Notes: generated by a model not told the origin, from the sequence alone. Counted from the stretch's first letter, positions 1-64,000 are shown. The stretch is 64,000 nt of DNA from Anaerolineales bacterium (GCA_034432895.1 DAOUBG010000007.1:6956-70955); one strand, 5' to 3'. Translations and numbers: made by a program.

Positions 1-1466
1 TCCGGTTCAGTGGGGACCAGGTTCAGTGCTGCACCGACGAAAAATTGGGTCGGCTGGCCGATGCTGACGCCGGAATGATCCACGCCTAGGTTGAAGCCCT
101 GTTTGATGAGCTTGATCAGCCCGGAGGGCACGAGATCGTAGTTATCCATGGCCTCCGGGTAGTCACCGATGGCCGTTGGATCGCCCATGACTACGAAGAC
201 ATTGCGAATGCCGAGGGCATGGGCAGCGAGCAGATCGCCTTGGACGCGGAGCAGGTTGCGGCCGCGGGTGGGGAAGTGGAGGGTGGTTTCGATGCCCACC
301 TGTCGTTGGATCACGTCGCAGACGGCCCAGGCTGACATGCGCATGCGTGCCATCGGTGTATCGGCGACGTTGATCACGTCCGCGCCAGCCTCCTGGAGCA
401 AAGCGGCGGCGGCGACCAGTTTGTGGGTCGAAAGGCCGCGTGGCGGGTCCATTTCAACCGAGATGACGAAGCGGCCTGCCTGTAGCTTTTGGGCCAATTG
501 CGAAGGTGGCTCAGTACTCTGGACGATCTCTTCCACAGGTTGTACCCATTCAATGGGTGGGGCAATGCAACCTTGGGAACGTGCCAGGGCCTCGTGCATG
601 GCTGCGATGTGAGAAGGGGTGGTTCCACAGCAGCCACCGACCACGCGTGCCCCGGCCTGGCAGAACGAGAGGGCATACTCACCGAAATAGGTGGCATCGG
701 CCGGGTACATGATGCGCCCTCCGACCTGCTCCGGCCAGCCGGCGTTGGGTTTGACCCAGAAACGCGCTTGGGGTGCTACGGCGCGCATTTGCTTCAAGAT
801 GCGCAAAATTTGTGCCGGGCCTCCGGAACAGTTGACGCCGATCACATCTGCACCGGCTTCGGCTAGGGTGCGCGCGGCTTGAGCCGGATCGTCGCCCAAA
901 AGGGTGCGGTCATCGCGGGTGAAAGTGAGCGAAGCGACGACGGGCAAGGTGCAAACTTCTCGCGCCGCCTCGATGGCTAGGCGCGCTTCGTTTAGATCGC
1001 TGATCGTTTCGATGACGATCAGATCGGCGCCGGACCCGGCCAAGACGCGAATTTGCTCGGCGAAGGCCTGGCGCGCTTCTTCGGCGCGCACACGGCCATA
1101 AGGAGCTACGCGCACGCCCAAGGGACCCACATCACCGGCGATGAAAACCGGCTCTTGTGTTCCCTCGGCAGCCCGACGCGCTAATTCCACCCCGGCGCGG
1201 TGGATCGCTTCGAGTTGAGAGGCTAGGCCGTGTCGCGCTAGCTTATAGCGGTTGGCGCCGAAGGTGTTGGTGAGTAGCAGCCGCGCGCCGGCCTCGATAT
1301 ATTGCCGGTGGATCTGGAGGACCAGTTCTGGTTGGGTTAGGTTCAATTCGTCAAAGCAGCGATCGAACGGAATGCCCTGGGCGTGGAGCATGGTGCCCAT
1401 GGCGCCATCGGCCAGCAGGGGAGAACTCGCCCGATCGAGAAATTCCAAGAAATTGGGCTTTTCCAT
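1..1466 (-). CDS. bifunctional homocysteine S-methyltransferase / 5,10-methylenetetrahydrofolate reductase (YitJ-like); the C-terminal end runs off the window
   Basis: Absent from the supplied ORF track because there is no stop in the window. Hand translation of the minus strand from the ATG at 1466 gives MEKPNFLEFLDRASSPLLADGAMGTMLHAQG...VVGGCCGTTPSHIAAMHEAL (Hcy-methyltransferase Zn/Cys motif), then ...RFVISVEMDPPRGLSTHKL...HFPTRGRNLLRVQGDLL (MTHFR-like). The frame stays open down to position 1. The start lies 13 nt downstream of the metH stop. Confidence 0.8.
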   Translation of the reverse strand, partial: MEKPNFLEFLDRASSPLLADGAMGTMLHAQGIPFDRCFDELNLTQPELVLQIHRQYIEAGARLLLTNTFGANRYKLARHGLASQLEAIHRAGVELARRAAEGTQEPVFIAGDVGPLGVRVAPYGRVRAEEARQAFAEQIRVLAGSGADLIVIETISDLNEARLAIEAAREVCTLPVVASLTFTRDDRTLLGDDPAQAARTLAEAGADVIGVNCSGGPAQILRILKQMRAVAPQARFWVKPNAGWPEQVGGRIMYPADATYFGEYALSFCQAGARVVGGCCGTTPSHIAAMHEALARSQGCIAPPIEWVQPVEEIVQSTEPPSQLAQKLQAGRFVISVEMDPPRGLSTHKLVAAAALLQEAGADVINVADTPMARMRMSAWAVCDVIQRQVGIETTLHFPTRGRNLLRVQGDLLAAHALGIRNVFVVMGDPTAIGDYPEAMDNYDLVPSGLIKLIKQGFNLGVDHSGVSIGQPTQFFVGAALNLVPTEP

Positions 1467-1478
1467 TTCGCCTTTTCC

Positions 1479-4400
1479 CTATTCCTTCATAAGTTGTTCG
1501 ACGCGGCTTCCGCCAACGCTGTAGTATTTCGCTTCGGGGTGGTGGACGATAATCGCCGCGGTAGATTGTTCCGGCACCAGCTGATAGGCTACGGTGAGCG
1601 ACATACCCAGTGCGCTTTCAGCCGGTAGCAGGTCAAAGACTTTGCGATGATCTTCTAAATCCGGGATGGCCGGGTAGCCCCAGGAATAACGTTTGCCCTG
1701 ACCTTCCGCCAGCCCCAGTTCCCGGCGGATGTGACGGTGGAGATATTCTGCCGTGGCTTCGGCGGTTTGCACCGCTAGACCATGGAAGAAATAGGCCTCG
1801 GAGTAGTTGCCTTCGGCCTGAAGTTGCTCAAAACGCTCTGTAGCCATATCGCCGACGGTGACTACCTGGAAGGCGACCACATCGAATTTGCCCGAATCTA
1901 CGCCAGCGAAGTAATCGGCCAGGCAGAGATGTTCCTGATCGGGTTGGCGCGGGAAGGTGAAGCGCATGATCTCTTCGGGTGAAGAGGATTGCAAAGTGGC
2001 CGGGTCGTAAATAATCAGATCATCCCCTTCCGATTGACAGGGCCAGTAGCCGTAAACGCCTTGCGGTTTTAGCCAACCGTGGCGCATGGCTTCTTTTTGC
2101 ATGTACGCCAGACGTTTTTCAAACTCCGCTTGCAGGTGCTCCCATTCCTCCCCATGTGCGTTTTTCGCGCCCCAGGAGAGGCGGAAGAGCTCGTTTTTGG
2201 AAAGACATTGGAAGACCAGCTCCAAGGGCATTTCTTTGACGATGCGGGGACCCCATTTGCTAGGGAAGGGGATCGGCTGCGGTACCACCGCGGACCGGAG
2301 ACGGGCACCGGCGCTCCGGGTCGAAGGGAGGCGCCCGATTTCCATTTCGGCTTCGCGCCGGATACGGTCGAGAAGTACTTCGCGCCGCTGCGGGTCGATA
2401 AGGGCGTCCATCGTCTCTAACCCTTCAAATGCGTCCTTGCAGTAGAAGACGCCGGGAGTATAGGGATGGCCCTCTTCGGTGAAGAGGATGCGCCGACCGA
2501 AACGGCGGTTGATGGCGGCACCGCCGATCAGCACGGGGAATTGCAGGCCGCGCCGTTGAAGCTCGTTCACGATCAGCGGCATTTGCCGCGAGGTGCTCAC
2601 CAGCAGCGCCGAAAGGCCGATCGCCGTGGCCTGCGTTTCAACGGCCGTCTGGATGATCTTTTCGGCCGGCACTTGCTTGCCGAGATCGATCACTTCGTAG
2701 CCGTTGTTGGCAAGGATAGTTTTGACCAGGTTTTTGCCGATGTCATGGACATCGCCGTAAACTGTGGCCAACACGATGCGCCCTTTGCTCACGCCCTCTT
2801 TCTTCTCCAAGTAGGTTTCCAAGTGGGCGACGGCACGTTTCATGACTTCGGCAGATTGGAGCACAAAGGGCAGGATTAGCTCTCCGGCGCCGAATTTATC
2901 GCCGACTTCTTTCATGGCTGGCAGGAGCACGGTGTTCAGGATGCGCACGGCGGAGGCATGTTGCCGCGCCCGGAGGGGTTGATCGCTCATTTCCTGTTCC
3001 AGGTCGCGGGTGATGATCTCGTCGATATCCGTTTCGACCCCTTCCTTGTGACGGTGTACTACGCGCCAATACAAGCGCTGTTCGGGGGGCATGCCGGCGG
3101 TTGGATCGGCAACCGCGCTTTCGGCCTGGGGGCTGACTTTTTCAAAGTATTCGATGTAGCGCTGGAGGGCATCCGGGCGGCGGTTGAAGATCAGGTCTTC
3201 GGCCAGTTCGCGGGCTTCGGTGGGGATATCGGCATAAGCGGTGACGTGGGCTGGGTTGATGATCGCCATATCCAGGCCGGCTTGGACGGCGTGATAGAGC
3301 ATGACCGAGTTCAGCACCGGGCGGGCATGCGGTGCTAGGCCGAAGGAGAGGTTGCTCACACCGAGCGAGGTGAGCACGCCGGGCAGGTTTTGTTTGATCA
3401 GGCGAATGCCTTCAAGCGTTTCGATGGCGGAGTTGGCGAATTCGGGATCGCCGGTGGCGAGGGTAAAGGTGAGGGCATCGAAAACCAGTGACTCAGGGGG
3501 CAGGCCATGATCTTTGACGGCGATCTCGTAAAGGCGCTGCGCTACTTCCAGCTTGCGTTCGCGGGTTTTGGCCATGCCTTGCTCGTCGATCGTCAGGCAG
3601 ATCACGGCAGCATTGTGTTCTTTGGCCAAACGGAAGACACGATCGGCTTTGGCGCGGCCGCCTTCGAGGTGGGTGGAGTTGATCAGGCAGCGACCGGGGG
3701 CCGTCTTGAGCGCCACTTCGAGCACTTCGACCTCGGTGGTATCGATCACCAGGGGCACTTCAACGCCCATGGAGAGCTTTTTGACGACTTTGCGCATCAG
3801 CTCCGCTTCATCGGGGCGCTCGGTGAGGGCCGTGGAAATATCCAGGGCATGAGCGCCGTTATTCACCTGCTCGCGTGCTAGTTCCAGGATGCCATCGTAA
3901 TCTTCGGCCAGCAGGAGTTGCTTGAATTTGCGACTCCCCTGGGCGTTACAACGTTCGCCGATCAGCATCGGTGGTGGGTTCTGACGCATGGGCATGGCCT
4001 GAATGGCCGAGGCCAGGCGCGGCAGGGAAAGGATGGGGCGGGGGGGATGGGGTTTGCCGTGCAATTTTTCGACCAGTAACTTTAGGTGCGCCGGCGTGGT
4101 GCCACAACAGCCACCCACGACGCTGATGTGGTGTTTTTCGACGAATTCGACCAGTGCTTCGGCAAATGGTTCGGGCTCGAGGGGATAAACGGCTTGACCA
4201 TCTACGTTCAACGGCAGGCCGGCATTGGGAATGCAGGATACCGGTAGGCGGGATTGTTCCCCCAGGATGCGGATCGGTTCGCGCATGTGTTCTGGGCCGG
4301 TGGAGCAGTTCAGGCCGATCACGTCGATCGGCAGGCCTTCTAGAATGGTAAGCGCGGCTTGAATATCCGTCCCCAGCAGCATGCGCCCGGTGGTATCCAG

Positions 4401-5012
4401 CGTTACCTGGGCCTGGATCGGCAGCCAAATGCCGGTTTCTTCAAAGGCGCGTTGTATGCCGTGAATGGCGGCTTTGACCTCGAGAATATCTTGGGAAGTC
4501 TCGATCAGCAGCACATCTACACCCCCTTGGATCAATCCTACCGCTTGTTCGCGGAAGACCTCGGCCAGTTCGTCGAAAGTGATGTTGGAGAGCTCAGGAT
4601 CGTCGGCGGAGGGCAATTTACCACTTGGGCCGATCGAGCCGGCCACGAAGCGGGGTTGGCCGCTGCGTGCGGCGTATTCATCAGCCAGACGACGGGCCAG
4701 GGAGGCTGCAGCGCGGTTGATCTCGATCACTCGATCGGCGAGGCCGTATTCTGCCAGAGTGATGCGGTTGGAGCGGAAGGTGTTGGTTTCGATCACATCT
4801 ACACCGATTTCCAGGAAGGAGCGATGGACGGCTTCCACTGCCTGAGGGTAGGTGATAACGAGGTAATCGTTGCAGCCGACATAGCGTTCACCGCCGAACT
4901 CTTTGGCGCCGAGGTTCATCTTTTGTAGATTGGTCCCCATGGCACCATCGTAGATCAATACGCGCTCTTCTAGAGCATCTAGATAACGACGGTTTGTGTA
5001 TTTGCGAGACAT
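1479..5012 (-). CDS. metH: cobalamin-dependent methionine synthase
   Basis: The 1197-aa ORF contains an Hcy domain (GGCCGTTPAHL), a pterin-binding domain, the B12-binding DxHxxG motif (GDVHDIGKNLV) and a C-terminal AdoMet activation domain. I place the start at the internal ATG at 5012 (MSRKYTNRRYLDALEE), preceded by GGAG. The upstream 20 codons of the ORF overlap the riboswitch terminator. Confidence 0.95.
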   Translation of the reverse strand: MSRKYTNRRYLDALEERVLIYDGAMGTNLQKMNLGAKEFGGERYVGCNDYLVITYPQAVEAVHRSFLEIGVDVIETNTFRSNRITLAEYGLADRVIEINRAAASLARRLADEYAARSGQPRFVAGSIGPSGKLPSADDPELSNITFDELAEVFREQAVGLIQGGVDVLLIETSQDILEVKAAIHGIQRAFEETGIWLPIQAQVTLDTTGRMLLGTDIQAALTILEGLPIDVIGLNCSTGPEHMREPIRILGEQSRLPVSCIPNAGLPLNVDGQAVYPLEPEPFAEALVEFVEKHHISVVGGCCGTTPAHLKLLVEKLHGKPHPPRPILSLPRLASAIQAMPMRQNPPPMLIGERCNAQGSRKFKQLLLAEDYDGILELAREQVNNGAHALDISTALTERPDEAELMRKVVKKLSMGVEVPLVIDTTEVEVLEVALKTAPGRCLINSTHLEGGRAKADRVFRLAKEHNAAVICLTIDEQGMAKTRERKLEVAQRLYEIAVKDHGLPPESLVFDALTFTLATGDPEFANSAIETLEGIRLIKQNLPGVLTSLGVSNLSFGLAPHARPVLNSVMLYHAVQAGLDMAIINPAHVTAYADIPTEARELAEDLIFNRRPDALQRYIEYFEKVSPQAESAVADPTAGMPPEQRLYWRVVHRHKEGVETDIDEIITRDLEQEMSDQPLRARQHASAVRILNTVLLPAMKEVGDKFGAGELILPFVLQSAEVMKRAVAHLETYLEKKEGVSKGRIVLATVYGDVHDIGKNLVKTILANNGYEVIDLGKQVPAEKIIQTAVETQATAIGLSALLVSTSRQMPLIVNELQRRGLQFPVLIGGAAINRRFGRRILFTEEGHPYTPGVFYCKDAFEGLETMDALIDPQRREVLLDRIRREAEMEIGRLPSTRSAGARLRSAVVPQPIPFPSKWGPRIVKEMPLELVFQCLSKNELFRLSWGAKNAHGEEWEHLQAEFEKRLAYMQKEAMRHGWLKPQGVYGYWPCQSEGDDLIIYDPATLQSSSPEEIMRFTFPRQPDQEHLCLADYFAGVDSGKFDVVAFQVVTVGDMATERFEQLQAEGNYSEAYFFHGLAVQTAEATAEYLHRHIRRELGLAEGQGKRYSWGYPAIPDLEDHRKVFDLLPAESALGMSLTVAYQLVPEQSTAAIIVHHPEAKYYSVGGSRVEQLMKE

Positions 5013-5027
5013 AGGTACTCCAGGTAA

Positions 5028-5055
5028 CAAAATAGCCTCTCTGGAATGAGAGGCC
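5028..5055 (-). terminator. intrinsic terminator / expression platform of the SAM riboswitch
   Basis: The minus strand reads GCCTCTC-ATTCCA-GAGAGGC followed by TATTTTGTT. It sits between the aptamer and the metH start. Confidence 0.6.
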
Positions 5056-5080
5056 GGAAGTGTTGAAAGCATCCATCCTG

Positions 5081-5194
<114 letters not shown>

Positions 5195-5206
5195 TTGCTG
5201 GGGGTA

Positions 5207-5235
5207 AGTGTATCACAGGAAGAGGGGAATGTCAA
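5207..5235 (-). promoter_or_regulatory. sigma-70-type promoter for the riboswitch-metH transcript
   Basis: The minus strand has TTGACA (5235-5230), a 17-nt spacer and TACACT (5212-5207), about 13 nt upstream of the aptamer. Confidence 0.55.
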
Positions 5236-5573
5236 ACAAACCTGGAGTCTATTGCAAAAGCCGCAGCTTGTCACTGCAAAAACTTTGTTTGTTCTATGGG
5301 CTCGATAGTAGAGGAACAAACGCGGATGACACGAAAAATTATGAAAAGCTTTGCGGTAAAAACGGTTTTTGACCACATTCCATCGTCGTACCGCAAACGA
5401 AAACGGCCGATCATGCCGCTGGGCGAATCCGTCGCCGGATAAATCTGGCGGCTATGGAACGGCGGATCGATCCGCCTTCGTACAGCACACATATCAGAAG
5501 CTGGAAACTAAGCTCGGAATGGTCTTGTGAAATGCTGTACCAAGGGAATGGGACACAAACGGATGCGACAATC

Positions 5574-5624
5574 GGTCCACAGTCCACGCTCTACCGTCCG
5601 CGGTCCACCCTCTATCCTCCATGG
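5574..5624 (+). repeat. C/T-rich word repeat, locus A
   Basis: The sequence is ggtccacagtccacgctctaccgtccgcggtccaccctctatcctccatgg. It shares the words GTCCAC, CCGCGGTCC and GGTCCACC with loci at 12722, 39427 and 61433. Confidence 0.6.
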
Positions 5625-5628
5625 GCAG

Positions 5629-5657
5629 TGGTATAATCTGACTGACCAGTCAGTCAG
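5629..5657 (+). promoter_or_regulatory. extended -10 promoter plus putative TetR operator palindrome
   Basis: TGgTATAAT (5629-5637) is followed directly by the perfect inverted repeat CTGACTGAC-ca-GTCAGTCAG (5638-5657), 14 nt upstream of the tetR ATG. Confidence 0.5.
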
Positions 5658-5670
5658 CGCGAGGTGAACG

Positions 5671-6264
5671 ATGCATCTCTTTCCACCCTCTTCGGCGCGC
5701 AATCGCGTCTTACAAGCGGCATTGGAGGTCTTTGCTGAAAAAGGTTATCACGAGGCCACGATGGACGAGGTGGCCAAGGTGGCCCAGGTTTCCAAGGGGG
5801 CTTTGTATTTGCATTTTCCCAGCAAGCAAGAGCTGTTCGCTTCGCTGCTAGATGCGGCCACCGAGATGCTTGTGAATGCGATGCGCGAGGCAATGGCGCC
5901 GCACGCCAGTCACCGACGGCGGATGTATGCCGCTCTTCAGGCGGCTTTCAGCCTTTTTCAGCAATATCGCACCCTGGCGCGTTTGATCTTCCTGCGGGTG
6001 GGGACCAATCCGCTGCTGGAACGCAAAATTTTCGAGGCGCATCGCCGCATTAGTGATCTGATCGAAGAGCAAATCCGCGCGGCTTGCACTTCAGAAGAGA
6101 TAGTGCAGGAGAATGTGCCCTTCCTGGCGCTGATGTGGACCGGAGCGATCTACGAGGTCCTGGTCTGGTGGCTGTATCAGGAGAATCCACCCGATTTGGC
6201 CACTCTGGTCGATCCACTTTATACGGTGCTGCTCCGTACTTTGAACCTTTTGCCGGAGGCCTGA
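5671..6264 (+). CDS. TetR/AcrR family transcriptional regulator
   Basis: The N-terminal HTH region reads RNRVLQAALEVFAEKGYHEATMDEVAKVAQVSKGALYLHFPSKQELF. The stop overlaps the menF start (TGATG). Confidence 0.9.
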   Translation: MHLFPPSSARNRVLQAALEVFAEKGYHEATMDEVAKVAQVSKGALYLHFPSKQELFASLLDAATEMLVNAMREAMAPHASHRRRMYAALQAAFSLFQQYRTLARLIFLRVGTNPLLERKIFEAHRRISDLIEEQIRAACTSEEIVQENVPFLALMWTGAIYEVLVWWLYQENPPDLATLVDPLYTVLLRTLNLLPEA

Positions 6265-7907
6265 TGCTTTGCTCGACGAAAATCAAGCATGTTTCGGAAT
6301 CGCTAGATGCCGCGATGCCTGTGCCGTACCTCCTACAGCGCTATATCTTGCGCTGGGAGGGCGAATTTCCCTCCATTGAGTGGTTGGAGGGTCATCTTGG
6401 CGCCTATTTGGTGATGCCGGCGCGCGGAGAACGCTTCCTGGCATTGGGGTGGTGTGCTCAATTTTCGCCGTGGCGTTCAGGGGATCTGCGCCTTTGGCTT
6501 GATGAACTGAACAAGCGATTGCATGATGCGGGAAAGGGGAAAGCGTTCCATCTACCTTTGCGCGCCTTCGGCAACTTTGCCTTTTCGGCTTCGATTCCGA
6601 ACTCGCAAATGCCACCGCGTTTTGGCTTGCCTGTGCTTCTATGGAGCGAGGAGAGGGGAGGTCGGTGGTTGACGCTTTACCACTGGGCACAGCAGCCGCA
6701 GGACGCGTTGACGGACGGTCAATTGCAAGCGCGGTTGACGGCTCTGATACACCGGGTGGGTTCGGTTATTGAATTTTGTGTAGCCAAGAGAGACACAATT
6801 GCCGTCAGCGCAAATAGCACTAGCATGGGTATTGCTGCCAGCACAAACAGTGTTAGCCTAGGTATCGCTGCCGAGACAAATAATGCCAGCAGAGGGATTG
6901 CCGATGGCAAAAGGAATAGCAACGGCAACGGTCACCGCAACGAGCATAGAAACGCGAATGCTGACGATAGCCCTGATGGTGAGGAGTATGCCGATCGGCG
7001 AGAGGGCAGGGTGCCGGGTATCATCTCTGCTGCCTGGGAAGGGCAGTTCCCGCGGCTCTGGGAGCGCTATCGGACAGGCGAGTTGCAAATTTCCCCATTC
7101 CCGGCCTTCGAGGAATGGAAGGTGCAAATTGTGACCTTGCAGGAAGCAATGCGCCGCGGGGAGGTGGAGAAGGTGGTGCTGGCACGCACCTTGCACCTGC
7201 AGCAGGAGGAGCGTTGGCGACCGGAGGCCGTTTTTCAGGCGCTGTGGCGCGCCTATCCAGAAAGTCATTTGTTCTTTTTCCGCTTTGAGGATGAAAAGAC
7301 GTTCTTGGGTGCGACGCCGGAGCGCTTGGTGCGGGTGGAAAACGGCCAATTGGAGACGATGGCACTGGCCGGTTCCCTGCCGCGCGGCGCCGAGGCTCAA
7401 GAGGATGCCATCTTGACGCAACGCTTGCTCACCGATCCGCGCTTGCGCTTGGAGCATCAGATTGTGGTGGAATCCATCTGCCGCCGCCTGGAACCATTGG
7501 CGCAACATATTGAGCTTTCTGAGGTGCGTCCGTTCTTGCTTCCCAATGTGCAGCATTTGCAGGTGCAGATTCGAGGTCAATTGGCTGCCGAATATGACGT
7601 TCTGGATGTCGTAGATGCGTTGCATCCGACGGCGGCGCTGGGTGGGGAGCCGCGCCAAGCGGCGCTAGCATGGATTGAACGCTTGGAACCGTTTGAGCGG
7701 GGTTGGTACGGCGCGCCGTTCGGTTGGGTGGATGCGAAGGGAAACGGCGATTTCTACGTGGCCCTACGTTGCGGGTTGCTGCGCCTGAAGGAAGCGCAGC
7801 TCTTTGCCGGGGCTGGCATTCTGCCGCAATCCGATCCGCAGGCGGAGTGGGAGGAGACGGCGCTCAAGTTTCGCCCGATGCTTCAGGCGCTGGAGGCAAG
7901 CCTATGA
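6264..7907 (+). CDS. menF: isochorismate synthase with a long N-terminal extension
   Basis: The C-terminal chorismate-binding domain includes GATPERLVRV, ALHPTAALGGEP, RGWYGAPFGW and AGAGILPQSDPQAEWEET. The start is taken at ATG 6264, in frame with ORF 6084..7907 and overlapping the tetR stop. Confidence 0.85.
   Translation: MLCSTKIKHVSESLDAAMPVPYLLQRYILRWEGEFPSIEWLEGHLGAYLVMPARGERFLALGWCAQFSPWRSGDLRLWLDELNKRLHDAGKGKAFHLPLRAFGNFAFSASIPNSQMPPRFGLPVLLWSEERGGRWLTLYHWAQQPQDALTDGQLQARLTALIHRVGSVIEFCVAKRDTIAVSANSTSMGIAASTNSVSLGIAAETNNASRGIADGKRNSNGNGHRNEHRNANADDSPDGEEYADRREGRVPGIISAAWEGQFPRLWERYRTGELQISPFPAFEEWKVQIVTLQEAMRRGEVEKVVLARTLHLQQEERWRPEAVFQALWRAYPESHLFFFRFEDEKTFLGATPERLVRVENGQLETMALAGSLPRGAEAQEDAILTQRLLTDPRLRLEHQIVVESICRRLEPLAQHIELSEVRPFLLPNVQHLQVQIRGQLAAEYDVLDVVDALHPTAALGGEPRQAALAWIERLEPFERGWYGAPFGWVDAKGNGDFYVALRCGLLRLKEAQLFAGAGILPQSDPQAEWEETALKFRPMLQALEASL
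6813..6911 (+). repeat. three imperfect in-frame 33-bp tandem repeats inside menF
   Basis: The units are aatagcactagcatgggtattgctgccagcaca / aacagtgttagcctaggtatcgctgccgagaca / aataatgccagcagagggattgccgatggcaaa. They encode NSTSMGIAAST / NSVSLGIAAET / NNASRGIADGK. By hand alignment, units 1 and 2 match at 23 of 33 positions. Confidence 0.8.
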
Positions 7908-9643
7908 ACTTGCCGGCCAATCGCAATTTGCTTTGGGCACGGGTTTTCCTGGCCGAGTGGATCGGGCAGGGGCTGCAGGCAGCCTGTGTGGCTTCTGGAT
8001 CGCGTTCCACGCCATTGGCAATGACGCTGGCGGAATTTGCCGCTCAGGGGGCGCTACGTCTCTATGTGCATAACGATGAACGCTCCACGGCGTATTTCGC
8101 TTTGGGCTTGGCGCGGGCTTCCGGCCGGCCGGTAGCGGTACTCTGCACTTCGGGGACGGCGGCGGCCAATTTTTACCCGGCGGTGATCGAGGCGGAGGCT
8201 TCGGAGGTGCCGTTGCTGCTGCTGACGGCCGATCGCCCGCCGGAACTGCGCGCCAGCGGAGCGAATCAGACGATCGATCAGGTGAAGCTTTTCGGAGATG
8301 CGGTGCGCACCTATGTGGAGGTGCCGTTGCCGGAGGCCGATCCATCTCCTGCCGCTTTGCGCGCCTTGCGCGGACTGGCGGCGCGCACCTGGTTGACGGC
8401 GCTTGCGCCGTTGCCGGGGCCGGTTCAGGTGAATTTCCCTTTCCACAAACCCTTGGAGCCTATCCCGGTGAGCGGGGATGTGCCGGCCTGGCTGGAAGCC
8501 GATCACGCGCTCTTGCGCCCGCAGGCACAGACGCATTTCGCCCTCCAGGCACGTTTGGAGCCTGCCTCGCCGGAGGTGAATTGGTTTTTGGAACGCCTGG
8601 AAGGGGCAGAGCGCCCGGCGATCGTATGCGGGCCGCGCAGCGCGCCGGATGCGGCGTTCGGGCCCGCGGTGCTTCGCCTGGCGGAGCGATTCGGCGCGCC
8701 GATCTTCGCCGATGCCCTTTCCGGGGTGCGCTTTGGACAGGAACATCCGCTGCTTTTCGGCGCGTATGATGCCTGGATTGCCCGCCTGCCTCGGCCGGAT
8801 TTCGTCCTGCGCTTCGGCGATCTTCCGACTTCCACCGCGTTGATGGATTGGCTGGATGAGGAGGGGATCGAGCATGTATATGTGGGGCGCTACCCGCGTT
8901 GGCGCGATGACCGTTTTCGTACGACGCGCTTCCTTTTAGCCGACCCGACAGCACTCTTAAGCGTCTTAAACGCCGCGGCTTCGGGTTCGGCGCGTCCCGC
9001 AACGGCTTGGTCTGAATCCGCCCGCCGCTATGCTCAGGCGTTTGACCAGGCCCTGAGTGCGGCACGTACCCATCCCGATTGCGAAGCTTGTGTCCTCCCC
9101 ATCCTTTTTGATTTTTTACCACCCGGAGAGGCACTGATGGTCTCCAGTAGCCTGCCGGTGCGGCATTTGGATCAGTTCATCTCGCCGAGGGCGAAGGAGG
9201 TGCGTATCTTTGCCAACCGCGGCGCCAGCGGGATTGATGGGGTGCTTTCGACCGGGCTGGGGTTGGCGGCGCATTTTGGGCATGTGACAATGGTGCTGGG
9301 TGACCTGGCGTTCTATCACGATATGAACGGGTTGTTAGCGTTGCGGCGCTATGGGCTGAAGGCGACCATCCTGGTGATCCAGAACGATGGCGGGGGGATT
9401 TTCTATCGCCTGCCGGTGGCGCATTTCGAGCCACCGTTCCGTGAATTGTTCGTTACGCCCCATGGGTTGCGGTTTGCGCCGGTGGCCGAACTTTATGGGT
9501 TGACCTATCATTTTGTCGAAAATGTGCAAGAGTTGCGGCAGGTGTTGAGCGACCTGAATTGGGAGCAACCGAGTTTGATCGAGGTGCGCACCGATGCCCA
9601 GGCTTTTGAAAATTGGCGCAGGCAGTTTTTTGCCACCCTATAA
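7904..9643 (+). CDS. menD: 2-succinyl-5-enolpyruvyl-6-hydroxy-3-cyclohexene-1-carboxylate (SEPHCHC) synthase
   Basis: The protein reads MNLPANRNLLWARVFLAEW...VLCTSGTAAANFYPAVIEA...LLLTADRPPELR and carries the ThDP motif GDLAFYHDMNGL. ATG 7904 overlaps the menF stop (ATGA). Confidence 0.93.
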   Translation: MNLPANRNLLWARVFLAEWIGQGLQAACVASGSRSTPLAMTLAEFAAQGALRLYVHNDERSTAYFALGLARASGRPVAVLCTSGTAAANFYPAVIEAEASEVPLLLLTADRPPELRASGANQTIDQVKLFGDAVRTYVEVPLPEADPSPAALRALRGLAARTWLTALAPLPGPVQVNFPFHKPLEPIPVSGDVPAWLEADHALLRPQAQTHFALQARLEPASPEVNWFLERLEGAERPAIVCGPRSAPDAAFGPAVLRLAERFGAPIFADALSGVRFGQEHPLLFGAYDAWIARLPRPDFVLRFGDLPTSTALMDWLDEEGIEHVYVGRYPRWRDDRFRTTRFLLADPTALLSVLNAAASGSARPATAWSESARRYAQAFDQALSAARTHPDCEACVLPILFDFLPPGEALMVSSSLPVRHLDQFISPRAKEVRIFANRGASGIDGVLSTGLGLAAHFGHVTMVLGDLAFYHDMNGLLALRRYGLKATILVIQNDGGGIFYRLPVAHFEPPFRELFVTPHGLRFAPVAELYGLTYHFVENVQELRQVLSDLNWEQPSLIEVRTDAQAFENWRRQFFATL

Positions 9644-9658
9644 ATTTTTCGGGAGGAA

Positions 9659-10495
9659 GTGACCATGGTTGAATGGGTGAAAGTGAAAGACTATCAGGAT
9701 ATTACCTACCATAAGGCGGAAGGGATGGCGCGCATTGCCTTCAATCGCCCGGAAGTGCGCAATGCCTTCCGCCCGTTGACCATCCAGGAGATGATCGAGG
9801 CGTTTGAGAATGCTTGGGAGGATCCGCGCATCGGCGTGATCCTGCTGACGGGCAACGGCCCGGCGAGCGATGGCAAATATGCCTTTTGCTCCGGCGGCGA
9901 TCAGCGCGTGCGCGGGAGCGCCGGCTATGTCGGTGAGGATGGCATTCCCCGCCTGAACGTGCTCAAGTTGCAGCGCATCATCCGCACCATTCCCAAGCCG
10001 GTGATCGCGCTGGTGGCCGGCTATGCCATCGGCGGTGGGCATGTGCTCCACGTGATGTGCGATCTGACCATTGCTGCCGATAACGCCATCTTCGGCCAGA
10101 CCGGCCCCAAGGTGGGCAGTTTCGATGGTGGTTTTGGCGCTTCCTATTTGGGGCGCATTGTCGGGCAGAAGAAAGCGCGCGAAATCTGGTATCTCTGCCG
10201 GCAATATACGGCACAAGAGGCGCTGGAGATGGGATTGGTCAACAAAGTGGTGCCGGTGGAAGAGCTGGAAGCGGAAGGCATTCGCTGGGCCCAGGAAATC
10301 CTGGAGAAAAGCCCGCTGGCAATTCGCGCCTTGAAATCGGCCTTCAATGCCGAGCTGGATGGTCAGGCCGGCATTCAGGAGTTGGCCGGCAACGCCACGC
10401 TGCTCTTCTACATGACCGAAGAAGGCCAGGAGGGGCGCAACGCCTACCTGGAAAAGCGCAAACCGAACTTCCGCAAGTACCCTTGGTTGCCGTGA
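9659..10495 (+). CDS. menB: 1,4-dihydroxy-2-naphthoyl-CoA synthase
   Basis: This is a crotonase-fold protein: [23 protein letters not shown]...[11 protein letters not shown]...[15 protein letters not shown]...[18 protein letters not shown]. Confidence 0.95.
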
Positions 10496-11937
10496 ACTTC
10501 GATCCCTTCTTCCGTCCACGCCTGGAAACTTCCCCGAACCTGCCGGCGCTGGTGATGCGCACGCCGCAAGGTCGCCTTTTGCTGACCTGGGCGGAGCTGG
10601 AGGTCCGCGCTCAGGGGATGGCCGGTTGGCTCTGGGAACAGGGCATGCGGCCGGGGGAGCGGTTGGGTCTCTATCTGGAGAATTCCCTTGCGCTGATCGA
10701 GGTGGTGCTGGCGGCGGTGCGGTTGGGGCTACACCTGGTGATCTTCCATCGGCGCCTGAGCCCGGCCGAGCTGGAATGGCAGGTGGAGCAGATCGCGCCG
10801 TCGCTAGTGCTGCGCGATGATCTCGGCGGGAGCGGTCATTTGGCCGGTCGGCGCTGGGTGGGCTGGGAGGCTTCCGAGCGACCGGTGGTTCCTCCGGCCC
10901 GCTCACCGGTGAGCATTGCGGCGCGCTTCACGTTCTTCACCTCCGGCACCAGCGGATATCCGAAAGCCGTCACCCTGAGCCTGGAAAACTTGCAGGCGGC
11001 GGCCCAGGCCTCTTCCCAAAGGTTGGGCACCCAGATGGGCGAGCGCTGGTTGCTTTGCCTGCCACTCTATCATATCGGTGGCCTTTCCATCCTTTTCCGC
11101 GCCGCCTGGGATGGGATGACGGTCATCTTCCAGCCGCGCTTCGAGGCTGAGGAGACGGCGCGCCTGGTCAAGGAGGAAGGAGCCAATCTGATCTCTTTGG
11201 TGCCGACCATGCTTTATCGGCTACTGCCCTTTTGGGAGGCCGAGCCGCCCCCTCAGGCCCTACGCTTGGTTTTGCTCGGCGGGGCGGCGGCGGACCCGGA
11301 ACTCCTGCAGCGCGCCCTGAGCGTTGGCCTCCCCGTCGCTTTGACTTATGGCCTGACCGAAGCCGCTTCTCAGGTTTGCACGGCGCTGCCGCAAGAGGTG
11401 CTTCGCAAACCGGGCACGGTCGGCAGGCCTTTGCCAGGGGTGGAAGTGCAGGTGCGAGACGAGGCGGGCGCTCTCTGCCCGCCGGGGCAGGTTGGCGAGA
11501 TCTGCGTGCGCGGGCCGGCCGTGGCGCGTGGTTATGAAGGTCAACCGCCGTTTGCCGGGGGAGTGCTGCGCACCGGCGATCTGGGCTATTGGGATGAGGA
11601 AGGCGATCTCTGGGTGCTGGCACGCCGCAGCGATCTCATCCTGAGCGGTGGGGAAAATATCTATCCGGCAGAAGTGGAGCGTGTGCTTCAAAGGCATCCA
11701 GCCGTCCGGGAAGTGTGCGTCTTCGGTCTGCCACACGCGGAATGGGGCGAGCAGGTGGCCGCAGCAGTTGTGAAGGCGGCGGACGTGACGGCAGAAGAAT
11801 TGATCGCCTTCGCACGCCGATCGCTGGCCGGGTATAAAGTGCCGCGCAGGCTCTTCTTCTTACCGGAATTGCCACGAACGGCCTCGGGTAAGGTGATGCG
11901 TTCGCGCCTGGCCGAGCTCGTTCGCCTGGAGGCGTGA
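10483..11937 (+). CDS. menE: o-succinylbenzoate-CoA ligase
   Basis: It is an adenylate-forming enzyme ([38 protein letters not shown]) in a men context. The true start may be GTG 10492, which overlaps the menB stop (GTGA). Confidence 0.85.
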
Positions 11938-11941
11938 TCGA

Positions 11942-12721
11942 ATGCTTGTGTTGCGTTCGGACCTGGTTTTCGATCCTTCGACGTTGGTGCTGATGGCCGG
12001 GCCGTGCTCGGTCGAATCGTATGAGCAGACGCGGCAAGTGGCGCAGAGGATGGCGCAACTTGGGCTGCATGTTTTGCGCGGAGGAGCGTTCAAGCCACGC
12101 ACCTCGCCGCATACGTTTCAAGGGCTGGGTTTGGAGGGGCTGAAAATTCTCCGCACCGTGGCCGATGAATTCGGCTTGCTGGTGGTGACCGAGGCACTGG
12201 GCGTGGAGCATGTGCCACTGGTGGCCGAATATGCCGATATTTTGCAGATTGGCAGTCGCAATATGCAACACTTTCCGCTTCTTTGGGCGGCGGCGGAGAC
12301 GGGCAAGCCGATCCTGCTCAAGCGCGGCTTTATGTCCACGATTGACGAGTGGCTGGCGGCCGCCGAACATATCCGCGTACGCGGCAATGAGCAGATCCTC
12401 CTTTGCGAGCGCGGCATCCGCAGCTTCGATCCCTCCACGCGCCATGTGCTGGATGTAGTGGCGATCCCGTTGTTGCGCTCCCGCGGCGTCTCCTACCCGC
12501 TGATCGCCGATCCGAGCCACGCCACTGGGCACGCCGACCTGGTGCTGCCGGCTTCTCTAGCGGCGGTCGCGGCCGGGGCCGATGGTCTGCTCGTAGAAGT
12601 GCATCCGAATCCGCAAGCGGCGCTCTCTGATGGGGCGCAATCGCTGGCGCTGGCCGATTTCCCGGCCTATGTGGAATCCATACGCCGGCTAGCGCAGGCA
12701 CTGGGACGCAGGGTGATATAA
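11942..12721 (+). CDS. aroF: 3-deoxy-7-phosphoheptulonate (DAHP) synthase, short type I-beta
   Basis: The protein reads [13 protein letters not shown]...[19 protein letters not shown]...[10 protein letters not shown]...LKRG...DPSHATG...[10 protein letters not shown]. Confidence 0.9.
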
Positions 12722-12778
12722 TGGCGGTGGACGGTAAGGAGGACCGTGGGAGGATGATGGACCGTGGTAACTGTGGCA
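12722..12778 (-). repeat. C/T-rich word repeat, locus D
   Basis: The minus strand reads ccacagttaccacggtccatcatcctcccacggtcctccttaccgtccaccgccat, in the aroF-aroA spacer. Confidence 0.5.
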
Positions 12779-12827
12779 TAGTCACAAGGCTTTAGGGGTA
12801 TGGCCTGGGAGTAGATGGTGAGAGAAA

Positions 12828-14114
12828 ATGACGATCCAAATCCAACCTTCTTCTTTTCTATATGGTGAGACACAGGTTCCCGGCGATAAGTCCATTTCCC
12901 ATCGCGCGGTGATGTTTAGCGCGCTGGCGCCGGGGATACACCGGGTACGCGGCTGGTTGGAGGCCGGCGATACGTTGGCGACGCTGGAGGCCATGCAGGC
13001 TTTGGGGTTGCGCGTCACGCGCCAGGCCGATGAAATGCGCATTGAATCACAGGGACTGCAGTCGCCGAGTTCCGGCGTGCTGAATTGCCGCAATTCGGGG
13101 ACGACGATCCGTCTCTTGAGCGGCTTGCTGGCCGGGGCCGGTTTTGAGGTCACGCTGGATGGTTCGGAGCAGTTACGGCGGCGACCGATGCGCCGGGTCA
13201 CAGAGCCGTTGCGTCGCATGGGAGCGCGCCTGGAAGATAGCGACGGACGGGCGCCGTTGTTCCTTCGTCCGGCGAAGCTGATCGGGGCAGAACATCATCT
13301 GGCGATCGCCAGTGCGCAGGTGAAAAGCGCGTTGCTCTTGGCCGGCTGTTTTGCCGAAGGGGAGACGAGGGTCTACGAGCCGGCGCGCTCGCGCGATCAC
13401 ACCGAGCGCCTGTTGCAGAGCATGGGAGTTCCGCTCCGCGTCGCTGCGGATGGGCTTTCCTGTTCCGTGCAAAGGCCTTCTGCGCCGCTTCACCCTCTCG
13501 ATATCACTGTCCCTGGCGATTTTTCTTCTGCCGCTTTCCTGCTCGTCGCAGCGACTTTGACACCGCGTGCGGAGATCGTCATTCGGAACGTGAATCTAAA
13601 CCCAACCCGCATCGGCCTGCTGCATATTCTGCGGCGCATGGGCGCAGCGATCGAAGTGGAAGAGAGAGCTTTGGACGGTGAGCCCGTGGGGAACTTATAC
13701 GTGCGTTCGGCCGATCTCCAGGCGACGCAGGTCGGCGGCAGCGAAATTCCTTTGACCATTGACGAACTGCCGATCCTGGCGCTGGCGGCGACCCAAGCTC
13801 ACGGGGAGACGGTGATCCGTGATGCGGCCGAATTACGGGTCAAGGAAACCGATCGCATTGCCCAAGTTTGTCAGATTCTGCGTGCCTTCGGCGCCGAGGT
13901 CGAGGAATTGCCGGATGGCATGGTGATCCGCGGGCCGCGCTCGCTTTCTGGAGCGCATCTTTCCAGCCGTGGCGATCATCGCCTGGGAATGCTGATCGCC
14001 GTGGCCGGCCTGATCGCCAAAGGTGAGACGCGGCTGGAAGAGGAAGAATGCATCGCCGATTCGTTCCCCGGCTTTTTCCCTATCCTGGCCGCTTTAGGAG
14101 CAAAGGTTGGATGA
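12828..14114 (+). CDS. aroA: 3-phosphoshikimate 1-carboxyvinyltransferase (EPSP synthase)
   Basis: Motifs: VPGDKSISHRAVMFSALA, NSGTTIRLL, LRVKETDRI and GDHRLGM. Confidence 0.95.
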   Translation: MTIQIQPSSFLYGETQVPGDKSISHRAVMFSALAPGIHRVRGWLEAGDTLATLEAMQALGLRVTRQADEMRIESQGLQSPSSGVLNCRNSGTTIRLLSGLLAGAGFEVTLDGSEQLRRRPMRRVTEPLRRMGARLEDSDGRAPLFLRPAKLIGAEHHLAIASAQVKSALLLAGCFAEGETRVYEPARSRDHTERLLQSMGVPLRVAADGLSCSVQRPSAPLHPLDITVPGDFSSAAFLLVAATLTPRAEIVIRNVNLNPTRIGLLHILRRMGAAIEVEERALDGEPVGNLYVRSADLQATQVGGSEIPLTIDELPILALAATQAHGETVIRDAAELRVKETDRIAQVCQILRAFGAEVEELPDGMVIRGPRSLSGAHLSSRGDHRLGMLIAVAGLIAKGETRLEEEECIADSFPGFFPILAALGAKVG

Positions 14115-14911
14115 GCGAACGGGTGGGCCTGATCGGATGGCCGTTAGGGCATAGTCTTTCGCCATTTCTCCACAATCGTGCTTTTGTCGCCTGCGGCCTG
14201 GATTGGCATTATGAGCTGCTGCCGGTCCAGGCGGAGGCGCTGGAAGCGCGCCTGGGCGGGTGGCTAGCCGAAGGTTACCGTGGCTTTAATGTCACCATCC
14301 CGCACAAGCGACGTGTGCTTGAGTTGCCGTTTGTTTCCGAACGCTCGCCGGAAGTAGAGCGTTTGCAAGCAGCGAATACGCTGGTGCGCCTGGAGGATGG
14401 TTCATTGCGTGCCGAAAACACCGATTGGTTGGGCTTTCTGCAGGATTTGCAAGCACACGGGATTGATGGGCATAGGGGGAGCTGTCTCATCCTAGGAACA
14501 GGCGGCTCGGCACAAGCAGTCGCTTTTGCGCTGGAGCGCTTGGGCGCCACGGCGATCGCGTTCGTCAGCCGAGCGCCCTCTCATCCTGCCCATCTTTCCT
14601 GGGAAACCTTGCGGCAACACCGAGATTGGCTGGAGCACGTCTCTCTGGTGGTGAATTGCACGCCGATCGGGATGTATCCGCAGATCGCCGCTTCTCCCTG
14701 GCCGCCGGATTTGCCCTTGCCGCCTCATGCGGTGGTTTACGATTTGGTCTACAACCCGCGCCGCACCCGTCTGATCGAACAGGCCGAGCAGGCCGGCCTG
14801 CGCGCCCTAGGTGGGATTGGCATGCTTTTGCGTCAGGCGGCTTTGAGCTTCACACTCTGGACCGGCCGAACGTTCGATTTCCTTTCGTTGCTGGCGGAGT
14901 TGCCTTTGTAG
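14111..14911 (+). CDS. aroE: shikimate dehydrogenase
   Basis: The protein reads MSERVGLIGWPLGHSLSPFLHNRAF...GFNVTIPHK...NTDWLGF...GTGGSAQA. ATG 14111 overlaps the aroA stop (ATGA). Confidence 0.9.
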   Translation: MSERVGLIGWPLGHSLSPFLHNRAFVACGLDWHYELLPVQAEALEARLGGWLAEGYRGFNVTIPHKRRVLELPFVSERSPEVERLQAANTLVRLEDGSLRAENTDWLGFLQDLQAHGIDGHRGSCLILGTGGSAQAVAFALERLGATAIAFVSRAPSHPAHLSWETLRQHRDWLEHVSLVVNCTPIGMYPQIAASPWPPDLPLPPHAVVYDLVYNPRRTRLIEQAEQAGLRALGGIGMLLRQAALSFTLWTGRTFDFLSLLAELPL

Positions 14912-14965
14912 AACAAGCATCGGCTTTGTTCTACGGGTGTTTGTTCAGGAGGAGCATCGTTCCGT

Positions 14966-16147
14966 ATGCCGTTACGTTTTCTGACTGCCGGTGAATCGCA
15001 TGGGCCGGCGTTGGTTGCCATCCTGGAGGGAATGGTGGCCGGTCTGCCTTTGAATATCGAGGAACTGGATCGGGAATTGGAGCGCCGTCAACGTGGGTTT
15101 GGGCGCGGCGGGCGCATGTCCATGGAGAAGGATCAGGTGGAGGTTCTGGCCGGGGTGATGGCCGGTCGGACCACCGGAGCGCCGATTGCCATGCTCATCC
15201 GCAATCGGGATGCCGAAAACTGGCGCGGGAATCCGATCGCTCCTTTCGTTGTGCCGCGGCCGGGCCATGCCGATCTGAGCGGGGCGCTCAAATATCGTCA
15301 CCGTGACCTGCGTCTGAGCCTGGAACGCGCCAGTGCCCGCGAAACAGCGGCGCGGGTGGCGATCGGAGCCGTTTGTAAGCAGTTTTTAGCGCAGTTCGGC
15401 ATCTTCGTCGGTGGGTATGTCTGCCAGATCGGGCGCGTGCGCACCGATTTGCCGCTCTCGCCGGACCCACAGGTCTACCTTGCACGCTTTGAACAGGCGG
15501 AAACAAACGATGTGCGCTGTCCCGAATTGCAAGCCGCCCAGGAGATGCGTGCCCATATTCAGGAAGCGATCCGCGCCCGCGATACGTTGGGCGGTGTCAT
15601 CGAAGTCTTTGCCGTTGGCCTGCCGCCGGGGCTGGGGAGCTACGCGCATGCCGATCGGCGTTTGGATGGGCGCTTGTTGGGCGCGCTGGCTTCGATCCCG
15701 GCGGTCAAAGGAGCCGAGATCGGGGATGCGTTTGCTCAGGCGGGCGAATTCGGCACGCGCGTCCACGATGCTATCCTGCGCGACGAGCAGGGAAACCTAT
15801 ACCGTCCGACGAACCGCGCCGGTGGCCTGGAAGGTGGCGTGACGAACGGCCTGCCGCTGGTGGTGCGCGCCGCGATGAAGCCGATCGCCACCACGCTGAC
15901 CCCGCAGCGGAGCGTCAACCTGGTGAGCGGAAAAGCCACGGAGACGGTCTACGAGCGTTCGGATATTTGCCCACTGCCGCGTGCCGTGGTGGTGGCAGAA
16001 GCGGTGGTCGCCTTCGTCCTGGCCGATACGTTGTTGGAGAAGCTCGGCGGCGATAGCCTGGAGGAAATTCGCCCGCGCTTTGAGTCTTTGCCACGCCCGC
16101 GCTTAGGCGATCTGCCGATGGATGGCGAAGCGCATGTCTTTTGGTAG
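14966..16147 (+). CDS. aroC: chorismate synthase
   Basis: The protein reads MPLRFLTAGESHGPALVAILEGMVAG...RPGHADL...GGLEGGVTNG. An AGGAGG lies 13 nt upstream. Confidence 0.95.
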   Translation: MPLRFLTAGESHGPALVAILEGMVAGLPLNIEELDRELERRQRGFGRGGRMSMEKDQVEVLAGVMAGRTTGAPIAMLIRNRDAENWRGNPIAPFVVPRPGHADLSGALKYRHRDLRLSLERASARETAARVAIGAVCKQFLAQFGIFVGGYVCQIGRVRTDLPLSPDPQVYLARFEQAETNDVRCPELQAAQEMRAHIQEAIRARDTLGGVIEVFAVGLPPGLGSYAHADRRLDGRLLGALASIPAVKGAEIGDAFAQAGEFGTRVHDAILRDEQGNLYRPTNRAGGLEGGVTNGLPLVVRAAMKPIATTLTPQRSVNLVSGKATETVYERSDICPLPRAVVVAEAVVAFVLADTLLEKLGGDSLEEIRPRFESLPRPRLGDLPMDGEAHVFW

Positions 16148-16149
16148 GA

Positions 16150-16158
16150 TGGTATAAT
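16150..16158 (+). promoter_or_regulatory. possible extended -10 box for the following operon
   Basis: TGgTATAAT lies immediately after the aroC stop and has the same form as the tetR promoter. I saw no clear -35 element. Confidence 0.35.
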
Positions 16159-16211
16159 TGCCATAATGTGTACAAATTTCACAAACAAAGGCATATCTGG
16201 GAGATTCTCCT

Positions 16212-17453
16212 ATGATCCAACTATGCTATAGCACCTTTGGAATGACCAAGCTGGATTTCATCGAGGCCATCGAGGCCGTCGATCGTGCCGGTTACGCCGG
16301 GGTGGAACTGGCCTTCCACCGCGATCAGTTCAACGTTTTCAACGTGACCGATGAGTACCTGGAGGCGATCCGCAAACGCTTTGAGACCTTGCGGGTGCGT
16401 CCGGCCTGTGTGGCGACTGCCTCCCATTTCTTCACGCCTTCGCGGCCTCACGAGCCTTCGCTGATGAGCCCGGATCTGGCCGGTCGCAAGCGCCGCATTG
16501 ACCTGATCCGCCGCGGCATTCACGTGGCTCGGAAGCTGGGGGTGCCGTTTGTCTCCTTCGGTAGCGGCTTCATTCGAGAAGAGCACCTTCTGCACCCGGA
16601 AGTCAATCCGCATGAGTTGCTGGTGGATAGCATTCATCAATGCCTGCGTGCGCTACGGGATGACGATGATATTACGCTTTTGATCGAACCGGAACCGGGT
16701 ATGTACATCGAAACGGTGGAACAGGCCATTCGCCTGGTGGAGGATGTCAACTCGCCGCGCTTCCGTTTGCATATTGACCTGTGTCACATGTATTGCTCGG
16801 AAAAGGATTTTATTGTCCAGCTGGGGCGCGTGGCACCGTATACCCGCTACCTGCACGTTTCCGATGCACGGCAGGGCTATAACCTGAAGATTTTGGCCTG
16901 GTCGCCCGATCTGGATTTAGACATGGATTTTGCCTCGTATCTGATCTATTTCCCGGATACGGCGGAATATCTGCTGGCGGATCGACAACACCCGATCTAC
17001 TTCTATGACGAATTCAAGCCCGGAGCGGCGCGGCGGAAGCAAATTGACGACCTTCTCGGCCGGGCCGGTGTGACGGCCTCGCTGCGCTACGTGGACTATA
17101 CCTCGCTATATGCCGGCGCTTCGCCTTTCGATGACGAAATCTTCACCTACCTGATTTCGGTGCCGCGCCTGAGCTTCGATGTGCTGGAGCGCGCCCGCCC
17201 GATCCTGCTCTATTTGCGCCGCCCGATCCACGATGGTAAACCCTTGGTCGATCGCATGGTGGCCAATACGCTGACCGGGATCGTCCACTTCCACGAAATC
17301 CCCGGTGAAGGCACGTTTGATTTTGCCGCGGCCTTTAAGGCGTTGACCGATCACGGCTATTCCGGCTATGCTTCGGTGGAGCTCTATCATCACGTGGAAT
17401 CGTGGGAGAAGGCGCTTCACGATAGTTACCGCCATCTTTCGCAGTTCGTTTGA
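16212..17453 (+). CDS. large xylose-isomerase-like TIM-barrel protein (sugar-phosphate isomerase/epimerase family; EboE-like size and layout)
   Basis: The 413-aa protein has AGYAGVELAF, LLIEPEPGMY, HIDLCHM, LHVSDAR and ASVELYHH, which are the metal-ligand blocks of the AP-endonuclease-2 / xylose-isomerase fold. A roughly 100-aa insertion separates the HVSD and HFHE blocks. Confidence 0.7.
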   Translation: MIQLCYSTFGMTKLDFIEAIEAVDRAGYAGVELAFHRDQFNVFNVTDEYLEAIRKRFETLRVRPACVATASHFFTPSRPHEPSLMSPDLAGRKRRIDLIRRGIHVARKLGVPFVSFGSGFIREEHLLHPEVNPHELLVDSIHQCLRALRDDDDITLLIEPEPGMYIETVEQAIRLVEDVNSPRFRLHIDLCHMYCSEKDFIVQLGRVAPYTRYLHVSDARQGYNLKILAWSPDLDLDMDFASYLIYFPDTAEYLLADRQHPIYFYDEFKPGAARRKQIDDLLGRAGVTASLRYVDYTSLYAGASPFDDEIFTYLISVPRLSFDVLERARPILLYLRRPIHDGKPLVDRMVANTLTGIVHFHEIPGEGTFDFAAAFKALTDHGYSGYASVELYHHVESWEKALHDSYRHLSQFV

Positions 17454-17474
17454 GATTTCCATCTGGAGGTATTT

Positions 17475-17954
17475 ATGGTTGATGTAAAAGCATTAGGCTG
17501 GGACCCTGCTACCGTCGGTGAACTCGATCACCGGTTGTTGAAAGCGCCCCACGTCAAGTTGCGCTCCTATAATGAGGGGCCGAACGGGGATGTTGTCTAT
17601 TGCATTGATTTGCGCATCAATCGCCCGAATGAAGAGTTCCTCTCATCCACAGAAATGCATTCCTTTGAGCACTTTCTGCTCTATGGTTTCCAGAAGTACA
17701 TGCCTCAGAATTTTCTTTCAGTAGGCTTGATGGGCTGTCAGACCGGCTTTTATCTCGTCCTGTATAACGAAGGCCGGGCGGAACGCATTTTCGCTACGTA
17801 TGAGCAAATTTTGAAGGACATTCTGACCGCTACTGAAGTGCCCTATGCCAATATTGCTCAATGCGGGAATTACCGCAATCACAGCCTGGAAGTGGCGCAG
17901 AATCTGGCAAGGAGGGTGCTGGCGGCGCGGGAACGCTGGGCAGAGATCGTATGA
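17475..17954 (+). CDS. luxS: S-ribosylhomocysteine lyase
   Basis: The protein aligns along its whole length with my recollection of B. subtilis LuxS. Matching blocks are ELDHRLLKAPHV, the metal ligands HSFEH and MGCQTGFY, and ANIAQCGNYRNHSL. A GGAGG RBS is present. Confidence 0.85.
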   Translation: MVDVKALGWDPATVGELDHRLLKAPHVKLRSYNEGPNGDVVYCIDLRINRPNEEFLSSTEMHSFEHFLLYGFQKYMPQNFLSVGLMGCQTGFYLVLYNEGRAERIFATYEQILKDILTATEVPYANIAQCGNYRNHSLEVAQNLARRVLAARERWAEIV

Positions 17955-19105
17955 ACACCTTGGGAATGTACAGTTACCGTCTAAGTTATCAGCACCTGAT
18001 CGAGTATGAGATCATTCACGCTCCGAATTTGTTCGCGCCGGATAACCCGGCGTTGCTTTCCTCCGGGCGCGGACGCGGCAGCCGGCGCTTTGTGGTTGTG
18101 GATGAGAACGTCTACGGCTATTACGGAGAGGCGATCTGGACTTATTTTGCGTTTCACGGCATCGAAGCCCGCATTGTGCCTCTGGCCGCCGGTGAAGAGC
18201 ATAAGACCCTGGAGAGCTATATCTTTCTGGCGCGTGAGCTGGATGCTTTCCCCATTCATCGGCGCGATGAACCGATTATCGCCATCGGTGGAGGGGTGCT
18301 CACCGATCTGGTCGGTTTTTTGGCCAGCACCTATCGCCGTGGCCTGCCCCACATCAAGGTGCCGACGACGTTGATGGGTTACGTGGATGCTTCGATTGGA
18401 ATTAAGACCGGCTTTAACTTTGATGGCAACAAAAACCGCCTGGGCTCATTCTATGCGCCTCAGAAAGTGTTGCTGGATAAAACCTTTTTCCGCACCCTTT
18501 CACGCCGTCACCTATTGAACGGTATTTGTGAGATCATCAAGCTGGCTGTGATCAAGGATGCGGAACTGTTTGAGATGCTGGAGCAATGGGGGGCGAGCAG
18601 CGTGGAACGAGCTTTCCAGGATCAAGAGAGCGATCGCATCCTGGATCGCGCCATCCGCGGCATGATCGAAGAGTTGGAGCCCAATCTCTTTGAAGAAGAA
18701 CTGGCGCGTAAGGTGGATTTCGGTCACACCTTTAGCTACGGTCTGGAAGCGCGCCATGAGGGACGGCTCTATCATGGGGAAGCCGTTCTGTTGGACATTC
18801 TCCTTTCGGTGTTGATTGCTCGTTCTCGCCGTCTGCTGAGCGAAAGTGAGAGCGAACGTGTTTTCCGCCTTACCGAAACTCTGGGCATTCACTTGGATAC
18901 CGCGGTGCTAGATGCGGAAACGCTTTGGGAATCGCTGCGCGAACGTACCTATCATCGCAATGGGTTGCAGCGTGTGCCGATGCCGGCCGGGATCGGCCGA
19001 TGCATTTTTCTGAATGATATTACCCGCTGCGAAGTGGAACGTGCGACTCAAGAACTCGAAACTCGCCTCTGGAAGATGAACCATGTCCTCGTTTATCAAC
19101 GCTGA
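17951..19105 (+). CDS. 3-dehydroquinate-synthase-family sugar-phosphate cyclase (non-canonical, EboD/EEVS-like)
   Basis: The protein has AIGGGVLTDLVGFLASTYRRGLPHIKVPTTLMGYVDASIGIKTGFNFDGNKNRLGSFYAP...CEIIKLAV...DFGHTFSYGLE...LYHGEAV. It deviates from AroB at GGKT to GIKT and GHAIE to SYGLE. ATG 17951 overlaps the luxS stop (ATGA). Confidence 0.75.
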   Translation: MNTLGMYSYRLSYQHLIEYEIIHAPNLFAPDNPALLSSGRGRGSRRFVVVDENVYGYYGEAIWTYFAFHGIEARIVPLAAGEEHKTLESYIFLARELDAFPIHRRDEPIIAIGGGVLTDLVGFLASTYRRGLPHIKVPTTLMGYVDASIGIKTGFNFDGNKNRLGSFYAPQKVLLDKTFFRTLSRRHLLNGICEIIKLAVIKDAELFEMLEQWGASSVERAFQDQESDRILDRAIRGMIEELEPNLFEEELARKVDFGHTFSYGLEARHEGRLYHGEAVLLDILLSVLIARSRRLLSESESERVFRLTETLGIHLDTAVLDAETLWESLRERTYHRNGLQRVPMPAGIGRCIFLNDITRCEVERATQELETRLWKMNHVLVYQR

Positions 19106-19787
19106 TCCTCAGGAAATTCAAAAATTCGATGCGGTTGCCCAATGGTGGGATCCGCGCGGCGAGATGGGCACATTGCACGTGATCAACCCGTTGCGGGTGC
19201 AGTTCATCCTTGAAAAAGTTGAGGTAGATCATCCGCGTGTGCTGGATGTTGGCTGTGGTGGCGGCATTTTGAGCGAAGCGCTGGCACGTCGCGGCGCTCA
19301 GGTGACGGGCATCGATCTTTCACAAGCGGCAATCGCAGTGGCGCAACGTCACGCTCAGGAACAGGGATTAGAAGTAGAATATCGCTATCAGAGTGCCGAG
19401 GCCCTGGCCGAAGCAATGCCAGAGTCGTTTGATATCGTCACTTGCCTGGAGATGCTAGAGCACGTCCCGCAGCCGCAAGCGGTGGTGGCGGCCTGTGCAC
19501 GCGCCGTCAAACCTGGCGGACACGTCATCTTTTCAACGATCAATCGCACCCCGAAGGCTTTTCTGTTCGTGATTATCGGCGGCGAATACATTCTGCGCCT
19601 GTTGCGCCCGGGAACTCATGACTACCGCAAATTCATTCGCCCTGCTGAGCTCCGCGCTTGGGCCGAGGCAAATGGCCTACGCTTCGTACGATTGGCCAGT
19701 TTGCTGTATAATCCTTTCACCCGTCGTTTTCGGATGGCAGAAGGTGTAGAGGATAATAATTACTTCATGCATTTCGTTAAACCCTGA
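19083..19787 (+). CDS. ubiG: UbiG-like SAM-dependent O-methyltransferase
   Basis: The protein is collinear with my recollection of E. coli UbiG: FDAVAQWWDPRGEMGTLHVINPLRVQFI, VLDVGCGGGILSEALARRGAQVTGIDL, DIVTCLEMLEHVPQPQAVV, KPGGHVIFSTINRT, GTHDYRKFIRPAEL. It overlaps the upstream gene by 23 nt. Confidence 0.8.
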   Translation: MSSFINADPQEIQKFDAVAQWWDPRGEMGTLHVINPLRVQFILEKVEVDHPRVLDVGCGGGILSEALARRGAQVTGIDLSQAAIAVAQRHAQEQGLEVEYRYQSAEALAEAMPESFDIVTCLEMLEHVPQPQAVVAACARAVKPGGHVIFSTINRTPKAFLFVIIGGEYILRLLRPGTHDYRKFIRPAELRAWAEANGLRFVRLASLLYNPFTRRFRMAEGVEDNNYFMHFVKP

Positions 19788-19798
19788 GGGAGGATGCG

Positions 19799-20701
19799 AT
19801 GCAGCGCTTCTTTGCTCTTTCGCGCACAACACACGGCATCTTGGATATTGCCGCTCCCGGTTTTGTCGCTTTGCTCTGGTTAGGTGATTTTCCGAGTTGG
19901 AGCACCTTGCTCCTTTCCCTTTTCACGGCCTTCGCTGCCTATACTGCGATTTATGCGTTGAATGACCTAGTCGGCGTGATGACCGATAAAGAGAAGGTGG
20001 CCGGTGGGCTGAAAGAGGGATATTCGGTGGAGGCTTCGGCGTTTCGTTACCCGCTGGCACAAGGCGTGCTCGATTATCGGAGTGGCGCGCTTTGGTTCTT
20101 GGGATGGTTCCTCGTGGCCCTGATCGGGTGTTATTGGCTCAACCCAGTTATCGTGTGGATCCTGTTCGCTGCTGCCGTTCTAGAGGTTATTTACTGCTTG
20201 TTGCTAAAGGTGACCTATCTGCGCACCCTGGTGAGCGGTTTGGTGAAGTCAAGTGGCCCGATCGCGGCGATCTTCGTCGTGCAGCCAAATCCGGATTGGC
20301 GTTGGTTGCTGCTGACACTAGCTTGGGTGTTTTTCTGGGAGATCGGCGGGCAGAATATCCCGGCCGATTGGAACGACGTAGAAGAGGACCAACGGGTAGG
20401 TGCAAAAACGATCATCATCCGTTTTGGCCCGCGCGTGGCCGGGATTATCGCTTTTCTTTCCTTGAGCGTAACCATGGTGCTAAGTCTTTTCCTACCACGC
20501 ATTTCCCCGCTTCCTCTAGGATGGCTTTACCTCGTGGGGACTATCCTGATCGGCTTTTTCCTGCTTTTGTGCCCGGTCTACCGTCTGTATCGCTTGCAGG
20601 ATGGACGACTGGCGGCACGCTTGTTCGATCATGCCAGCTACTACCCGCTGGCGCAGATGATATGGATTGCCGTTTTTGTGCTCTGGTATAAGTTCTTTTA
20701 G
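19799..20701 (+). CDS. UbiA-superfamily prenyltransferase (polytopic membrane protein)
   Basis: The protein has about 8-9 hydrophobic segments. The first Asp-rich motif is atypical (YALNDLVGVMTD, i.e. NDxxGxxxD). The second motif is canonical (NDVEEDQRVGAKT). Confidence 0.8.
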   Translation: MQRFFALSRTTHGILDIAAPGFVALLWLGDFPSWSTLLLSLFTAFAAYTAIYALNDLVGVMTDKEKVAGGLKEGYSVEASAFRYPLAQGVLDYRSGALWFLGWFLVALIGCYWLNPVIVWILFAAAVLEVIYCLLLKVTYLRTLVSGLVKSSGPIAAIFVVQPNPDWRWLLLTLAWVFFWEIGGQNIPADWNDVEEDQRVGAKTIIIRFGPRVAGIIAFLSLSVTMVLSLFLPRISPLPLGWLYLVGTILIGFFLLLCPVYRLYRLQDGRLAARLFDHASYYPLAQMIWIAVFVLWYKFF

Positions 20702-20709
20702 GAGGTTCT

Positions 20710-21177
20710 ATGGCTCCGATCGCTGGACAAACAGCGCCCGATTTTGCCCTTCCGGATGAAAACGGAACGATCCGCCGACTTTCGGATTTCCGCGGGCGAT
20801 ATGTCGTGCTGTATTTTTATCCCAAAGATGATACGCCCGGTTGTACAACAGAGGCCTGCGAGTTTCGTGATGTCTATACGGAGTATGAACAGGCCGGGGT
20901 AGTGATCTTAGGCGTGAGCCCGGATTCGCCGCGTTCCCATGCTCGTTTCAAGCAAAAGCATCACCTTCCCTTTCCGTTGCTTGCAGATGAAGACCATGCC
21001 GTTTGTCAACAATACGGAGTATGGGGACGCAAGAAGTTTATGGGCCGGGAATATGACGGTGTCTTGCGCACCACCTTTTTAATCGATCCGCAAGGGACGA
21101 TCGTGCGCGTCTTTGAAAACGTGAAGCCGGCAGGGCACAGTCGAGAAGTGCTGGCGGCTCTTCCCCAAAGCGATTAA
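20710..21177 (+). CDS. bcp: thioredoxin-dependent peroxiredoxin Bcp
   Basis: The protein reads GQTAPDFALPDENG...VVLYFYPKDDTPGCTTEACEFRD. Confidence 0.9.
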   Translation: MAPIAGQTAPDFALPDENGTIRRLSDFRGRYVVLYFYPKDDTPGCTTEACEFRDVYTEYEQAGVVILGVSPDSPRSHARFKQKHHLPFPLLADEDHAVCQQYGVWGRKKFMGREYDGVLRTTFLIDPQGTIVRVFENVKPAGHSREVLAALPQSD

Positions 21178-21197
21178 CCATCCTTTGCGCGGCGCAG

Positions 21198-22772
21198 ATG
21201 CCGTTCTCTTTTTCGGGCACAATGGAAAATAGAGCGTTCTCGTTACTGGGCGCGTTGATCGAGGCAGAAAGTGAAGAAGCCATCATACGTGCTGTTATGC
21301 GAGCCGGGCAAGAGATCCTCGGCGCCGAAGGATGTGCTTTTATCCCCTTTGCCGAATGGAAGGTTAACGAGAATTATCTGGTCGAAGGGCGAGTGCCTCA
21401 ATCATTCGATGCCTCTCCTTGGGAGGAACGTCTGAAGCTCCCGGCGACTCGCCAGGCCTGTAAGCACTGTACCGCTCGGGTTTCAGATCGCTCGTGTTTG
21501 CTGTTCGCGGATAGCATCATCGAATCGAATTACGTCTTTTGCCTGCCGTTGTACCATCCTGAGGAGAAGGAGATAGGGGTAGTTAGTTTTTTCCTGTATC
21601 ATCCGCCGTTCTTGACTCCTGAGGTTCGAGAAAAGTTGAACGCTATACAGCAATTAGCGGCCAAGGCGCTGGCACGGGTGCAGCGAAGCGAACGCGAAAT
21701 GGAGGTCTTACGGCAAGTCCTGCGCTCTGTGGACGCTCAGCTAGACCCAAAAGAGTGGACAGAGCCACTTTTGGGTCGTCTGTTAGAACTGAGCGGCGCG
21801 GATTGCGCGGCCTTGTGGGATCAGACGGGACATTTGGTCTCGTTTCCGCCTCAGATTACTTTACCGCCCGCGGAACAAATCAAACACTGGTGGAAAATGC
21901 TAAAGGAACAGGAGCACGCTCGGCTGTTTACCCTGGCAGATCCTTTTGTTTCCGGTCTCCATCCTCACTGGGTGGTATTACCTTTACGTTGGAAAGGCGC
22001 GACCGAAGGCTTGTTGTTATTGGGGCATCGTGCTCCTTTGGGCCTTTCACGGCGCTTGCGGCAGATTTTGCAAGTGGCCGCGTTGCAATGGGCGCTACTT
22101 TTGCATTACCAGCATATGCTGGAAAATCTGGAATATCAGACCATCTTGGAGGAGCGAACGCGCCTGGCGCGCGAAATCCATGATGGGATTGCTCAGACTC
22201 TGGCTTTTCTCCAAGTGGAGATCGGACGATTGCAACTTTATCTGAACGAGGGCCGATTGGATGCACTCTCTCAAGGATTGCAGGCGTTTCGGCGTACGTT
22301 GAACGACGCTTTCCTTGAGCTGCGTCTGGCGATCGATCAATTGCGTCATTCGCCCCACGGAGATTGGTCTGCGTGGTTGCGAGAAACGGCGGAGGGCTTT
22401 AGTCGTCAAAGTCGCATTGAAACGCGTTGTCAGATTGCTTCGCTACCTGGGCTTCCCTCCCATATACAGGCGCAATTGAGTCGTATTGTGCAAGAGGCGC
22501 TGACCAATGTCTGGAAACATGCACAAGCTCACTCGGTCACAATACGTTGTCATCGGCAAGGATGTTACCTGCAATTGGAAATTACCGACGATGGACGCGG
22601 CTTTGATACGGAAAGGGAATTCTCATCCCAACATGGTTTGCAGGGCATGCGTGAGCGTGCGGTCGCAGTAGGGGCCGATCTCCGTATTTTTTCTGCACCC
22701 GGGGCTGGAACGACCGTCCAGCTGTCCCTGGACTTGAAGAAGATAATCGAAATCTGCGATGGAAACGGATAA
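21198..22772 (+). CDS. cytoplasmic sensor histidine kinase (GAF-like N-terminus, HisKA_3 + HATPase)
   Basis: It has the H-box EERTRLAREIHDGIAQTL and ATPase blocks QEALTNVWKHA, DDGRGF and GLQGMRERA. No TM segment is visible. Confidence 0.85.
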   Translation: MPFSFSGTMENRAFSLLGALIEAESEEAIIRAVMRAGQEILGAEGCAFIPFAEWKVNENYLVEGRVPQSFDASPWEERLKLPATRQACKHCTARVSDRSCLLFADSIIESNYVFCLPLYHPEEKEIGVVSFFLYHPPFLTPEVREKLNAIQQLAAKALARVQRSEREMEVLRQVLRSVDAQLDPKEWTEPLLGRLLELSGADCAALWDQTGHLVSFPPQITLPPAEQIKHWWKMLKEQEHARLFTLADPFVSGLHPHWVVLPLRWKGATEGLLLLGHRAPLGLSRRLRQILQVAALQWALLLHYQHMLENLEYQTILEERTRLAREIHDGIAQTLAFLQVEIGRLQLYLNEGRLDALSQGLQAFRRTLNDAFLELRLAIDQLRHSPHGDWSAWLRETAEGFSRQSRIETRCQIASLPGLPSHIQAQLSRIVQEALTNVWKHAQAHSVTIRCHRQGCYLQLEITDDGRGFDTEREFSSQHGLQGMRERAVAVGADLRIFSAPGAGTTVQLSLDLKKIIEICDGNG

Positions 22773-23412
22773 GCCGATCTCGGTATTCGTCGTAGATGAT
22801 CATTCCTTGTTCCGCCGAGGGTTGATCGCTCTTCTGCGCGAAATGCCGGAGTTTCGCGTTCTCGGCGAGGCCGGAGATGCAGGGACGGCCTTCGGGCGAA
22901 TTCTGCAAACCCATCCCCAGGTCGTTTTGCTCGATATACATATGCCATCGTCGAGCGGGCTTGAGTTATTGGGACAACTACGTCGTGCGGGGTTTGGCGG
23001 AAAGATCTTGATCCTGACCGTTTCCCAGGATGAAAGGGATGTTTTAAAGGCAATTGCCGATGGGGCTGATGGTTATCTGCTCAAAAATATTGAGCCGGAG
23101 AATTTGCGCCGGGTGCTTTTGGATGTGGTTCGAGGGCAATCTGTTCTATCTTCGGAAGTGACGCAGCATGTGTTGGAGCTGGTGCGGCAAAAGGATGTGC
23201 CGCGTCCCTCGCAGTTGACACCACGGGAAATGGAAGTATTGCAGGCTTTGTGCAGTGGAAAAAGCACGGCCCAGATTGCGGCCGAGCTCTTCCTTTCCGA
23301 AAATACCGTCAAGACGCACATTCAGCACATTTTTGAAAAAATGGGGGTACGGAATCGTACGGAGGCCGTGATCCGGGCGATCGAATTGGGATGGACCTCG
23401 CCCAAAGTGTGA
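22759..23412 (+). CDS. NarL/LuxR-family response regulator
   Basis: It has a REC domain (VFVVDDHSLFRRGL...LLDIHMP) and a LuxR HTH (LTPREMEVLQALCSGKSTAQIAAELFLSENTVKTHIQHIFEKMGV). It overlaps the kinase gene by 14 nt. Confidence 0.92.
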   Translation: METDKPISVFVVDDHSLFRRGLIALLREMPEFRVLGEAGDAGTAFGRILQTHPQVVLLDIHMPSSSGLELLGQLRRAGFGGKILILTVSQDERDVLKAIADGADGYLLKNIEPENLRRVLLDVVRGQSVLSSEVTQHVLELVRQKDVPRPSQLTPREMEVLQALCSGKSTAQIAAELFLSENTVKTHIQHIFEKMGVRNRTEAVIRAIELGWTSPKV

Positions 23413-23450
23413 TAAACTATGCGCGCTATTTTCTCATCTCGGAGGGAGTT

Positions 23451-24014
23451 ATGTCCACACGCGAAACGTATACCGTTCAAATTGCCGGCCTGACGCGACA
23501 TTTGCCTTTGTTTGAGATCAAACCTGGCCTGCGCATCGCCATCCTCAACATCTTGGGGGATACAGAATTGGTCCAGGCCTGTGCTCGAGAACTGGCCCAA
23601 CGCCTGCGCCATCGGGAATTCGATTTGCTGGTCACTGCGGAGGCCAAGTCCATTCCGCTGGCTCATGCGCTTTCCGTGGAATTAGGAAAGCCCTATATCG
23701 TGCTGCGCAAAACATACAAACCCTATATGGGCGATGCCATCATGGCCGAAACGCTTTCCATCACTACCGGCCAGCCGCAGGTGCTGATCCTGGATGAAAA
23801 GGATCGCGAAGCGGTAAAGGGCAAGAAAGCGTTGATCGTGGATGATGTGATCAGCACCGGTTCTACCTTGCAGGGAATGCGCATGGTGCTGGAAAAGGCC
23901 GGTGCACAGGTGGTCGGTGAAGCGGCGATCATGACGGAAGGGGAACGGGCACGCTGGTCGCATATTATTTCATTGGGGCATCTGCCGCTTTTCACTTCTG
24001 ATACTACAACGTAA
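23451..24014 (+). CDS. phosphoribosyltransferase family protein (adenine/purine PRTase-like)
   Basis: It has the PRPP-binding motif ALIVDDVISTGSTL. The start is taken at ATG 23451 (MSTRETY), preceded by GGAGGGAG. Confidence 0.75.
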   Translation: MSTRETYTVQIAGLTRHLPLFEIKPGLRIAILNILGDTELVQACARELAQRLRHREFDLLVTAEAKSIPLAHALSVELGKPYIVLRKTYKPYMGDAIMAETLSITTGQPQVLILDEKDREAVKGKKALIVDDVISTGSTLQGMRMVLEKAGAQVVGEAAIMTEGERARWSHIISLGHLPLFTSDTTT

Positions 24015-24094
24015 GAGAAAGCACTGTTATCCAACGGGCGCCTTTTCTTGGCTCCTGCTTCGTCCTCGCGACTCAAACGCAAAATTCGGATGGG

Positions 24095-24700
24095 ATGGGC
24101 ACGCGGATGGAATCGGAAGTGCTGGAATTGATTAAGCAGAAGCTGCCGAAATTGCTCACCGGAGACCCTCAATTTCGCGAATGGGTATGGCGCATCGTTC
24201 ATGAGTATGCCCTGCTCGCGCTGAGACAGAAGACCATTTTGAACGACTGCTCGCCGAACTCCAACACCTGCCCAGGAACAAGGTAAAATTCTCAACTTGA
24301 TTATGGACGATGATCGTCATATCGCTCGCGCCATCAGCTCCTTGAACACCTGGTGGAGTGTCGTAATAGAAGGCTCGTTTCAGAGTGCCTTGGAATTTAT
24401 CCTGCAAAGATCATCGTCGATTGTTTTTGAACGGGTGGAGTACAGGGATGGAGGTGAAGTTTTTGGTAGGCCGGATATCGTGGAGCTGAATATCATCCTT
24501 TGCGATGGAGAAGTATTGGCATGCGAATTCAAAGCCTGGGTAAGCAAAAACGATCTCTATTCCTTTTGGCAGAAGGTCAAGTCCTATGAAAGCCGTTTTA
24601 ACCGCAAGGTGAATCGTGCCTTGCTCATGAGAAAGACCTCGTACTTGCCAAATCGTTGGGGCTTGAGATCCACGCAAGCGTTCAAGATGCTTTGTCATAA
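24095..24700 (+). pseudogene. frameshifted remnant of a DUF3782-like (PD-(D/E)xK-type) gene
   Basis: Three frames together give EVLELIKQKLPKLLTGDPQFREW..., then FERLLAELQHL..., then GGEVFGRPDIVELNIILCDGEVLACEFKAWVSKNDLYSFWQKVKSYESRFNRK..., then LAKSLGLEIHASVQDALS*. From memory this is collinear with intact family members from thermophiles and cyanobacteria. At least two frameshifts are needed. Confidence 0.6.
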
Positions 24701-24790
24701 CGCTTGTCGGTTTTCTCGTTGTGCCTGGGTTCGTCACAACGAGAAAGCAAAAAGACTCCTCTACCAAAGAGGAGCCTTTTTCTTTTTCAG

Positions 24791-24872
24791 TGCGCTGGGT
24801 GGGAGTTGAACCCACACGCCTCGCGGCACATGGCCCTCAACCATGCCTGTCTGCCAATTCCAGCACCAGCGC
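24791..24872 (-). tRNA. tRNA-Leu (anticodon GAG)
   Basis: The minus strand folds by hand: GCGCTGG acceptor, 3-bp D stem, CATGG-TTGAGGG-CCATG anticodon arm, long variable arm, GTGGG-TTCAACT-CCCAC T arm, CCAGCGC-A. No CCA is encoded. Confidence 0.9.
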
Positions 24873-24882
24873 AAGCACCCGT

Positions 24883-24910
24883 ATTATAATCGCCTTCGGA
24901 TACTTGTCAA
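24883..24910 (-). promoter_or_regulatory. consensus promoter of tRNA-Leu(GAG)
   Basis: The minus strand has TTGACA (24910-24905), a 16-nt spacer and TATAAT (24888-24883), about 10 nt upstream of the tRNA 5' end. Confidence 0.65.
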
Positions 24911-24990
24911 GCAAACTCGCCCCTCAGCGAGGCAATGGCGGAGCAATCATCAGATTGTCTAATGCAAACACCTTTCTCAGGAGGAAAAAG

Positions 24991-26016
24991 ATGCGCATAG
25001 CAGTAGATGCCATGGGAAGTGACCAATTCCCTCTCCCCGATGTGCAGGGAGCGGTGATGGCGGCGCGTGAGTATGGTGTGGAGATTCTCCTCGTCGGTGA
25101 TGAAGCGCGCGTGCGCCCGGTGCTGGAAGCGCAAAATGCGGCCGGGTTGCCAATTCGGTTGATCTACGCACCGGAGATGCTAACGATGGAGGATAAGGGC
25201 ATGGCGCTGGTGCTCAAGGCACGCCGCCCTCAAGCTCAAAACTCCATGGCTGTAGCGATTGACCTGGTAAAGAATGGCGAGGCGGATGCGTTTGTGACGG
25301 CAGGGAATACCGGCGCGGCAATGACCACTGCCTATTTTCGCCTGGGCACCCTGGCCGGTGTGGATAAGCCGGCCCTGGCTCCGGTCTTTCCGACGGCTAC
25401 CGGCTCTTGTGTCGTCCTAGATGTGGGTGCCAATCCCGATTGCAAGCCGGAAAATTTGTTGCAGTTTGCCATCATGGGCGCCACCTATGCCGAAGTGGTG
25501 CGTGGAGTTAAGAACCCATTGGTCGGTCTGATTTCCAACGGTGAGGAGGAAGGCAAAGGAAACGAGCTGGTGCGAGCTGCTACTCCTTTGCTCAAGGCCT
25601 CGGGATTGAATTTCTATGGCAATGTGGAGGGCAAAGAAGTAATTGGCGGCAAGGTGGATGTAGCCGTCACCGATGGTTTCACGGGAAATGTACTCCTCAA
25701 AACCGCCGAAGCGGTGGCGAAGTTGCTGAGCGATAAAATCAAGGAAGCCATTAAACAAGGTGGCCCGACGGCGCTCCTGGGAGGTATGTTGGTGCGTCCG
25801 GCGCTAGGAAAAGTAAAACAATTGCTCGATCCCAGCGAACATGGCGCGGCGCCCCTTTTGGGCGTGAACGGTTTGGTGTTTATCGGGCATGGCCGATCTG
25901 ATGCCATTGCCATTAAGAATGCTATTCGGGTGGCGAAGGAGGCCACCGAATCCGGCGTGCTGGAAGCGCTACGCACGGCGATTGAGGCCAATCTTGCCGC
26001 CAGGTCGGTGAGGTAA
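24991..26016 (+). CDS. plsX: phosphate acyltransferase PlsX
   Basis: The protein reads MRIAVDAMGSDQFP...DAFVTAGNTGA...DVGANPDCKPENLLQFA...TDGFTGNVLLKT. The start at 24991 follows AGGAGGAAAAAG. The longer ORF from 24721 runs across the tRNA gene. Confidence 0.93.
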   Translation: MRIAVDAMGSDQFPLPDVQGAVMAAREYGVEILLVGDEARVRPVLEAQNAAGLPIRLIYAPEMLTMEDKGMALVLKARRPQAQNSMAVAIDLVKNGEADAFVTAGNTGAAMTTAYFRLGTLAGVDKPALAPVFPTATGSCVVLDVGANPDCKPENLLQFAIMGATYAEVVRGVKNPLVGLISNGEEEGKGNELVRAATPLLKASGLNFYGNVEGKEVIGGKVDVAVTDGFTGNVLLKTAEAVAKLLSDKIKEAIKQGGPTALLGGMLVRPALGKVKQLLDPSEHGAAPLLGVNGLVFIGHGRSDAIAIKNAIRVAKEATESGVLEALRTAIEANLAARSVR

Positions 26017-26018
26017 CC

Positions 26019-26708
26019 ATGCGGATTGTGCGTAATGATAAATTGATCCAGCGCAATAGGCGCATTGGCCTGATCACCTCTTTGCTTTCGCTGGTGGTAT
26101 TGGGAGCCGGTGCGTTCATCTCACTGGGGATGAAAGAGCAATTCACCTGGGCGTTGGTAGCGCTGATCGTCGGTTTTCTCCTGAGCCAGGTGAGCATCTA
26201 TTACGGCAACCGTTGGGGGCGTTCGCCGCGCCCGGATCAAATCCTAGATGGAGTGCTCAAGGGATTGCCGGGACAGTATACGCTCTACCACTACGCGACT
26301 CCTGTTTCGCATTTGTTGATCGGGCCGGCCGGCGTTTGGGTGCTCTTGCCGTATTCTCAGAAGGGCACGATCCTCTATCGAAAAAAGCGTTGGATCCTGC
26401 GCGGCGGTGGGTTTTGGCAGGCTTATATGCGCATTTTTGGGCAGGAAGGGCTAGGACGCCCCGATGCCGAAGCCGAAGTCGAATTGCGTTATTTGCAGAA
26501 GGCCTTGCAGCGCCATTTTGGAATCGAATTACCCCCGCTGCGCGCCCTGTTGATCTTCACCCATCCCGAAAGCGAATTGCAACTGGAAGAAGAACCACTC
26601 TTCCCAGCTTTGCCGGCTAAAAAAGTGAAAGATTTCCTGCGCAAAGCGGCCAAAGAGGCCCCTTTGAGCGAATCCTGGCTGTGCAAGCTACAAGAGACCC
26701 TGGGCTGA
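26019..26708 (+). CDS. membrane protein with a NERD-like C-terminal domain
   Basis: Two N-terminal TM helices are followed by YTLYHYATPVSHLLIGPAGVWVLLPYSQKGTI. It starts 2 nt after the plsX stop. The functional call is weak. Confidence 0.5.
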   Translation: MRIVRNDKLIQRNRRIGLITSLLSLVVLGAGAFISLGMKEQFTWALVALIVGFLLSQVSIYYGNRWGRSPRPDQILDGVLKGLPGQYTLYHYATPVSHLLIGPAGVWVLLPYSQKGTILYRKKRWILRGGGFWQAYMRIFGQEGLGRPDAEAEVELRYLQKALQRHFGIELPPLRALLIFTHPESELQLEEEPLFPALPAKKVKDFLRKAAKEAPLSESWLCKLQETLG

Positions 26709-26719
26709 TCGACGAATTC

Positions 26720-29527
26720 ATGGCAGAGACCTTTGTCGCTTTGGATATCGAGACTACCGGCACCGATCCGCAGCGTGATGCTGTGATCGAGATCGGCGCC
26801 GTGCGCTTCACTCTGCGCCGGGTGGAGCAGACCTGGAGCACGCTTGTGAATCCCGGTCGCCCTATTCCGGAATATATCTCCAACCTGACCGGGATCACCA
26901 ACGAAATGGTGCGCTCGGCGCCGTGGCTGCAACATGTGTTAGAAGAGTTGGCTGAATTCGTCGGCGAAGCGATCATCGTCGGTCACAATATCCGCTTTGA
27001 CCTAGGCTTTTTTGACCGATATAAGCTCTTTTCCTACAACCCGGTGGTGGACACCTATGAGTTGGCGGCCGTTTTGCTCCCTTCGGCCAGCCGCTATGCT
27101 TTGGGATCCCTGGCACAATCTCTGGGAATTCCGTTGCCGCCGGGAGAGGAGTATCACCGCGCCCTCACCGATGCACGGGTTACGCAGGCGTTGTTTTTAC
27201 GCCTCTACGAGCGAGCCCGTGTTTTGCCGTTGGATACGGTGGCCGAAATTGTGCGCTTGAGCCAGAATGTTGAATGGGATGCGGCTTGGGTGTTTGAAGA
27301 TATCCTGAGACAACGCCTCCGCCACGAATCGCCGGTCAAACGTGCCTATGGCCCCTATCCGCCGGCTTGGTTTGAATCGGATGCTAAGGACCTTTCGCCT
27401 TTGCCTCCACCGAAGGAGGTGTATCCGCTCGATGCGGAGCATGTCGCCTCTTACTTACAGCATGGTGGCCCCTTTTCACGGTATTTTGCCACCTTTGAGC
27501 ATCGGCCGGAACAGGTGGAAATGGCGCGCGCTGTGACCCAGGCGCTTTCGCAAGGGCACCACCTAATGGTGGAGGCCGGCACTGGGGTGGGTAAATCGTT
27601 TGCCTATCTCCTTCCGGCCAGCCTGTTCGCGCTAAAAAACAACGCACGCGTGCTTATCTCTACCAACACCATTAATCTCCAGGAACAGTTGATCCAAAAG
27701 GATATCCCCGATCTCCGCGCCGCGTTGGGTTTGGATGAGCTACGGGTAGCGGTGCTCAAGGGACGCGCTAATTATCTGTGTCCGCGACGCTTCGATTCGC
27801 TGCGTCAGCAGGGACCCAAGGATGTCCACGAGATGCGTTTGTCGGCAAAGGTGTTGATCTGGCTACTGGATTCGCCTTCTGGCGATCGGAGCGAGATCAA
27901 CCTTCATACGAACGGGGAACGCGAGGCCTGGGCGCGGGTTTCGGCAGAAGACGATCGTTGCACAGGCGAAACCTGCCTGACACGCTACGGTGGCGGCTGT
28001 CCGTTCTATCGAGCTCGCCAGGCGGCGCTGGCCGCGCATTTGCTCATCGTCAACCATGCCCTGTTGCTCTCCGATGTTGCCACCGGTCACCGAGTGTTGC
28101 CGGAATACGATTATCTGATCGTAGACGAAGCGCACCATCTGGAAGCGGCAACCACCAACGCCCTGACCTTTCGCCTTGGTCGCTTGGAACTGCAACGTCT
28201 GTTGCGGGAGCTGGGTGGACCGAATGCTGCTTTGCTTGGTCGTCTGTTGACCGCCGTGAAACCCATGATGCGACCCTCGGATTTTGCCCTCTTGGGGCAG
28301 CAGGTGCACCATGCGGCCGATCTCATTTTCCGCGCCGAAGAATACTTGCAGCGCTTCTTCCAAACATTGGAACAATTTTCCCGCCAGCAACGCACCGGCG
28401 TTGCGGATAACGGCTATACCTGGCAGCTGCGTATCACCGCCGCTACGCGTACCCTGCCGATGTGGGATGAGGTGGAGTTGACCTGGGATGCGGCCGATGA
28501 GGCTTTGCGCCTGTTGATCCAGCATGTTGCTACGTTGGAACGAGAACTGGTAGAAGCCTTGGGGGATGAAATTGACTCTCTGGACGACGTATTAGGCGAG
28601 CTGGGCAACCTGCTTCGTCGCCTGAGTGATGCCGAAACTTCCGTCACGTCACTGGTGAGCAAACCGGATTCCAAGTTCGTTTACTGGCTGGAGGTCAAGC
28701 CAAACGGTGAGTCTCTTTTCCTGAACATTGCTCCACTGCGAGTGGGGCCATTGCTGGAAGAGTATCTCTGGCATGAGAAATCGAGCATTGTATTGACTTC
28801 GGCAACGCTCACGGCAAATGGCCGCTTCGATTACCTGCGCAGCACGTTGAATGCCGATGAAGCTGATGAGCTTTTGTTGGGCTCACCGTTCGATTATGAG
28901 AATTCGGCGCTGATCTACATCCCTAATGATATTGCGGAGCCGCATACGCCTTCGTATCAATCGCAGATCGAAAAGGCGATCGTCCAATCCTGCCTGGCCA
29001 GTGGAGGGCGCACGCTGGTGCTCTTTACTTCATATGCTCAGCTGCGCCGAACGGCACAGGCCATTGCCCCTGTCTTGGCCCGGCATGATATTGTGACCTA
29101 TGAGCAAGGTGAGGGTGCTTCCCCCAGCACACTTTTGGAATCTTTCAAGAGCAGCGAGCGCGCCGTGCTTTTGGGTACGCGTTCCTTCTGGGAAGGGGTA
29201 GATGTGCCCGGAGAGGCGCTTTCGGTGGTGATAATTGCCAAATTGCCCTTCGAGGTCCCCAACGATCCGCTGATCGAGGCGCGCGCTGAAACCTACGAGA
29301 ATCCGTTTGAAGAATACCATCTGCCGGAGGCCATTCTCAAGTTCCGCCAGGGCTTTGGCCGCCTGATCCGCACGGCCTCGGATCGGGGCGTGGTGGTCAT
29401 TCTGGATCGGCGCATTTTGAGTAAGAAGTACGGGCGACTCTTCCTGGAATCGCTGCCGCCTTGTACGGTGCGCCAGGGGCCGCTTTCGGCGCTTCCCAAT
29501 TGGGTCAAGCGTTGGCTTGGCCTATGA
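26720..29527 (+). CDS. dinG: DnaQ-type 3'-5' exonuclease fused to a DinG-family helicase
   Basis: Exo motifs are FVALDIETTGTDP and HNIRFDLGF...H(R)ALTDA. Helicase motifs are VEAGTGVGKSFAYLLPA and VDEAHHLE, plus C-terminal GTRSFWEGVD. Confidence 0.88.
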   Translation: MAETFVALDIETTGTDPQRDAVIEIGAVRFTLRRVEQTWSTLVNPGRPIPEYISNLTGITNEMVRSAPWLQHVLEELAEFVGEAIIVGHNIRFDLGFFDRYKLFSYNPVVDTYELAAVLLPSASRYALGSLAQSLGIPLPPGEEYHRALTDARVTQALFLRLYERARVLPLDTVAEIVRLSQNVEWDAAWVFEDILRQRLRHESPVKRAYGPYPPAWFESDAKDLSPLPPPKEVYPLDAEHVASYLQHGGPFSRYFATFEHRPEQVEMARAVTQALSQGHHLMVEAGTGVGKSFAYLLPASLFALKNNARVLISTNTINLQEQLIQKDIPDLRAALGLDELRVAVLKGRANYLCPRRFDSLRQQGPKDVHEMRLSAKVLIWLLDSPSGDRSEINLHTNGEREAWARVSAEDDRCTGETCLTRYGGGCPFYRARQAALAAHLLIVNHALLLSDVATGHRVLPEYDYLIVDEAHHLEAATTNALTFRLGRLELQRLLRELGGPNAALLGRLLTAVKPMMRPSDFALLGQQVHHAADLIFRAEEYLQRFFQTLEQFSRQQRTGVADNGYTWQLRITAATRTLPMWDEVELTWDAADEALRLLIQHVATLERELVEALGDEIDSLDDVLGELGNLLRRLSDAETSVTSLVSKPDSKFVYWLEVKPNGESLFLNIAPLRVGPLLEEYLWHEKSSIVLTSATLTANGRFDYLRSTLNADEADELLLGSPFDYENSALIYIPNDIAEPHTPSYQSQIEKAIVQSCLASGGRTLVLFTSYAQLRRTAQAIAPVLARHDIVTYEQGEGASPSTLLESFKSSERAVLLGTRSFWEGVDVPGEALSVVIIAKLPFEVPNDPLIEARAETYENPFEEYHLPEAILKFRQGFGRLIRTASDRGVVVILDRRILSKKYGRLFLESLPPCTVRQGPLSALPNWVKRWLGL

Positions 29528-29540
29528 GAAGGATACAGAG

Positions 29541-30263
29541 ATGACGAAGAGGCTTTTGCGCTTTTCTGCTCTTTGGCTTGTTCTTTTGTGGCTGCTGGCA
29601 TGCAATCTTCCGCGCCCTTTACCTGTCACTCCGGTAGCAAGCTCCCCGACTAGGTCAGTGCTTTTTACGCCTTCTCTACCTTCCGGCACTCCTACCTTCC
29701 CTCTACCCTCGCCATCGGCGACGCTGACCCCGGTGGAAGCGACGCCTTCTCTGTTCCTAGCCGAGGCCACACGCTGCCGTCAGGGACCCGGCGAGGCTTT
29801 TGCCATCCTGACCGTAGTGCCGGCCGGAACGCAGTTGCCGCTCCTCGGCCGGTGGGAGGACCAAAATTACTGGCTAGTGCGCCTGGAGGATGGGACAGTT
29901 TGCTGGATGTGGGGCGGGGCCGCTACGCCACAGGGGAGCCTTTCCTCGCTCACCGCGGTGACTCCGCCCCCAAGTCCGACCCTGAGTGCGCCCAGCGCGG
30001 TGCAAAACCTGCGCTATGTCTATTCGTGCGAATACGTTTCGGGTGGCACTCAGGTCACCGTTTCTCTTACCTGGAACGAGGTCCCCGGCGCCGAGGGCTA
30101 TCGTATCTATCGTAATGACCTGCGGATCGCCGAAGTCACGACTCCTTTTTTCAGTGAAGTGACCTCTGTCGCTTTGCCGAGCCAAGTATTGACCTATCGC
30201 GTGGAGGCTTTTAATGCCGGCGGTGCATCCTCTCCCAAAAGCATCTCCTTCTCCTGTCAGTGA
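29541..30263 (+). CDS. lipoprotein with SH3-like and fibronectin-III-like domains
   Basis: It has a signal peptide and lipobox (MTKRLLRFSALWLVLLWLLAC), a P/S/T-rich linker, then CRQGPGEAFAILTVVPAGTQLPLLGRWEDQNYWLV, then LTWNEVPGAEGYRIYRN. Confidence 0.65.
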   Translation: MTKRLLRFSALWLVLLWLLACNLPRPLPVTPVASSPTRSVLFTPSLPSGTPTFPLPSPSATLTPVEATPSLFLAEATRCRQGPGEAFAILTVVPAGTQLPLLGRWEDQNYWLVRLEDGTVCWMWGGAATPQGSLSSLTAVTPPPSPTLSAPSAVQNLRYVYSCEYVSGGTQVTVSLTWNEVPGAEGYRIYRNDLRIAEVTTPFFSEVTSVALPSQVLTYRVEAFNAGGASSPKSISFSCQ

Positions 30264-31731
30264 TCTCTCGCGCAAGCATCTCTTCATCTTATTCCTGCTT
30301 TCTGTAGTGGGAGTGGGCCTTTTCCTGCTCACCGCCGCGCTGAAGTTCCGCCTTGGGTTTCCGCTGGATGATTCCTGGATTCATCAGACCTATGCGCGCA
30401 ACCTGGCGCTGCGTGACGAGTGGAGCTTCTTGCCCGGTCAGCCTTCTGCCGGTTCGACTTCTCCGCTTTGGACCTTTCTGCTTTCGATCGGTTATCGTCT
30501 TCACCTGGCGCCTTATTTTTGGACTTGGTTGCTAGGAGTGCTGGAGTTGTGGGCGATGGGGATACTCCTGGAGAGCGCGGCGCGGCGTTTGCTCCCGTTC
30601 TATTCTCCCTCGTTGCCGTGGGTAGGCATGATCACCGTGCTCGAATGGCGCATGGTGTGGATGGCGGCTTCGGGGATGGAGACCTTATTCCACGCGTTGC
30701 TGCTGACCTTGGCGGCGATCTTTCTCCTGAGCGCCACGCCACGGTATCTGACCTTGGGCTTGATCGCCGGTTTAACGATCTGGACGCGGCCGGATGGATT
30801 GTTGCTTTTCCCCTTCCTGGCGCTGGAGGCATTGTTGCGCCCCGCACCTTCGATGAGGGAACGGTTACAACGTCTCCTGAACCTGAGCTTGGGTTTCGGG
30901 TTGCTCTTTGGGCTATACCTTTTCTTTCATTTGCTCCTGGAAGGCTCCCCTTGGCCAAATACATTCTATGCCAAGCAAGCGGAATACCTTCCCTGGCAAC
31001 ATAGGTCGTTTTTAGAGCGCTTGGGAACGTATTTACGGGAATGGAGCTATGGCTCTACCCTTTTGCTCTTATCGGGGGTGCTTGTTTTCTTCATCCGCCT
31101 GATCTATAGACGGAACGAGCCCTATGCCCGATCGATGTGGCTTTTGCTTTTGTGGTGGATCACCTTTTTCACCGTTTACCTCTTACGCCTGCCACCTTAT
31201 CACCATGCGCGTTATATCATGCCGCTTTTGCCGCTCTTCCTCCTCTGGGGCATGGCAGGGTTCTTGCTCGTTGCTCGTCGAGTAGATATTCCCTATTATC
31301 GCATCTTTTTTCCGGTTTGGTGCCTGAGCTTGACGTTTTTATTGGTGCTTTATCTCTTCTTTGGCGCGTTGGCTTATGCCGAAGAAGTGAGCTATATTGA
31401 GCATCAAATGGTGGATACGGCACGCTGGGTTCAGGCGAACTTGCCGCCCCAAGCAGTGATCGCCGCGCATGATATCGGCGCGCTGGGCTATTTTGATACG
31501 CATCCGTTGGTTGATTTGGCGGGGTTGATCACACCGCAGGTGATCCCCCTCCTAAATGATGAGCAGGCTCTGGCGAATTACCTGGATGCACAGAGGGTGG
31601 ATTATTTAATCGTCATCCAGGGCATCTATCCCCGGTTAGAGGCTGGGCATGAGGTTGTTTATCGCGGTCCCCAGGAAGGGTTGACCTTGACACAAAACGT
31701 GCCGATGCTGGTGTATCGATGGAGAAGATAG
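30214..31731 (+). CDS. polytopic membrane protein, GT-C-fold glycosyltransferase-like
   Basis: It has at least 10 hydrophobic segments, an N-terminal loop motif FPLDDSWIHQTYARNLA, and a C-terminal soluble domain. ATG 30214 overlaps the upstream gene by 50 nt, and I found no in-frame alternative start close by. Confidence 0.55.
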   Translation: MPAVHPLPKASPSPVSDLSRKHLFILFLLSVVGVGLFLLTAALKFRLGFPLDDSWIHQTYARNLALRDEWSFLPGQPSAGSTSPLWTFLLSIGYRLHLAPYFWTWLLGVLELWAMGILLESAARRLLPFYSPSLPWVGMITVLEWRMVWMAASGMETLFHALLLTLAAIFLLSATPRYLTLGLIAGLTIWTRPDGLLLFPFLALEALLRPAPSMRERLQRLLNLSLGFGLLFGLYLFFHLLLEGSPWPNTFYAKQAEYLPWQHRSFLERLGTYLREWSYGSTLLLLSGVLVFFIRLIYRRNEPYARSMWLLLLWWITFFTVYLLRLPPYHHARYIMPLLPLFLLWGMAGFLLVARRVDIPYYRIFFPVWCLSLTFLLVLYLFFGALAYAEEVSYIEHQMVDTARWVQANLPPQAVIAAHDIGALGYFDTHPLVDLAGLITPQVIPLLNDEQALANYLDAQRVDYLIVIQGIYPRLEAGHEVVYRGPQEGLTLTQNVPMLVYRWRR

Positions 31732-31769
31732 GGTGTTTTCACGTGCAGCGTTTTTGGGGCTGCAGCATT

Positions 31770-32750
31770 CTAAATCCAGAATTTCAGTAGCCAGAAGGCG
31801 CCCGCCGCCAGCAGAGCGGTAATAGGCATGGTGAGCAACCAAGCGATGAGCATTTCCTGCCCGACTTGCCAACGCACTTTTCCGAGCCGTTCGGCCGCGC
31901 CGGCGCCGATCACCGAAGAACTGATGACGTGGGTGGTGCTGACCGGAGCTCCTAACCAGGCCGCCAAGGCGATCACCGAGGAACTGCTGAGCTGGGAAGC
32001 AACGCCGTGGATCGGGCGGACGCGGTAAACCCGCCCTCCCAGGGTGCGGATGTTGCGCCAGCCGCCGAGTGCGCTTCCGATGGCAATTGCCGTGGCACAA
32101 AGTAGGATGACCCAAAAAGGCACGTGAAAGGTAGTCAATGAACCGCTCAGCACAAGTGCCAGTGTGATGATCCCCATGCTTTTTTGGGCATCGTTTGCGC
32201 TGTGTGCTAGGCTCATGCCGAAGAGTGTGATGATCTGGAGCAGGCGAAAGAGCGTATTGATCCGGGGTGATGCGCCATTCGCCAGGAAATAGATCACGCG
32301 CGTCAGGAGAAAACCTGCCAGAAAGCCCACCAAGGGGGAAAAGAAGAGACCGAAAAGGATCCTCAGGAGCCCTTTGCTCTGGATCACCGAGGGATCGCCG
32401 GAAGCGATCAGCGCAGCGCCGAGCAGCCCACCGAACAAGGCATGGGATGAGGAAGATGGAATCCCCAATCGCCCGGTGAGAAAATTCCAGAAAACGGCGG
32501 CGATCAGCGCGGCCAGGATGACCAGCAGGCTAAGGCTTTCGTGCCTGAGCAAATCTTGGCCGATCGTAGTTGCTATTGCTACGCCGAACAAGAACGGCCC
32601 TAAGAATTCACCGATCGCGGCCAAGCGCAGAGCCTGACGTGGCGAAAGCGCATGGGATGAGATCACCGTTGCGGTGAGTGCGCCGCTATCGTTGTAACCG
32701 TTAATCAGATCGTAAAAGATTGCCAGGGCAATACATGTCCATAAGAGCAT
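31770..32750 (-). CDS. pit: inorganic phosphate transporter, PiT family
   Basis: It has two copies of the PiT signature (FYDLINGYNDSGA and MSLAHSANDAQK) and is highly hydrophobic. Confidence 0.9.
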   Translation of the reverse strand: MLLWTCIALAIFYDLINGYNDSGALTATVISSHALSPRQALRLAAIGEFLGPFLFGVAIATTIGQDLLRHESLSLLVILAALIAAVFWNFLTGRLGIPSSSSHALFGGLLGAALIASGDPSVIQSKGLLRILFGLFFSPLVGFLAGFLLTRVIYFLANGASPRINTLFRLLQIITLFGMSLAHSANDAQKSMGIITLALVLSGSLTTFHVPFWVILLCATAIAIGSALGGWRNIRTLGGRVYRVRPIHGVASQLSSSSVIALAAWLGAPVSTTHVISSSVIGAGAAERLGKVRWQVGQEMLIAWLLTMPITALLAAGAFWLLKFWI

Positions 32751-32766
32751 AATAATCTATGCTTGG

Positions 32767-33549
32767 CTAGCGGAAAAGGTCCATCTCTTTAGGGCGCAGC
32801 AAATCCCCCAATTTGCCCTCGCTGAGGGGATAGGGAAAGCCACGAATGTGGATGGCCGGGGTTCCCTCGGCGGCCTGCCCCATCAGCAAACTGGCCGCCG
32901 CGGCCAGCTCATCTGCCACGCCGACTACAGTGACGCGCAGCTCGTAGTCAAAGAGGTCTTTCCAGCCGCGCTCATCCACGATGGCCGGCAAACCGGAAAG
33001 CCCAATGCAGGCACCGACCGTGCCAATCCTCCAGGCGCGACCGTGCGAATCTACGATCAGAATGCCCAGGTGCTTGCCGCTGCGGAATTCCAAGGCTTTG
33101 CGCAGGCGAGCGGCGGAGGCATCCGGATTTTCCGGGAGCAGGAGAACCCATTCTTCCGACGCGAGCTCTGCTGGGGCATTCGGCGGTGGTGCGACGTTAG
33201 AGTGATCGATCCCGGCGTTTGCGCAAACGAAACCGAGACGGTGTTCAACGATGATCGTGCCGGGACGTACTCGCAGCACTTCACGGCTTTCGCCGAGGAT
33301 CAGCTCGATCAGCCGCGGGTCCTTTTCGCAGCGTGCGGCCAGTTCCAGTGCCTGTTCGGAGGGCGTAACCTGAGAAAGGTGTACCAATCGCCCCTCGGAT
33401 TTGCTGACGATCTTCGAGGCCAGCGCAAGAATATCCCCATTTCGCAGCCGAATACGAGCTCTTTCCAAGGCTTGCCAGAGGATCTCGGCCAGATCGTCAC
33501 CGGGTTGGATGAGCGGAATGCCTGGTAGGGTGGTGAGGGTGAGCTTCAT
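32767..33549 (-). CDS. cofE: coenzyme F420-0:L-glutamate ligase
   Basis: The protein reads [11 protein letters not shown]...[17 protein letters not shown]...[16 protein letters not shown]...VDSHGRAWR. Confidence 0.85.
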
Positions 33550-34223
33550 GCCGGTCGCGTGACTCCCGTAATGCGGATGCCGGCATGGGTGCTGCCGTAT
33601 TGCTTGTTGATGTAAATCAGGATGCTGGTCAGGCCTTCCACTACTACCGAATTCTGGATCGGTCCGGCATCCCAGCCGATCAGGCCGGCATCTTTTACCA
33701 GCTGCAGGGTGCGTTGACGGGCAGCTTTGCTCGTGCCAGTTACCAGCACGTCACACTCGACCTCTCCATTCCCAAGCAGGTGCTCATAAGAAATATTCTG
33801 AAAAGCCGCACAGATTTCCACACCTTCGCCGAGGATTTCCAATGCTTCCTGTGTCGCCGAGCCGGCCGGCGGCATCTGTACCTGCGTCACTTTTGGGGGA
33901 ACCAGGGGCACGGTGACATCGATCAGCAATTTGCCCTGCAGCGCTTCTTTGAGCGTTTCCAGCATTTGCCGGTGTGCAGCATAAGGAACGGTGAGCACGA
34001 TCACTTCGGCGCGCGTTGCGGCGCTGAAATTTTCCATGCCTTCCAGGTTTGCCGAATTGCCGAACAGTTGCTGCACTTCTGCAACCGCCTGTTGGGCTTT
34101 TTCGGCTGTGCGCGAACCGATGATCACATGATGACCGGCTTTTGCCCAGCGATAGGCCAGGCCTTTGCCTTCTTTGCCGGTGCCGCCAATGATGGCAATG
34201 GTGAGGGGAGATGGGTTATCCAT
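33546..34223 (-). CDS. npdG: NADPH-dependent F420 reductase
   Basis: The protein reads MDNPSPLTIAIIGGTGKEGKGLAYRWAKAGHHVIIGSRTAEKA. The stop overlaps the cofE start (ATGA). The start is taken at the internal ATG 34223. Confidence 0.8.
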   Translation of the reverse strand: MDNPSPLTIAIIGGTGKEGKGLAYRWAKAGHHVIIGSRTAEKAQQAVAEVQQLFGNSANLEGMENFSAATRAEVIVLTVPYAAHRQMLETLKEALQGKLLIDVTVPLVPPKVTQVQMPPAGSATQEALEILGEGVEICAAFQNISYEHLLGNGEVECDVLVTGTSKAARQRTLQLVKDAGLIGWDAGPIQNSVVVEGLTSILIYINKQYGSTHAGIRITGVTRPA

Positions 34224-34794
34224 GAACAGACTCCAAAGAGGGCTTTTCTGCAACGATCCAGGCGCTATAGCGCTCGGTATGGATCGAAATTTTTGCACCT
34301 ATGCGTTCCAGGTCCTGCCCGATGGCGCGCGGGTGGCGGAAATGACTGCGCATGAGCAGCAACTTTTCGACCAAGGCAACCCCCTTGACCAATGGGTGAC
34401 GGATATCCGGTTCTTCGATGATCAGCTTGCCGCCAGGACGCAGGACACGCCAGGCTTCCTTGAGGGCCTCTTGTTGATTGAGCAAATGATGATAAGAATC
34501 TACCATCAGGACGATCTCAAAATGTGCGTTGGGAAAAGGGAGATATTCGGCCAGGGCACGAACGGGTATTACCCCTTCGCTGTTTTTCGCCTGCTTGAGC
34601 ATACTGGCAGATATATCGGCGATGAGTCGCCATCCGACCAGGCCGTCTAACGCCTTAACGACGCGCCCGGTGCCGCCGCCAATATCAAGCAGATCGCCCT
34701 TCCGTGGCAACCCGGCCAATTCTTTTAGACGAGTAGGATCGTAAGAAAAACGGGCGTAAAGGGGAGCAATCCAGTCGAAGTGATCGAATCTCAT
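34216..34794 (-). CDS. class I SAM-dependent methyltransferase
   Basis: Motif I is LLDIGGGTGRVV and the post-I region is FPNAHFEIVLMVDSYHHL. Its 3' end overlaps npdG by 8 nt. Confidence 0.8.
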   Translation of the reverse strand: MRFDHFDWIAPLYARFSYDPTRLKELAGLPRKGDLLDIGGGTGRVVKALDGLVGWRLIADISASMLKQAKNSEGVIPVRALAEYLPFPNAHFEIVLMVDSYHHLLNQQEALKEAWRVLRPGGKLIIEEPDIRHPLVKGVALVEKLLLMRSHFRHPRAIGQDLERIGAKISIHTERYSAWIVAEKPSLESVHG

Positions 34795-34819
34795 CGTTTA
34801 CCGGTCGAAACTATAGAGA

Positions 34820-35431
34820 TTATTCTCCCACGGTGATCAGGTCGCGAATGCGATCTAGCAGTGCTTCTCCGATACCTTCCACGTTGAGCAATTCCTCGAT
34901 ATCCACGAAAGGGCCGTATTCTTCTCGATACTTGATGATGTGCTGCGCCAGAACCGGCCCGATGCCGGGTAGGGTTTCCAGCTCTTCCTGGGTGGCGTAG
35001 TTGATGTTAATTTTTGTGGGGGAGGATGGAGTGCTGTCGCTCTGGGAGGATCCTATAGCAGGAGTGGGAGTGACCTCTACCAACGGAGCGAAGCCGGCCT
35101 TGTAAGGTACATCAATTCGTTCCCCATCTGCCAGCAGGCGTGCCAAGTTGAGGGATTGGAGGTTGGCTTCCGCCAAAGGGCCGCCGGCGGCCTGGATGGC
35201 ATCCCTCAAGCGACTGCCGGCGGGTAAGGAATAGACGCCGGGGTGCACTACCGCGCCTTCCACCTGAACCACCCAGAGCGGATCGGTGGGAGCCGGGCGC
35301 AGGGTGATGGCCTGTCCCTGCGGTTGGTTCCCGATCAAGATCACCAGGGCTGTGGCGATCAATCCCAAACCTATGCCGATGATTACTTTTAGTAGGCCCT
35401 GGACGGCCGGATGGTACAGGAGAGATTTCAT
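34820..35431 (-). CDS. comEA: ComEA-family DNA-binding protein (TM + SLBB + helix-hairpin-helix)
   Basis: The protein reads VHPGVYSLPAGSRLRDAIQAAGG...INYATQEELETLPGIGPVLAQHIIKYREEYGPF. Confidence 0.85.
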   Translation of the reverse strand: MKSLLYHPAVQGLLKVIIGIGLGLIATALVILIGNQPQGQAITLRPAPTDPLWVVQVEGAVVHPGVYSLPAGSRLRDAIQAAGGPLAEANLQSLNLARLLADGERIDVPYKAGFAPLVEVTPTPAIGSSQSDSTPSSPTKININYATQEELETLPGIGPVLAQHIIKYREEYGPFVDIEELLNVEGIGEALLDRIRDLITVGE

Positions 35432-35898
35432 TCAATATTCAGGATTTTGAGACGCACAATCCCGTCGGGCGTCTGCACTTCGACGATATCGCCCACTTTG
35501 TGATCGAGCAAGGCGCGTCCGATGGGGGATTCGTTAGAAATTTTGCCGTTGCGCGGATCGGCCTCTTTGGCACCGACCAGGTGATAGGTTTCGGGCGGGA
35601 AGCCTTCTTCCTGGATGGTCACGCGCGCGCCTAGGGTAACGACATCGCGCGGCCCGTTCTCTTCGATCAGGACGGCGTTGCGCAGCAGGTATTCCAATTC
35701 CTGGATGCGCCCTTCCAAGAAGGCCTGATCTTCTTTGGCTTTGTGGTAATCGGCATTTTCAGAGAGATCGCCCATCTGGATGGCGGCGCGCAGGCGGGCA
35801 GCCAGCTCTTGGCGCCGTGGGCCTTTCAGTTCCTCAAGTTCGGCTTTTAGGCGAGCCATTCCTTCGGCGGTCAGGTAAACCGGTTGATTGACACTCAT
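35428..35898 (-). CDS. greA: transcription elongation factor GreA
   Basis: The protein reads LTAEGMARLKAELEELK...GDLSENADYHKAKEDQAFLEGRIQELE. The stop overlaps the comEA start. Confidence 0.95.
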   Translation of the reverse strand: MSVNQPVYLTAEGMARLKAELEELKGPRRQELAARLRAAIQMGDLSENADYHKAKEDQAFLEGRIQELEYLLRNAVLIEENGPRDVVTLGARVTIQEEGFPPETYHLVGAKEADPRNGKISNESPIGRALLDHKVGDIVEVQTPDGIVRLKILNIE

Positions 35899-35927
35899 CT
35901 TTGCTCCTTCACTTTCTAGGGCTTGTT

Positions 35928-37079
35928 CTAAGGCTTGATTTGAGGATCGAACAAACGTTGATGCTCCTCAATGGCATACCGATCGGTCATACCGGCAATG
36001 TAATCGCAGATGGTGCGTTCCAGGCCACGGAGTGGGATGATCTTTTGAACGTGATCGGGAAGGATAGAGGGCTCGGCGCGATAGGCCTGAAAGAGATCGG
36101 TGAGGATGTGTTCGGCCTTCGTCTGCATGCGCACAATGCGATAGTTGCGGTACATGTTGTGATAGAGGAAATCTTTCAGTTCCCGGTTGCGGCGGCGCAT
36201 TTCGTCGCTGTGACCGACGAGGTTGTACGCTAGGCGCTGCACGTCCAGTGGCGAAGCGACGCCGCTTTCGCGTATCCGAGCCTCGCTGGTCTCGATCACG
36301 TCGGTGACCTCTAACCCGATCAGGCGGCGGATCAACCGATGGCGATCTAATTCGTTCAACTCCGGGCCTCGCCAGTGGATGGATTCGGTGAGGATCTCCC
36401 AAATGGCAATACCGTTGAGCATGGCTGGGGTGATTAAGCCGGATCGCAGGCCATCATCCAGGTCATGAGCCGTATAGGCCAGCTCATCAGCGATGTTTGC
36501 GATTTGGGTTTCCAGGTTGCCGCGTAGTTCGGGGTTGTAATCGCGCGCATCGGAAACATCGTATTCCGTTTCGTGTTTGACTAGCCCCTCGCGCACTTCC
36601 CAAGTCAAATTCAGGCCGGGGAATTCGGCATAGCGTTGCTCCAGCTCGGTGACGATGCGCAAGGATTGTTTGTTGTGATCGAAGCCGCCATGATCTTTCA
36701 TCAGGCGGGCCAAGGCGCTTTCGCCGGAATGCCCAAAGGGAGGATGACCGAGATCGTGAGCCAGACAAATGGCCTCGACCAGGTCTTCGTTCACGCCGAG
36801 GGCGCGGGCAATGGTGCGCCCGATCTGCGCCACCTCGAGGGTGTGGGTGAGCCGCGTGCGGTAATAATCGCCTTCGTAGGTGATGAAAACCTGAGTTTTA
36901 TATTCCAACCGACGGAAAGCGGTAGTGTGCAGAATGCGATCGCGATCCCGCTGAAAGGCTGTGCGGTAATCCGGTTCGCGATCCAAATAGGCGCGACCCT
37001 TGCTGTTTTTGCTCCGCACGGCGTAGGGGGCCAGGGTGCGATCTTCAATTTCCTCTAGTATAGTGCGAGAGAAATACAT
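35928..37079 (-). CDS. dgt: dGTP triphosphohydrolase-like HD-domain protein
   Basis: The protein reads RTRLTHTLEVAQIGR...CLAHDLGHPPFGHSGE...DELAYTAHDLDD. The start is taken at ATG 37079, because the longer ORF reads through the tRNA gene. Confidence 0.9.
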   Translation of the reverse strand: MYFSRTILEEIEDRTLAPYAVRSKNSKGRAYLDREPDYRTAFQRDRDRILHTTAFRRLEYKTQVFITYEGDYYRTRLTHTLEVAQIGRTIARALGVNEDLVEAICLAHDLGHPPFGHSGESALARLMKDHGGFDHNKQSLRIVTELEQRYAEFPGLNLTWEVREGLVKHETEYDVSDARDYNPELRGNLETQIANIADELAYTAHDLDDGLRSGLITPAMLNGIAIWEILTESIHWRGPELNELDRHRLIRRLIGLEVTDVIETSEARIRESGVASPLDVQRLAYNLVGHSDEMRRRNRELKDFLYHNMYRNYRIVRMQTKAEHILTDLFQAYRAEPSILPDHVQKIIPLRGLERTICDYIAGMTDRYAIEEHQRLFDPQIKP

Positions 37080-37129
37080 AGTTGCCTCACAGGAACAAGA
37101 ACGGGAACTCACTGAGTCCCCGTTGAAGG

Positions 37130-37215
37130 TGGGGCGAGTGGGGGTCGAACCCACATGAGGTGTTACCCTCGGAGGATTTTAAGTCCTCTGCGTCTGCCGA
37201 TTCCGCCATCGCCCC
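37130..37215 (-). tRNA. tRNA-Leu (anticodon UAA)
   Basis: The minus strand folds by hand: GGGGCGA acceptor, GAGGA-CTTAAAA-TCCTC anticodon arm, long variable arm, GTGGG-TTCGACC-CCCAC T arm, TCGCCCC-A. No CCA is encoded. Confidence 0.9.
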
Positions 37216-37231
37216 GTTATGGCGTGAAAAT

Positions 37232-37260
37232 ATTCTACAGTGAGAAAGGGGAAATGTCAA
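37232..37260 (-). promoter_or_regulatory. consensus promoter of tRNA-Leu(UAA) and probably the downstream dgt-greA-comEA genes
   Basis: The minus strand has TTGACA (37260-37255), a 17-nt spacer and TAGAAT (37237-37232). Confidence 0.6.
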
Positions 37261-37526
37261 TGTTGTCTCTGTGGCTATCGGGGCTTTTCATTGTTTTCAT
37301 TCTCCGGTTGGTCGCAGATGAAAAATCGGGAAATGTCATGGCGTAGTACAAGCACAAGTCTCGTAAAAAGGGCACGGCAGACCCATGGATTTTAGTCTAG
37401 GAGATCGTGCACAAGCACAAGGCGCTCGCTTGAGCTCTCCCAAAGGGCAAAGCCGCGAAAGCCTCGTCTTGGTATATAAGGCGGCAAACGGCGGTATAAT
37501 CAGAGCAATTCGGTCGAAATAGCGAG

Positions 37527-38360
37527 GTGAAAATGCTCTCTCCCAGTGCGACGATCTCCTACCGTCGTTTTGAATTCCAGAAGTGGGAAGATATTCAGGC
37601 GGAAACCATTGTCGAAGCGCCGCTTTCGGTGGCCGTAAATGGCATTCCTTGGTTGACGCTTATGTGCACACCGACCGAAGCGGAAGCGCTGGCGCTCGGA
37701 TTCCTTTACAACGAGGGGGTGATCCAGAGCATGGAAGAGGTCGCCGATGTGCGCCTATGTGAGCATGGAGATAACGTGGATATTTGGCTCTATCATGCCG
37801 CGGAGCGGCCACAATCCTGGCGGCGAACCTCCGGCTGCAGCGGTGGCATGACGGCGGTGGATGCCCAGGCGCTCCCGGAGATTTCTTTGGTCAGTTCAGG
37901 CCCTCGGTTAACTCCGCAGCAAGTGGAAGCGTTGGTTGAGGCTTTGCTCGAAGGGCAAGAGCTTTACCGCGAGACCGGGGGAGTCCATACCTCCATTCTG
38001 AGCGATGGGGAACGAGTACTGCTGCGCGCCGAGGATATCGGCCGTCACAATACGTTGGATAAGATCGCCGGGCTAATGCTTTTGAAAGATGTTTGGCCGG
38101 TTTCTCGCGTGCTGGTCACCACCGGGCGCATCAGCTCCGAGATGCTGCAGAAGGTGGCGCGCCTGCAGGCGGCGATCCTCATTTCGCGCACCTCGCCAAA
38201 TTCACTCTCGATAGCCTTAGCCGAGCGGTATGGGATCACATTAATCGGTTACGCGCGGCGCCATCGCTTTAACCTCTATACACATCCATGGCGCATTGCG
38301 GAAAACGAGGTTTTGCTTTCGAGGCCGAGGCTCGAGGCACAAAAAGCAATTTCAGAATAG
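37527..38360 (+). CDS. fdhD: formate dehydrogenase accessory sulfurtransferase FdhD
   Basis: The protein reads LSVAVNGIPWLTLMCTPTEAEALALGFLYNEGVI...SGCSGG...GGVHTS...EDIGRHNTLDKIAG. Confidence 0.9.
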   Translation: MKMLSPSATISYRRFEFQKWEDIQAETIVEAPLSVAVNGIPWLTLMCTPTEAEALALGFLYNEGVIQSMEEVADVRLCEHGDNVDIWLYHAAERPQSWRRTSGCSGGMTAVDAQALPEISLVSSGPRLTPQQVEALVEALLEGQELYRETGGVHTSILSDGERVLLRAEDIGRHNTLDKIAGLMLLKDVWPVSRVLVTTGRISSEMLQKVARLQAAILISRTSPNSLSIALAERYGITLIGYARRHRFNLYTHPWRIAENEVLLSRPRLEAQKAISE

Positions 38361-38364
38361 ATGG

Positions 38365-39426
38365 CTACTGGATAATACCGCCCCCTATCACGATCTCATC
38401 CTGGTAAAAAACTGCTGCCTGCCCGGGGGTTATATCGCGTAGCGGCACGTCAAACGTGACCTTGGCTCGATCTACGCCCTGTGGCTCCACCCAAGCCGGA
38501 ACTTCGCGCGCCGTGTAACGGATCTTGACTTCGGCGCGGAAGCTCTTTTCGGGGATCAGGCCCGAGGTCCAAGTGATGTTTGCGACCTGCGCTTCACGCT
38601 GACCCAGCGCTTCGGCCGGGCCGACGATCAGGGTGTTGGTGCTCAAATCTTTGGCGATGACGTAGAGCGGGTACGGCGCGGCGATTCCCAACCCTTTGCG
38701 CTGACCGATGGTATAGGCCGCCAGTCCCTGATGGGTGCCCAGTTGGCGTCCCTCTATATCTACGATTGGGCCGGGTTGCAGGATTTCCGGCGCATTCCGG
38801 CGCAAAAAGGCGCGGTAATCTTCGCCGGCCAAAAAGCATAAATCCTGGCTATCCGGCCGCTTGGCGCTCGGCAGTCCGAATTGTTCGGCCAGGGCGCGCA
38901 CCTGCTCTTTGGTGTATTCGCCGATCGGGAACAAGGCCCGTGCCAGTTTTTCCTGGGTGAGCACGTGGAGCACGTAAGATTGATCTTTGGCCCGATCGAC
39001 GGCGCGAAGCAGCTCGTAGCGGCCGTCTTCAGTGCGACGCAAACGGGCGTAGTGACCGGTCGCCATAGCTTCGGCTCCCAGCGCCAGCGCGTGCTGCAGC
39101 AAAAATTCCCAGCGGATCCGGCGATTGCAAACCAGACAGGGATTCGGCGTCAGACCGCGGCGATATCCATCCAGAAAGGCCTCGACGACGGTGTTGCGGA
39201 AGATCTCTTTCGCATCGAGGACGTAAAAAGGGATGCCGAGTCGAACGGCAATCCGACGGGCCAGCGCCATCGAATCGGGGGTGCAGCAGCGATTGGAATC
39301 TTCCTTGCCCGGCTCCGACCATAGCCGTAGCATCATTCCGATCACCTCGTAGCCCTGTTCCCGAAGCAAGGCCGCGGCGACGGATGAATCTACTCCACCG
39401 GACATGGCAACGACGATGCGCTTCAT
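38365..39426 (-). CDS. mnmA: tRNA 2-thiouridine(34) synthase
   Basis: It has the PP-loop VAMSGGVDSSVAA, plus CC(T)PDS and KDQSYVL. Confidence 0.95.
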   Translation of the reverse strand: MKRIVVAMSGGVDSSVAAALLREQGYEVIGMMLRLWSEPGKEDSNRCCTPDSMALARRIAVRLGIPFYVLDAKEIFRNTVVEAFLDGYRRGLTPNPCLVCNRRIRWEFLLQHALALGAEAMATGHYARLRRTEDGRYELLRAVDRAKDQSYVLHVLTQEKLARALFPIGEYTKEQVRALAEQFGLPSAKRPDSQDLCFLAGEDYRAFLRRNAPEILQPGPIVDIEGRQLGTHQGLAAYTIGQRKGLGIAAPYPLYVIAKDLSTNTLIVGPAEALGQREAQVANITWTSGLIPEKSFRAEVKIRYTAREVPAWVEPQGVDRAKVTFDVPLRDITPGQAAVFYQDEIVIGGGIIQ

Positions 39427-39499
39427 GTTCGACCGTAGACCGTAGATCGTAGATCGTGGATGAGGAATGGTGGATGGCGGGGGGCGGTGGACTGTTGGA
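39427..39499 (-). repeat. C/T-rich word repeat, locus B
   Basis: The minus strand reads ...gatccaacagtccaccgccccccgccatccaccattcctcatccacgatctacgatctacggtctacggtcgaac and fills the whole desulfurase-mnmA spacer. Confidence 0.6.
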
Positions 39500-40681
39500 T
39501 CATGCGATTGCTCGACTTAACTTCTGCCCCTGCAAGGTGCGTGCCTGCTCCACGCAGCGTGGTAGAGCATCCAGGAAGGCCTCGATCTCCTGATGGGTAG
39601 TGTGCATGCCGAGCGTCACGCGCAACGAGCCCAGTGCCCATTCGCGCTTATGACCGCATGCCAGGAGCACTTCGCTGGGCTCAGGGTTGCCGGTCTTACA
39701 AGCGGAGCCGGAAGAGCAGGCGAAGCCGGCGGCATCCAGAATCTGTAACAGCAGATTGCCATCCACGCCTTTGAAGAGAAAGGAGGCGTGATTGGGCAGG
39801 CGGTGAATAGGATGACCGCTCAGGCGAGAATCCGGAATATTTTTCAAAACATCGCGGATCAGGCGATCGCGCAGGCGCTGCACCCATTCCGATCGCCGAT
39901 CGCGTTCCTCAACGGTCAGCTCTAGGGCCTTTGCAAAGCCGACGATGTAGGGGACGTTGTGCGTGCCGGCGCGGCGACCTTCTTCCTGTGAACCGCCGGT
40001 TTGAATCGGCAAAAGCGGCGTTCCTTTGCGCACGTAGAGCGCGCCTACGCCTTTTGGACCGTAGAATTTATGCGCGCCGAGGGAGAGCAAGTCAACGCCG
40101 AGAGCTTGCACATTTATTGGAAGATAGGCGGCGGCCTGGACGGCATCGGTATGGAAGGGGATGCCGCGGGCGCGGCACAGGGCGGCTATGTGGGCGATGG
40201 GATTGATGCTCCCGATTTCGTTGTTGGCATACATAATCGAGACCAGCGCGACGCGGTCATCCAGTGCCCGTTCAACGGTTTCCGGGTGAACGATGCCGTA
40301 TTCATCCACTTCCAGCCATTCCACCTGAAAGCCCTCTTCGCGTTCCAGGGCCTGGGCAGTTTTGGCTACGGCCGGGTGTTCGGTGCGGGCGGTCAGGATG
40401 CGGTATGTGCCTTGCTGGAGGCGCCTGGCACGGGCTACGCCCCGGAGCGCCAGATTGTCCGATTCACTACCGCCGGAGGTGAAAACGATCTCCTGGGGAT
40501 GTGCTCCTAGCAGTTCGGCAATGCGTTCCCTGGCCTGCTCGATGGCGTACTCGGCTTGTTGACCGTAAAAGTGGATGGACGAGGGGTTGCCGAAGGTCCG
40601 AGAAAAGTACGGAAGCATGGCTTCCAGGACGCGTTCGTCCAAGGGGGTGGTGGCGGCATAATCCAGGTAAATGCGATTCAT
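39500..40681 (-). CDS. cysteine desulfurase (NifS/IscS class)
   Basis: The protein reads MNRIYLDYAATTPLD...PLP-Lys SLGAHKFYGPKG...active-site CSSGSAC. The start is taken at the internal ATG 40681. Confidence 0.9.
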   Translation of the reverse strand: MNRIYLDYAATTPLDERVLEAMLPYFSRTFGNPSSIHFYGQQAEYAIEQARERIAELLGAHPQEIVFTSGGSESDNLALRGVARARRLQQGTYRILTARTEHPAVAKTAQALEREEGFQVEWLEVDEYGIVHPETVERALDDRVALVSIMYANNEIGSINPIAHIAALCRARGIPFHTDAVQAAAYLPINVQALGVDLLSLGAHKFYGPKGVGALYVRKGTPLLPIQTGGSQEEGRRAGTHNVPYIVGFAKALELTVEERDRRSEWVQRLRDRLIRDVLKNIPDSRLSGHPIHRLPNHASFLFKGVDGNLLLQILDAAGFACSSGSACKTGNPEPSEVLLACGHKREWALGSLRVTLGMHTTHQEIEAFLDALPRCVEQARTLQGQKLSRAIA

Positions 40682-40694
40682 AGAGACTCCATTC

Positions 40695-42104
40695 TTAGCC
40701 GATGAAAGGCTGGCGGGGGATGAATTGACCCATGCCGCGCTGACCGAGCCAACGATTGTCATCTACAATTAGTTTGCCGCGCAGGAAAACCTTTTCGGGA
40801 TAGCCTACCAGTTCCCAACCTTCGTATAGGTTGTAATCGGTGCGTTGATGGGACCAGGCTACACCGTAGGTCAGGCGGCGGTCCGGGTTCCAGATCACCA
40901 GATCGGCATCCGAGCCGGGTAAGAGAGCTCCTTTGCGTGGGTAGAGGCCGAAGATTTTGGCCGGATTGGTGCTGGTCAGGGCGACGAATTGATTGGGCGT
41001 GATGCGCCCGGCGCGCACCCCGTAAGTCCAGAGAATGGGCAAACGGTCCTGGACGCCGGGCAGGCCGTTGGGAATTTTGGTGAAATTATCCGCTCCCAGC
41101 TCTTTGCCGGGAATGGCGATGGGTTTTCCTTCGTAAAGGATCGGTTTTGTCCCGTCATAGAAGAAGGGGCAATGATCGGTGCCGATGGTATCGAGGATGC
41201 CCTCTTTCAGGCCTTCCCAAAGGCGAGCGTTATCGGCTGCGGTGCGCAGGGGCGGAGAACAGATCCATTTTGCGCCGTCCGGCCGTCGCAAGTGATCTTC
41301 GGTGAAAAAGAGATATTGGGGGCAAGTTTCGCCGAAAATTTTGGCGCCTTGTTGACGCGCGTATTGTAACATATCCACTTCGCCGGCCGCGTTCATGTGG
41401 ACGATATAGAGCGCGGCGCCGCTGACTGCGGCCATGCCGGCCAATCGCAGGCCGGATTCCACCGCTCCCCAGGCCGGGCGGGTGTGGGCGTGCCATTCAG
41501 GGGTGGTGTGACCGGCCGCCAACGCCTGCTCAACCAGGGTTTCGATCACATCGCCGTTTTCACAATGGGCTAGGACGAGGATGCCATGTTTCTGGGCAAC
41601 TTGCATGGCTTGGAAGATTTCTTTATCTCCTAGCCGCAAGCGTCCGTTGTAGGCGGTAAAGACCTTGACCGAAGGCATGCCGGCTTCGACCAGCCAGGGC
41701 ATTTCTGCGGCGATCGTTTCATCCCAGCGTGTCAGGTTCATATGGAAGGAGTAGTCGATGGCAGCTTTGGCCGCTTTTTCTTTCCACGCGGCAACCGATT
41801 GGCGGAAAGTGGGAAAATCAAACGAAACAAAATCGATCACCGTGGTCGTGCCGCCGAAGGCCGCTGCTTTGTGGCCGGTGTAGTGATCGTCGCTTGAAAC
41901 GGTGCCGAACATGGGCAGATCGAAGTGCGTGTGAGGATCGATGCCGCCGGGGGTGATGAATTTTCCCCGGGCATCGATCACTTCCGCCCTCGGGATGTTG
42001 AGGTCGCGGCCGATTTGGACGATCTGTTCCCCTTCGATGAGCAGATCGGCCTCGAAGGTCTCCGAAGCGGTGATCAAGGTGCCATTTTGGATGAGTAGGG
42101 TCAT
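40695..42104 (-). CDS. dihydropyrimidinase / D-hydantoinase
   Basis: This is a cyclic amidohydrolase: GGIDPHTHFDLPMFG...VKVF(T)AY...HCENGD...GTDHCPF. Confidence 0.88.
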   Translation of the reverse strand: MTLLIQNGTLITASETFEADLLIEGEQIVQIGRDLNIPRAEVIDARGKFITPGGIDPHTHFDLPMFGTVSSDDHYTGHKAAAFGGTTTVIDFVSFDFPTFRQSVAAWKEKAAKAAIDYSFHMNLTRWDETIAAEMPWLVEAGMPSVKVFTAYNGRLRLGDKEIFQAMQVAQKHGILVLAHCENGDVIETLVEQALAAGHTTPEWHAHTRPAWGAVESGLRLAGMAAVSGAALYIVHMNAAGEVDMLQYARQQGAKIFGETCPQYLFFTEDHLRRPDGAKWICSPPLRTAADNARLWEGLKEGILDTIGTDHCPFFYDGTKPILYEGKPIAIPGKELGADNFTKIPNGLPGVQDRLPILWTYGVRAGRITPNQFVALTSTNPAKIFGLYPRKGALLPGSDADLVIWNPDRRLTYGVAWSHQRTDYNLYEGWELVGYPEKVFLRGKLIVDDNRWLGQRGMGQFIPRQPFIG

Positions 42105-42216
42105 AGGTCCTCCGAAAGGGGTAGAGAGACAATTCGATTATAACCCAAGCATCCCTTTTGTCCGTTTTGGCATAAGTTAGGGTATAATTTTTACAACTCT
42201 TTTCCTCGAGGCTTCC

Positions 42217-43029
42217 ATGGCGCTACGTGGGAATTTACGAGATTTTACGATCACCCAATTGCTCAACCTGGTCAGCTTGGCACAAAAGACCGGCACGCTC
42301 TTGATAGATGGACCGGGAAATGAACAGGCCAAAGCCAGTTTTCGCGAAGGCAAACTGGCGTATGCGCATATTGATCAGGAAGATGATCGCCTAGTTACGA
42401 TCTTGCACAAGGCTGGGAAGATCAGTGCCAATCAATATCGTGCCATCCTAGAGCGCGCCCATCAGATGAGCGATAAGGAGCTAGGCCTTTTGTTGGTCAA
42501 CGCGGGCTATCTTGCCCAGGAGGAGATCTTGCTGCTGCTCCAGGCACACTATACAGATGTGGTGCGTCGTCTGTTCACCTGGGTGGAGGGTGTTTTTCGT
42601 TTTGAAAGCGAGCTTCCTCCACCTCCCGATCGTATTCACGTGCGGATTGATCTGGAGAATCTGATCATCGAAGGCGCGCGTCAACTGCGAGAATGGGAGC
42701 AGCTGCAAGAGGAGATCCCAAGCCTGGATATGGCGCTTAAGTTTACCGATCGCCCGCTCCGGAATGTGAATTTGAGCATCGAAGAGTGGCGCGTCGTTTC
42801 ATACATCAACCCGAAAAACACCATTCGGCAGATTGCGGCAGCGAATAAAATGAACGAATTAGAGATTCGCCGCATTGTCTATGGCTTGCTTCAGGCTGGT
42901 TTGGTGGAATTGGTGCGTCCGGAAGGGGCCAAAGCGCCGGTGGCAACGCCACGCATGTTCCCCACGGAAAACCGCGAAGAGCAAAAATCTTTGATCAACA
43001 AACTCATTGGGCGTATTCGCAGCCTGTAA
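42217..43029 (+). CDS. DUF4388 / PATAN-domain protein with a C-terminal wHTH-like segment
   Basis: The N-terminus reads LRGNLRDFTITQLLNLVSLAQKTGTLLIDG...FREGKLAYAHI. The C-terminus reads NTIRQIAAANKMNELEIRRIVYGLLQAGLVELV. Confidence 0.75.
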   Translation: MALRGNLRDFTITQLLNLVSLAQKTGTLLIDGPGNEQAKASFREGKLAYAHIDQEDDRLVTILHKAGKISANQYRAILERAHQMSDKELGLLLVNAGYLAQEEILLLLQAHYTDVVRRLFTWVEGVFRFESELPPPPDRIHVRIDLENLIIEGARQLREWEQLQEEIPSLDMALKFTDRPLRNVNLSIEEWRVVSYINPKNTIRQIAAANKMNELEIRRIVYGLLQAGLVELVRPEGAKAPVATPRMFPTENREEQKSLINKLIGRIRSL

Positions 43030-43050
43030 TCCCCTGATGGAGATAGATGT

Positions 43051-43581
43051 ATGCAAACCGTAAAAATGGTCGTCACAGGTCCTTTCAATGCAGGTAAGAC
43101 GGAGTTCATTCAATCGGTGAGCGAGATCGACGTTGTCTCTACGGAGCGAAAGATCTCCAGTGCGGCTGAACGAGCGGTGAAAGAAGCGACTACGGTGGCA
43201 ATGGATTTTGGCCGTATCACGGTAGATGACGATCTGGTGCTTTATCTCTTTGGCACTCCCGGGCAGAAACGCTTTGACTTCATGTGGGAAATTCTTTCCG
43301 AGGGAATGTTGGGTTTTATTGTGCTGGTGGATTCCACCCGTCCGGAGACGTTCCGTGAGGCGCGCACCATTTTGGAGACTTTCCGGGCTTATGCTCCCAC
43401 GCCGTATGTGGTAGCAGCTAATAAGCAGGATTTGCCGGACGCGTGGGACTTGGAAGATATGCGCCATGCCTTGCGCTTGGATCCGAAGGTGAAACTCCTC
43501 CCATGTGTGGCGAAGGATAAGGAGTCGGTCAAGAAGGTGCTTTTGGAGCTTCTGTATAGCATTCTCGAAGAGATTGAATAG
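43051..43581 (+). CDS. small Ras-like GTPase of the CvnD / MglA-related (ATP/GTP-binding protein) family
   Basis: It has G1 GPFNAGKT, G3 LFGTPGQKRF and G4 ANKQD. The TTVAMDFGRI block is typical of conservon GTPases. Confidence 0.8.
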   Translation: MQTVKMVVTGPFNAGKTEFIQSVSEIDVVSTERKISSAAERAVKEATTVAMDFGRITVDDDLVLYLFGTPGQKRFDFMWEILSEGMLGFIVLVDSTRPETFREARTILETFRAYAPTPYVVAANKQDLPDAWDLEDMRHALRLDPKVKLLPCVAKDKESVKKVLLELLYSILEEIE

Positions 43582-43583
43582 CC

Positions 43584-44381
43584 GTGTCCTCGATCACAAC
43601 CGATCAGGGTATCGTTCACTACGAAGTGTATGGGCGCGGCCGGCCGGTCATCTTACTTCATGGCTGGTTGGGCTCTTGGGGGTTGTGGCAAGATACCATG
43701 ACCGTTCTGGGGCGTTTTTATCGTACGTATGCCCTCGATTTTTGGGGTTTTGGCGAATCGGGAAAGAAGCGCACCACCTATGCGGTGCAGGATTTCGTCA
43801 GCCTGGTCGATCAGTTCATGGAGCAATTGGGTATTACGCGTGCGCCGCTGGTTGGACACAGCATGGGAGGCACGGTTAGCCTATCGGTAGCGGTCGAGTA
43901 TCCTGAACGGGTGAGCAAGGTGGTCGTAGTTGGTTCGCCGATTGTCGGTTCCTCTTTGGCATTGCCTCTCAAGCTGGCCGGTTATCGCTGGATTGCTTAT
44001 TTGCTGTTCAGCAATATGCACCTTTTCCGTTGGGGATTGCGTCAGGCTTCTCCGCTGATTTGCCGCGATCCGCGTTTCCCGGATATGATGGATCGGGATC
44101 TTTCGCGCACCACCTTGGAATCATTCTTGCTCAGTATTGCCTCGCTGCGGCGCACCGATTTGCGTCCATTTTTACCTTCCATCCGCGTTCCGGTCATGGG
44201 AATTTATGGCGATAAGGATAATATTGTGCATCCGCGCCAATGGCAGCCTCTCCAAAAGGGAGTTCCGCATGCCGTGATCCGCCGCTTTCCGAAATCCGGC
44301 CATTTCCCGATGCTCGAAGAACACCAACGTTTTGTTGAAATGCTGAAAGCTTTTTTGGATGAACCGGAGGTAATGTTATGA
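43584..44381 (+). CDS. alpha/beta-fold hydrolase (paralogue 1)
   Basis: Motifs: VILLHGWLGSWGLW, the nucleophile elbow GHSMGG, the acid GDKDNIV, and His in SGHFPMLE. It has a GTG start 2 nt after the GTPase stop. Confidence 0.85.
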   Translation: MSSITTDQGIVHYEVYGRGRPVILLHGWLGSWGLWQDTMTVLGRFYRTYALDFWGFGESGKKRTTYAVQDFVSLVDQFMEQLGITRAPLVGHSMGGTVSLSVAVEYPERVSKVVVVGSPIVGSSLALPLKLAGYRWIAYLLFSNMHLFRWGLRQASPLICRDPRFPDMMDRDLSRTTLESFLLSIASLRRTDLRPFLPSIRVPVMGIYGDKDNIVHPRQWQPLQKGVPHAVIRRFPKSGHFPMLEEHQRFVEMLKAFLDEPEVML

Positions 44382-44971
44382 GTGCCATCTCTGGGGCGAA
44401 TGCAGTGACGCGTAGTTTTTGGATGGCTCTGGAAGAGATCCTGGGGCAAGAACAGGCGCAAAGAGTTGGTGAGCGTTCTCTGCAACTCTCGGATGGTTCT
44501 TCCTTTTCGCTGACGCAGCTGGCTGCTTTGCAAGGAGCATTGGAAGGCATGTATGGCATTGCAGCAGGGCGAGGGGTTGCTGTGCGCAGCGGACGGGCTT
44601 GGGTAAAGTATGGATTTCGATTGTTCTATGAAGAACTGGGATGGAACCGGATTGAATTTCGCCTATTGCCCCGTACCCATCGACTCGAACGCGGGTTGAG
44701 GGATCTGGCCAACTGGATGAATGCTCATTTGCATGAGCACTTTGAGGTGCGGCGAATTCCTGAAGGCTGGATTTGGCAGATTGAGGGTGTTCCAGGCAGC
44801 GTGGAAGCAATGGAAAGCACCCCAGGATGTTATTGGATGATCGGTGTGCTCGAAGAAGTTCTCCACCGACTGGGAGATGGGAAAATCTTCCTGGTGCGCG
44901 AGATTTCTTGTCGGGTCAGTGGTGCTCTTTCTTGTTTATTTGAAATCCCGGCCCGGCCGCTGGGAGATTGA
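44378..44971 (+). CDS. V4R (4-vinyl reductase) domain protein
   Basis: The C-terminus shows the V4R Cys pattern: GCYWMIGVLEEVLHRLGDGKIFLVREISCRVSGALSCLFEI. ATG 44378 overlaps the upstream stop (ATGA). Confidence 0.7.
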   Translation: MSAISGANAVTRSFWMALEEILGQEQAQRVGERSLQLSDGSSFSLTQLAALQGALEGMYGIAAGRGVAVRSGRAWVKYGFRLFYEELGWNRIEFRLLPRTHRLERGLRDLANWMNAHLHEHFEVRRIPEGWIWQIEGVPGSVEAMESTPGCYWMIGVLEEVLHRLGDGKIFLVREISCRVSGALSCLFEIPARPLGD

Positions 44972-44972
44972 G

Positions 44973-46247
44973 ATGCTCAAAGTTGTCTTGCACGCGCCGA
45001 ATCCGATTTTCCCGTTCCATGAGCCGGCGCGCGATCTGCGCATTCAGAATCATCCGCTTTGGCTCTGGCAACGCACCGTGCTCGCTCCGTATGTAGATCG
45101 AGAGCTGGAGCTCCGCCAAGGTCAGCCTCTTCCGCAGCGGCGCGAGGAGATGATCGTCTACCGCGATAATCTCTTTTTTGACGCGCCCTATATTGAGAAA
45201 TTCATTCAAGAAGCTCGGCGTGAGAAACGCGCGGTGCGCGCGGCTTTCTCTGCCGATGATCCGGCTTTTCGGGAACATGCTTTACCGCTTTCAATCTCTT
45301 ACACTCCTGCAGGGAACTTATATCTAGCCGATCTCTGGTACTATCCCAATGGACCTGTGCCGGATGCAGAGCCGCTGGTGATCGACTTAGAAGCTCGAGA
45401 GATCGGCTATTACCACGTTCCGAGCTATATGGCCGGCCAAACCGGTGATCTGACTTTTCAGGTTCCGCTGCGTGCCCTGATAGCTATTGATTCCTGGGTG
45501 CATATTTTTATTGCCGATATTGTTTTTGGTCTTTTTGCGCGTGGCGCTCGCTTCGAGAAGCGACTGAAGGAGAACCTGGGCTTCAAATTAAAGATCCTGG
45601 CTCGTGCTTTATATGAGGGCAAGCAACTCCTAGAGTGTTCTGAACTGGTGAAAATTGGAAAGAATTGCGTGATCGATCCGAGGGCCATTATTCACGGCCC
45701 GACGACTATAGGCGATAATGTCACCATTGGTGCCGGTACGGTGATCGAGAATTGCATTATCGGCAGCAACGTGAACATTTCTCAGGATTGCCAATTGATG
45801 CTTTCGGTTGTGGGGGATGGCACTTTTCTGCCTTTTCGCGCCTCGTTGTTTATGACCACGGTTATGGAGCACAGCATGGTGGCGCAAAATACCTGTTTAC
45901 AGATGTGCGTGGTCGGTCGCAATACGTTTATCGGTGCAGGTTCGACTTGGACGGATTATAATTTGATCCCTATTCCGATCCGTGCCCGTGATGGGCATGG
46001 CGAGTTGAAGCCGGCAAATCGGCCGGTGATGGGCGGATGTGTGGGCCATAACTGCCGAATCGGTTCGGGGATGGTGGTCTATCCGGCGCGCATTATTGAC
46101 TCGGATGTCGTTTTGGCGGCCTCTCAAGAACGGCGTGTGATCACCCGAGATGTGCTCTTTGAGGAGAGTGATCACCATCGTTGGAAACAGGGCTATTTGC
46201 ATCAGGCCCTTTATCATCGCCCCAAACCGGATGCGGAATCCTGGTGA
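44973..46247 (+). CDS. left-handed beta-helix (hexapeptide-repeat) protein with a GlmU-like degenerate nucleotidyltransferase-type N-domain
   Basis: Hexapeptide runs are present: IGKNCVIDPRAIIHGPTTIGDNVTIGAGTVIENCIIGSNVNISQDC...VGRNTFIGAGS...VGHNCRIGSGMVV. The start is at ATG 44973, 1 nt after the V4R stop. Confidence 0.7.
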   Translation: MLKVVLHAPNPIFPFHEPARDLRIQNHPLWLWQRTVLAPYVDRELELRQGQPLPQRREEMIVYRDNLFFDAPYIEKFIQEARREKRAVRAAFSADDPAFREHALPLSISYTPAGNLYLADLWYYPNGPVPDAEPLVIDLEAREIGYYHVPSYMAGQTGDLTFQVPLRALIAIDSWVHIFIADIVFGLFARGARFEKRLKENLGFKLKILARALYEGKQLLECSELVKIGKNCVIDPRAIIHGPTTIGDNVTIGAGTVIENCIIGSNVNISQDCQLMLSVVGDGTFLPFRASLFMTTVMEHSMVAQNTCLQMCVVGRNTFIGAGSTWTDYNLIPIPIRARDGHGELKPANRPVMGGCVGHNCRIGSGMVVYPARIIDSDVVLAASQERRVITRDVLFEESDHHRWKQGYLHQALYHRPKPDAESW

Positions 46248-47350
46248 TGGATACATTTGCTTTTATCATTCACCCGATCGATCCTAAGCGGGATGTCAGC
46301 CGCAAGTTTCCGTTCCTCGGCAAAGTATTGAGCGAACGGCAGATCGACTTTTTCTCTACTTTCTTTCCTCCTGTCTACATTTCGGAGATGGAAGGAATTG
46401 TTTCTGCTGACACCGGTAAAGAGATCAAGGGGTGGTTTGTAGCTTGCCCTTTGACCCCTCGGCGCATGCTGGAATTGCCGGTTTCGCAGGTGTATCAGAA
46501 AATTATCCAGACCGGACGGTTGGCCGAACGTTTGGGCGCAAAAATCCTGGGATTGGGCGCCTTCACCTCGGTGGTCGGTGATGCCGGAATCACGATTGCT
46601 CGCGCATTGGAGATACCGGTGACCACAGGCGATGCATATACGATTGCCATAGCCGTGCAGGCAACGATGAAGGCCGCCGAGATCATGGATTTGCCCCTCT
46701 CAGATGTGACTGTCGCTGTGGTGGGGGCGACCGGCGCGATTGGACGCGTCTGTGCCCATCTTTTGGCCTCGCAGGCCGGGCGCCTACTTTTGATTGCTCG
46801 CAATCCTGAAAAATTGGAAATGCTTGCAATGCAATTGAAGCCTCAGTCGTATGGAGAGGTTGTCTGGAGTACTGATCTATCCGATTTGCGGCAGGCGGCG
46901 GTCATTCTTACCGTTACCAGCGCAATTCATAGTATCATTGAGCCACAGCATTTGATGCCTGGAAGTGTAGTTTGTGATGTGGCACGCCCTCGTGATGTTT
47001 CTGCAATGGTAGCTGCCAGCAGAGATGATATATTGGTAATTGAGGGCGGCATGGTGGATGTTCCCGGTGCCGTGAACTTTCATTTTGATTTTGGATTTCC
47101 GCCCGGCAAAGCCTATGCTTGTATGGCCGAGACAATGGCATTGGCCCTCGAGGGACGTTTTGAGGATTATACTTTAGGAAAAGAGATCTCCCTGGAGCGC
47201 GTTCAGGAGATCACGCGAATCGCTGAGAAACACGGTTTTCGTTTGAGCGGCTTTCGCGCCTTTGAAAAAAACGTGACCGAAGAGCAAATTGAAACGGTCA
47301 AACAGAAGGCGCGATGGAAGCGTGCCGCAGCGAAGCATTCGTCGATCTGA
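46247..47350 (+). CDS. acyl-ACP reductase (AAR)-like NAD(P)-dependent oxidoreductase
   Basis: The protein is collinear with my recollection of cyanobacterial AAR: FAFIIHP, LGLGAFTSVVGD, TTGDAYT, VAVVGATGAIGRVCAHLL, and YACMAETMALALEG with the putative catalytic Cys retained, then ITRIAEKHGFR. The start overlaps the upstream stop (TGATG). Confidence 0.7.
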   Translation: MDTFAFIIHPIDPKRDVSRKFPFLGKVLSERQIDFFSTFFPPVYISEMEGIVSADTGKEIKGWFVACPLTPRRMLELPVSQVYQKIIQTGRLAERLGAKILGLGAFTSVVGDAGITIARALEIPVTTGDAYTIAIAVQATMKAAEIMDLPLSDVTVAVVGATGAIGRVCAHLLASQAGRLLLIARNPEKLEMLAMQLKPQSYGEVVWSTDLSDLRQAAVILTVTSAIHSIIEPQHLMPGSVVCDVARPRDVSAMVAASRDDILVIEGGMVDVPGAVNFHFDFGFPPGKAYACMAETMALALEGRFEDYTLGKEISLERVQEITRIAEKHGFRLSGFRAFEKNVTEEQIETVKQKARWKRAAAKHSSI

Positions 47351-47371
47351 AATCCTCTGCAGGAGGTTCTC

Positions 47372-48274
47372 ATGGGAAAAGCTCGTTTGCTCATTGTGGA
47401 AGATGATCCCGACATTGCCAACATGCTCAAAATCTATTTCACCAGCTTGGATTATGATGTGGAGATCGCCCCTCGAGGTAGGGATGCTCTTGAAAAGACG
47501 CGCCAGGGAATGCCTCATCTCATCATCTTGGATATCATGCTTCCGGATATTGATGGTTACGAGGTATGTCGCACGCTGCGCATGAATACGCGCACTAGTC
47601 ATATTCCGGTGATCTTCCTGACCCAAAAGGATGAACGCAGCGACAAATTACAGGGTCTAGAACTGGGAGCGGATGACTACATTACCAAACCCTTTGATAT
47701 TGAGGAGTTAAAACTGCGTGTCCAGGGTGCCATCCGACGGGCAGAGCGCGAAAGCTTGACCGATCCGCGTTCCGGTTTACCTGCAGGGCGGTTGATCGAG
47801 GATCAACTACGGCGCATCATCCGAGAAAAAGGTTGGGCTTTGCTCGATATCCGCATTAATCACTTTGAAGCCTTTCGCGATGTCTATGGGTTTGTGGCCG
47901 GTGACGATGTGCTGCGCTTTACGGCTATGCTCTTAAGCGAGGTCGTGGATGAACTGGGCACGCCGGATGATTTTATTGGCCATCCGGGAGGAGATAACTT
48001 TATTATTATTACATCTGAGATAGCAGCCCCCAGCATTAAACAGCGGTTGAAAACACGCTTTGCTGAGGAGGTGCTTTCACATTATAACTTTATCGATCGT
48101 CAACAAGGCTTTATGGTGGCGCCTAACAAGGATGGTGTGTTGGAAAAAGTACCTTTTATGAACCTGGCGATCGGTATTTTGCCTTCTACGGAGCATACGT
48201 TTACCGACATTCGCGAAATCACCGAAATGGCGGCTGAAATGCGGCGTCAGGATGTGACATCCAGCCCGGCGTGA
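47372..48274 (+). CDS. response regulator with a degenerate GGDEF output domain
   Basis: It has a REC domain (LLIVEDDPDI...ILDIMLPDIDG...GADDYITKPF) and a GGDEF-like domain whose signature is GGDNF. The upstream FKxxNDxxGH block reads FEAFRDVYGF. Confidence 0.85.
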   Translation: MGKARLLIVEDDPDIANMLKIYFTSLDYDVEIAPRGRDALEKTRQGMPHLIILDIMLPDIDGYEVCRTLRMNTRTSHIPVIFLTQKDERSDKLQGLELGADDYITKPFDIEELKLRVQGAIRRAERESLTDPRSGLPAGRLIEDQLRRIIREKGWALLDIRINHFEAFRDVYGFVAGDDVLRFTAMLLSEVVDELGTPDDFIGHPGGDNFIIITSEIAAPSIKQRLKTRFAEEVLSHYNFIDRQQGFMVAPNKDGVLEKVPFMNLAIGILPSTEHTFTDIREITEMAAEMRRQDVTSSPA

Positions 48275-48293
48275 GATCGTTTGAGATCGGATT

Positions 48294-51200
48294 ATGTTTG
48301 CTAATTTGGGCATTGGACTTACTCTACTCATATCAGGGCTTGGGATCATGCTCTTAATCATCGGCGCTGTGAATTTGTTGCAGCGGCAACAGAGACGCAC
48401 GCCGAGTTCTCCATCCTTTTCTTTGTCTGAAATCTCCGTTGGAGAGGGGCAGGAGGGCATTCTAATTCTGGTGGGAGGTAGGGTTGAATATATCAATGCC
48501 CAAGCGCGTGCCCTTTTTGGCTTGGCGGAAGATGAGTTCCCTGATCTGGAGCGCCTCACGCGCCGTGCCCGTCCGGCCGAAGATTTTCTCGACCTGTGTG
48601 CTTTGCCATCGGAGAAATACTTCACGGTCAATGGTCAACGAGTAGAGGCCCATTCTTATGCTTTGCCTCTTTTTACTGCTGCCACTTTTGTTCGTTTACG
48701 CCCTTTAGAATCCGCCGATACGATTGAAACGCAGAGTGTTCTCAGGGCGTTCATGGAATTTATTCAGGAGATCGGCACGGAAACGAACCTTCCGGATGGT
48801 TTGCAAAAGATTGCTTATCACTTAGCCCACTTTTTTGCCTATGAGTTCCTAGAAATTAAACTTTGGCATCCTGAGCGCGAAGAATGGACTCTTTACACGT
48901 TTAGCGAACGAGATCAATATTTGCCTCGCTCTATTGCGTTCGATGCTTCGCGCTTTGGCGCACAATATCTGAGGCTTTCTTCTGAAAATCCCATACTGGT
49001 TTCTTTTGTCGATGAGTCCTCGGATGCGCCTATTCGTTCTTATCTTGGTCTGTTTTTGGAAATAGGAGGGGAGAAGATTGGGGTACTAGAAATGGGGGCG
49101 TTAGCAGTAGATCGATTTAGTGAAAAAGACGCGCATTTCCTTCAAATGCTGAGAATTCCTCTCAGCATCGCGTTGCACAATATTCTCAAGCAGGAAACAT
49201 TACAACGCCGTTTGGAAGAACTAAGCGGACCGGTTCATTTGGCCCAGGCAATCGGAGCAATCCAAGAACCACAGGAACTGTTTTCACGCTTGATCGAGCA
49301 TCTGCGTCCGTTCTTTCCTGCCGAAGTGCTCGGATTCCTGTTGTATGATGCGGAACGAAATCTGCTTTACGCTCAAAAACCCTTCTATGGCCTACCGGAG
49401 CATATTATCGATATCTATCACGCCATTGTTCCCATTGGCAGCCAGGGTGAAAAGTTGCTCGGAAGACATGATATTGCTTTTACGGCCGATCCGGGAAGTG
49501 ATCCGCTTTGGGTGAGCTTGGGAATTCACACGGTGGCATTAGCAGCCAGTTTGCGTAATGCCGTCCTGGCACCGCTGGTTTCAGGGGAAGAATTCATCGG
49601 CTATTTGCAGATTGCCAATTATCGAGAGGAGACTCCGTTTTCGGATGAGGAGAAACGTGTTCTCGAAAGCTTGATGCCGCAGATCACCAGCATTGTGAAG
49701 GGTGCTCTGTTGGTGCAGCAAGCGCGTCAGCGCTTCCAACGTACTGAGGCACTTCGAAGGATCGCCCAGCTGGTTGTTTCAGAGGTGCCTTTAGATGAGA
49801 TCCTCAAGTTTTCTTTGCAAGAGATGGCACGCCTTTTTCAGGCCGATTTTGGTGCCATCTATTTGCTGGATGAGGAGCGCGGTCGCCTAATCTTACATCG
49901 GCTTTCGTTGTGGAATGTTTCTCCCGAACAAGCAACGCATCTCGAAGAATTGTATCTGGGACAAGATTACTATCACACCATTTCCGGCGCACAATGTCCC
50001 TTTATCTCGAGTTATTTGAGCCGTGATGAGCGCGTACTGCCGCTCTATCGTGGGATTGTTGAACGTTTTGGGGTAGAGTCCTCTATGGTCGTCCCTTTGA
50101 TTGCGCGTGGTCGGAGCCTGGGGGAATTGATGTTGGGGAAAAAGGCCACCAACGCCTTTCGCCATGAGGACCTACAGGTATTGTTAACGGCTGTCAGCCA
50201 ATTGGCTAGTGCTATTGAGAGTCGTCGTCTGTATGGCCTGACAGACGAAGCATTGCAACGCCGCTTGGACCTTTTTTCTGCAATGACCCGTATTACCCGT
50301 GAGTTGCATGTTGTTTTGGATGTTAAGCGGGTGATGCGGGTGATTCACGACGAAAGCTTACGGTTGTTGAAGGCCGATTGTGGTTCGATTTACCTTTTGG
50401 TCGAAAATGGCTCTGAGGCTTCGCCACGCTTTGAGCGGCTTTTCGGGTGTGAAATGGAATCCTTGCTTCCTTATGAAATCGAAGCGATCCAGAAACGAGA
50501 AACCCTATTCCTGGATTTTTCTCAAAAGGAAACTTCTCTTTCGCCGCACGAGGAAGTGCGTTCAGCGTTGGTCTCTCCGATCCTGTATGGGGATCGGGCG
50601 ATCGGTTTGCTCGATCTTCACTTTCACCGTCGTCGTTCTGTAGATGAAGACACCATCCAGATTCTTGAAATGTTAGCCGCTCAAGCCGGGATTGCCTTGG
50701 TCAATGCCCGCGCCTACGCAAAAGAGCTGGAACAGGCCGCCCTTTTCCGTATCCGTGCTCAGGCGCTCCAGGAACTGGAATCCTTGAACCGGCGACTGAG
50801 TGCAACTTCTTCGCTGGAAGAAGCTTTGCATGAGGTGGCCGTTTCGATCACTCGTGTCTCGCCGTTTGACGTGGCGCTGATTAGCGTTTATCAGCCCCAA
50901 GAAGGAATGTTGCGCCGTGTGGCTGGAGTGGGGATTGCACCGGAAACGATGCGGGAACTATTGCTCAGGCATCAGCCCTGGGAAGCCTTACAGACCTTAT
51001 TACGACCGGAATTTCGGATTGAGCAGGCTTATTTCATTCCTGCCGAGCAAATGCCGGTCATTCCTCCTGAAGTGCACACGGTTACCCTGGCTACGGCCGC
51101 TTCTGAATCCCAGGCAAATGTCTGGAACCCTGAAGATTTCCTGCTCTTTCCGCTTTTGGATGCCGATGGGAGCCCGGTAGGTCTGATCAGTGTGGATATG

Positions 51201-54200
51201 CCGCGTGACAAGCGTCGCCCGGATCGGGTGACCATCGAGGTAATTCAAGCCTTCGCTGCCCAGGCGACGCGCTGGATTTTGCACTTCCGGCGGTTAGAAG
51301 AGGCGCAAACGGAAGTTGAACGGACGCAGATCGCCTTGCAGCGTCAGCAGATGCTGTTCTCGGTGGCGCAAGGACAATTACCGGTTCTGTTGCATAACGA
51401 TCTGGAGCATGTTCTGTCATTGCACGCGCTGGAAAGCCGGCAGCGTCGTATTCGCGCGATCTTGACGATTACCGAGGTGGTCAGCCGTCAGCCGGATGTT
51501 AATATGGCATTGACCCAATTGGGACGGGAACTGCTCACCCGTCTGGAGATGAGCACAGTGCTGGTGGCCGAAGCGAGCGCTGAGGGACCTGTGCTGCGCC
51601 AAGTTTTCGGACAGATTCCTGCAGATGCTTATGTAGAAACGCTCTTCGGCCAACGTAATCCTTTGCGCGTAGCCCTCCAAAGCGGTGAATTGATGTTGGT
51701 CTCCACTCTTGAGGAAAGCGAGGAATGGCGCGATAACCCTCTATTAAACGCTTTGAACACCAAGGGTTTCATCTGCTTACCGCTAGTGGTGGGCGAAAAT
51801 CCGAGCGCGGCCGTGCTGGCGATTAGTAACCAGCCTTTGCCGGCTTTTACCGAGGATGATCGAGCGCTCTATGCACAGGTTAGCCGACAGTTAGCCATTA
51901 TTCTCCAGAATATTTCTCTGTTCACCCAAACACGCCGCCGCTTGCAGGAAGTTAACCTGTTGTTGGAATTCAGCCGACGTATTGCTGGGGCCGGGCCGAT
52001 AGAAATCTTCGAACTTCTGTTGAGCAATGTGCGTCAGGTGATCACAGCAGCGCATGCCGGCGTGGCGTTGCTTTGGAATGAACGCGAACGCGTTTTGGAA
52101 CCTGTGGTGGCACAGGGCTATATGGATAGCAAAGCCATGCTGGCCATGCGCTATCGCAGCGGGGAAGCCTTACCCGGCCAGGTCTTTGAGAGCCGTCGAG
52201 TGCGTCGGGTGGTGGAAGTTAACTTTATGCGCGATTACCCACTGAACCCGGAGCAACTATCGCTTTATCGTCAAGCTGTTGCCCAGCGCTTACCGGTTTC
52301 GTCGTTAGTGGTGCCTATCCAAAGTGCTAATACTACTCTGGGTGTGCTTGTGTTGGATAATTTCAATCAGCCGCAAGCCTTTTCCCAGGCAGATGAAGAT
52401 CTGGTTCTCTCTCTGACACAACAGGTAACGTTGTTCCTGGAGAATATGCGCCTGTTGCAGGCCGCTCAGGAGCGTGCTTTGCAGATGGAGGCGCTTTCCT
52501 CGGCAGCCACCGAACTCACTGCACGCCTCCACCGCGAGGATATTATTGCCACCCTTCTGGATCGACTCAAGGGGATTCTTCCTTACGATGCGGCAATCCT
52601 GTGGTTGCGAGAAGGGGATCGAATGCGTGTCTGGGCGGCGCGCGGTTTTTCCGATCTGGAAGAGTATCAGGGACTTTCCCTTTCGATTCACGAGAGCGCT
52701 TTGCTCCAAGAGATGATACGGACCGGCCAACCGCTCTCAGTCGAGGATGTACGCAACGATCCACGCTTTCCACCAATGGAGGCGGCGCGTCTTTCTTGGT
52801 TGGGGCTGCCGTTGATGGCAAAAGGTGAATTGATCGGCGTGATCGCTTTGGAAAAATGGGAGGCCCATTTTTATACCCATGAGAAAATTCAGCTAGGTTT
52901 GACGTTTGCAAACCAAGCCGCGATCGCTCTGGAGAATGCCCGCCTATTTGACGAAAGCCAACAACGCGCGGCAGAACTTGATGAACGTTCTCGCCGTCTG
53001 AGCGTGCTCAATCGCCTTTCGGGCAGGTTGGCCGCAACGTTGGACGCGGATGAGATTTTACGCCTGACCGCCGGAGAGCTCTTCGGCGCGCTAAATGCTG
53101 ATTTTCTTGCGGGCATTGTCTTTGTAGAAGAACACCCGTATTTGCATTCCGTGCTTCCTTCGGGGCGGTTGGCATCCACGGAAATTTCCCCTTCTCCTCT
53201 TTTCCAACGGTTTATCGAGGGGAGTGGTGTCTTTGTGACCGAAAGGGCGGCTCAAGAGCCCGACCTGCAACCCCTTTTACCGGCATGGAGACAGGAACTG
53301 CCGTATTTGCTTGCCTTGCCTTTGATGATCGGCGAGGCCTTGCGAGCTGTCTACCTGATTCAGCGATTGAACACTCCTTTCACCGCTGCGGAGATCGAAC
53401 TGGCGCGCACCATGGCCAACCAGACCTCCATTGCTCTGGAAAACGCGCGTCTCTATCAATCTACTGTACGCACCGCCGAACGCTTTGCTATTCTGAACCA
53501 AGTGAGCGCGGAGATCGGCGCAACACTGGAGATCGAAGAACTTGCCCAAACGGTATATCAGGCTGCTACCCGTCTTTTCCCGCTGGAGGCGTTTGTCTTT
53601 GCCCTGGCCAATGAGGCCGAGCGTGTGGTGGAGGTCGCCTATCTTGTAGATAAAGGAGAAGTGCTGACTCCAATGCGGCTGAAATGGGGTCAAGGGATTA
53701 GTGGACAAGTTATCGCCGGTGGCGAGCCCATTCTGACGCATACGTTGGAGGAGAGCAGAGCCTTGCGCGCAGCACCGCGTGGCGAATTGCCCGCATCCAT
53801 TTTAGCCGTGCCTATTCGTCAGGGAGAAAAGGTTGTCGGTGCGCTTTCGATCCAGAGCTATCGTCCCTATGCTTACACCGACGAGGATTTGCAAATTTTC
53901 AGCACGTTATCCAACCAGGTGAGCGTGGCATTGCAGAATGCGCGCCTGTTTGCCGAGGCGCAGGCGCTGGCCGAAAACCTCGAACAACGGGTGCGCGAAC
54001 GTACGGCGGAACTGGAGCGCGAGAAGCGCAATACCGAAACCCTCTTGCGCATTTTCAGCGAAGTCTCTGCCACGCTGGATCTCGACCGTGCCTTACATCG
54101 TACCCTGAGCCTGCTCAACGATGCAGTGGGGGCAGAGCAAGGCACGATCATGCTTCTAAATCCGCAGGATTTTCTTCTCTACTATCGTGCTGGATATGGA

Positions 54201-55646
54201 TATGCATCTGAGCGCGCTGAGGATGCAGTCCAGAAAAAAGGCTTCCGTATTGGAGAGGGATTGGCCGGTTGGGTTGTTGCTCATCGCGAGGCTGTTTTGA
54301 TCGAAGATTTGACCAAAGATGAGCGCTGGGTTCCGACAGAGACTTCCCGAGAACATCGTAGTGCTGTCGGCGTTCCTTTGATGGTGGGCGAAAATATCTT
54401 GGGTGTATTAATGGTGTTCCATCGCCAGGTGGGCTTTTTCAACCAGGATTCCCTCAATTTGATCAAGGCCATCGCCGGCCAGGTTTCGATCGCCATCAAT
54501 AATGCCAATCTATATCAATTGATCCGTGAGCAATCCGAACGCCTGGGTTATCTCTATCGCCAGCAAGCGGAAGAGGCTAGCCGTTCTCAGGCCATCCTGG
54601 AGGCTGTGGCCGATGGTGTGTTGGTAACCGATGCCGAAAACCGTATTTCCTTCCTCAACCGCTCAGCCGAGCGCATTTTGCACCTTGAAGCGACGCGCAT
54701 TCTCGGACAATCGTTGGCGGATTTTGCTGGATTGTTCGGCAAGGCGGCTCGCGAGTGGATCAACACGATTCATCGCTGGTCCGAGGATCCCTCCTCCTAT
54801 CAGCCCGGTGAATCCTATGTGGAGCGCATTGAACTGGATGATGGACGAGTGGTACTGGTACACCTGGCGCCGGTAATCCTCCAAAACGAATTTCTAGGTA
54901 CCGTTTCTATTTTCCGTGATATTACTCACGAAGTCGAAGTGGATCGTTTGAAATCCGAATTTGTTGCCACGGTGAGCCACGAATTGCGCACTCCGATGAC
55001 TTCGATCCGTGGCTATGTGGACCTCTTGCTGATGGGCGCGGCCGGCGCTCTGAATGAGATGCAGGCGAATTTCTTGAACGTGATCAAAAGCAATACCGAG
55101 CGCTTGAACGCGCTGGTTGCCGATCTGCTCGATATTTCCCGTATCGAAGCCGGAAGGGTTATGCTTACGCCGCAGCCGCTCAACTTGCGCCACATCGCCG
55201 AAGAATCGTTGGCAGAAATCCAACGCCGCTCACAACAAGAGAATAAACCGATGACTTTCACGTTAGAAGCGGCGACACCTTTGCCTTTGGCCTTTGGGGA
55301 TATGGAACGAGTACGTCAGATCATCGGCAATTTGCTCGAAAACGCGTATTCCTATACCCCGGCCGGGGGCCGAATCCAGGTGCGCCTGCATGCTGAGGGC
55401 AACGAAGTTCAGGTAGATGTACAAGATAGTGGAATCGGCATTTCACCACAGGACCAGGCGCGCGTTTTTGAGCGCTTCTATCGTGGGGAGCATCCTCTGG
55501 TGATCGAAACTCCGGGCACCGGTTTGGGGCTTTCCATTGTCAAGCAACTGGTTGAAATGCACGGTGGACGCATCTGGGTCACCTCGAGCGGCGTGTACGG
55601 GGAAGGAAGTACATTCTCTTTCACGCTTCCAATCTATACAAGTTAG
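48294..55646 (+). CDS. membrane-anchored hybrid-size sensor histidine kinase: TM, PAS-like, 11 GAF, PAS, HisKA, HATPase_c
   Basis: The 2450-aa protein has one N-terminal TM helix. Eleven GAF-terminal helices of the form Q(A/V)(A/S)IAL-NARL(F/Y) can be counted in the translation. The H-box is SEFVATVSHELRTPMTSIRGY, with N/G boxes NLLENAYSYTP, DSGIGI and GTGLGLSIVK. Confidence 0.9.
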   Translation: MFANLGIGLTLLISGLGIMLLIIGAVNLLQRQQRRTPSSPSFSLSEISVGEGQEGILILVGGRVEYINAQARALFGLAEDEFPDLERLTRRARPAEDFLDLCALPSEKYFTVNGQRVEAHSYALPLFTAATFVRLRPLESADTIETQSVLRAFMEFIQEIGTETNLPDGLQKIAYHLAHFFAYEFLEIKLWHPEREEWTLYTFSERDQYLPRSIAFDASRFGAQYLRLSSENPILVSFVDESSDAPIRSYLGLFLEIGGEKIGVLEMGALAVDRFSEKDAHFLQMLRIPLSIALHNILKQETLQRRLEELSGPVHLAQAIGAIQEPQELFSRLIEHLRPFFPAEVLGFLLYDAERNLLYAQKPFYGLPEHIIDIYHAIVPIGSQGEKLLGRHDIAFTADPGSDPLWVSLGIHTVALAASLRNAVLAPLVSGEEFIGYLQIANYREETPFSDEEKRVLESLMPQITSIVKGALLVQQARQRFQRTEALRRIAQLVVSEVPLDEILKFSLQEMARLFQADFGAIYLLDEERGRLILHRLSLWNVSPEQATHLEELYLGQDYYHTISGAQCPFISSYLSRDERVLPLYRGIVERFGVESSMVVPLIARGRSLGELMLGKKATNAFRHEDLQVLLTAVSQLASAIESRRLYGLTDEALQRRLDLFSAMTRITRELHVVLDVKRVMRVIHDESLRLLKADCGSIYLLVENGSEASPRFERLFGCEMESLLPYEIEAIQKRETLFLDFSQKETSLSPHEEVRSALVSPILYGDRAIGLLDLHFHRRRSVDEDTIQILEMLAAQAGIALVNARAYAKELEQAALFRIRAQALQELESLNRRLSATSSLEEALHEVAVSITRVSPFDVALISVYQPQEGMLRRVAGVGIAPETMRELLLRHQPWEALQTLLRPEFRIEQAYFIPAEQMPVIPPEVHTVTLATAASESQANVWNPEDFLLFPLLDADGSPVGLISVDMPRDKRRPDRVTIEVIQAFAAQATRWILHFRRLEEAQTEVERTQIALQRQQMLFSVAQGQLPVLLHNDLEHVLSLHALESRQRRIRAILTITEVVSRQPDVNMALTQLGRELLTRLEMSTVLVAEASAEGPVLRQVFGQIPADAYVETLFGQRNPLRVALQSGELMLVSTLEESEEWRDNPLLNALNTKGFICLPLVVGENPSAAVLAISNQPLPAFTEDDRALYAQVSRQLAIILQNISLFTQTRRRLQEVNLLLEFSRRIAGAGPIEIFELLLSNVRQVITAAHAGVALLWNERERVLEPVVAQGYMDSKAMLAMRYRSGEALPGQVFESRRVRRVVEVNFMRDYPLNPEQLSLYRQAVAQRLPVSSLVVPIQSANTTLGVLVLDNFNQPQAFSQADEDLVLSLTQQVTLFLENMRLLQAAQERALQMEALSSAATELTARLHREDIIATLLDRLKGILPYDAAILWLREGDRMRVWAARGFSDLEEYQGLSLSIHESALLQEMIRTGQPLSVEDVRNDPRFPPMEAARLSWLGLPLMAKGELIGVIALEKWEAHFYTHEKIQLGLTFANQAAIALENARLFDESQQRAAELDERSRRLSVLNRLSGRLAATLDADEILRLTAGELFGALNADFLAGIVFVEEHPYLHSVLPSGRLASTEISPSPLFQRFIEGSGVFVTERAAQEPDLQPLLPAWRQELPYLLALPLMIGEALRAVYLIQRLNTPFTAAEIELARTMANQTSIALENARLYQSTVRTAERFAILNQVSAEIGATLEIEELAQTVYQAATRLFPLEAFVFALANEAERVVEVAYLVDKGEVLTPMRLKWGQGISGQVIAGGEPILTHTLEESRALRAAPRGELPASILAVPIRQGEKVVGALSIQSYRPYAYTDEDLQIFSTLSNQVSVALQNARLFAEAQALAENLEQRVRERTAELEREKRNTETLLRIFSEVSATLDLDRALHRTLSLLNDAVGAEQGTIMLLNPQDFLLYYRAGYGYASERAEDAVQKKGFRIGEGLAGWVVAHREAVLIEDLTKDERWVPTETSREHRSAVGVPLMVGENILGVLMVFHRQVGFFNQDSLNLIKAIAGQVSIAINNANLYQLIREQSERLGYLYRQQAEEASRSQAILEAVADGVLVTDAENRISFLNRSAERILHLEATRILGQSLADFAGLFGKAAREWINTIHRWSEDPSSYQPGESYVERIELDDGRVVLVHLAPVILQNEFLGTVSIFRDITHEVEVDRLKSEFVATVSHELRTPMTSIRGYVDLLLMGAAGALNEMQANFLNVIKSNTERLNALVADLLDISRIEAGRVMLTPQPLNLRHIAEESLAEIQRRSQQENKPMTFTLEAATPLPLAFGDMERVRQIIGNLLENAYSYTPAGGRIQVRLHAEGNEVQVDVQDSGIGISPQDQARVFERFYRGEHPLVIETPGTGLGLSIVKQLVEMHGGRIWVTSSGVYGEGSTFSFTLPIYTS

Positions 55647-55666
55647 GTGAGATATAGAGGTAAAAG

Positions 55667-56041
55667 ATGGCAAAAATTCTGGCTGCAGAAGACGAACGCG
55701 ATATTCGAGATCTGATCGCCTTTACCTTGCGCTTTGCAGGTCATGAGGTTACCACTGCCACGAATGGTGAAGAGGCGGTGGCAATGGCCGAACAGGTTCA
55801 GCCGGACCTGATTTTGCTGGATGTGCGCATGCCGCGTATGAATGGCTATGATGCCTGTCGTGCTATCAAAGCCAACCCACGTCTAAAGGATATACCGGTG
55901 ATTTTCCTTTCGGCAAAAGGGCAGGAGTCCGAGGTCCAGGCAGGGTTGCAGGCCGGAGCCGAGGAATATCTCCTCAAGCCCTTTGCTCCTGATCAATTGA
56001 TCGAGCGTGTGCGAGCGATTCTGGCAAAATTCGGGAAATAG
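55667..56041 (+). CDS. single-domain CheY-like response regulator
   Basis: The protein reads ILAAEDERDIRDLI...ILLDVRMPRMNGYD...SAKGQ...YLLKPF. Confidence 0.92.
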   Translation: MAKILAAEDERDIRDLIAFTLRFAGHEVTTATNGEEAVAMAEQVQPDLILLDVRMPRMNGYDACRAIKANPRLKDIPVIFLSAKGQESEVQAGLQAGAEEYLLKPFAPDQLIERVRAILAKFGK

Positions 56042-56053
56042 CTTGCTACTACT

Positions 56054-56842
56054 ATGAGCGCCATTTTGCTGGATGGTTCAATTGTGCACTATGAGGTGTT
56101 GGGGCGTGGCCGCCCCATCATCTTCCTGCATGGTTGGCTTGGCTCATGGCGCTATTGGATTTCCTCGATGCAGGTTACTTCCACCCTCTTTCGCTCCTAT
56201 GCTCTCGATCTGTGGGGCTTCGGCGATACTGCCCGTCTGAAAGAGGGATATTCGATCGATCGGCAGGCGTTGCTGGTACGCCAGTTTATGGAAAATATGG
56301 GGATCGGAAAAGTCGCGCTGATCGGTCATTCTTTGGGCGGGCTGGTAGCTTTTCGCTTCGCGGCACGCTGGCCTGAATCGGTAGACCGCATGATGGTTAT
56401 CAGCACGCCTCTTGATGCCACTGCCATTTCCCCGCGTTGGTTGAACGCTTCTTTGCCCGATCTACTCAACTGGTTGACCAGCCGTTCTCCAGAAGCGCAA
56501 AATGCTCTTTCCGATGCTCTGCGTGCCGATCCTCAAACGCTCACCGTTTCTTTCCAAACGACGAGCTTTTCTCGCCTTTTCAACGAAATGCTTCCGACTC
56601 GCATTCCTTGCCTGCTCGTCTACGGGGAAAACGATCCGGCCGTGGTTGCCCCGTTGCTTGAGCAAGTCTTCCCCCTTCCTTCGCATATTCACCAGATCGT
56701 CCTTGAAGATACTGCCCATTTCCCCATGCTGGATCAACTGGCGCTCTTTCAGCGCTTACTGGTTGATTTCCTGGCCTTGGCCTCCGGCGATAGCCCGCGC
56801 GAACTGCAATTGAAAGAGGAGTGGCGTCGCCGCGTAAGATAA
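56054..56842 (+). CDS. alpha/beta-fold hydrolase (paralogue 2)
   Basis: Its N-terminus, GSIVHYEVLGRGRPIIFLHGWLGSWRYW...YALDLWGFGDT, parallels the 43584 gene. The triad is GHSLGG, GENDPAV and TAHFPML. Confidence 0.85.
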   Translation: MSAILLDGSIVHYEVLGRGRPIIFLHGWLGSWRYWISSMQVTSTLFRSYALDLWGFGDTARLKEGYSIDRQALLVRQFMENMGIGKVALIGHSLGGLVAFRFAARWPESVDRMMVISTPLDATAISPRWLNASLPDLLNWLTSRSPEAQNALSDALRADPQTLTVSFQTTSFSRLFNEMLPTRIPCLLVYGENDPAVVAPLLEQVFPLPSHIHQIVLEDTAHFPMLDQLALFQRLLVDFLALASGDSPRELQLKEEWRRRVR

Positions 56843-56864
56843 GTTATAATAGAGCTGACAATAC

Positions 56865-56950
56865 AACGGGGAGCCTGTAGCACAGGCTGAGAGGAGCGTG
56901 TTACGCTCGACCCGCTGAACCTGATCCGGGTCATGCCGGCGGAGGGAAAA
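56865..56950 (+). promoter_or_regulatory. TPP (THI-box) riboswitch
   Basis: The sequence CGGGGAGCCTGTAGCACAGGCTGAGAGGAGCG...CGACCCGCTGAACCTGATCCGGGTCATGCCGGCGGAGGGAA matches the conserved CTGAGA and ACCTGATC-GG-TAATGCC-GCG-AGGGA blocks. A TATAAT box lies at 56845-56850. Confidence 0.9.
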
Positions 56951-56970
56951 TATGGGTTCGAATGCCATGA

Positions 56971-56998
56971 CCATCCTCCGCCGTGGAGGATGGTTTTT
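56971..56998 (+). terminator. riboswitch expression platform: terminator hairpin that also sequesters the SD
   Basis: CCATCCTCC-gccgt-GGAGGATGG is followed by TTTTT and then directly by the thiN ATG (56999). The 3' arm contains GGAGGA. Confidence 0.7.
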
Positions 56999-57643
56999 AT
57001 GTCCGAACGCGTGGTGATCTTCGCGAATGGGAGCCTCCCGGCTCCGCAGCGCCTGCGTCTCCTTTTGCAGGAGGGGGATATCCTGCTCGGCGCGGATGGC
57101 GGTGCTCGTCATATCCTTGCCCTGGGTTTGAAGCCCCAGGCTGTGATCGGCGATTTTGATTCGCTCTCTCCGCAAATCCTGAACTTCCTTTCTACCGAGG
57201 GGACGCGCCTGCATCGCTATCCTGCCGATAAGGATGAAACGGACCTTGAACTGACCTTGCGCCACGCCTTGGAATATCGGCCGCGTGCCATCCGCATCGT
57301 TGCCGCGCTCGGCGATCGCCTCGATCAGACGTTGGGCAATCTTGCCCTCCTGAGCGCACCCTGGCTGGAAGGCGTGGATGTGCGCTTGGAAGATGGCTTG
57401 GAAGAGGTCTTCCTCGTGCGCACCGAAGCCGCCATCCAGGGATCGATCGGCGAAACTGTTTCGCTCATCCCCTGGGGCGGGGCGGCTGAAGGCGTTTTCA
57501 CGCAAGGATTGCGTTGGGCCCTCCGCGGCGAGACGCTCTATCCCTACCGCACACGCGGTATCAGCAACGAGCTCATCCATCCCCAGGCGCAGATCCGCCT
57601 GACCCGTGGTTCCCTGATTGTCGTCCATCGTCATTCTGACTAA
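56999..57643 (+). CDS. thiN: thiamine pyrophosphokinase
   Basis: The protein reads VVIFANGSL...LLGADGGARHILALGLKPQAVIGDFDS...DKDETDLELTL. Confidence 0.85.
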   Translation: MSERVVIFANGSLPAPQRLRLLLQEGDILLGADGGARHILALGLKPQAVIGDFDSLSPQILNFLSTEGTRLHRYPADKDETDLELTLRHALEYRPRAIRIVAALGDRLDQTLGNLALLSAPWLEGVDVRLEDGLEEVFLVRTEAAIQGSIGETVSLIPWGGAAEGVFTQGLRWALRGETLYPYRTRGISNELIHPQAQIRLTRGSLIVVHRHSD

Positions 57644-57656
57644 AAGGAGGTCGTCT

Positions 57657-58697
57657 ATGCGTCGTCTGCTGTTCCTGTTTCCTCTCGTGGCCTTCTTGGC
57701 ACTGACAGCTTGTGGTCCGCGCCAGCCGGCTGCGCTGACCGTGATGACTCATGATTCCTTCGCCGCCAGCCAAGAGGTCATCCAAGAATTTGAGCGCGAG
57801 AACAACGTCAAAGTCACTTTTTTGCCGTCCGGCGATACCGGTGCTGCCTTGAACAAGGCGATTCTCTCCAAAGAAGCCCCTTTGGCCGATGTCTTCTATG
57901 GTGTGGATAATACCTTTCTCTCTCGCGCCTTAGCGGCCGATATCTTCGAGCCCTATCGCTCGCCTTTGCTGGAAGAAATCCCGGCCGAGTTCCGCCTCGA
58001 TCCACAAAATCGCGTCACGCCGGTGGATTATGGGGATGTGTGCATCAACTATGATAAGGCCTATTTCGCCGAAAAGAACTTGCCCATTCCGCAACGCCTA
58101 GAAGATCTCACCCGCCCGGAATACAAAGGCTTGTTAGTGGTCGAAAATCCGGCCACCTCTTCGCCCGGCCTGGCCTTCCTGCTGGCGACGGTTGCCCACT
58201 TCGGCGATCCGGGCTACTTGAATTTCTGGCGCGATTTGAAAGCCAATGAGGTCGTCATCGTCCCAGATTGGGAGACAGCCTACTATACCAACTTCAGCGG
58301 CTCATCGGGCAAAGGACCACAGCCAATGGTGGTTTCCTATGGCTCTAGCCCGCCTGCCGAAGTGATCTTCGCCGAACAACCGCGCGAGAATGCGCCGACC
58401 GCTTCCCTAACCGGTCCCGATATGTGCTTCCGCCAGATCGAATTCGTCGGCATCCTCAAAGGGACAAAGCAACGTGCCCTGGCGCGCAAATTTGTGGACT
58501 TTATGCTCGGCCAACGCTTCCAGGAAGATATGCCGCTGCAGATGTTCGTCTTCCCGGTCAATCCCAAAGCGCAGCTGCCGGAAGCTTTCGTCAAATATGC
58601 CCAGATTCCAAGCCAGCCTGCCAGGCTAGACCCGGCGCAAATTGCCGCCAATCGCGAAAAATGGATCCAAGCCTGGTCGGAGCTGATGCTGAAGTGA
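57657..58697 (+). CDS. thiB: thiamine ABC transporter substrate-binding lipoprotein
   Basis: It has the lipobox LALTAC and a periplasmic-binding fold (VMTHDSFA...VFYGVDNTF...VVSYGSSPPAE), in a TPP-riboswitch context. Confidence 0.8.
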   Translation: MRRLLFLFPLVAFLALTACGPRQPAALTVMTHDSFAASQEVIQEFERENNVKVTFLPSGDTGAALNKAILSKEAPLADVFYGVDNTFLSRALAADIFEPYRSPLLEEIPAEFRLDPQNRVTPVDYGDVCINYDKAYFAEKNLPIPQRLEDLTRPEYKGLLVVENPATSSPGLAFLLATVAHFGDPGYLNFWRDLKANEVVIVPDWETAYYTNFSGSSGKGPQPMVVSYGSSPPAEVIFAEQPRENAPTASLTGPDMCFRQIEFVGILKGTKQRALARKFVDFMLGQRFQEDMPLQMFVFPVNPKAQLPEAFVKYAQIPSQPARLDPAQIAANREKWIQAWSELMLK

Positions 58698-58699
58698 AA

Positions 58700-60400
58700 A
58701 TGAAAGCCGTTGCTCTGCGTCTGGGTGCTCGTTGGGGAGGGAAGGGAGGCTTCTCTTCCCTCCTTCTTTTGCCGGCCTTGGCCTTCCTGGCGATTTTCTT
58801 TTTCTACCCGTTGGCGCGTATTTTTGCCTATGCCTTAGATGGGCAATTGTTGACCCAGCCTGCCGCCTGGACCCTGCTGCGTAAGGTGCTCGGCTTCACG
58901 ATCTATCAAGCGGCACTTTCCACGTTTCTTACCCTGCTGGTGGCGATCCCGCTGGCCTTTCTTTTTGGGCGCTATACTTTCCCTGCGAAGTCCTTCTGGA
59001 AGGCCATCGTCAGCATGCCCTTCCTCCTGCCCACGCTGGTGGTCGCGGCCGGTTTCAATGCTTTTTTGGGGGAGCGCGGCTGGCTAAACCTCGGCCTAAT
59101 GCGCCTGGTAGGACTTTCCAAGCCACCCATCCCTTTCAGCGGCACACTGGTGGCGATCCTGATCACCCATGTCTTTTACAATACTACGCTGCTTGTGCGC
59201 ATTCTCGTCTACACCCTGGAACACCTCGATCCTCGGCTGGAGCAGGCGGCGCGCCTTTTGGGAGCTGATGAGCGCCGCGTCTTTTGGCACGTGATAGTTC
59301 CAATTCTACGTCCGGCGCTCCTGGCCGGCGCCTCTCTGGTCTTCTTATTCGATTTCACCAGCTTTGGTGTGATCCTGCTGCTCGGTGGGCCGCGCTTTGC
59401 GACGCTCGAGGTCGAAATTTACGTTCAGGGGGTACACATGCTCAACCTACCCTTGGCGGCTTTCCTTTCAGTGGTGCAGCTCATGTGCACGGCAATTTTA
59501 GGGTATCTCTATACGTTCCTCTTACGACGGGCAGCGGTGCCCCTTTCGCCGCGTGCTGCCCCAAACAATATCCGCCGGCCGAAGCATTGGCGGGAACGGT
59601 TCTTTTTGACCCTGATGTGGGTGCTGCTCCTTGGACTTTTTCTGTTGCCGATGCTTTCGCTACCCTTGCGCTCCGTGTTGCGCTTGGAAGCCGCGCGTGG
59701 CGAGCGCGGCCAGGTGCAATACGGCCTGACGCTCGATTATTACCGAGAACTTTTCATCAACCGGCGCGGCTCGTTGCTCTATGTTCCGCCCCTGGATGCC
59801 ATGCGTAATTCACTTGTTTTTGCCGCTTTGACGATCGTCTTTTCCCTTTCCTTGGGCATTCCGGCGGCGCTGGCTTTCCGCCGGAGCTTTCTCTTGGCGC
59901 GCCTGACCGATGGCCTTTTGCTCCTTCCGCTCGGCACCTCTGCCGTAACGCTCGGTCTGGGCTTCATCCTAGCCTTTGGCCGGGCGGTGACCTCACCGCT
60001 GCTGATCCCGTTGGCGCACACGTTGATCGCCTTGCCTCTGGTGATCCGCACCCTTCAGCCGGCCATGGCAACTTTTCCCATGCGCTTGCACGAGGCGGCG
60101 CTGGTGCTGGGCGCTTCTCCCTGGCGCGCTTGGTGGTCGGTGGAATGGCCGATCCTTTGGCGTGCCGTGTTGACGGCTGCTGCGTTCGCTTTTACCGTTT
60201 CGGTCGGGGAATTCGGCGCCACGCTACTTATCGCGCGTCCGGAGTATCCAACTCTACCGCTGGCCATCTATCGCTTTCTTTCTCAGCCGGGTGGGCTGAA
60301 TTATGGTCAGGCCATGGCCATGACCACGTTGCTGATGGCCTTTACGCTTGTGGGGTTGATCTGGATCGAGCGTTTGCGATGGTCTGGGAGAGAATTTTGA
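58700..60400 (+). CDS. thiP: thiamine/iron-type ABC transporter permease (fused double permease)
   Basis: The 566-aa protein has about 12 TM segments and two EAA-like loops (LEQAARLLGADERRVFWHVIVP and LHEAALVLGASPWRAWWSVEWP). The start is at ATG 58700, 2 nt after the thiB stop. Confidence 0.8.
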   Translation: MKAVALRLGARWGGKGGFSSLLLLPALAFLAIFFFYPLARIFAYALDGQLLTQPAAWTLLRKVLGFTIYQAALSTFLTLLVAIPLAFLFGRYTFPAKSFWKAIVSMPFLLPTLVVAAGFNAFLGERGWLNLGLMRLVGLSKPPIPFSGTLVAILITHVFYNTTLLVRILVYTLEHLDPRLEQAARLLGADERRVFWHVIVPILRPALLAGASLVFLFDFTSFGVILLLGGPRFATLEVEIYVQGVHMLNLPLAAFLSVVQLMCTAILGYLYTFLLRRAAVPLSPRAAPNNIRRPKHWRERFFLTLMWVLLLGLFLLPMLSLPLRSVLRLEAARGERGQVQYGLTLDYYRELFINRRGSLLYVPPLDAMRNSLVFAALTIVFSLSLGIPAALAFRRSFLLARLTDGLLLLPLGTSAVTLGLGFILAFGRAVTSPLLIPLAHTLIALPLVIRTLQPAMATFPMRLHEAALVLGASPWRAWWSVEWPILWRAVLTAAAFAFTVSVGEFGATLLIARPEYPTLPLAIYRFLSQPGGLNYGQAMAMTTLLMAFTLVGLIWIERLRWSGREF

Positions 60401-60509
60401 GCCGGGGAACGGAACGGCTCTTACAGAAAATTGATCTTTTTCTGCGCGTTTTCTGATCCAGGGAAGGTACGATTAGGGCAAATCATAATGTTTCAATAGG
60501 AGGATTCCT

Positions 60510-60890
60510 ATGACGATCTATGTGCGTACCTTCCCCCCGCGACGCCGCTGGATGGAATGGCGAGCAGAGGCCGAGCGCTGGCTGGCAGTCAACGTGCGAG
60601 ATGAGGGCGATGCCTATGTATTGACCGCCTTTGTGCCGGGTGTCAAGCCAGAGGACCTAAAAATTCAGGTGATAGATGATACGGTGGCCATCGAAGGGCA
60701 TTATCCAAAAGAGGAGCACGAGTATCTTCTCTGCGAGTTGCCCTCCGGCTCCTTCCAGCGCATTCTGCGCCTACCGACTTCACTGGATGCCAATGCTGTT
60801 GACGCGACTTTGCAACACGGCGTGCTGACCTTGCGCTTGCCGAAAGCTGCTTCGGCCCGTCCAAAGGCCATTCAGGTCAAGGCAGGCTGA
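60510..60890 (+). CDS. Hsp20/alpha-crystallin small heat-shock protein
   Basis: The protein reads VNVRDEGDAYVLTAFVPGVKPEDLKIQVIDDTVAIEG...GSFQRILRLPTSLDANAVDATLQHGVLTLRLPK. Confidence 0.9.
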   Translation: MTIYVRTFPPRRRWMEWRAEAERWLAVNVRDEGDAYVLTAFVPGVKPEDLKIQVIDDTVAIEGHYPKEEHEYLLCELPSGSFQRILRLPTSLDANAVDATLQHGVLTLRLPKAASARPKAIQVKAG

Positions 60891-60896
60891 TAAATA

Positions 60897-60925
60897 GTAG
60901 GTCAAATGCAAAGCATTTGACCTAC
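60897..60925. terminator. bidirectional intrinsic terminator between convergent genes
   Basis: A perfect 13-bp stem GTAGGTCAAATGC-aaa-GCATTTGACCTAC has T-rich flanks on both strands. Confidence 0.75.
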
Positions 60926-60941
60926 TTGTTTAAGTGCTGAA

Positions 60942-61220
60942 TCATTTTTCTTCTTTTGCTTCTTGCTTTCGCAGCCCCCAAAAGATCACGGCTGTGCCAC
61001 TGCCCAGCGCGAAAGCACCCAGCGCGCCGGCGGTGGCATAGCGCACGAAAATGGCGGCCAAAGCAAAGAATCCTAAAATGGCGGTGACTTGGAGCTGCCA
61101 ACTGCCCTTGCGGTAGGCGTCCAGGCTGAACCAACCAACTGCCAGGCCGAAAACGATCAGCCCGCTGAAACGCACCAAGATTCCCAGGATGTCGAAAATG
61201 GTTTCAAGGATCGGGTTCAT
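60942..61220 (-). CDS. small membrane protein (3 predicted TM helices), function unknown
   Basis: The 92-aa protein is hydrophobic with a K/E-rich tail (RKQEAKEEK). An SD-like GGAGGAA lies upstream of ATG 61220. Confidence 0.55.
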   Translation of the reverse strand: MNPILETIFDILGILVRFSGLIVFGLAVGWFSLDAYRKGSWQLQVTAILGFFALAAIFVRYATAGALGAFALGSGTAVIFWGLRKQEAKEEK

Positions 61221-61432
61221 TGGGTTCCTCCGAAAGGGAAAGTAGAAAAGCGTTGATGGAAATTATAGTCGAAGATCCTCGCATATTGTCGAAATCGCGT
61301 GGTTGGAGGGTCGGTTGGTTGCGTCGTCGGATGGTTGGGCGAGTAAGAGGGAAGTTGTGTGGGCGTCGGGGCTTTTTGTTGCGCCAGTGACCGGCGATTA
61401 CCTTGCACTGAGCGGCAAACCTGAGCGCCATT

Positions 61433-61510
61433 TTCCACCTTCCACAGTCTACGGTCTATGATCCATGCCCAGAATCCACCGTCCACCTTCCGCGGTCTAC
61501 GGTCCACCAT
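61433..61510 (+). repeat. C/T-rich word repeat, locus C
   Basis: The sequence is ttccaccttccacagtctacggtctatgatccatgcccagaatccaccgtccaccttccgcggtctacggtccaccat, immediately upstream of dnaG. Confidence 0.6.
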
Positions 61511-61548
61511 AACTTTCCCCTTTTTATACAATCGTCTATAATAACAAT

Positions 61549-63465
61549 ATGTCGGCGATCGAGGAGATCAAATCGCGCCTTTCGATTGTGGATATCGTCT
61601 CCGAAAGTGGCGTGAAGCTGCGCAAATCGGGCCGGACGTATATCGGCTTCTGCCCGTTTCATGCCAATACGCGCACGCCGGCCTTCGTCGTTTGGCCGGA
61701 GACAGGGACATGGCGCTGCTTCGGTCAGTGCAATGAGGGGGGAGATGTTTTCAAGTTCGTGATGAAAAAAGAGAACGTGGATTTTGGCGAGGCTTTGCGC
61801 CGCTTGGCCGCGCGTGCCGGGGTGACGCTTGAACCCTTGCGACCCGAACGAGCGGAAGAAAAAGAAGTCCAGGAGCATTTGCGGGCCCTGCTCGAAGAGG
61901 CGGTGCTCTTTTATCGTGGGCAGCTCTTGCAAAGGCCGGATGTGCTCGAATATTTACAGGTGAAGCGCCGGTTGCGGGCGGAGACGATCGAGGTGTTCGG
62001 CTTAGGGTATGCGCCGGCCGGGTGGGATGTGACGTTGCAACATTTCCTGCGCCGTGGCTATTCCGAGGAGAACTTGATCGCAGCCGGTTTGGTCAGCGTG
62101 CACGAGGAGGGGGAGCGAAAGCGCTTGTTTGACCGTTTTCGCAATCGCATTATGATCCCCATTCGCGATGACCAGGGGCGGATGGCCGGCTTTGGGGCGC
62201 GCGCTTGGGAGGCGGAAGATCAGCCGAAGTTCCTGAATTCGCCGGAGACGCCGCTTTTCAATAAGGGGCGCCTGCTCTATGGATTGGATCGGGCGCGTAA
62301 GGCGATCCGCACAGCCGATCAGGCGGTGATCGTGGAAGGCTATTTTGACGTGATGGCACTCCATCAGGCCGGGTTCGAGAACGTGGTTTCGCCAATGGGC
62401 ACTGCCTTGACCGCCGATCAGTTGCGCTTGCTCAAACGCTTCACGCGGCGATTAGTGCTGGCACTTGACCCGGATGCGGCCGGGCAGAAGGCGGTCTTGC
62501 GTGGGCTGGATGCAGTGCGCGAGGCGATGGACCGTGAGCAAGAGATCGCTTTTGACCCGTGGCGACTGATGCACTTCGAGAGCCGGTTACAGGCCGATCT
62601 GCGCGTGGTGACTCTGCCGCCGGGGTACGACCCCGATGATTTGGTGGCTCAGGATGTCACTGTATGGCCGCGGCTGCTTGCCGAAGCCCGCCCGGTGGTG
62701 ATCTACGTGATGGAAACGCTGGCCGAAGGCCGCGATTTGAACGATCCCAAGGTGAAGAGCGAGATCGCCGCTCAGGTTTTGCCTTTGATTAACGAGGTCC
62801 CGGATGCGGTGGAGCGCGATGCTTATCGGCAAGCGTTGGCACGTCTGCTACGGGTGGATGAACGCGTGTTCTTGGGCAGCGGTGCCCAAGGTCCCGCCAC
62901 GAGCCGCCGCCGAAAGAGGCCAGAAGCCCTGCCGGTTGCCGAAAGCAGGTCGGAAGGAGCAGCGCCCACGTGGCGCGGTTTTCGCCCAATGGAATCCTAT
63001 TGTTTGGCGATCTTGGTGCAATATCCCTATTTGCTCTATCGTTTAGACCGTTTGCTTCAGGAGCAGGGGCTATCTCCCCTGAGCACGGAAGATTTCGAGT
63101 ATACTGATCATCGTCAGTTGGTGAAGCTCTTGAGGCAAGCGCTGACCCAAGATGCTTTAGATTTCCAGGCGTACCTTTGGGAACATATCCCGGCGGAGTT
63201 GCAGGAGCGTTTGCGGGAGCTGGAAGGATTGGTCATTGCGGAGAAGCTGGAGGATCGTTTGCTGGAGGAGTTAGCGCGTAATGTGATCCATTTGCGCCGG
63301 CGGTTATATCAGGAAGGATTGGGACAATTGCGTTTCTTGCAAGAGGAGGCCCAGCAGGAGAAAGATGAGCGCCTGACGATTTACCAACAGATGGCGCGGG
63401 ATTACGCACATCTATTGCGCACGTTAGATATGGCATATCGTCATTTGATGATGGTGAGAGAATGA
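61549..63465 (+). CDS. dnaG: DNA primase
   Basis: It has the Zn finger CPFHANTRTPAFVVWPETGTWRCFGQC and TOPRIM blocks (VIVEGYFDVMALHQAG, LDPDAAGQKA). Confidence 0.93.
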   Translation: MSAIEEIKSRLSIVDIVSESGVKLRKSGRTYIGFCPFHANTRTPAFVVWPETGTWRCFGQCNEGGDVFKFVMKKENVDFGEALRRLAARAGVTLEPLRPERAEEKEVQEHLRALLEEAVLFYRGQLLQRPDVLEYLQVKRRLRAETIEVFGLGYAPAGWDVTLQHFLRRGYSEENLIAAGLVSVHEEGERKRLFDRFRNRIMIPIRDDQGRMAGFGARAWEAEDQPKFLNSPETPLFNKGRLLYGLDRARKAIRTADQAVIVEGYFDVMALHQAGFENVVSPMGTALTADQLRLLKRFTRRLVLALDPDAAGQKAVLRGLDAVREAMDREQEIAFDPWRLMHFESRLQADLRVVTLPPGYDPDDLVAQDVTVWPRLLAEARPVVIYVMETLAEGRDLNDPKVKSEIAAQVLPLINEVPDAVERDAYRQALARLLRVDERVFLGSGAQGPATSRRRKRPEALPVAESRSEGAAPTWRGFRPMESYCLAILVQYPYLLYRLDRLLQEQGLSPLSTEDFEYTDHRQLVKLLRQALTQDALDFQAYLWEHIPAELQERLRELEGLVIAEKLEDRLLEELARNVIHLRRRLYQEGLGQLRFLQEEAQQEKDERLTIYQQMARDYAHLLRTLDMAYRHLMMVRE

Positions 63466-64000
63466 CAGATAAAGATTCCAAAGAAAAAGAATTTGAAGCC
63501 AGGAACGATCTAGAGCCGCAGGTCGAATGGGAGGAGCAGGAGGATTGGCTGGACTTTGATGATCGTTTGCTGGAAGAAGCGCTACAGGAGGATCCGGTGC
63601 GCCTGTATTTGCGCGAGATTTCGCAGGTGCCGCTACTGAGCCCAGAGCAGGAGTTCCGCCTGGTAGCGCGCTTGGAGGGGCAGCGTGTGCTCCAGAGCTT
63701 GAGTGCCGAAAAAAGCCTGCGATCGCGCTTTCTGTGCCTGGGAGAGCGAATGTGCGGTTTGTGGCAAGGGGTTCTGCAAGGTGCCGAGGCGATGCCCGAT
63801 CTTTCGCTGATGGTGGCAGAGGCGCTGGCGCTACAAAAGGATTGGCAGGACGCGCTGCCTTCTTATACTTATGCCTGGTTGGATGGGCTGCCACGGGCGA
63901 AGGAGGGAGAATGGGGGGATCAGGCGGTGCGCTTATACGATCTATTCATTTGCTTTTATCTGTTGCCGCTGGAAACTGGCGAATGGTTGCTAGAATGGAC
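63462..64000 (+). CDS. rpoD: primary-type sigma-70 factor, N-terminal part (continues beyond the window)
   Basis: Not in the ORF track because there is no stop in the window. Hand translation from ATG 63462 (ATGA overlap with the dnaG stop) gives MTDKDSKEKEFEARNDLEP...EDPVRLYLREISQVPLLSPEQEFRLVARLEG (region 1.2) and the frame stays open to the window end. Confidence 0.75.
   Translation, partial: MTDKDSKEKEFEARNDLEPQVEWEEQEDWLDFDDRLLEEALQEDPVRLYLREISQVPLLSPEQEFRLVARLEGQRVLQSLSAEKSLRSRFLCLGERMCGLWQGVLQGAEAMPDLSLMVAEALALQKDWQDALPSYTYAWLDGLPRAKEGEWGDQAVRLYDLFICFYLLPLETGEWLLEW

Follow-up and report, generated by a model that had tools for sequence, protein, structure and literature searches.

A reductase of the acyl-ACP reductase superfamily and a predicted GlmU-shaped partner within a conserved signaling cluster of Anaerolineae

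Anaerolineae are dominant in anaerobic digesters, activated sludge, and sediments. In the 64-kb stretch of Anaerolineales DNA analyzed here (the window), a gene for a 367-amino-acid (aa) protein resembling acyl-ACP reductase (AAR) directly follows a gene for a 424-aa protein with a left-handed beta-helix (LbH). To our knowledge, AAR-type reductases have so far been met almost only in cyanobacterial alkane synthesis and in PigE-like pigment enzymes. The question raised by this locus is what such a reductase does beside such a partner. In the literature searched (AAR homologues in Chloroflexi, COG5322, and DUF4388/V4R/GTPase), neither the pair nor its gene cluster is described, in keeping with an earlier remark that AAR homologues outside cyanobacteria are little characterized.

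Both open reading frames lie on the plus strand as placed in the preliminary description, LbH at 44973 to 46247 and the AAR-like gene at 46247 to 47350. Their starts are backed by the lengths of homologues (424 to 425 aa for LbH and 361 to 367 aa for the AAR-like protein), a backing that longer GTG- or TTG-initiated frames for the pair did not have. The LbH stop codon, TGA (46245 to 46247), shares its last nucleotide with the ATG of the AAR-like gene (46247 to 46249), and the stop/start overlap TGATG that had been reported could thus be read on the plus strand at 46245 to 46249.

Family placement and conserved residues of the reductase

The 367-aa protein had been described as collinear with AAR, and this held over the full length. 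TIGR04058, the model for the cyanobacterial AAR equivalog, matched residues 28 to 332 against profile positions 26 to 335 of 339 (114.7 bits, E = 5.5e-33), and the AAR structure 6jzq matched with an E value of 2e-25, 28% identity, and the Cys aligned. The same search that put the protein in the AAR superfamily denied it equivalog status, as the curated cut-off of TIGR04058 is 449.7 bits, and a better match was found in the N-terminal part of PigE. The PigE model NF053554 scored 219.2 bits, with residues 4 to 358 aligned to profile positions 2 to 360 of 837 (its full-length cut-off is 850 bits), and the PigE sequence of PDB entry 4ppm matched at an E value of 1.1e-38 with 31% identity, again with the Cys aligned. 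The suggestion that a glutamyl-tRNA reductase (GluTR)- or shikimate dehydrogenase-like family might fit better fell away, because the hemA model (36.9 bits against a cut-off of 209.55) and the Shikimate_DH model (46 bits) covered only the NAD-binding part, residues 130 to 259, and not the full length. In a neighbor-joining tree, the clade of the 367-aa protein lies within a large radiation, with PigE-N as its sister and AAR as the outgroup. Judged by sequence, the protein belongs to the AAR superfamily, and its closest characterized relative appears to be the N-terminal thioester reductase domain of PigE. Its orthologue in Anaerolinea thermophila is about 74% identical to it.

The residues that matter in AAR are largely present. 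In the AAR of S. elongatus (Orf1594; 6JZQ/6JZU), Cys294 forms the acyl-enzyme thioester and a basic pocket holds the 2'-phosphate of NADPH (PMC7089970). The 367-aa protein shares the three-domain layout, and both motifs noted in the preliminary description are there: VAVVGATGAIG aligns with the dinucleotide loop of AAR, and the Cys-containing block YACMAETMALALEG aligns with the Cys294 region, so that C292 takes the place of the catalytic Cys. This Cys, which is also the equivalent of PigE Cys296, is present in 119 of 126 family representatives (121 of 128 aligned sequences when AAR and PigE are counted). The GATGxIG loop is kept across the family and reads G160-A-T-G-A-I-G166 in the window protein. 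The AAR triad that binds the 2'-phosphate of NADPH, R189/R193/R314, corresponds to R185/K189/K312, with conservative Arg-to-Lys changes. About 95% of the family have both the Cys and a complete NADPH site, which argues for turnover, and these conserved residues suggest that the product of 46247 to 47350 is a catalytically competent thioester reductase.

Other AAR features are gone. The ADO-contact residues R73/R79/K80/Y247 are P78/Q84/K85/R247 here, so that the docking set is lost although the K80 site is still Lys, and the Tyr residues at the end of the AAR acyl tunnel are not kept. A tblastn search with an ADO sequence as the query detected no ADO-like gene in the 64-kb window, as had been claimed, and none in the regions flanking 160 related loci. 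Given the score under the cut-off, the loss of the ADO contacts, and the lack of a detected ADO in the window and at these loci, the 367-aa protein is a distinct paralogue and not an orthologue of cyanobacterial AAR, and alkane synthesis is not what it serves. Unlike AAR, it sits in a signaling cluster of Chloroflexota with an LbH protein as its partner.

A Cys-thioester mechanism has been described for AAR, PigE, and GluTR (PMC8341465 and PMC7089970), and for PigE it has been proposed that the thioester is reduced to an aldehyde that is then passed to the partner domain (PMC8341465). By homology, an acyl-thioester (acyl-ACP, acyl-CoA, or another carrier thioester) would acylate Cys292, and NADPH bound at the GATGAIG loop would reduce the Cys292-bound thioester to a free aldehyde. 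Because the TIGR04058 cut-off was missed and PigE-N is the best match, a long-chain acyl-ACP substrate should not be assumed; PigE, the closest characterized enzyme, uses a branched keto-acyl thioester and not a plain fatty acyl-ACP. PigE itself belongs to the MAP pathway of prodigiosin synthesis, where it is fused to a class III aminotransferase and encoded in a pigment gene cluster. In contrast, the 367-aa reductase is free-standing and paired with the LbH protein, in a cluster that has no aminotransferase gene.

The LbH partner protein

The preliminary description saw in the N-terminal domain of the LbH protein a degenerate GlmU-type nucleotidyltransferase (NT). The hexapeptide repeats were detected (PF00132, 54.8 bits). 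Residues 1 to 220 had no Pfam match in a single-sequence search, and the N-terminal domain had no PDB match when either a full-length family profile or an N-domain profile was used, which left the fold search as the only informative one. An AF2 model built with 24 close homologues reached a pLDDT of 49 and was discarded; when 116 homologues, collected by a search with a divergent orthologue, were added, the pLDDT rose to 84 (pTM, 0.85). In this model, an NT-like fold (about residues 1 to 170) is followed by linker helices (about 171 to 218), a left-handed beta-helix (about 219 to 395), and a tail.

Foldseek matched the model best to ST0452, GMPPA/B, VTC1-KJC2, GlmU, and eIF2B gamma/epsilon over about 450 aligned columns, with E values from 2.5e-13 to 1e-6. 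The ST0452 structure 5z09 gave the value of 2.5e-13 (TM, 0.48 to 0.55), GlmU entries gave 6e-8 and weaker, and entries 7d72, 8yre, and 5b04, of the group of noncatalytic NT-LbH subunits, were among the matches. The TM scores reached no more than about 0.5, which tempers the fold assignment. The nucleotide-binding signature GxGT[RS]...K is absent, the N terminus being VVLHAPNPIFPFHEPARDL (family consensus, IIEDxRHIPPFNEPAS). The earlier view of the N-terminal domain is thus supported, and the 424-aa protein is, as modeled, GlmU/ST0452 shaped with its nucleotidyltransferase signature lost.

The order of a Rossmann-like N-terminal domain, a helical linker, and a left-handed beta-helix is that of GlmU and ST0452, and the missing N-terminal catalytic signature is a trait shared with noncatalytic GMPPA, KONJAC, and eIF2B gamma/epsilon. 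Unlike these groups, the LbH protein has an N-terminal domain with no detectable sequence similarity, misses every family cut-off (LbH_EIF2B, 48.7 bits against 54; glmU TIGR01173, 42 bits against 367, contributed by the LbH part alone), and is partnered by a thioester reductase and not by a sugar-nucleotide enzyme.

Conservation is marked in the C-terminal half, which holds 20 near-invariant polar residues. His359, which might be a counterpart of the catalytic His located at a subunit interface in enzymes of the GlmU/ST0452 type, is invariant in the context G-H-N-C-R-I-G. In the NT-like domain, D65, D96, and D120 are invariant. The tail is conserved and distinctive (SDHH ... W-COOH), and its terminal Trp is found in 123 of 145 orthologues. 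The coupling of the genes suggests that the LbH protein may form a complex with the reductase. Within it, the protein could act as a regulatory or scaffolding pseudo-enzyme, as GMPPA, KONJAC, and eIF2B gamma/epsilon do, or as an acyltransferase that binds the acyl-thioester.

The conserved cluster and relatives of the reductase elsewhere

The pair stands in a run of genes on the plus strand. A gene for a 270-aa PATAN/DUF4388 protein (42217 to 43029; PF14332, 98.5 bits) opens the cluster. It is followed by genes for a 176-aa MglA/CvnD-like small GTPase of the Ras superfamily (43051 to 43581; ATP_bind_1, 77.8 bits; Ras, 40 bits), a 265-aa alpha/beta-fold hydrolase with the nucleophile motif GHSMGG (43584 to 44381; Abhydrolase_1, 113.8 bits), and a 197-aa V4R protein (44378 to 44971; PF02830, 29.6 bits, slightly under the cut-off of 31), the start of which overlaps the end of the hydrolase gene by 4 nt. 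Downstream of LbH and the AAR-like gene come a response regulator with a REC domain and a degenerate GGDEF domain (47372 to 48274; Response_reg, 104 bits; GGDEF, 43 bits, partial), whose ATG is preceded by an AGGAGG ribosome-binding site, and a 2,450-aa histidine kinase (48294 to 55646) with at least nine GAF domains and PAS, HisKA, and HATPase_c domains by Pfam. A hydrophobic segment at the N terminus of the kinase is a possible membrane anchor.

We compared 160 loci, 80 from Anaerolineales and 80 from other orders of Anaerolineae, the wider locus search having a five-sequence alignment as its query. In 145 of them, namely all 80 Anaerolineales loci and 65 of the 80 others, the gene immediately before the AAR-like gene is LbH, and in 104 of these 145 pairs no more than 30 nt separate the two. 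This synteny rules out a chance adjacency of the two genes. The response regulator follows the reductase in 80 of 80 Anaerolineales loci and 61 of 80 loci of other orders; the corresponding figures are 77 and 56 for the GAF kinase, 68 and 41 for the hydrolase, and 60 and 39 for the PATAN/DUF4388 gene. V4R is the least conserved member, with about 30% identity in Anaerolineales and a detectable gene in 13 of the 80 other-order loci. Overall, the response regulator and kinase accompany the reductase about as often as LbH does, and they remain at loci, such as L081 and L087, where LbH is absent. In all, 15 of the 80 loci from other orders have no LbH beside the reductase. The GG[DE]EF motif of the response regulator is degenerate in all 136 orthologues (GGDNF in the window); 134 of these retain the Asp of the REC domain. 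The GTPase is about 80 to 99% identical across Anaerolineae and carries the motifs GPFNAGKT, GTPGQ, and NKQD; lipidation was dropped as an idea because it has no C-terminal Cys. Genes inserted at some loci (glycosyltransferases, kinases, TIR-FGE, and DprA) are variable and do not belong to the conserved set. Promoter and terminator scans gave counts no higher than those of shuffled controls and are therefore uninformative on operon boundaries.

Taken together, the synteny data show that the pair is part of a signaling cluster of seven to eight genes conserved across Anaerolineae and not a stand-alone lipid pathway. An association of PATAN with MglA has been described (PMC4316618), and the cluster resembles such modules and the actinobacterial conservon (CvnA-D) in having an MglA-family GTPase beside PATAN/DUF4388, together with a histidine kinase. 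Unlike the conservon, it has no Roadblock/MglB or DUF742 gene, and it goes beyond PATAN-MglA modules by adding the hydrolase, V4R, NT-like/LbH, and AAR-like genes, which in the literature searched are not mentioned beside such modules.

The wider reductase family is large: when representatives of clusters formed at 50% identity were searched, more than 900 clusters matched at an E value of <1e-30. Its members come from Chloroflexota, Bacillota, Omnitrophota, and further phyla, and their partner modules are of at least four alternative kinds. In some relatives the reductase is joined to HTH-PilZ-SRPBCC, PilZ-PilZ, or GAF domains, which makes a link to signaling plausible, and at one locus (L167) DUF4388 and GTPase genes lie upstream of a fused relative. 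An aldehyde product might, as had been suggested, be a ligand of the neighboring GAF or V4R proteins. The N-terminal extension of the fused relatives had no blastp match among the window proteins. Relatives in Bacillota, 49 to 53% identical, lie in a housekeeping stretch (birA-coaX-dus-...-greA-lysS), a context that hints at a core metabolic rather than a signaling function. They stand beside an unrelated partner of about 300 aa, which had no match in Pfam, NCBIfam, or PDB and was rejected as an LbH homologue (hhalign probability, 0.3%). In a second paralogue, a domain of about 300 aa is fused to the reductase.

Function of the pair

We consider it probable that an NADPH-dependent thioester reductase of the AAR/PigE-N family and its pseudo-GlmU partner are the enzymatic core of the Anaerolineae signaling cluster. 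The task of the two would be the synthesis or processing of a small hydrophobic molecule derived from an aldehyde, the production of which would be controlled by, or report to, the signaling machinery. Against this reading, no gene for ACP, fatty acid synthesis, acyl-CoA ligase, or aldehyde consumption was found in the cluster, LbH is not beside the reductase at 15 of the 80 loci from other orders, and the Bacillota relatives lie in a housekeeping context.

The substrate of PigE-N, a 3-acetyloctanoyl thioester, also speaks for another possibility, in which the enzyme reduces a nonfatty ester or thioester (short, branched, keto-, or amino-acyl, or aminoacyl-tRNA as in GluTR) and the hydrolase and an LbH acyltransferase build a specialized metabolite. 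The reductase family is distantly related to GluTR, one relative (P0357) is a PigE-like aminotransferase-reductase-adenylation fusion, and the alpha/beta-hydrolase and the possible acyltransferase are conserved together. We nevertheless think such a pathway unlikely, because genes for a carrier protein, adenylation, PKS/NRPS, or an aminotransferase are all missing from the cluster and because enzymes of secondary metabolism are seldom as alike across a whole order as the reductase is here, at about 70 to 75% identity. Products of such a pathway could be, for example, an amine-type signal or an N-acylated amino aldehyde.

The core reading of the preliminary description was a true acyl-ACP reductase. 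Such an enzyme would turn out fatty aldehydes or alcohols of long chain length that go into bulk lipids (waxes, fatty alcohols, or ether lipids), and LbH would be an acyltransferase of the same lipid pathway using acyl-ACP. This explanation is improbable in light of a score four-fold under the AAR equivalog cut-off, the closer relationship to PigE-N, the unconserved tunnel-end and ADO-contact residues, the lack of lipid synthesis genes in the cluster, and conserved neighbors that are all signaling proteins. Weighed against these are the full-length collinearity with AAR and the retained Cys and NADPH site; LpxA and LpxD, LbH acyltransferases that take acyl-ACP and that turned up as sequence matches of the LbH family profile; the lipid-binding SRPBCC domain fused to some reductase relatives; and the membrane glycosyltransferase genes (GT2, LPG_synthase_TM, and PMT_2) inserted in the cluster at a few loci.

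It is very improbable that the reductase and LbH are sensors or pseudo-enzymes relaying the state of an NADPH, acyl-thioester, or nucleotide-sugar-like ligand to the GTPase/PATAN proteins and the two-component pair with no dedicated product: the lost signature of the NT-like domain, as in the fold matches GMPPA and eIF2B gamma/epsilon, the likewise degenerate GGDEF domain nearby, and the fusion of relatives to an HTH DNA-binding domain, PilZ, and GAF would fit, but the catalytic Cys and whole NADPH site are kept in some 95% of the family and the invariant polar residues of the LbH C-terminal half are those expected of an active or specific binding site.

The preferred reading, a reductase and pseudo-GlmU partner at the core of a signaling cluster, has a more specific form that we hold to be quite unlikely. 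It would be an undescribed Anaerolineae-wide signaling system in which a complex of the two proteins, with the hydrolase, makes a hydrophobic aldehyde-derived messenger whose level is set and read by the GTPase/PATAN proteins, a V4R/GAF sensor, and the REC-pseudo-GGDEF protein. More broadly, the COG5322 reductase domain would then be a recurrent signal-generating or signal-sensing module, as the PilZ, GAF, HTH, and SRPBCC fusions suggest. An aldehyde signal would connect the metabolism of lipids or thioesters with signaling by small GTPases in prokaryotes and offer new aldehyde-forming biocatalysts. AAR-type reductases are part of a far larger, unstudied family, one paralogue of which has become fixed in a highly conserved Anaerolineae cluster beside genes for a small Ras-like GTPase and a giant kinase with multiple GAF domains. 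Should the pair serve ordinary lipid metabolism instead, the reductase family would still need correct annotation. Its members now carry public annotations as different as "shikimate dehydrogenase" and "multidrug transporter."

Family placement and residues of the AAR-like reductase

The preliminary description had likened the 367-amino-acid product of the plus-strand ORF at 46247-47350 to cyanobacterial acyl-ACP reductase (AAR). Pfam matched only its NAD-binding part (Shikimate_DH, 46 bits, residues 144 to 259). Using NCBIfam, we obtained a full-length match to the N-terminal 360 positions of PigE (NF053554, 219 bits, E of 1e-64) and a full-length match to acyl-ACP reductase (TIGR04058, 114.7 bits, E of 5.5e-33), the latter short of that model's cutoff of 449.7 bits. 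The glutamyl-tRNA reductase (GluTR) model gave merely 37 bits, and the shikimate dehydrogenase- or GluTR-like assignment raised as an alternative thus lies far below the PigE and AAR matches. Solved structures rank likewise, PigE entry 4PPM (E of 1e-38) coming before AAR entry 6JZQ (E of 2e-25); identity is 31% to PigE and 28% to AAR. The window motif YACMAETMALALEG aligned with FACFAEAMLLEFEG of AAR and GCMAETIVLALEN of PigE; therefore, Cys292 corresponds to AAR Cys294, the catalytic position, and to PigE Cys296. The likeness to AAR consequently stands for the full-length match and the aligned motif, but the score is below cutoff and the N-terminal part of PigE is the better match.

We then mapped residues onto the AAR positions with roles assigned in the structure paper (PMC7089970). 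The dinucleotide loop GATGDIG is GATGAIG in the AAR-like protein, and the NADPH 2'-phosphate triad R189/R193/R314 is R185/K189/K312, so that the aligned cysteine, the loop, and a basic NADPH pocket are common to both proteins. In contrast, the residues by which AAR docks the aldehyde-deformylating oxygenase (ADO), R73, R79, and Y247, are replaced by P78, Q84, and R247, and the tyrosines that close the acyl tunnel of AAR are absent. With an ADO sequence as query, tblastn found no match in the window, as had been described, nor in the regions flanking 160 related loci. Given the residues kept, the AAR-like protein is, as judged from sequence, equipped as a Cys-dependent, NADPH-dependent thioester reductase; given those lost and the local absence of the alkane partner, it is not an AAR orthologue.

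In AAR, GluTR, and the PigE N-domain alike, the acyl group passes to the cysteine, hydride is transferred, and the aldehyde is handed to a partner (PMC8341465). The best-supported reading is that the AAR-like protein would be an active NADPH-dependent thioester-to-aldehyde reductase. A literature search for this domain outside cyanobacteria found only PigE and koreenceine-type uses. A reductase of nonfatty thioesters in a small-metabolite pathway appears unlikely.

The coupled LbH protein

The reductase gene follows a plus-strand ORF at 44973-46247, whose 424-amino-acid product has a nucleotidyltransferase-like N-domain and a left-handed beta-helix (LbH). The two genes meet at TGATG, the LbH TGA (46245-46247) and the reductase ATG (46247-46249) having one base in common, and the coupled same-strand ORFs described earlier were borne out. 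Longer ORFs with upstream GTG or TTG starts are present for both genes and are disfavored because homologues are 424 to 425 (LbH) and 361 to 367 (AAR-like) amino acids long. The gap from LbH stop to reductase start is at most 30 nt in 104 of 145 pairs. Packing is also tight upstream: the hydrolase gene (start, 43584) comes directly after the GTPase gene (end, 43581) and shares 4 nt with the V4R gene, whose stop at 44971 precedes the LbH start at 44973.

Sequence methods detected hexapeptide repeats alone, at residues ~220 to 330 (Hexapep, 54.8 bits; LbH_EIF2B, 48.7 bits, below cutoff; GlmU models, ~42 bits against cutoffs above 360 bits), and residues 1 to 220 had no match by single sequence or profile. 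AF2 modeling with 24 close homologues reached a pLDDT of only 49. Seeding the homologue search with a 49%-identical orthologue gave 146 sequences and a model with pLDDT 84 and pTM 0.85, which Foldseek matched over ~450 aligned columns to two-domain sugar-1-phosphate nucleotidyltransferase-LbH proteins in the PDB: best ST0452 (E of 2.5e-13), then GMPPA/GMPPB, VTC1-KONJAC, GlmU, and eIF2B gamma/epsilon, all with TM-scores of ~0.5. The predicted fold thus supports the earlier guess of a GlmU-type fold for the N-domain, and the domain is degenerate. Unlike GlmU and ST0452, the family lacks the G-x-G-T-[RS] loop, which is replaced by IIEDxRHIPPFNEPAS, and D65, D70, D96, and D120 of this domain are invariant. 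Conservation is strongest in the C-terminal half of the beta-helix, where 20 polar residues, among them His359 in G-H-N-C-R-I-G, are near-invariant; this half may hold the active site of an acyltransferase or serve as a surface for docking. The protein ends in ESW-stop (last residues at 46236-46244), the terminal Trp being present in 123 of 145 orthologues with or without the stop/start overlap, and ~25 residues before it lies an invariant S-D-H-H motif. Many public records name LbH orthologues "multidrug transporter" (P0139, P0149, and P0391, among others); we found no domain evidence for this name, which looks like a propagated misannotation.

A conserved signaling cluster

We compared the 80 best loci by similarity from Anaerolineales and the 80 best from other orders (Aggregatilineales, Thermoflexales, Ardenticatenia, and others). 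The LbH gene adjoins the reductase gene in 80/80 and 65/80 loci, respectively (45 to 55% identity in the latter). Counted in the same order, a REC-GGDEF response regulator is found in 80 and 61 loci, the kinase in 77 and 56, DUF4388 (PATAN) in 60 and 39, the MglA-like GTPase in 64 and 40, the alpha/beta-hydrolase in 68 and 41, and V4R in 63 and 13; many absences in Anaerolineales are loci ended by contig ends. Amino acid identities among Anaerolineales loci are 70 to 97% (GTPase, ~90%; V4R, just ~30%). Some loci, such as L081 and L087, have reductase, regulator, and kinase without LbH.

The response regulator gene (47372-48274) is preceded by an AGGAGG ribosome-binding site, and its product has GGDNF instead of GG[DE]EF. 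This motif is degenerate in 136/136 orthologues (GGDNF, GRDNF, GSDNF, and similar), whereas the phospho-acceptor Asp of the REC domain is intact in 134/136; the regulator is therefore a conserved pseudo-cyclase and possibly a nucleotide receptor. In the 2,450-amino-acid histidine kinase (48294-55646), a hydrophobic segment at the N terminus is accompanied by at least nine GAF domains, one PAS domain, HisKA, and HATPase_c. The kinase keeps its synteny with the reductase throughout Anaerolineae, but its N-terminal part is only 25 to 40% identical. About 400 nt 3' of its gene, beyond the stretch covered by the compared loci, lies a second alpha/beta-fold hydrolase gene (56054-56842, 262 amino acids).

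That PATAN proteins are associated with MglA-family GTPases was noted earlier (PMC4316618). Our literature search found no earlier mention of the present enzyme genes beside such genes, and the gene pair is a known kind of enzyme within a previously undescribed conserved context. The preliminary observation was confirmed, and its interpretation only in part, since the protein is no AAR orthologue and belongs to a signaling cluster. Probably complexed with the pseudo-nucleotidyltransferase/LbH protein, the reductase would form the enzymatic core of a signaling cluster conserved across the class, a link suggested by the synteny and by the recurrent fusion of relatives to PilZ, GAF, HTH, and SRPBCC; the enzyme may be an output of the signaling, or its product an input. 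A genuine fatty acyl-ACP reductase serving bulk lipid synthesis seems improbable: TIGR04058 is matched at full length, but no ACP, fatty acid synthesis, or aldehyde-consuming genes lie near the pair. At single loci, genes of membrane glycosyltransferase type, either LPG_synthase_TM-like and GT2 genes (L123:2389-4421) or a PMT_2/ArnT-like gene (L087:9227-11035), are inserted between cluster members, a weak hint of a cell envelope link.

Relatives outside the cluster

When all representatives of clusters formed at 50% identity were scanned, 3419 clusters matched at E<1e-3, of which 915 did so at E<1e-30. A neighbor-joining tree of 128 domains, without support values, places the window clade within a large, star-like radiation, to which PigE-N is sister and AAR the outgroup. 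The cysteine is kept in 119 of 126 representatives. Among the 150 best, 30 carry an unknown ~300-amino-acid N-terminal domain and 11 have another, homologous N-terminal extension in common; six of seven scanned carriers matched SRPBCC (Polyketide_cyc), two of these also PilZ and one HTH_17, and the seventh, P0278, had no N-terminal Pfam match. SRPBCC fusions are mostly from Omnitrophota. The architectures HTH_17-PilZ-SRPBCC-reductase (P0269), PilZ-SRPBCC-reductase (P0255), PilZ-PilZ-reductase (P0388), and reductase-GAF (P0348, C-terminal GAF) suggest c-di-GMP or ligand control in the family. One relative is a PigE-like aminotransferase-reductase-adenylation fusion.

The ~300-amino-acid domain, which has no sequence match in Pfam, NCBIfam, or the PDB, was compared with the LbH protein and found unrelated. 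It is fused in ~700-amino-acid proteins of Roseiflexaceae, Chloroflexales, Amarolinea, and Anaerolineae MAGs (L163 to L168 and P0260); in L167, DUF4388 and same-type GTPase genes lie directly upstream. Reductases of Bacillota, Armatimonadota, and Atribacterota are 49 to 53% identical to the window protein, and a free-standing homologue of the domain lies immediately upstream in 42 of their 80 best loci (L169 to L248; for example, L208:6074-6976, then L208:7001-8044). The reductase is thus paired with at least four different partners, in keeping with the superfamily habit of delivering a reactive aldehyde to a partner dedicated to it. The Bacillota pair usually lies within a housekeeping stretch (birA-coaX-dus-HTH-...-greA-lysS), a context that stands against a purely signaling role. 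That the window proteins are sensor pseudo-enzymes, a reading to be set beside the lost loop of the LbH protein and the widely kept cysteine, is the least probable alternative. Close homologues of the reductase go by inconsistent public names: "shikimate dehydrogenase," "SDR family oxidoreductase," "polysaccharide biosynthesis protein," "predicted amino acid dehydrogenase," and "fatty aldehyde-generating acyl-ACP reductase."

Elsewhere in the window, a CofE-like F420-0:gamma-glutamyl ligase gene adjoins an F420-dependent NADP oxidoreductase-family gene (32767-34298, minus strand), which suggests that the source Anaerolineales genome uses cofactor F420. The G+C content is 0.62 to 0.64 at 8001-16000, compared with 0.48 to 0.58 in the second half.
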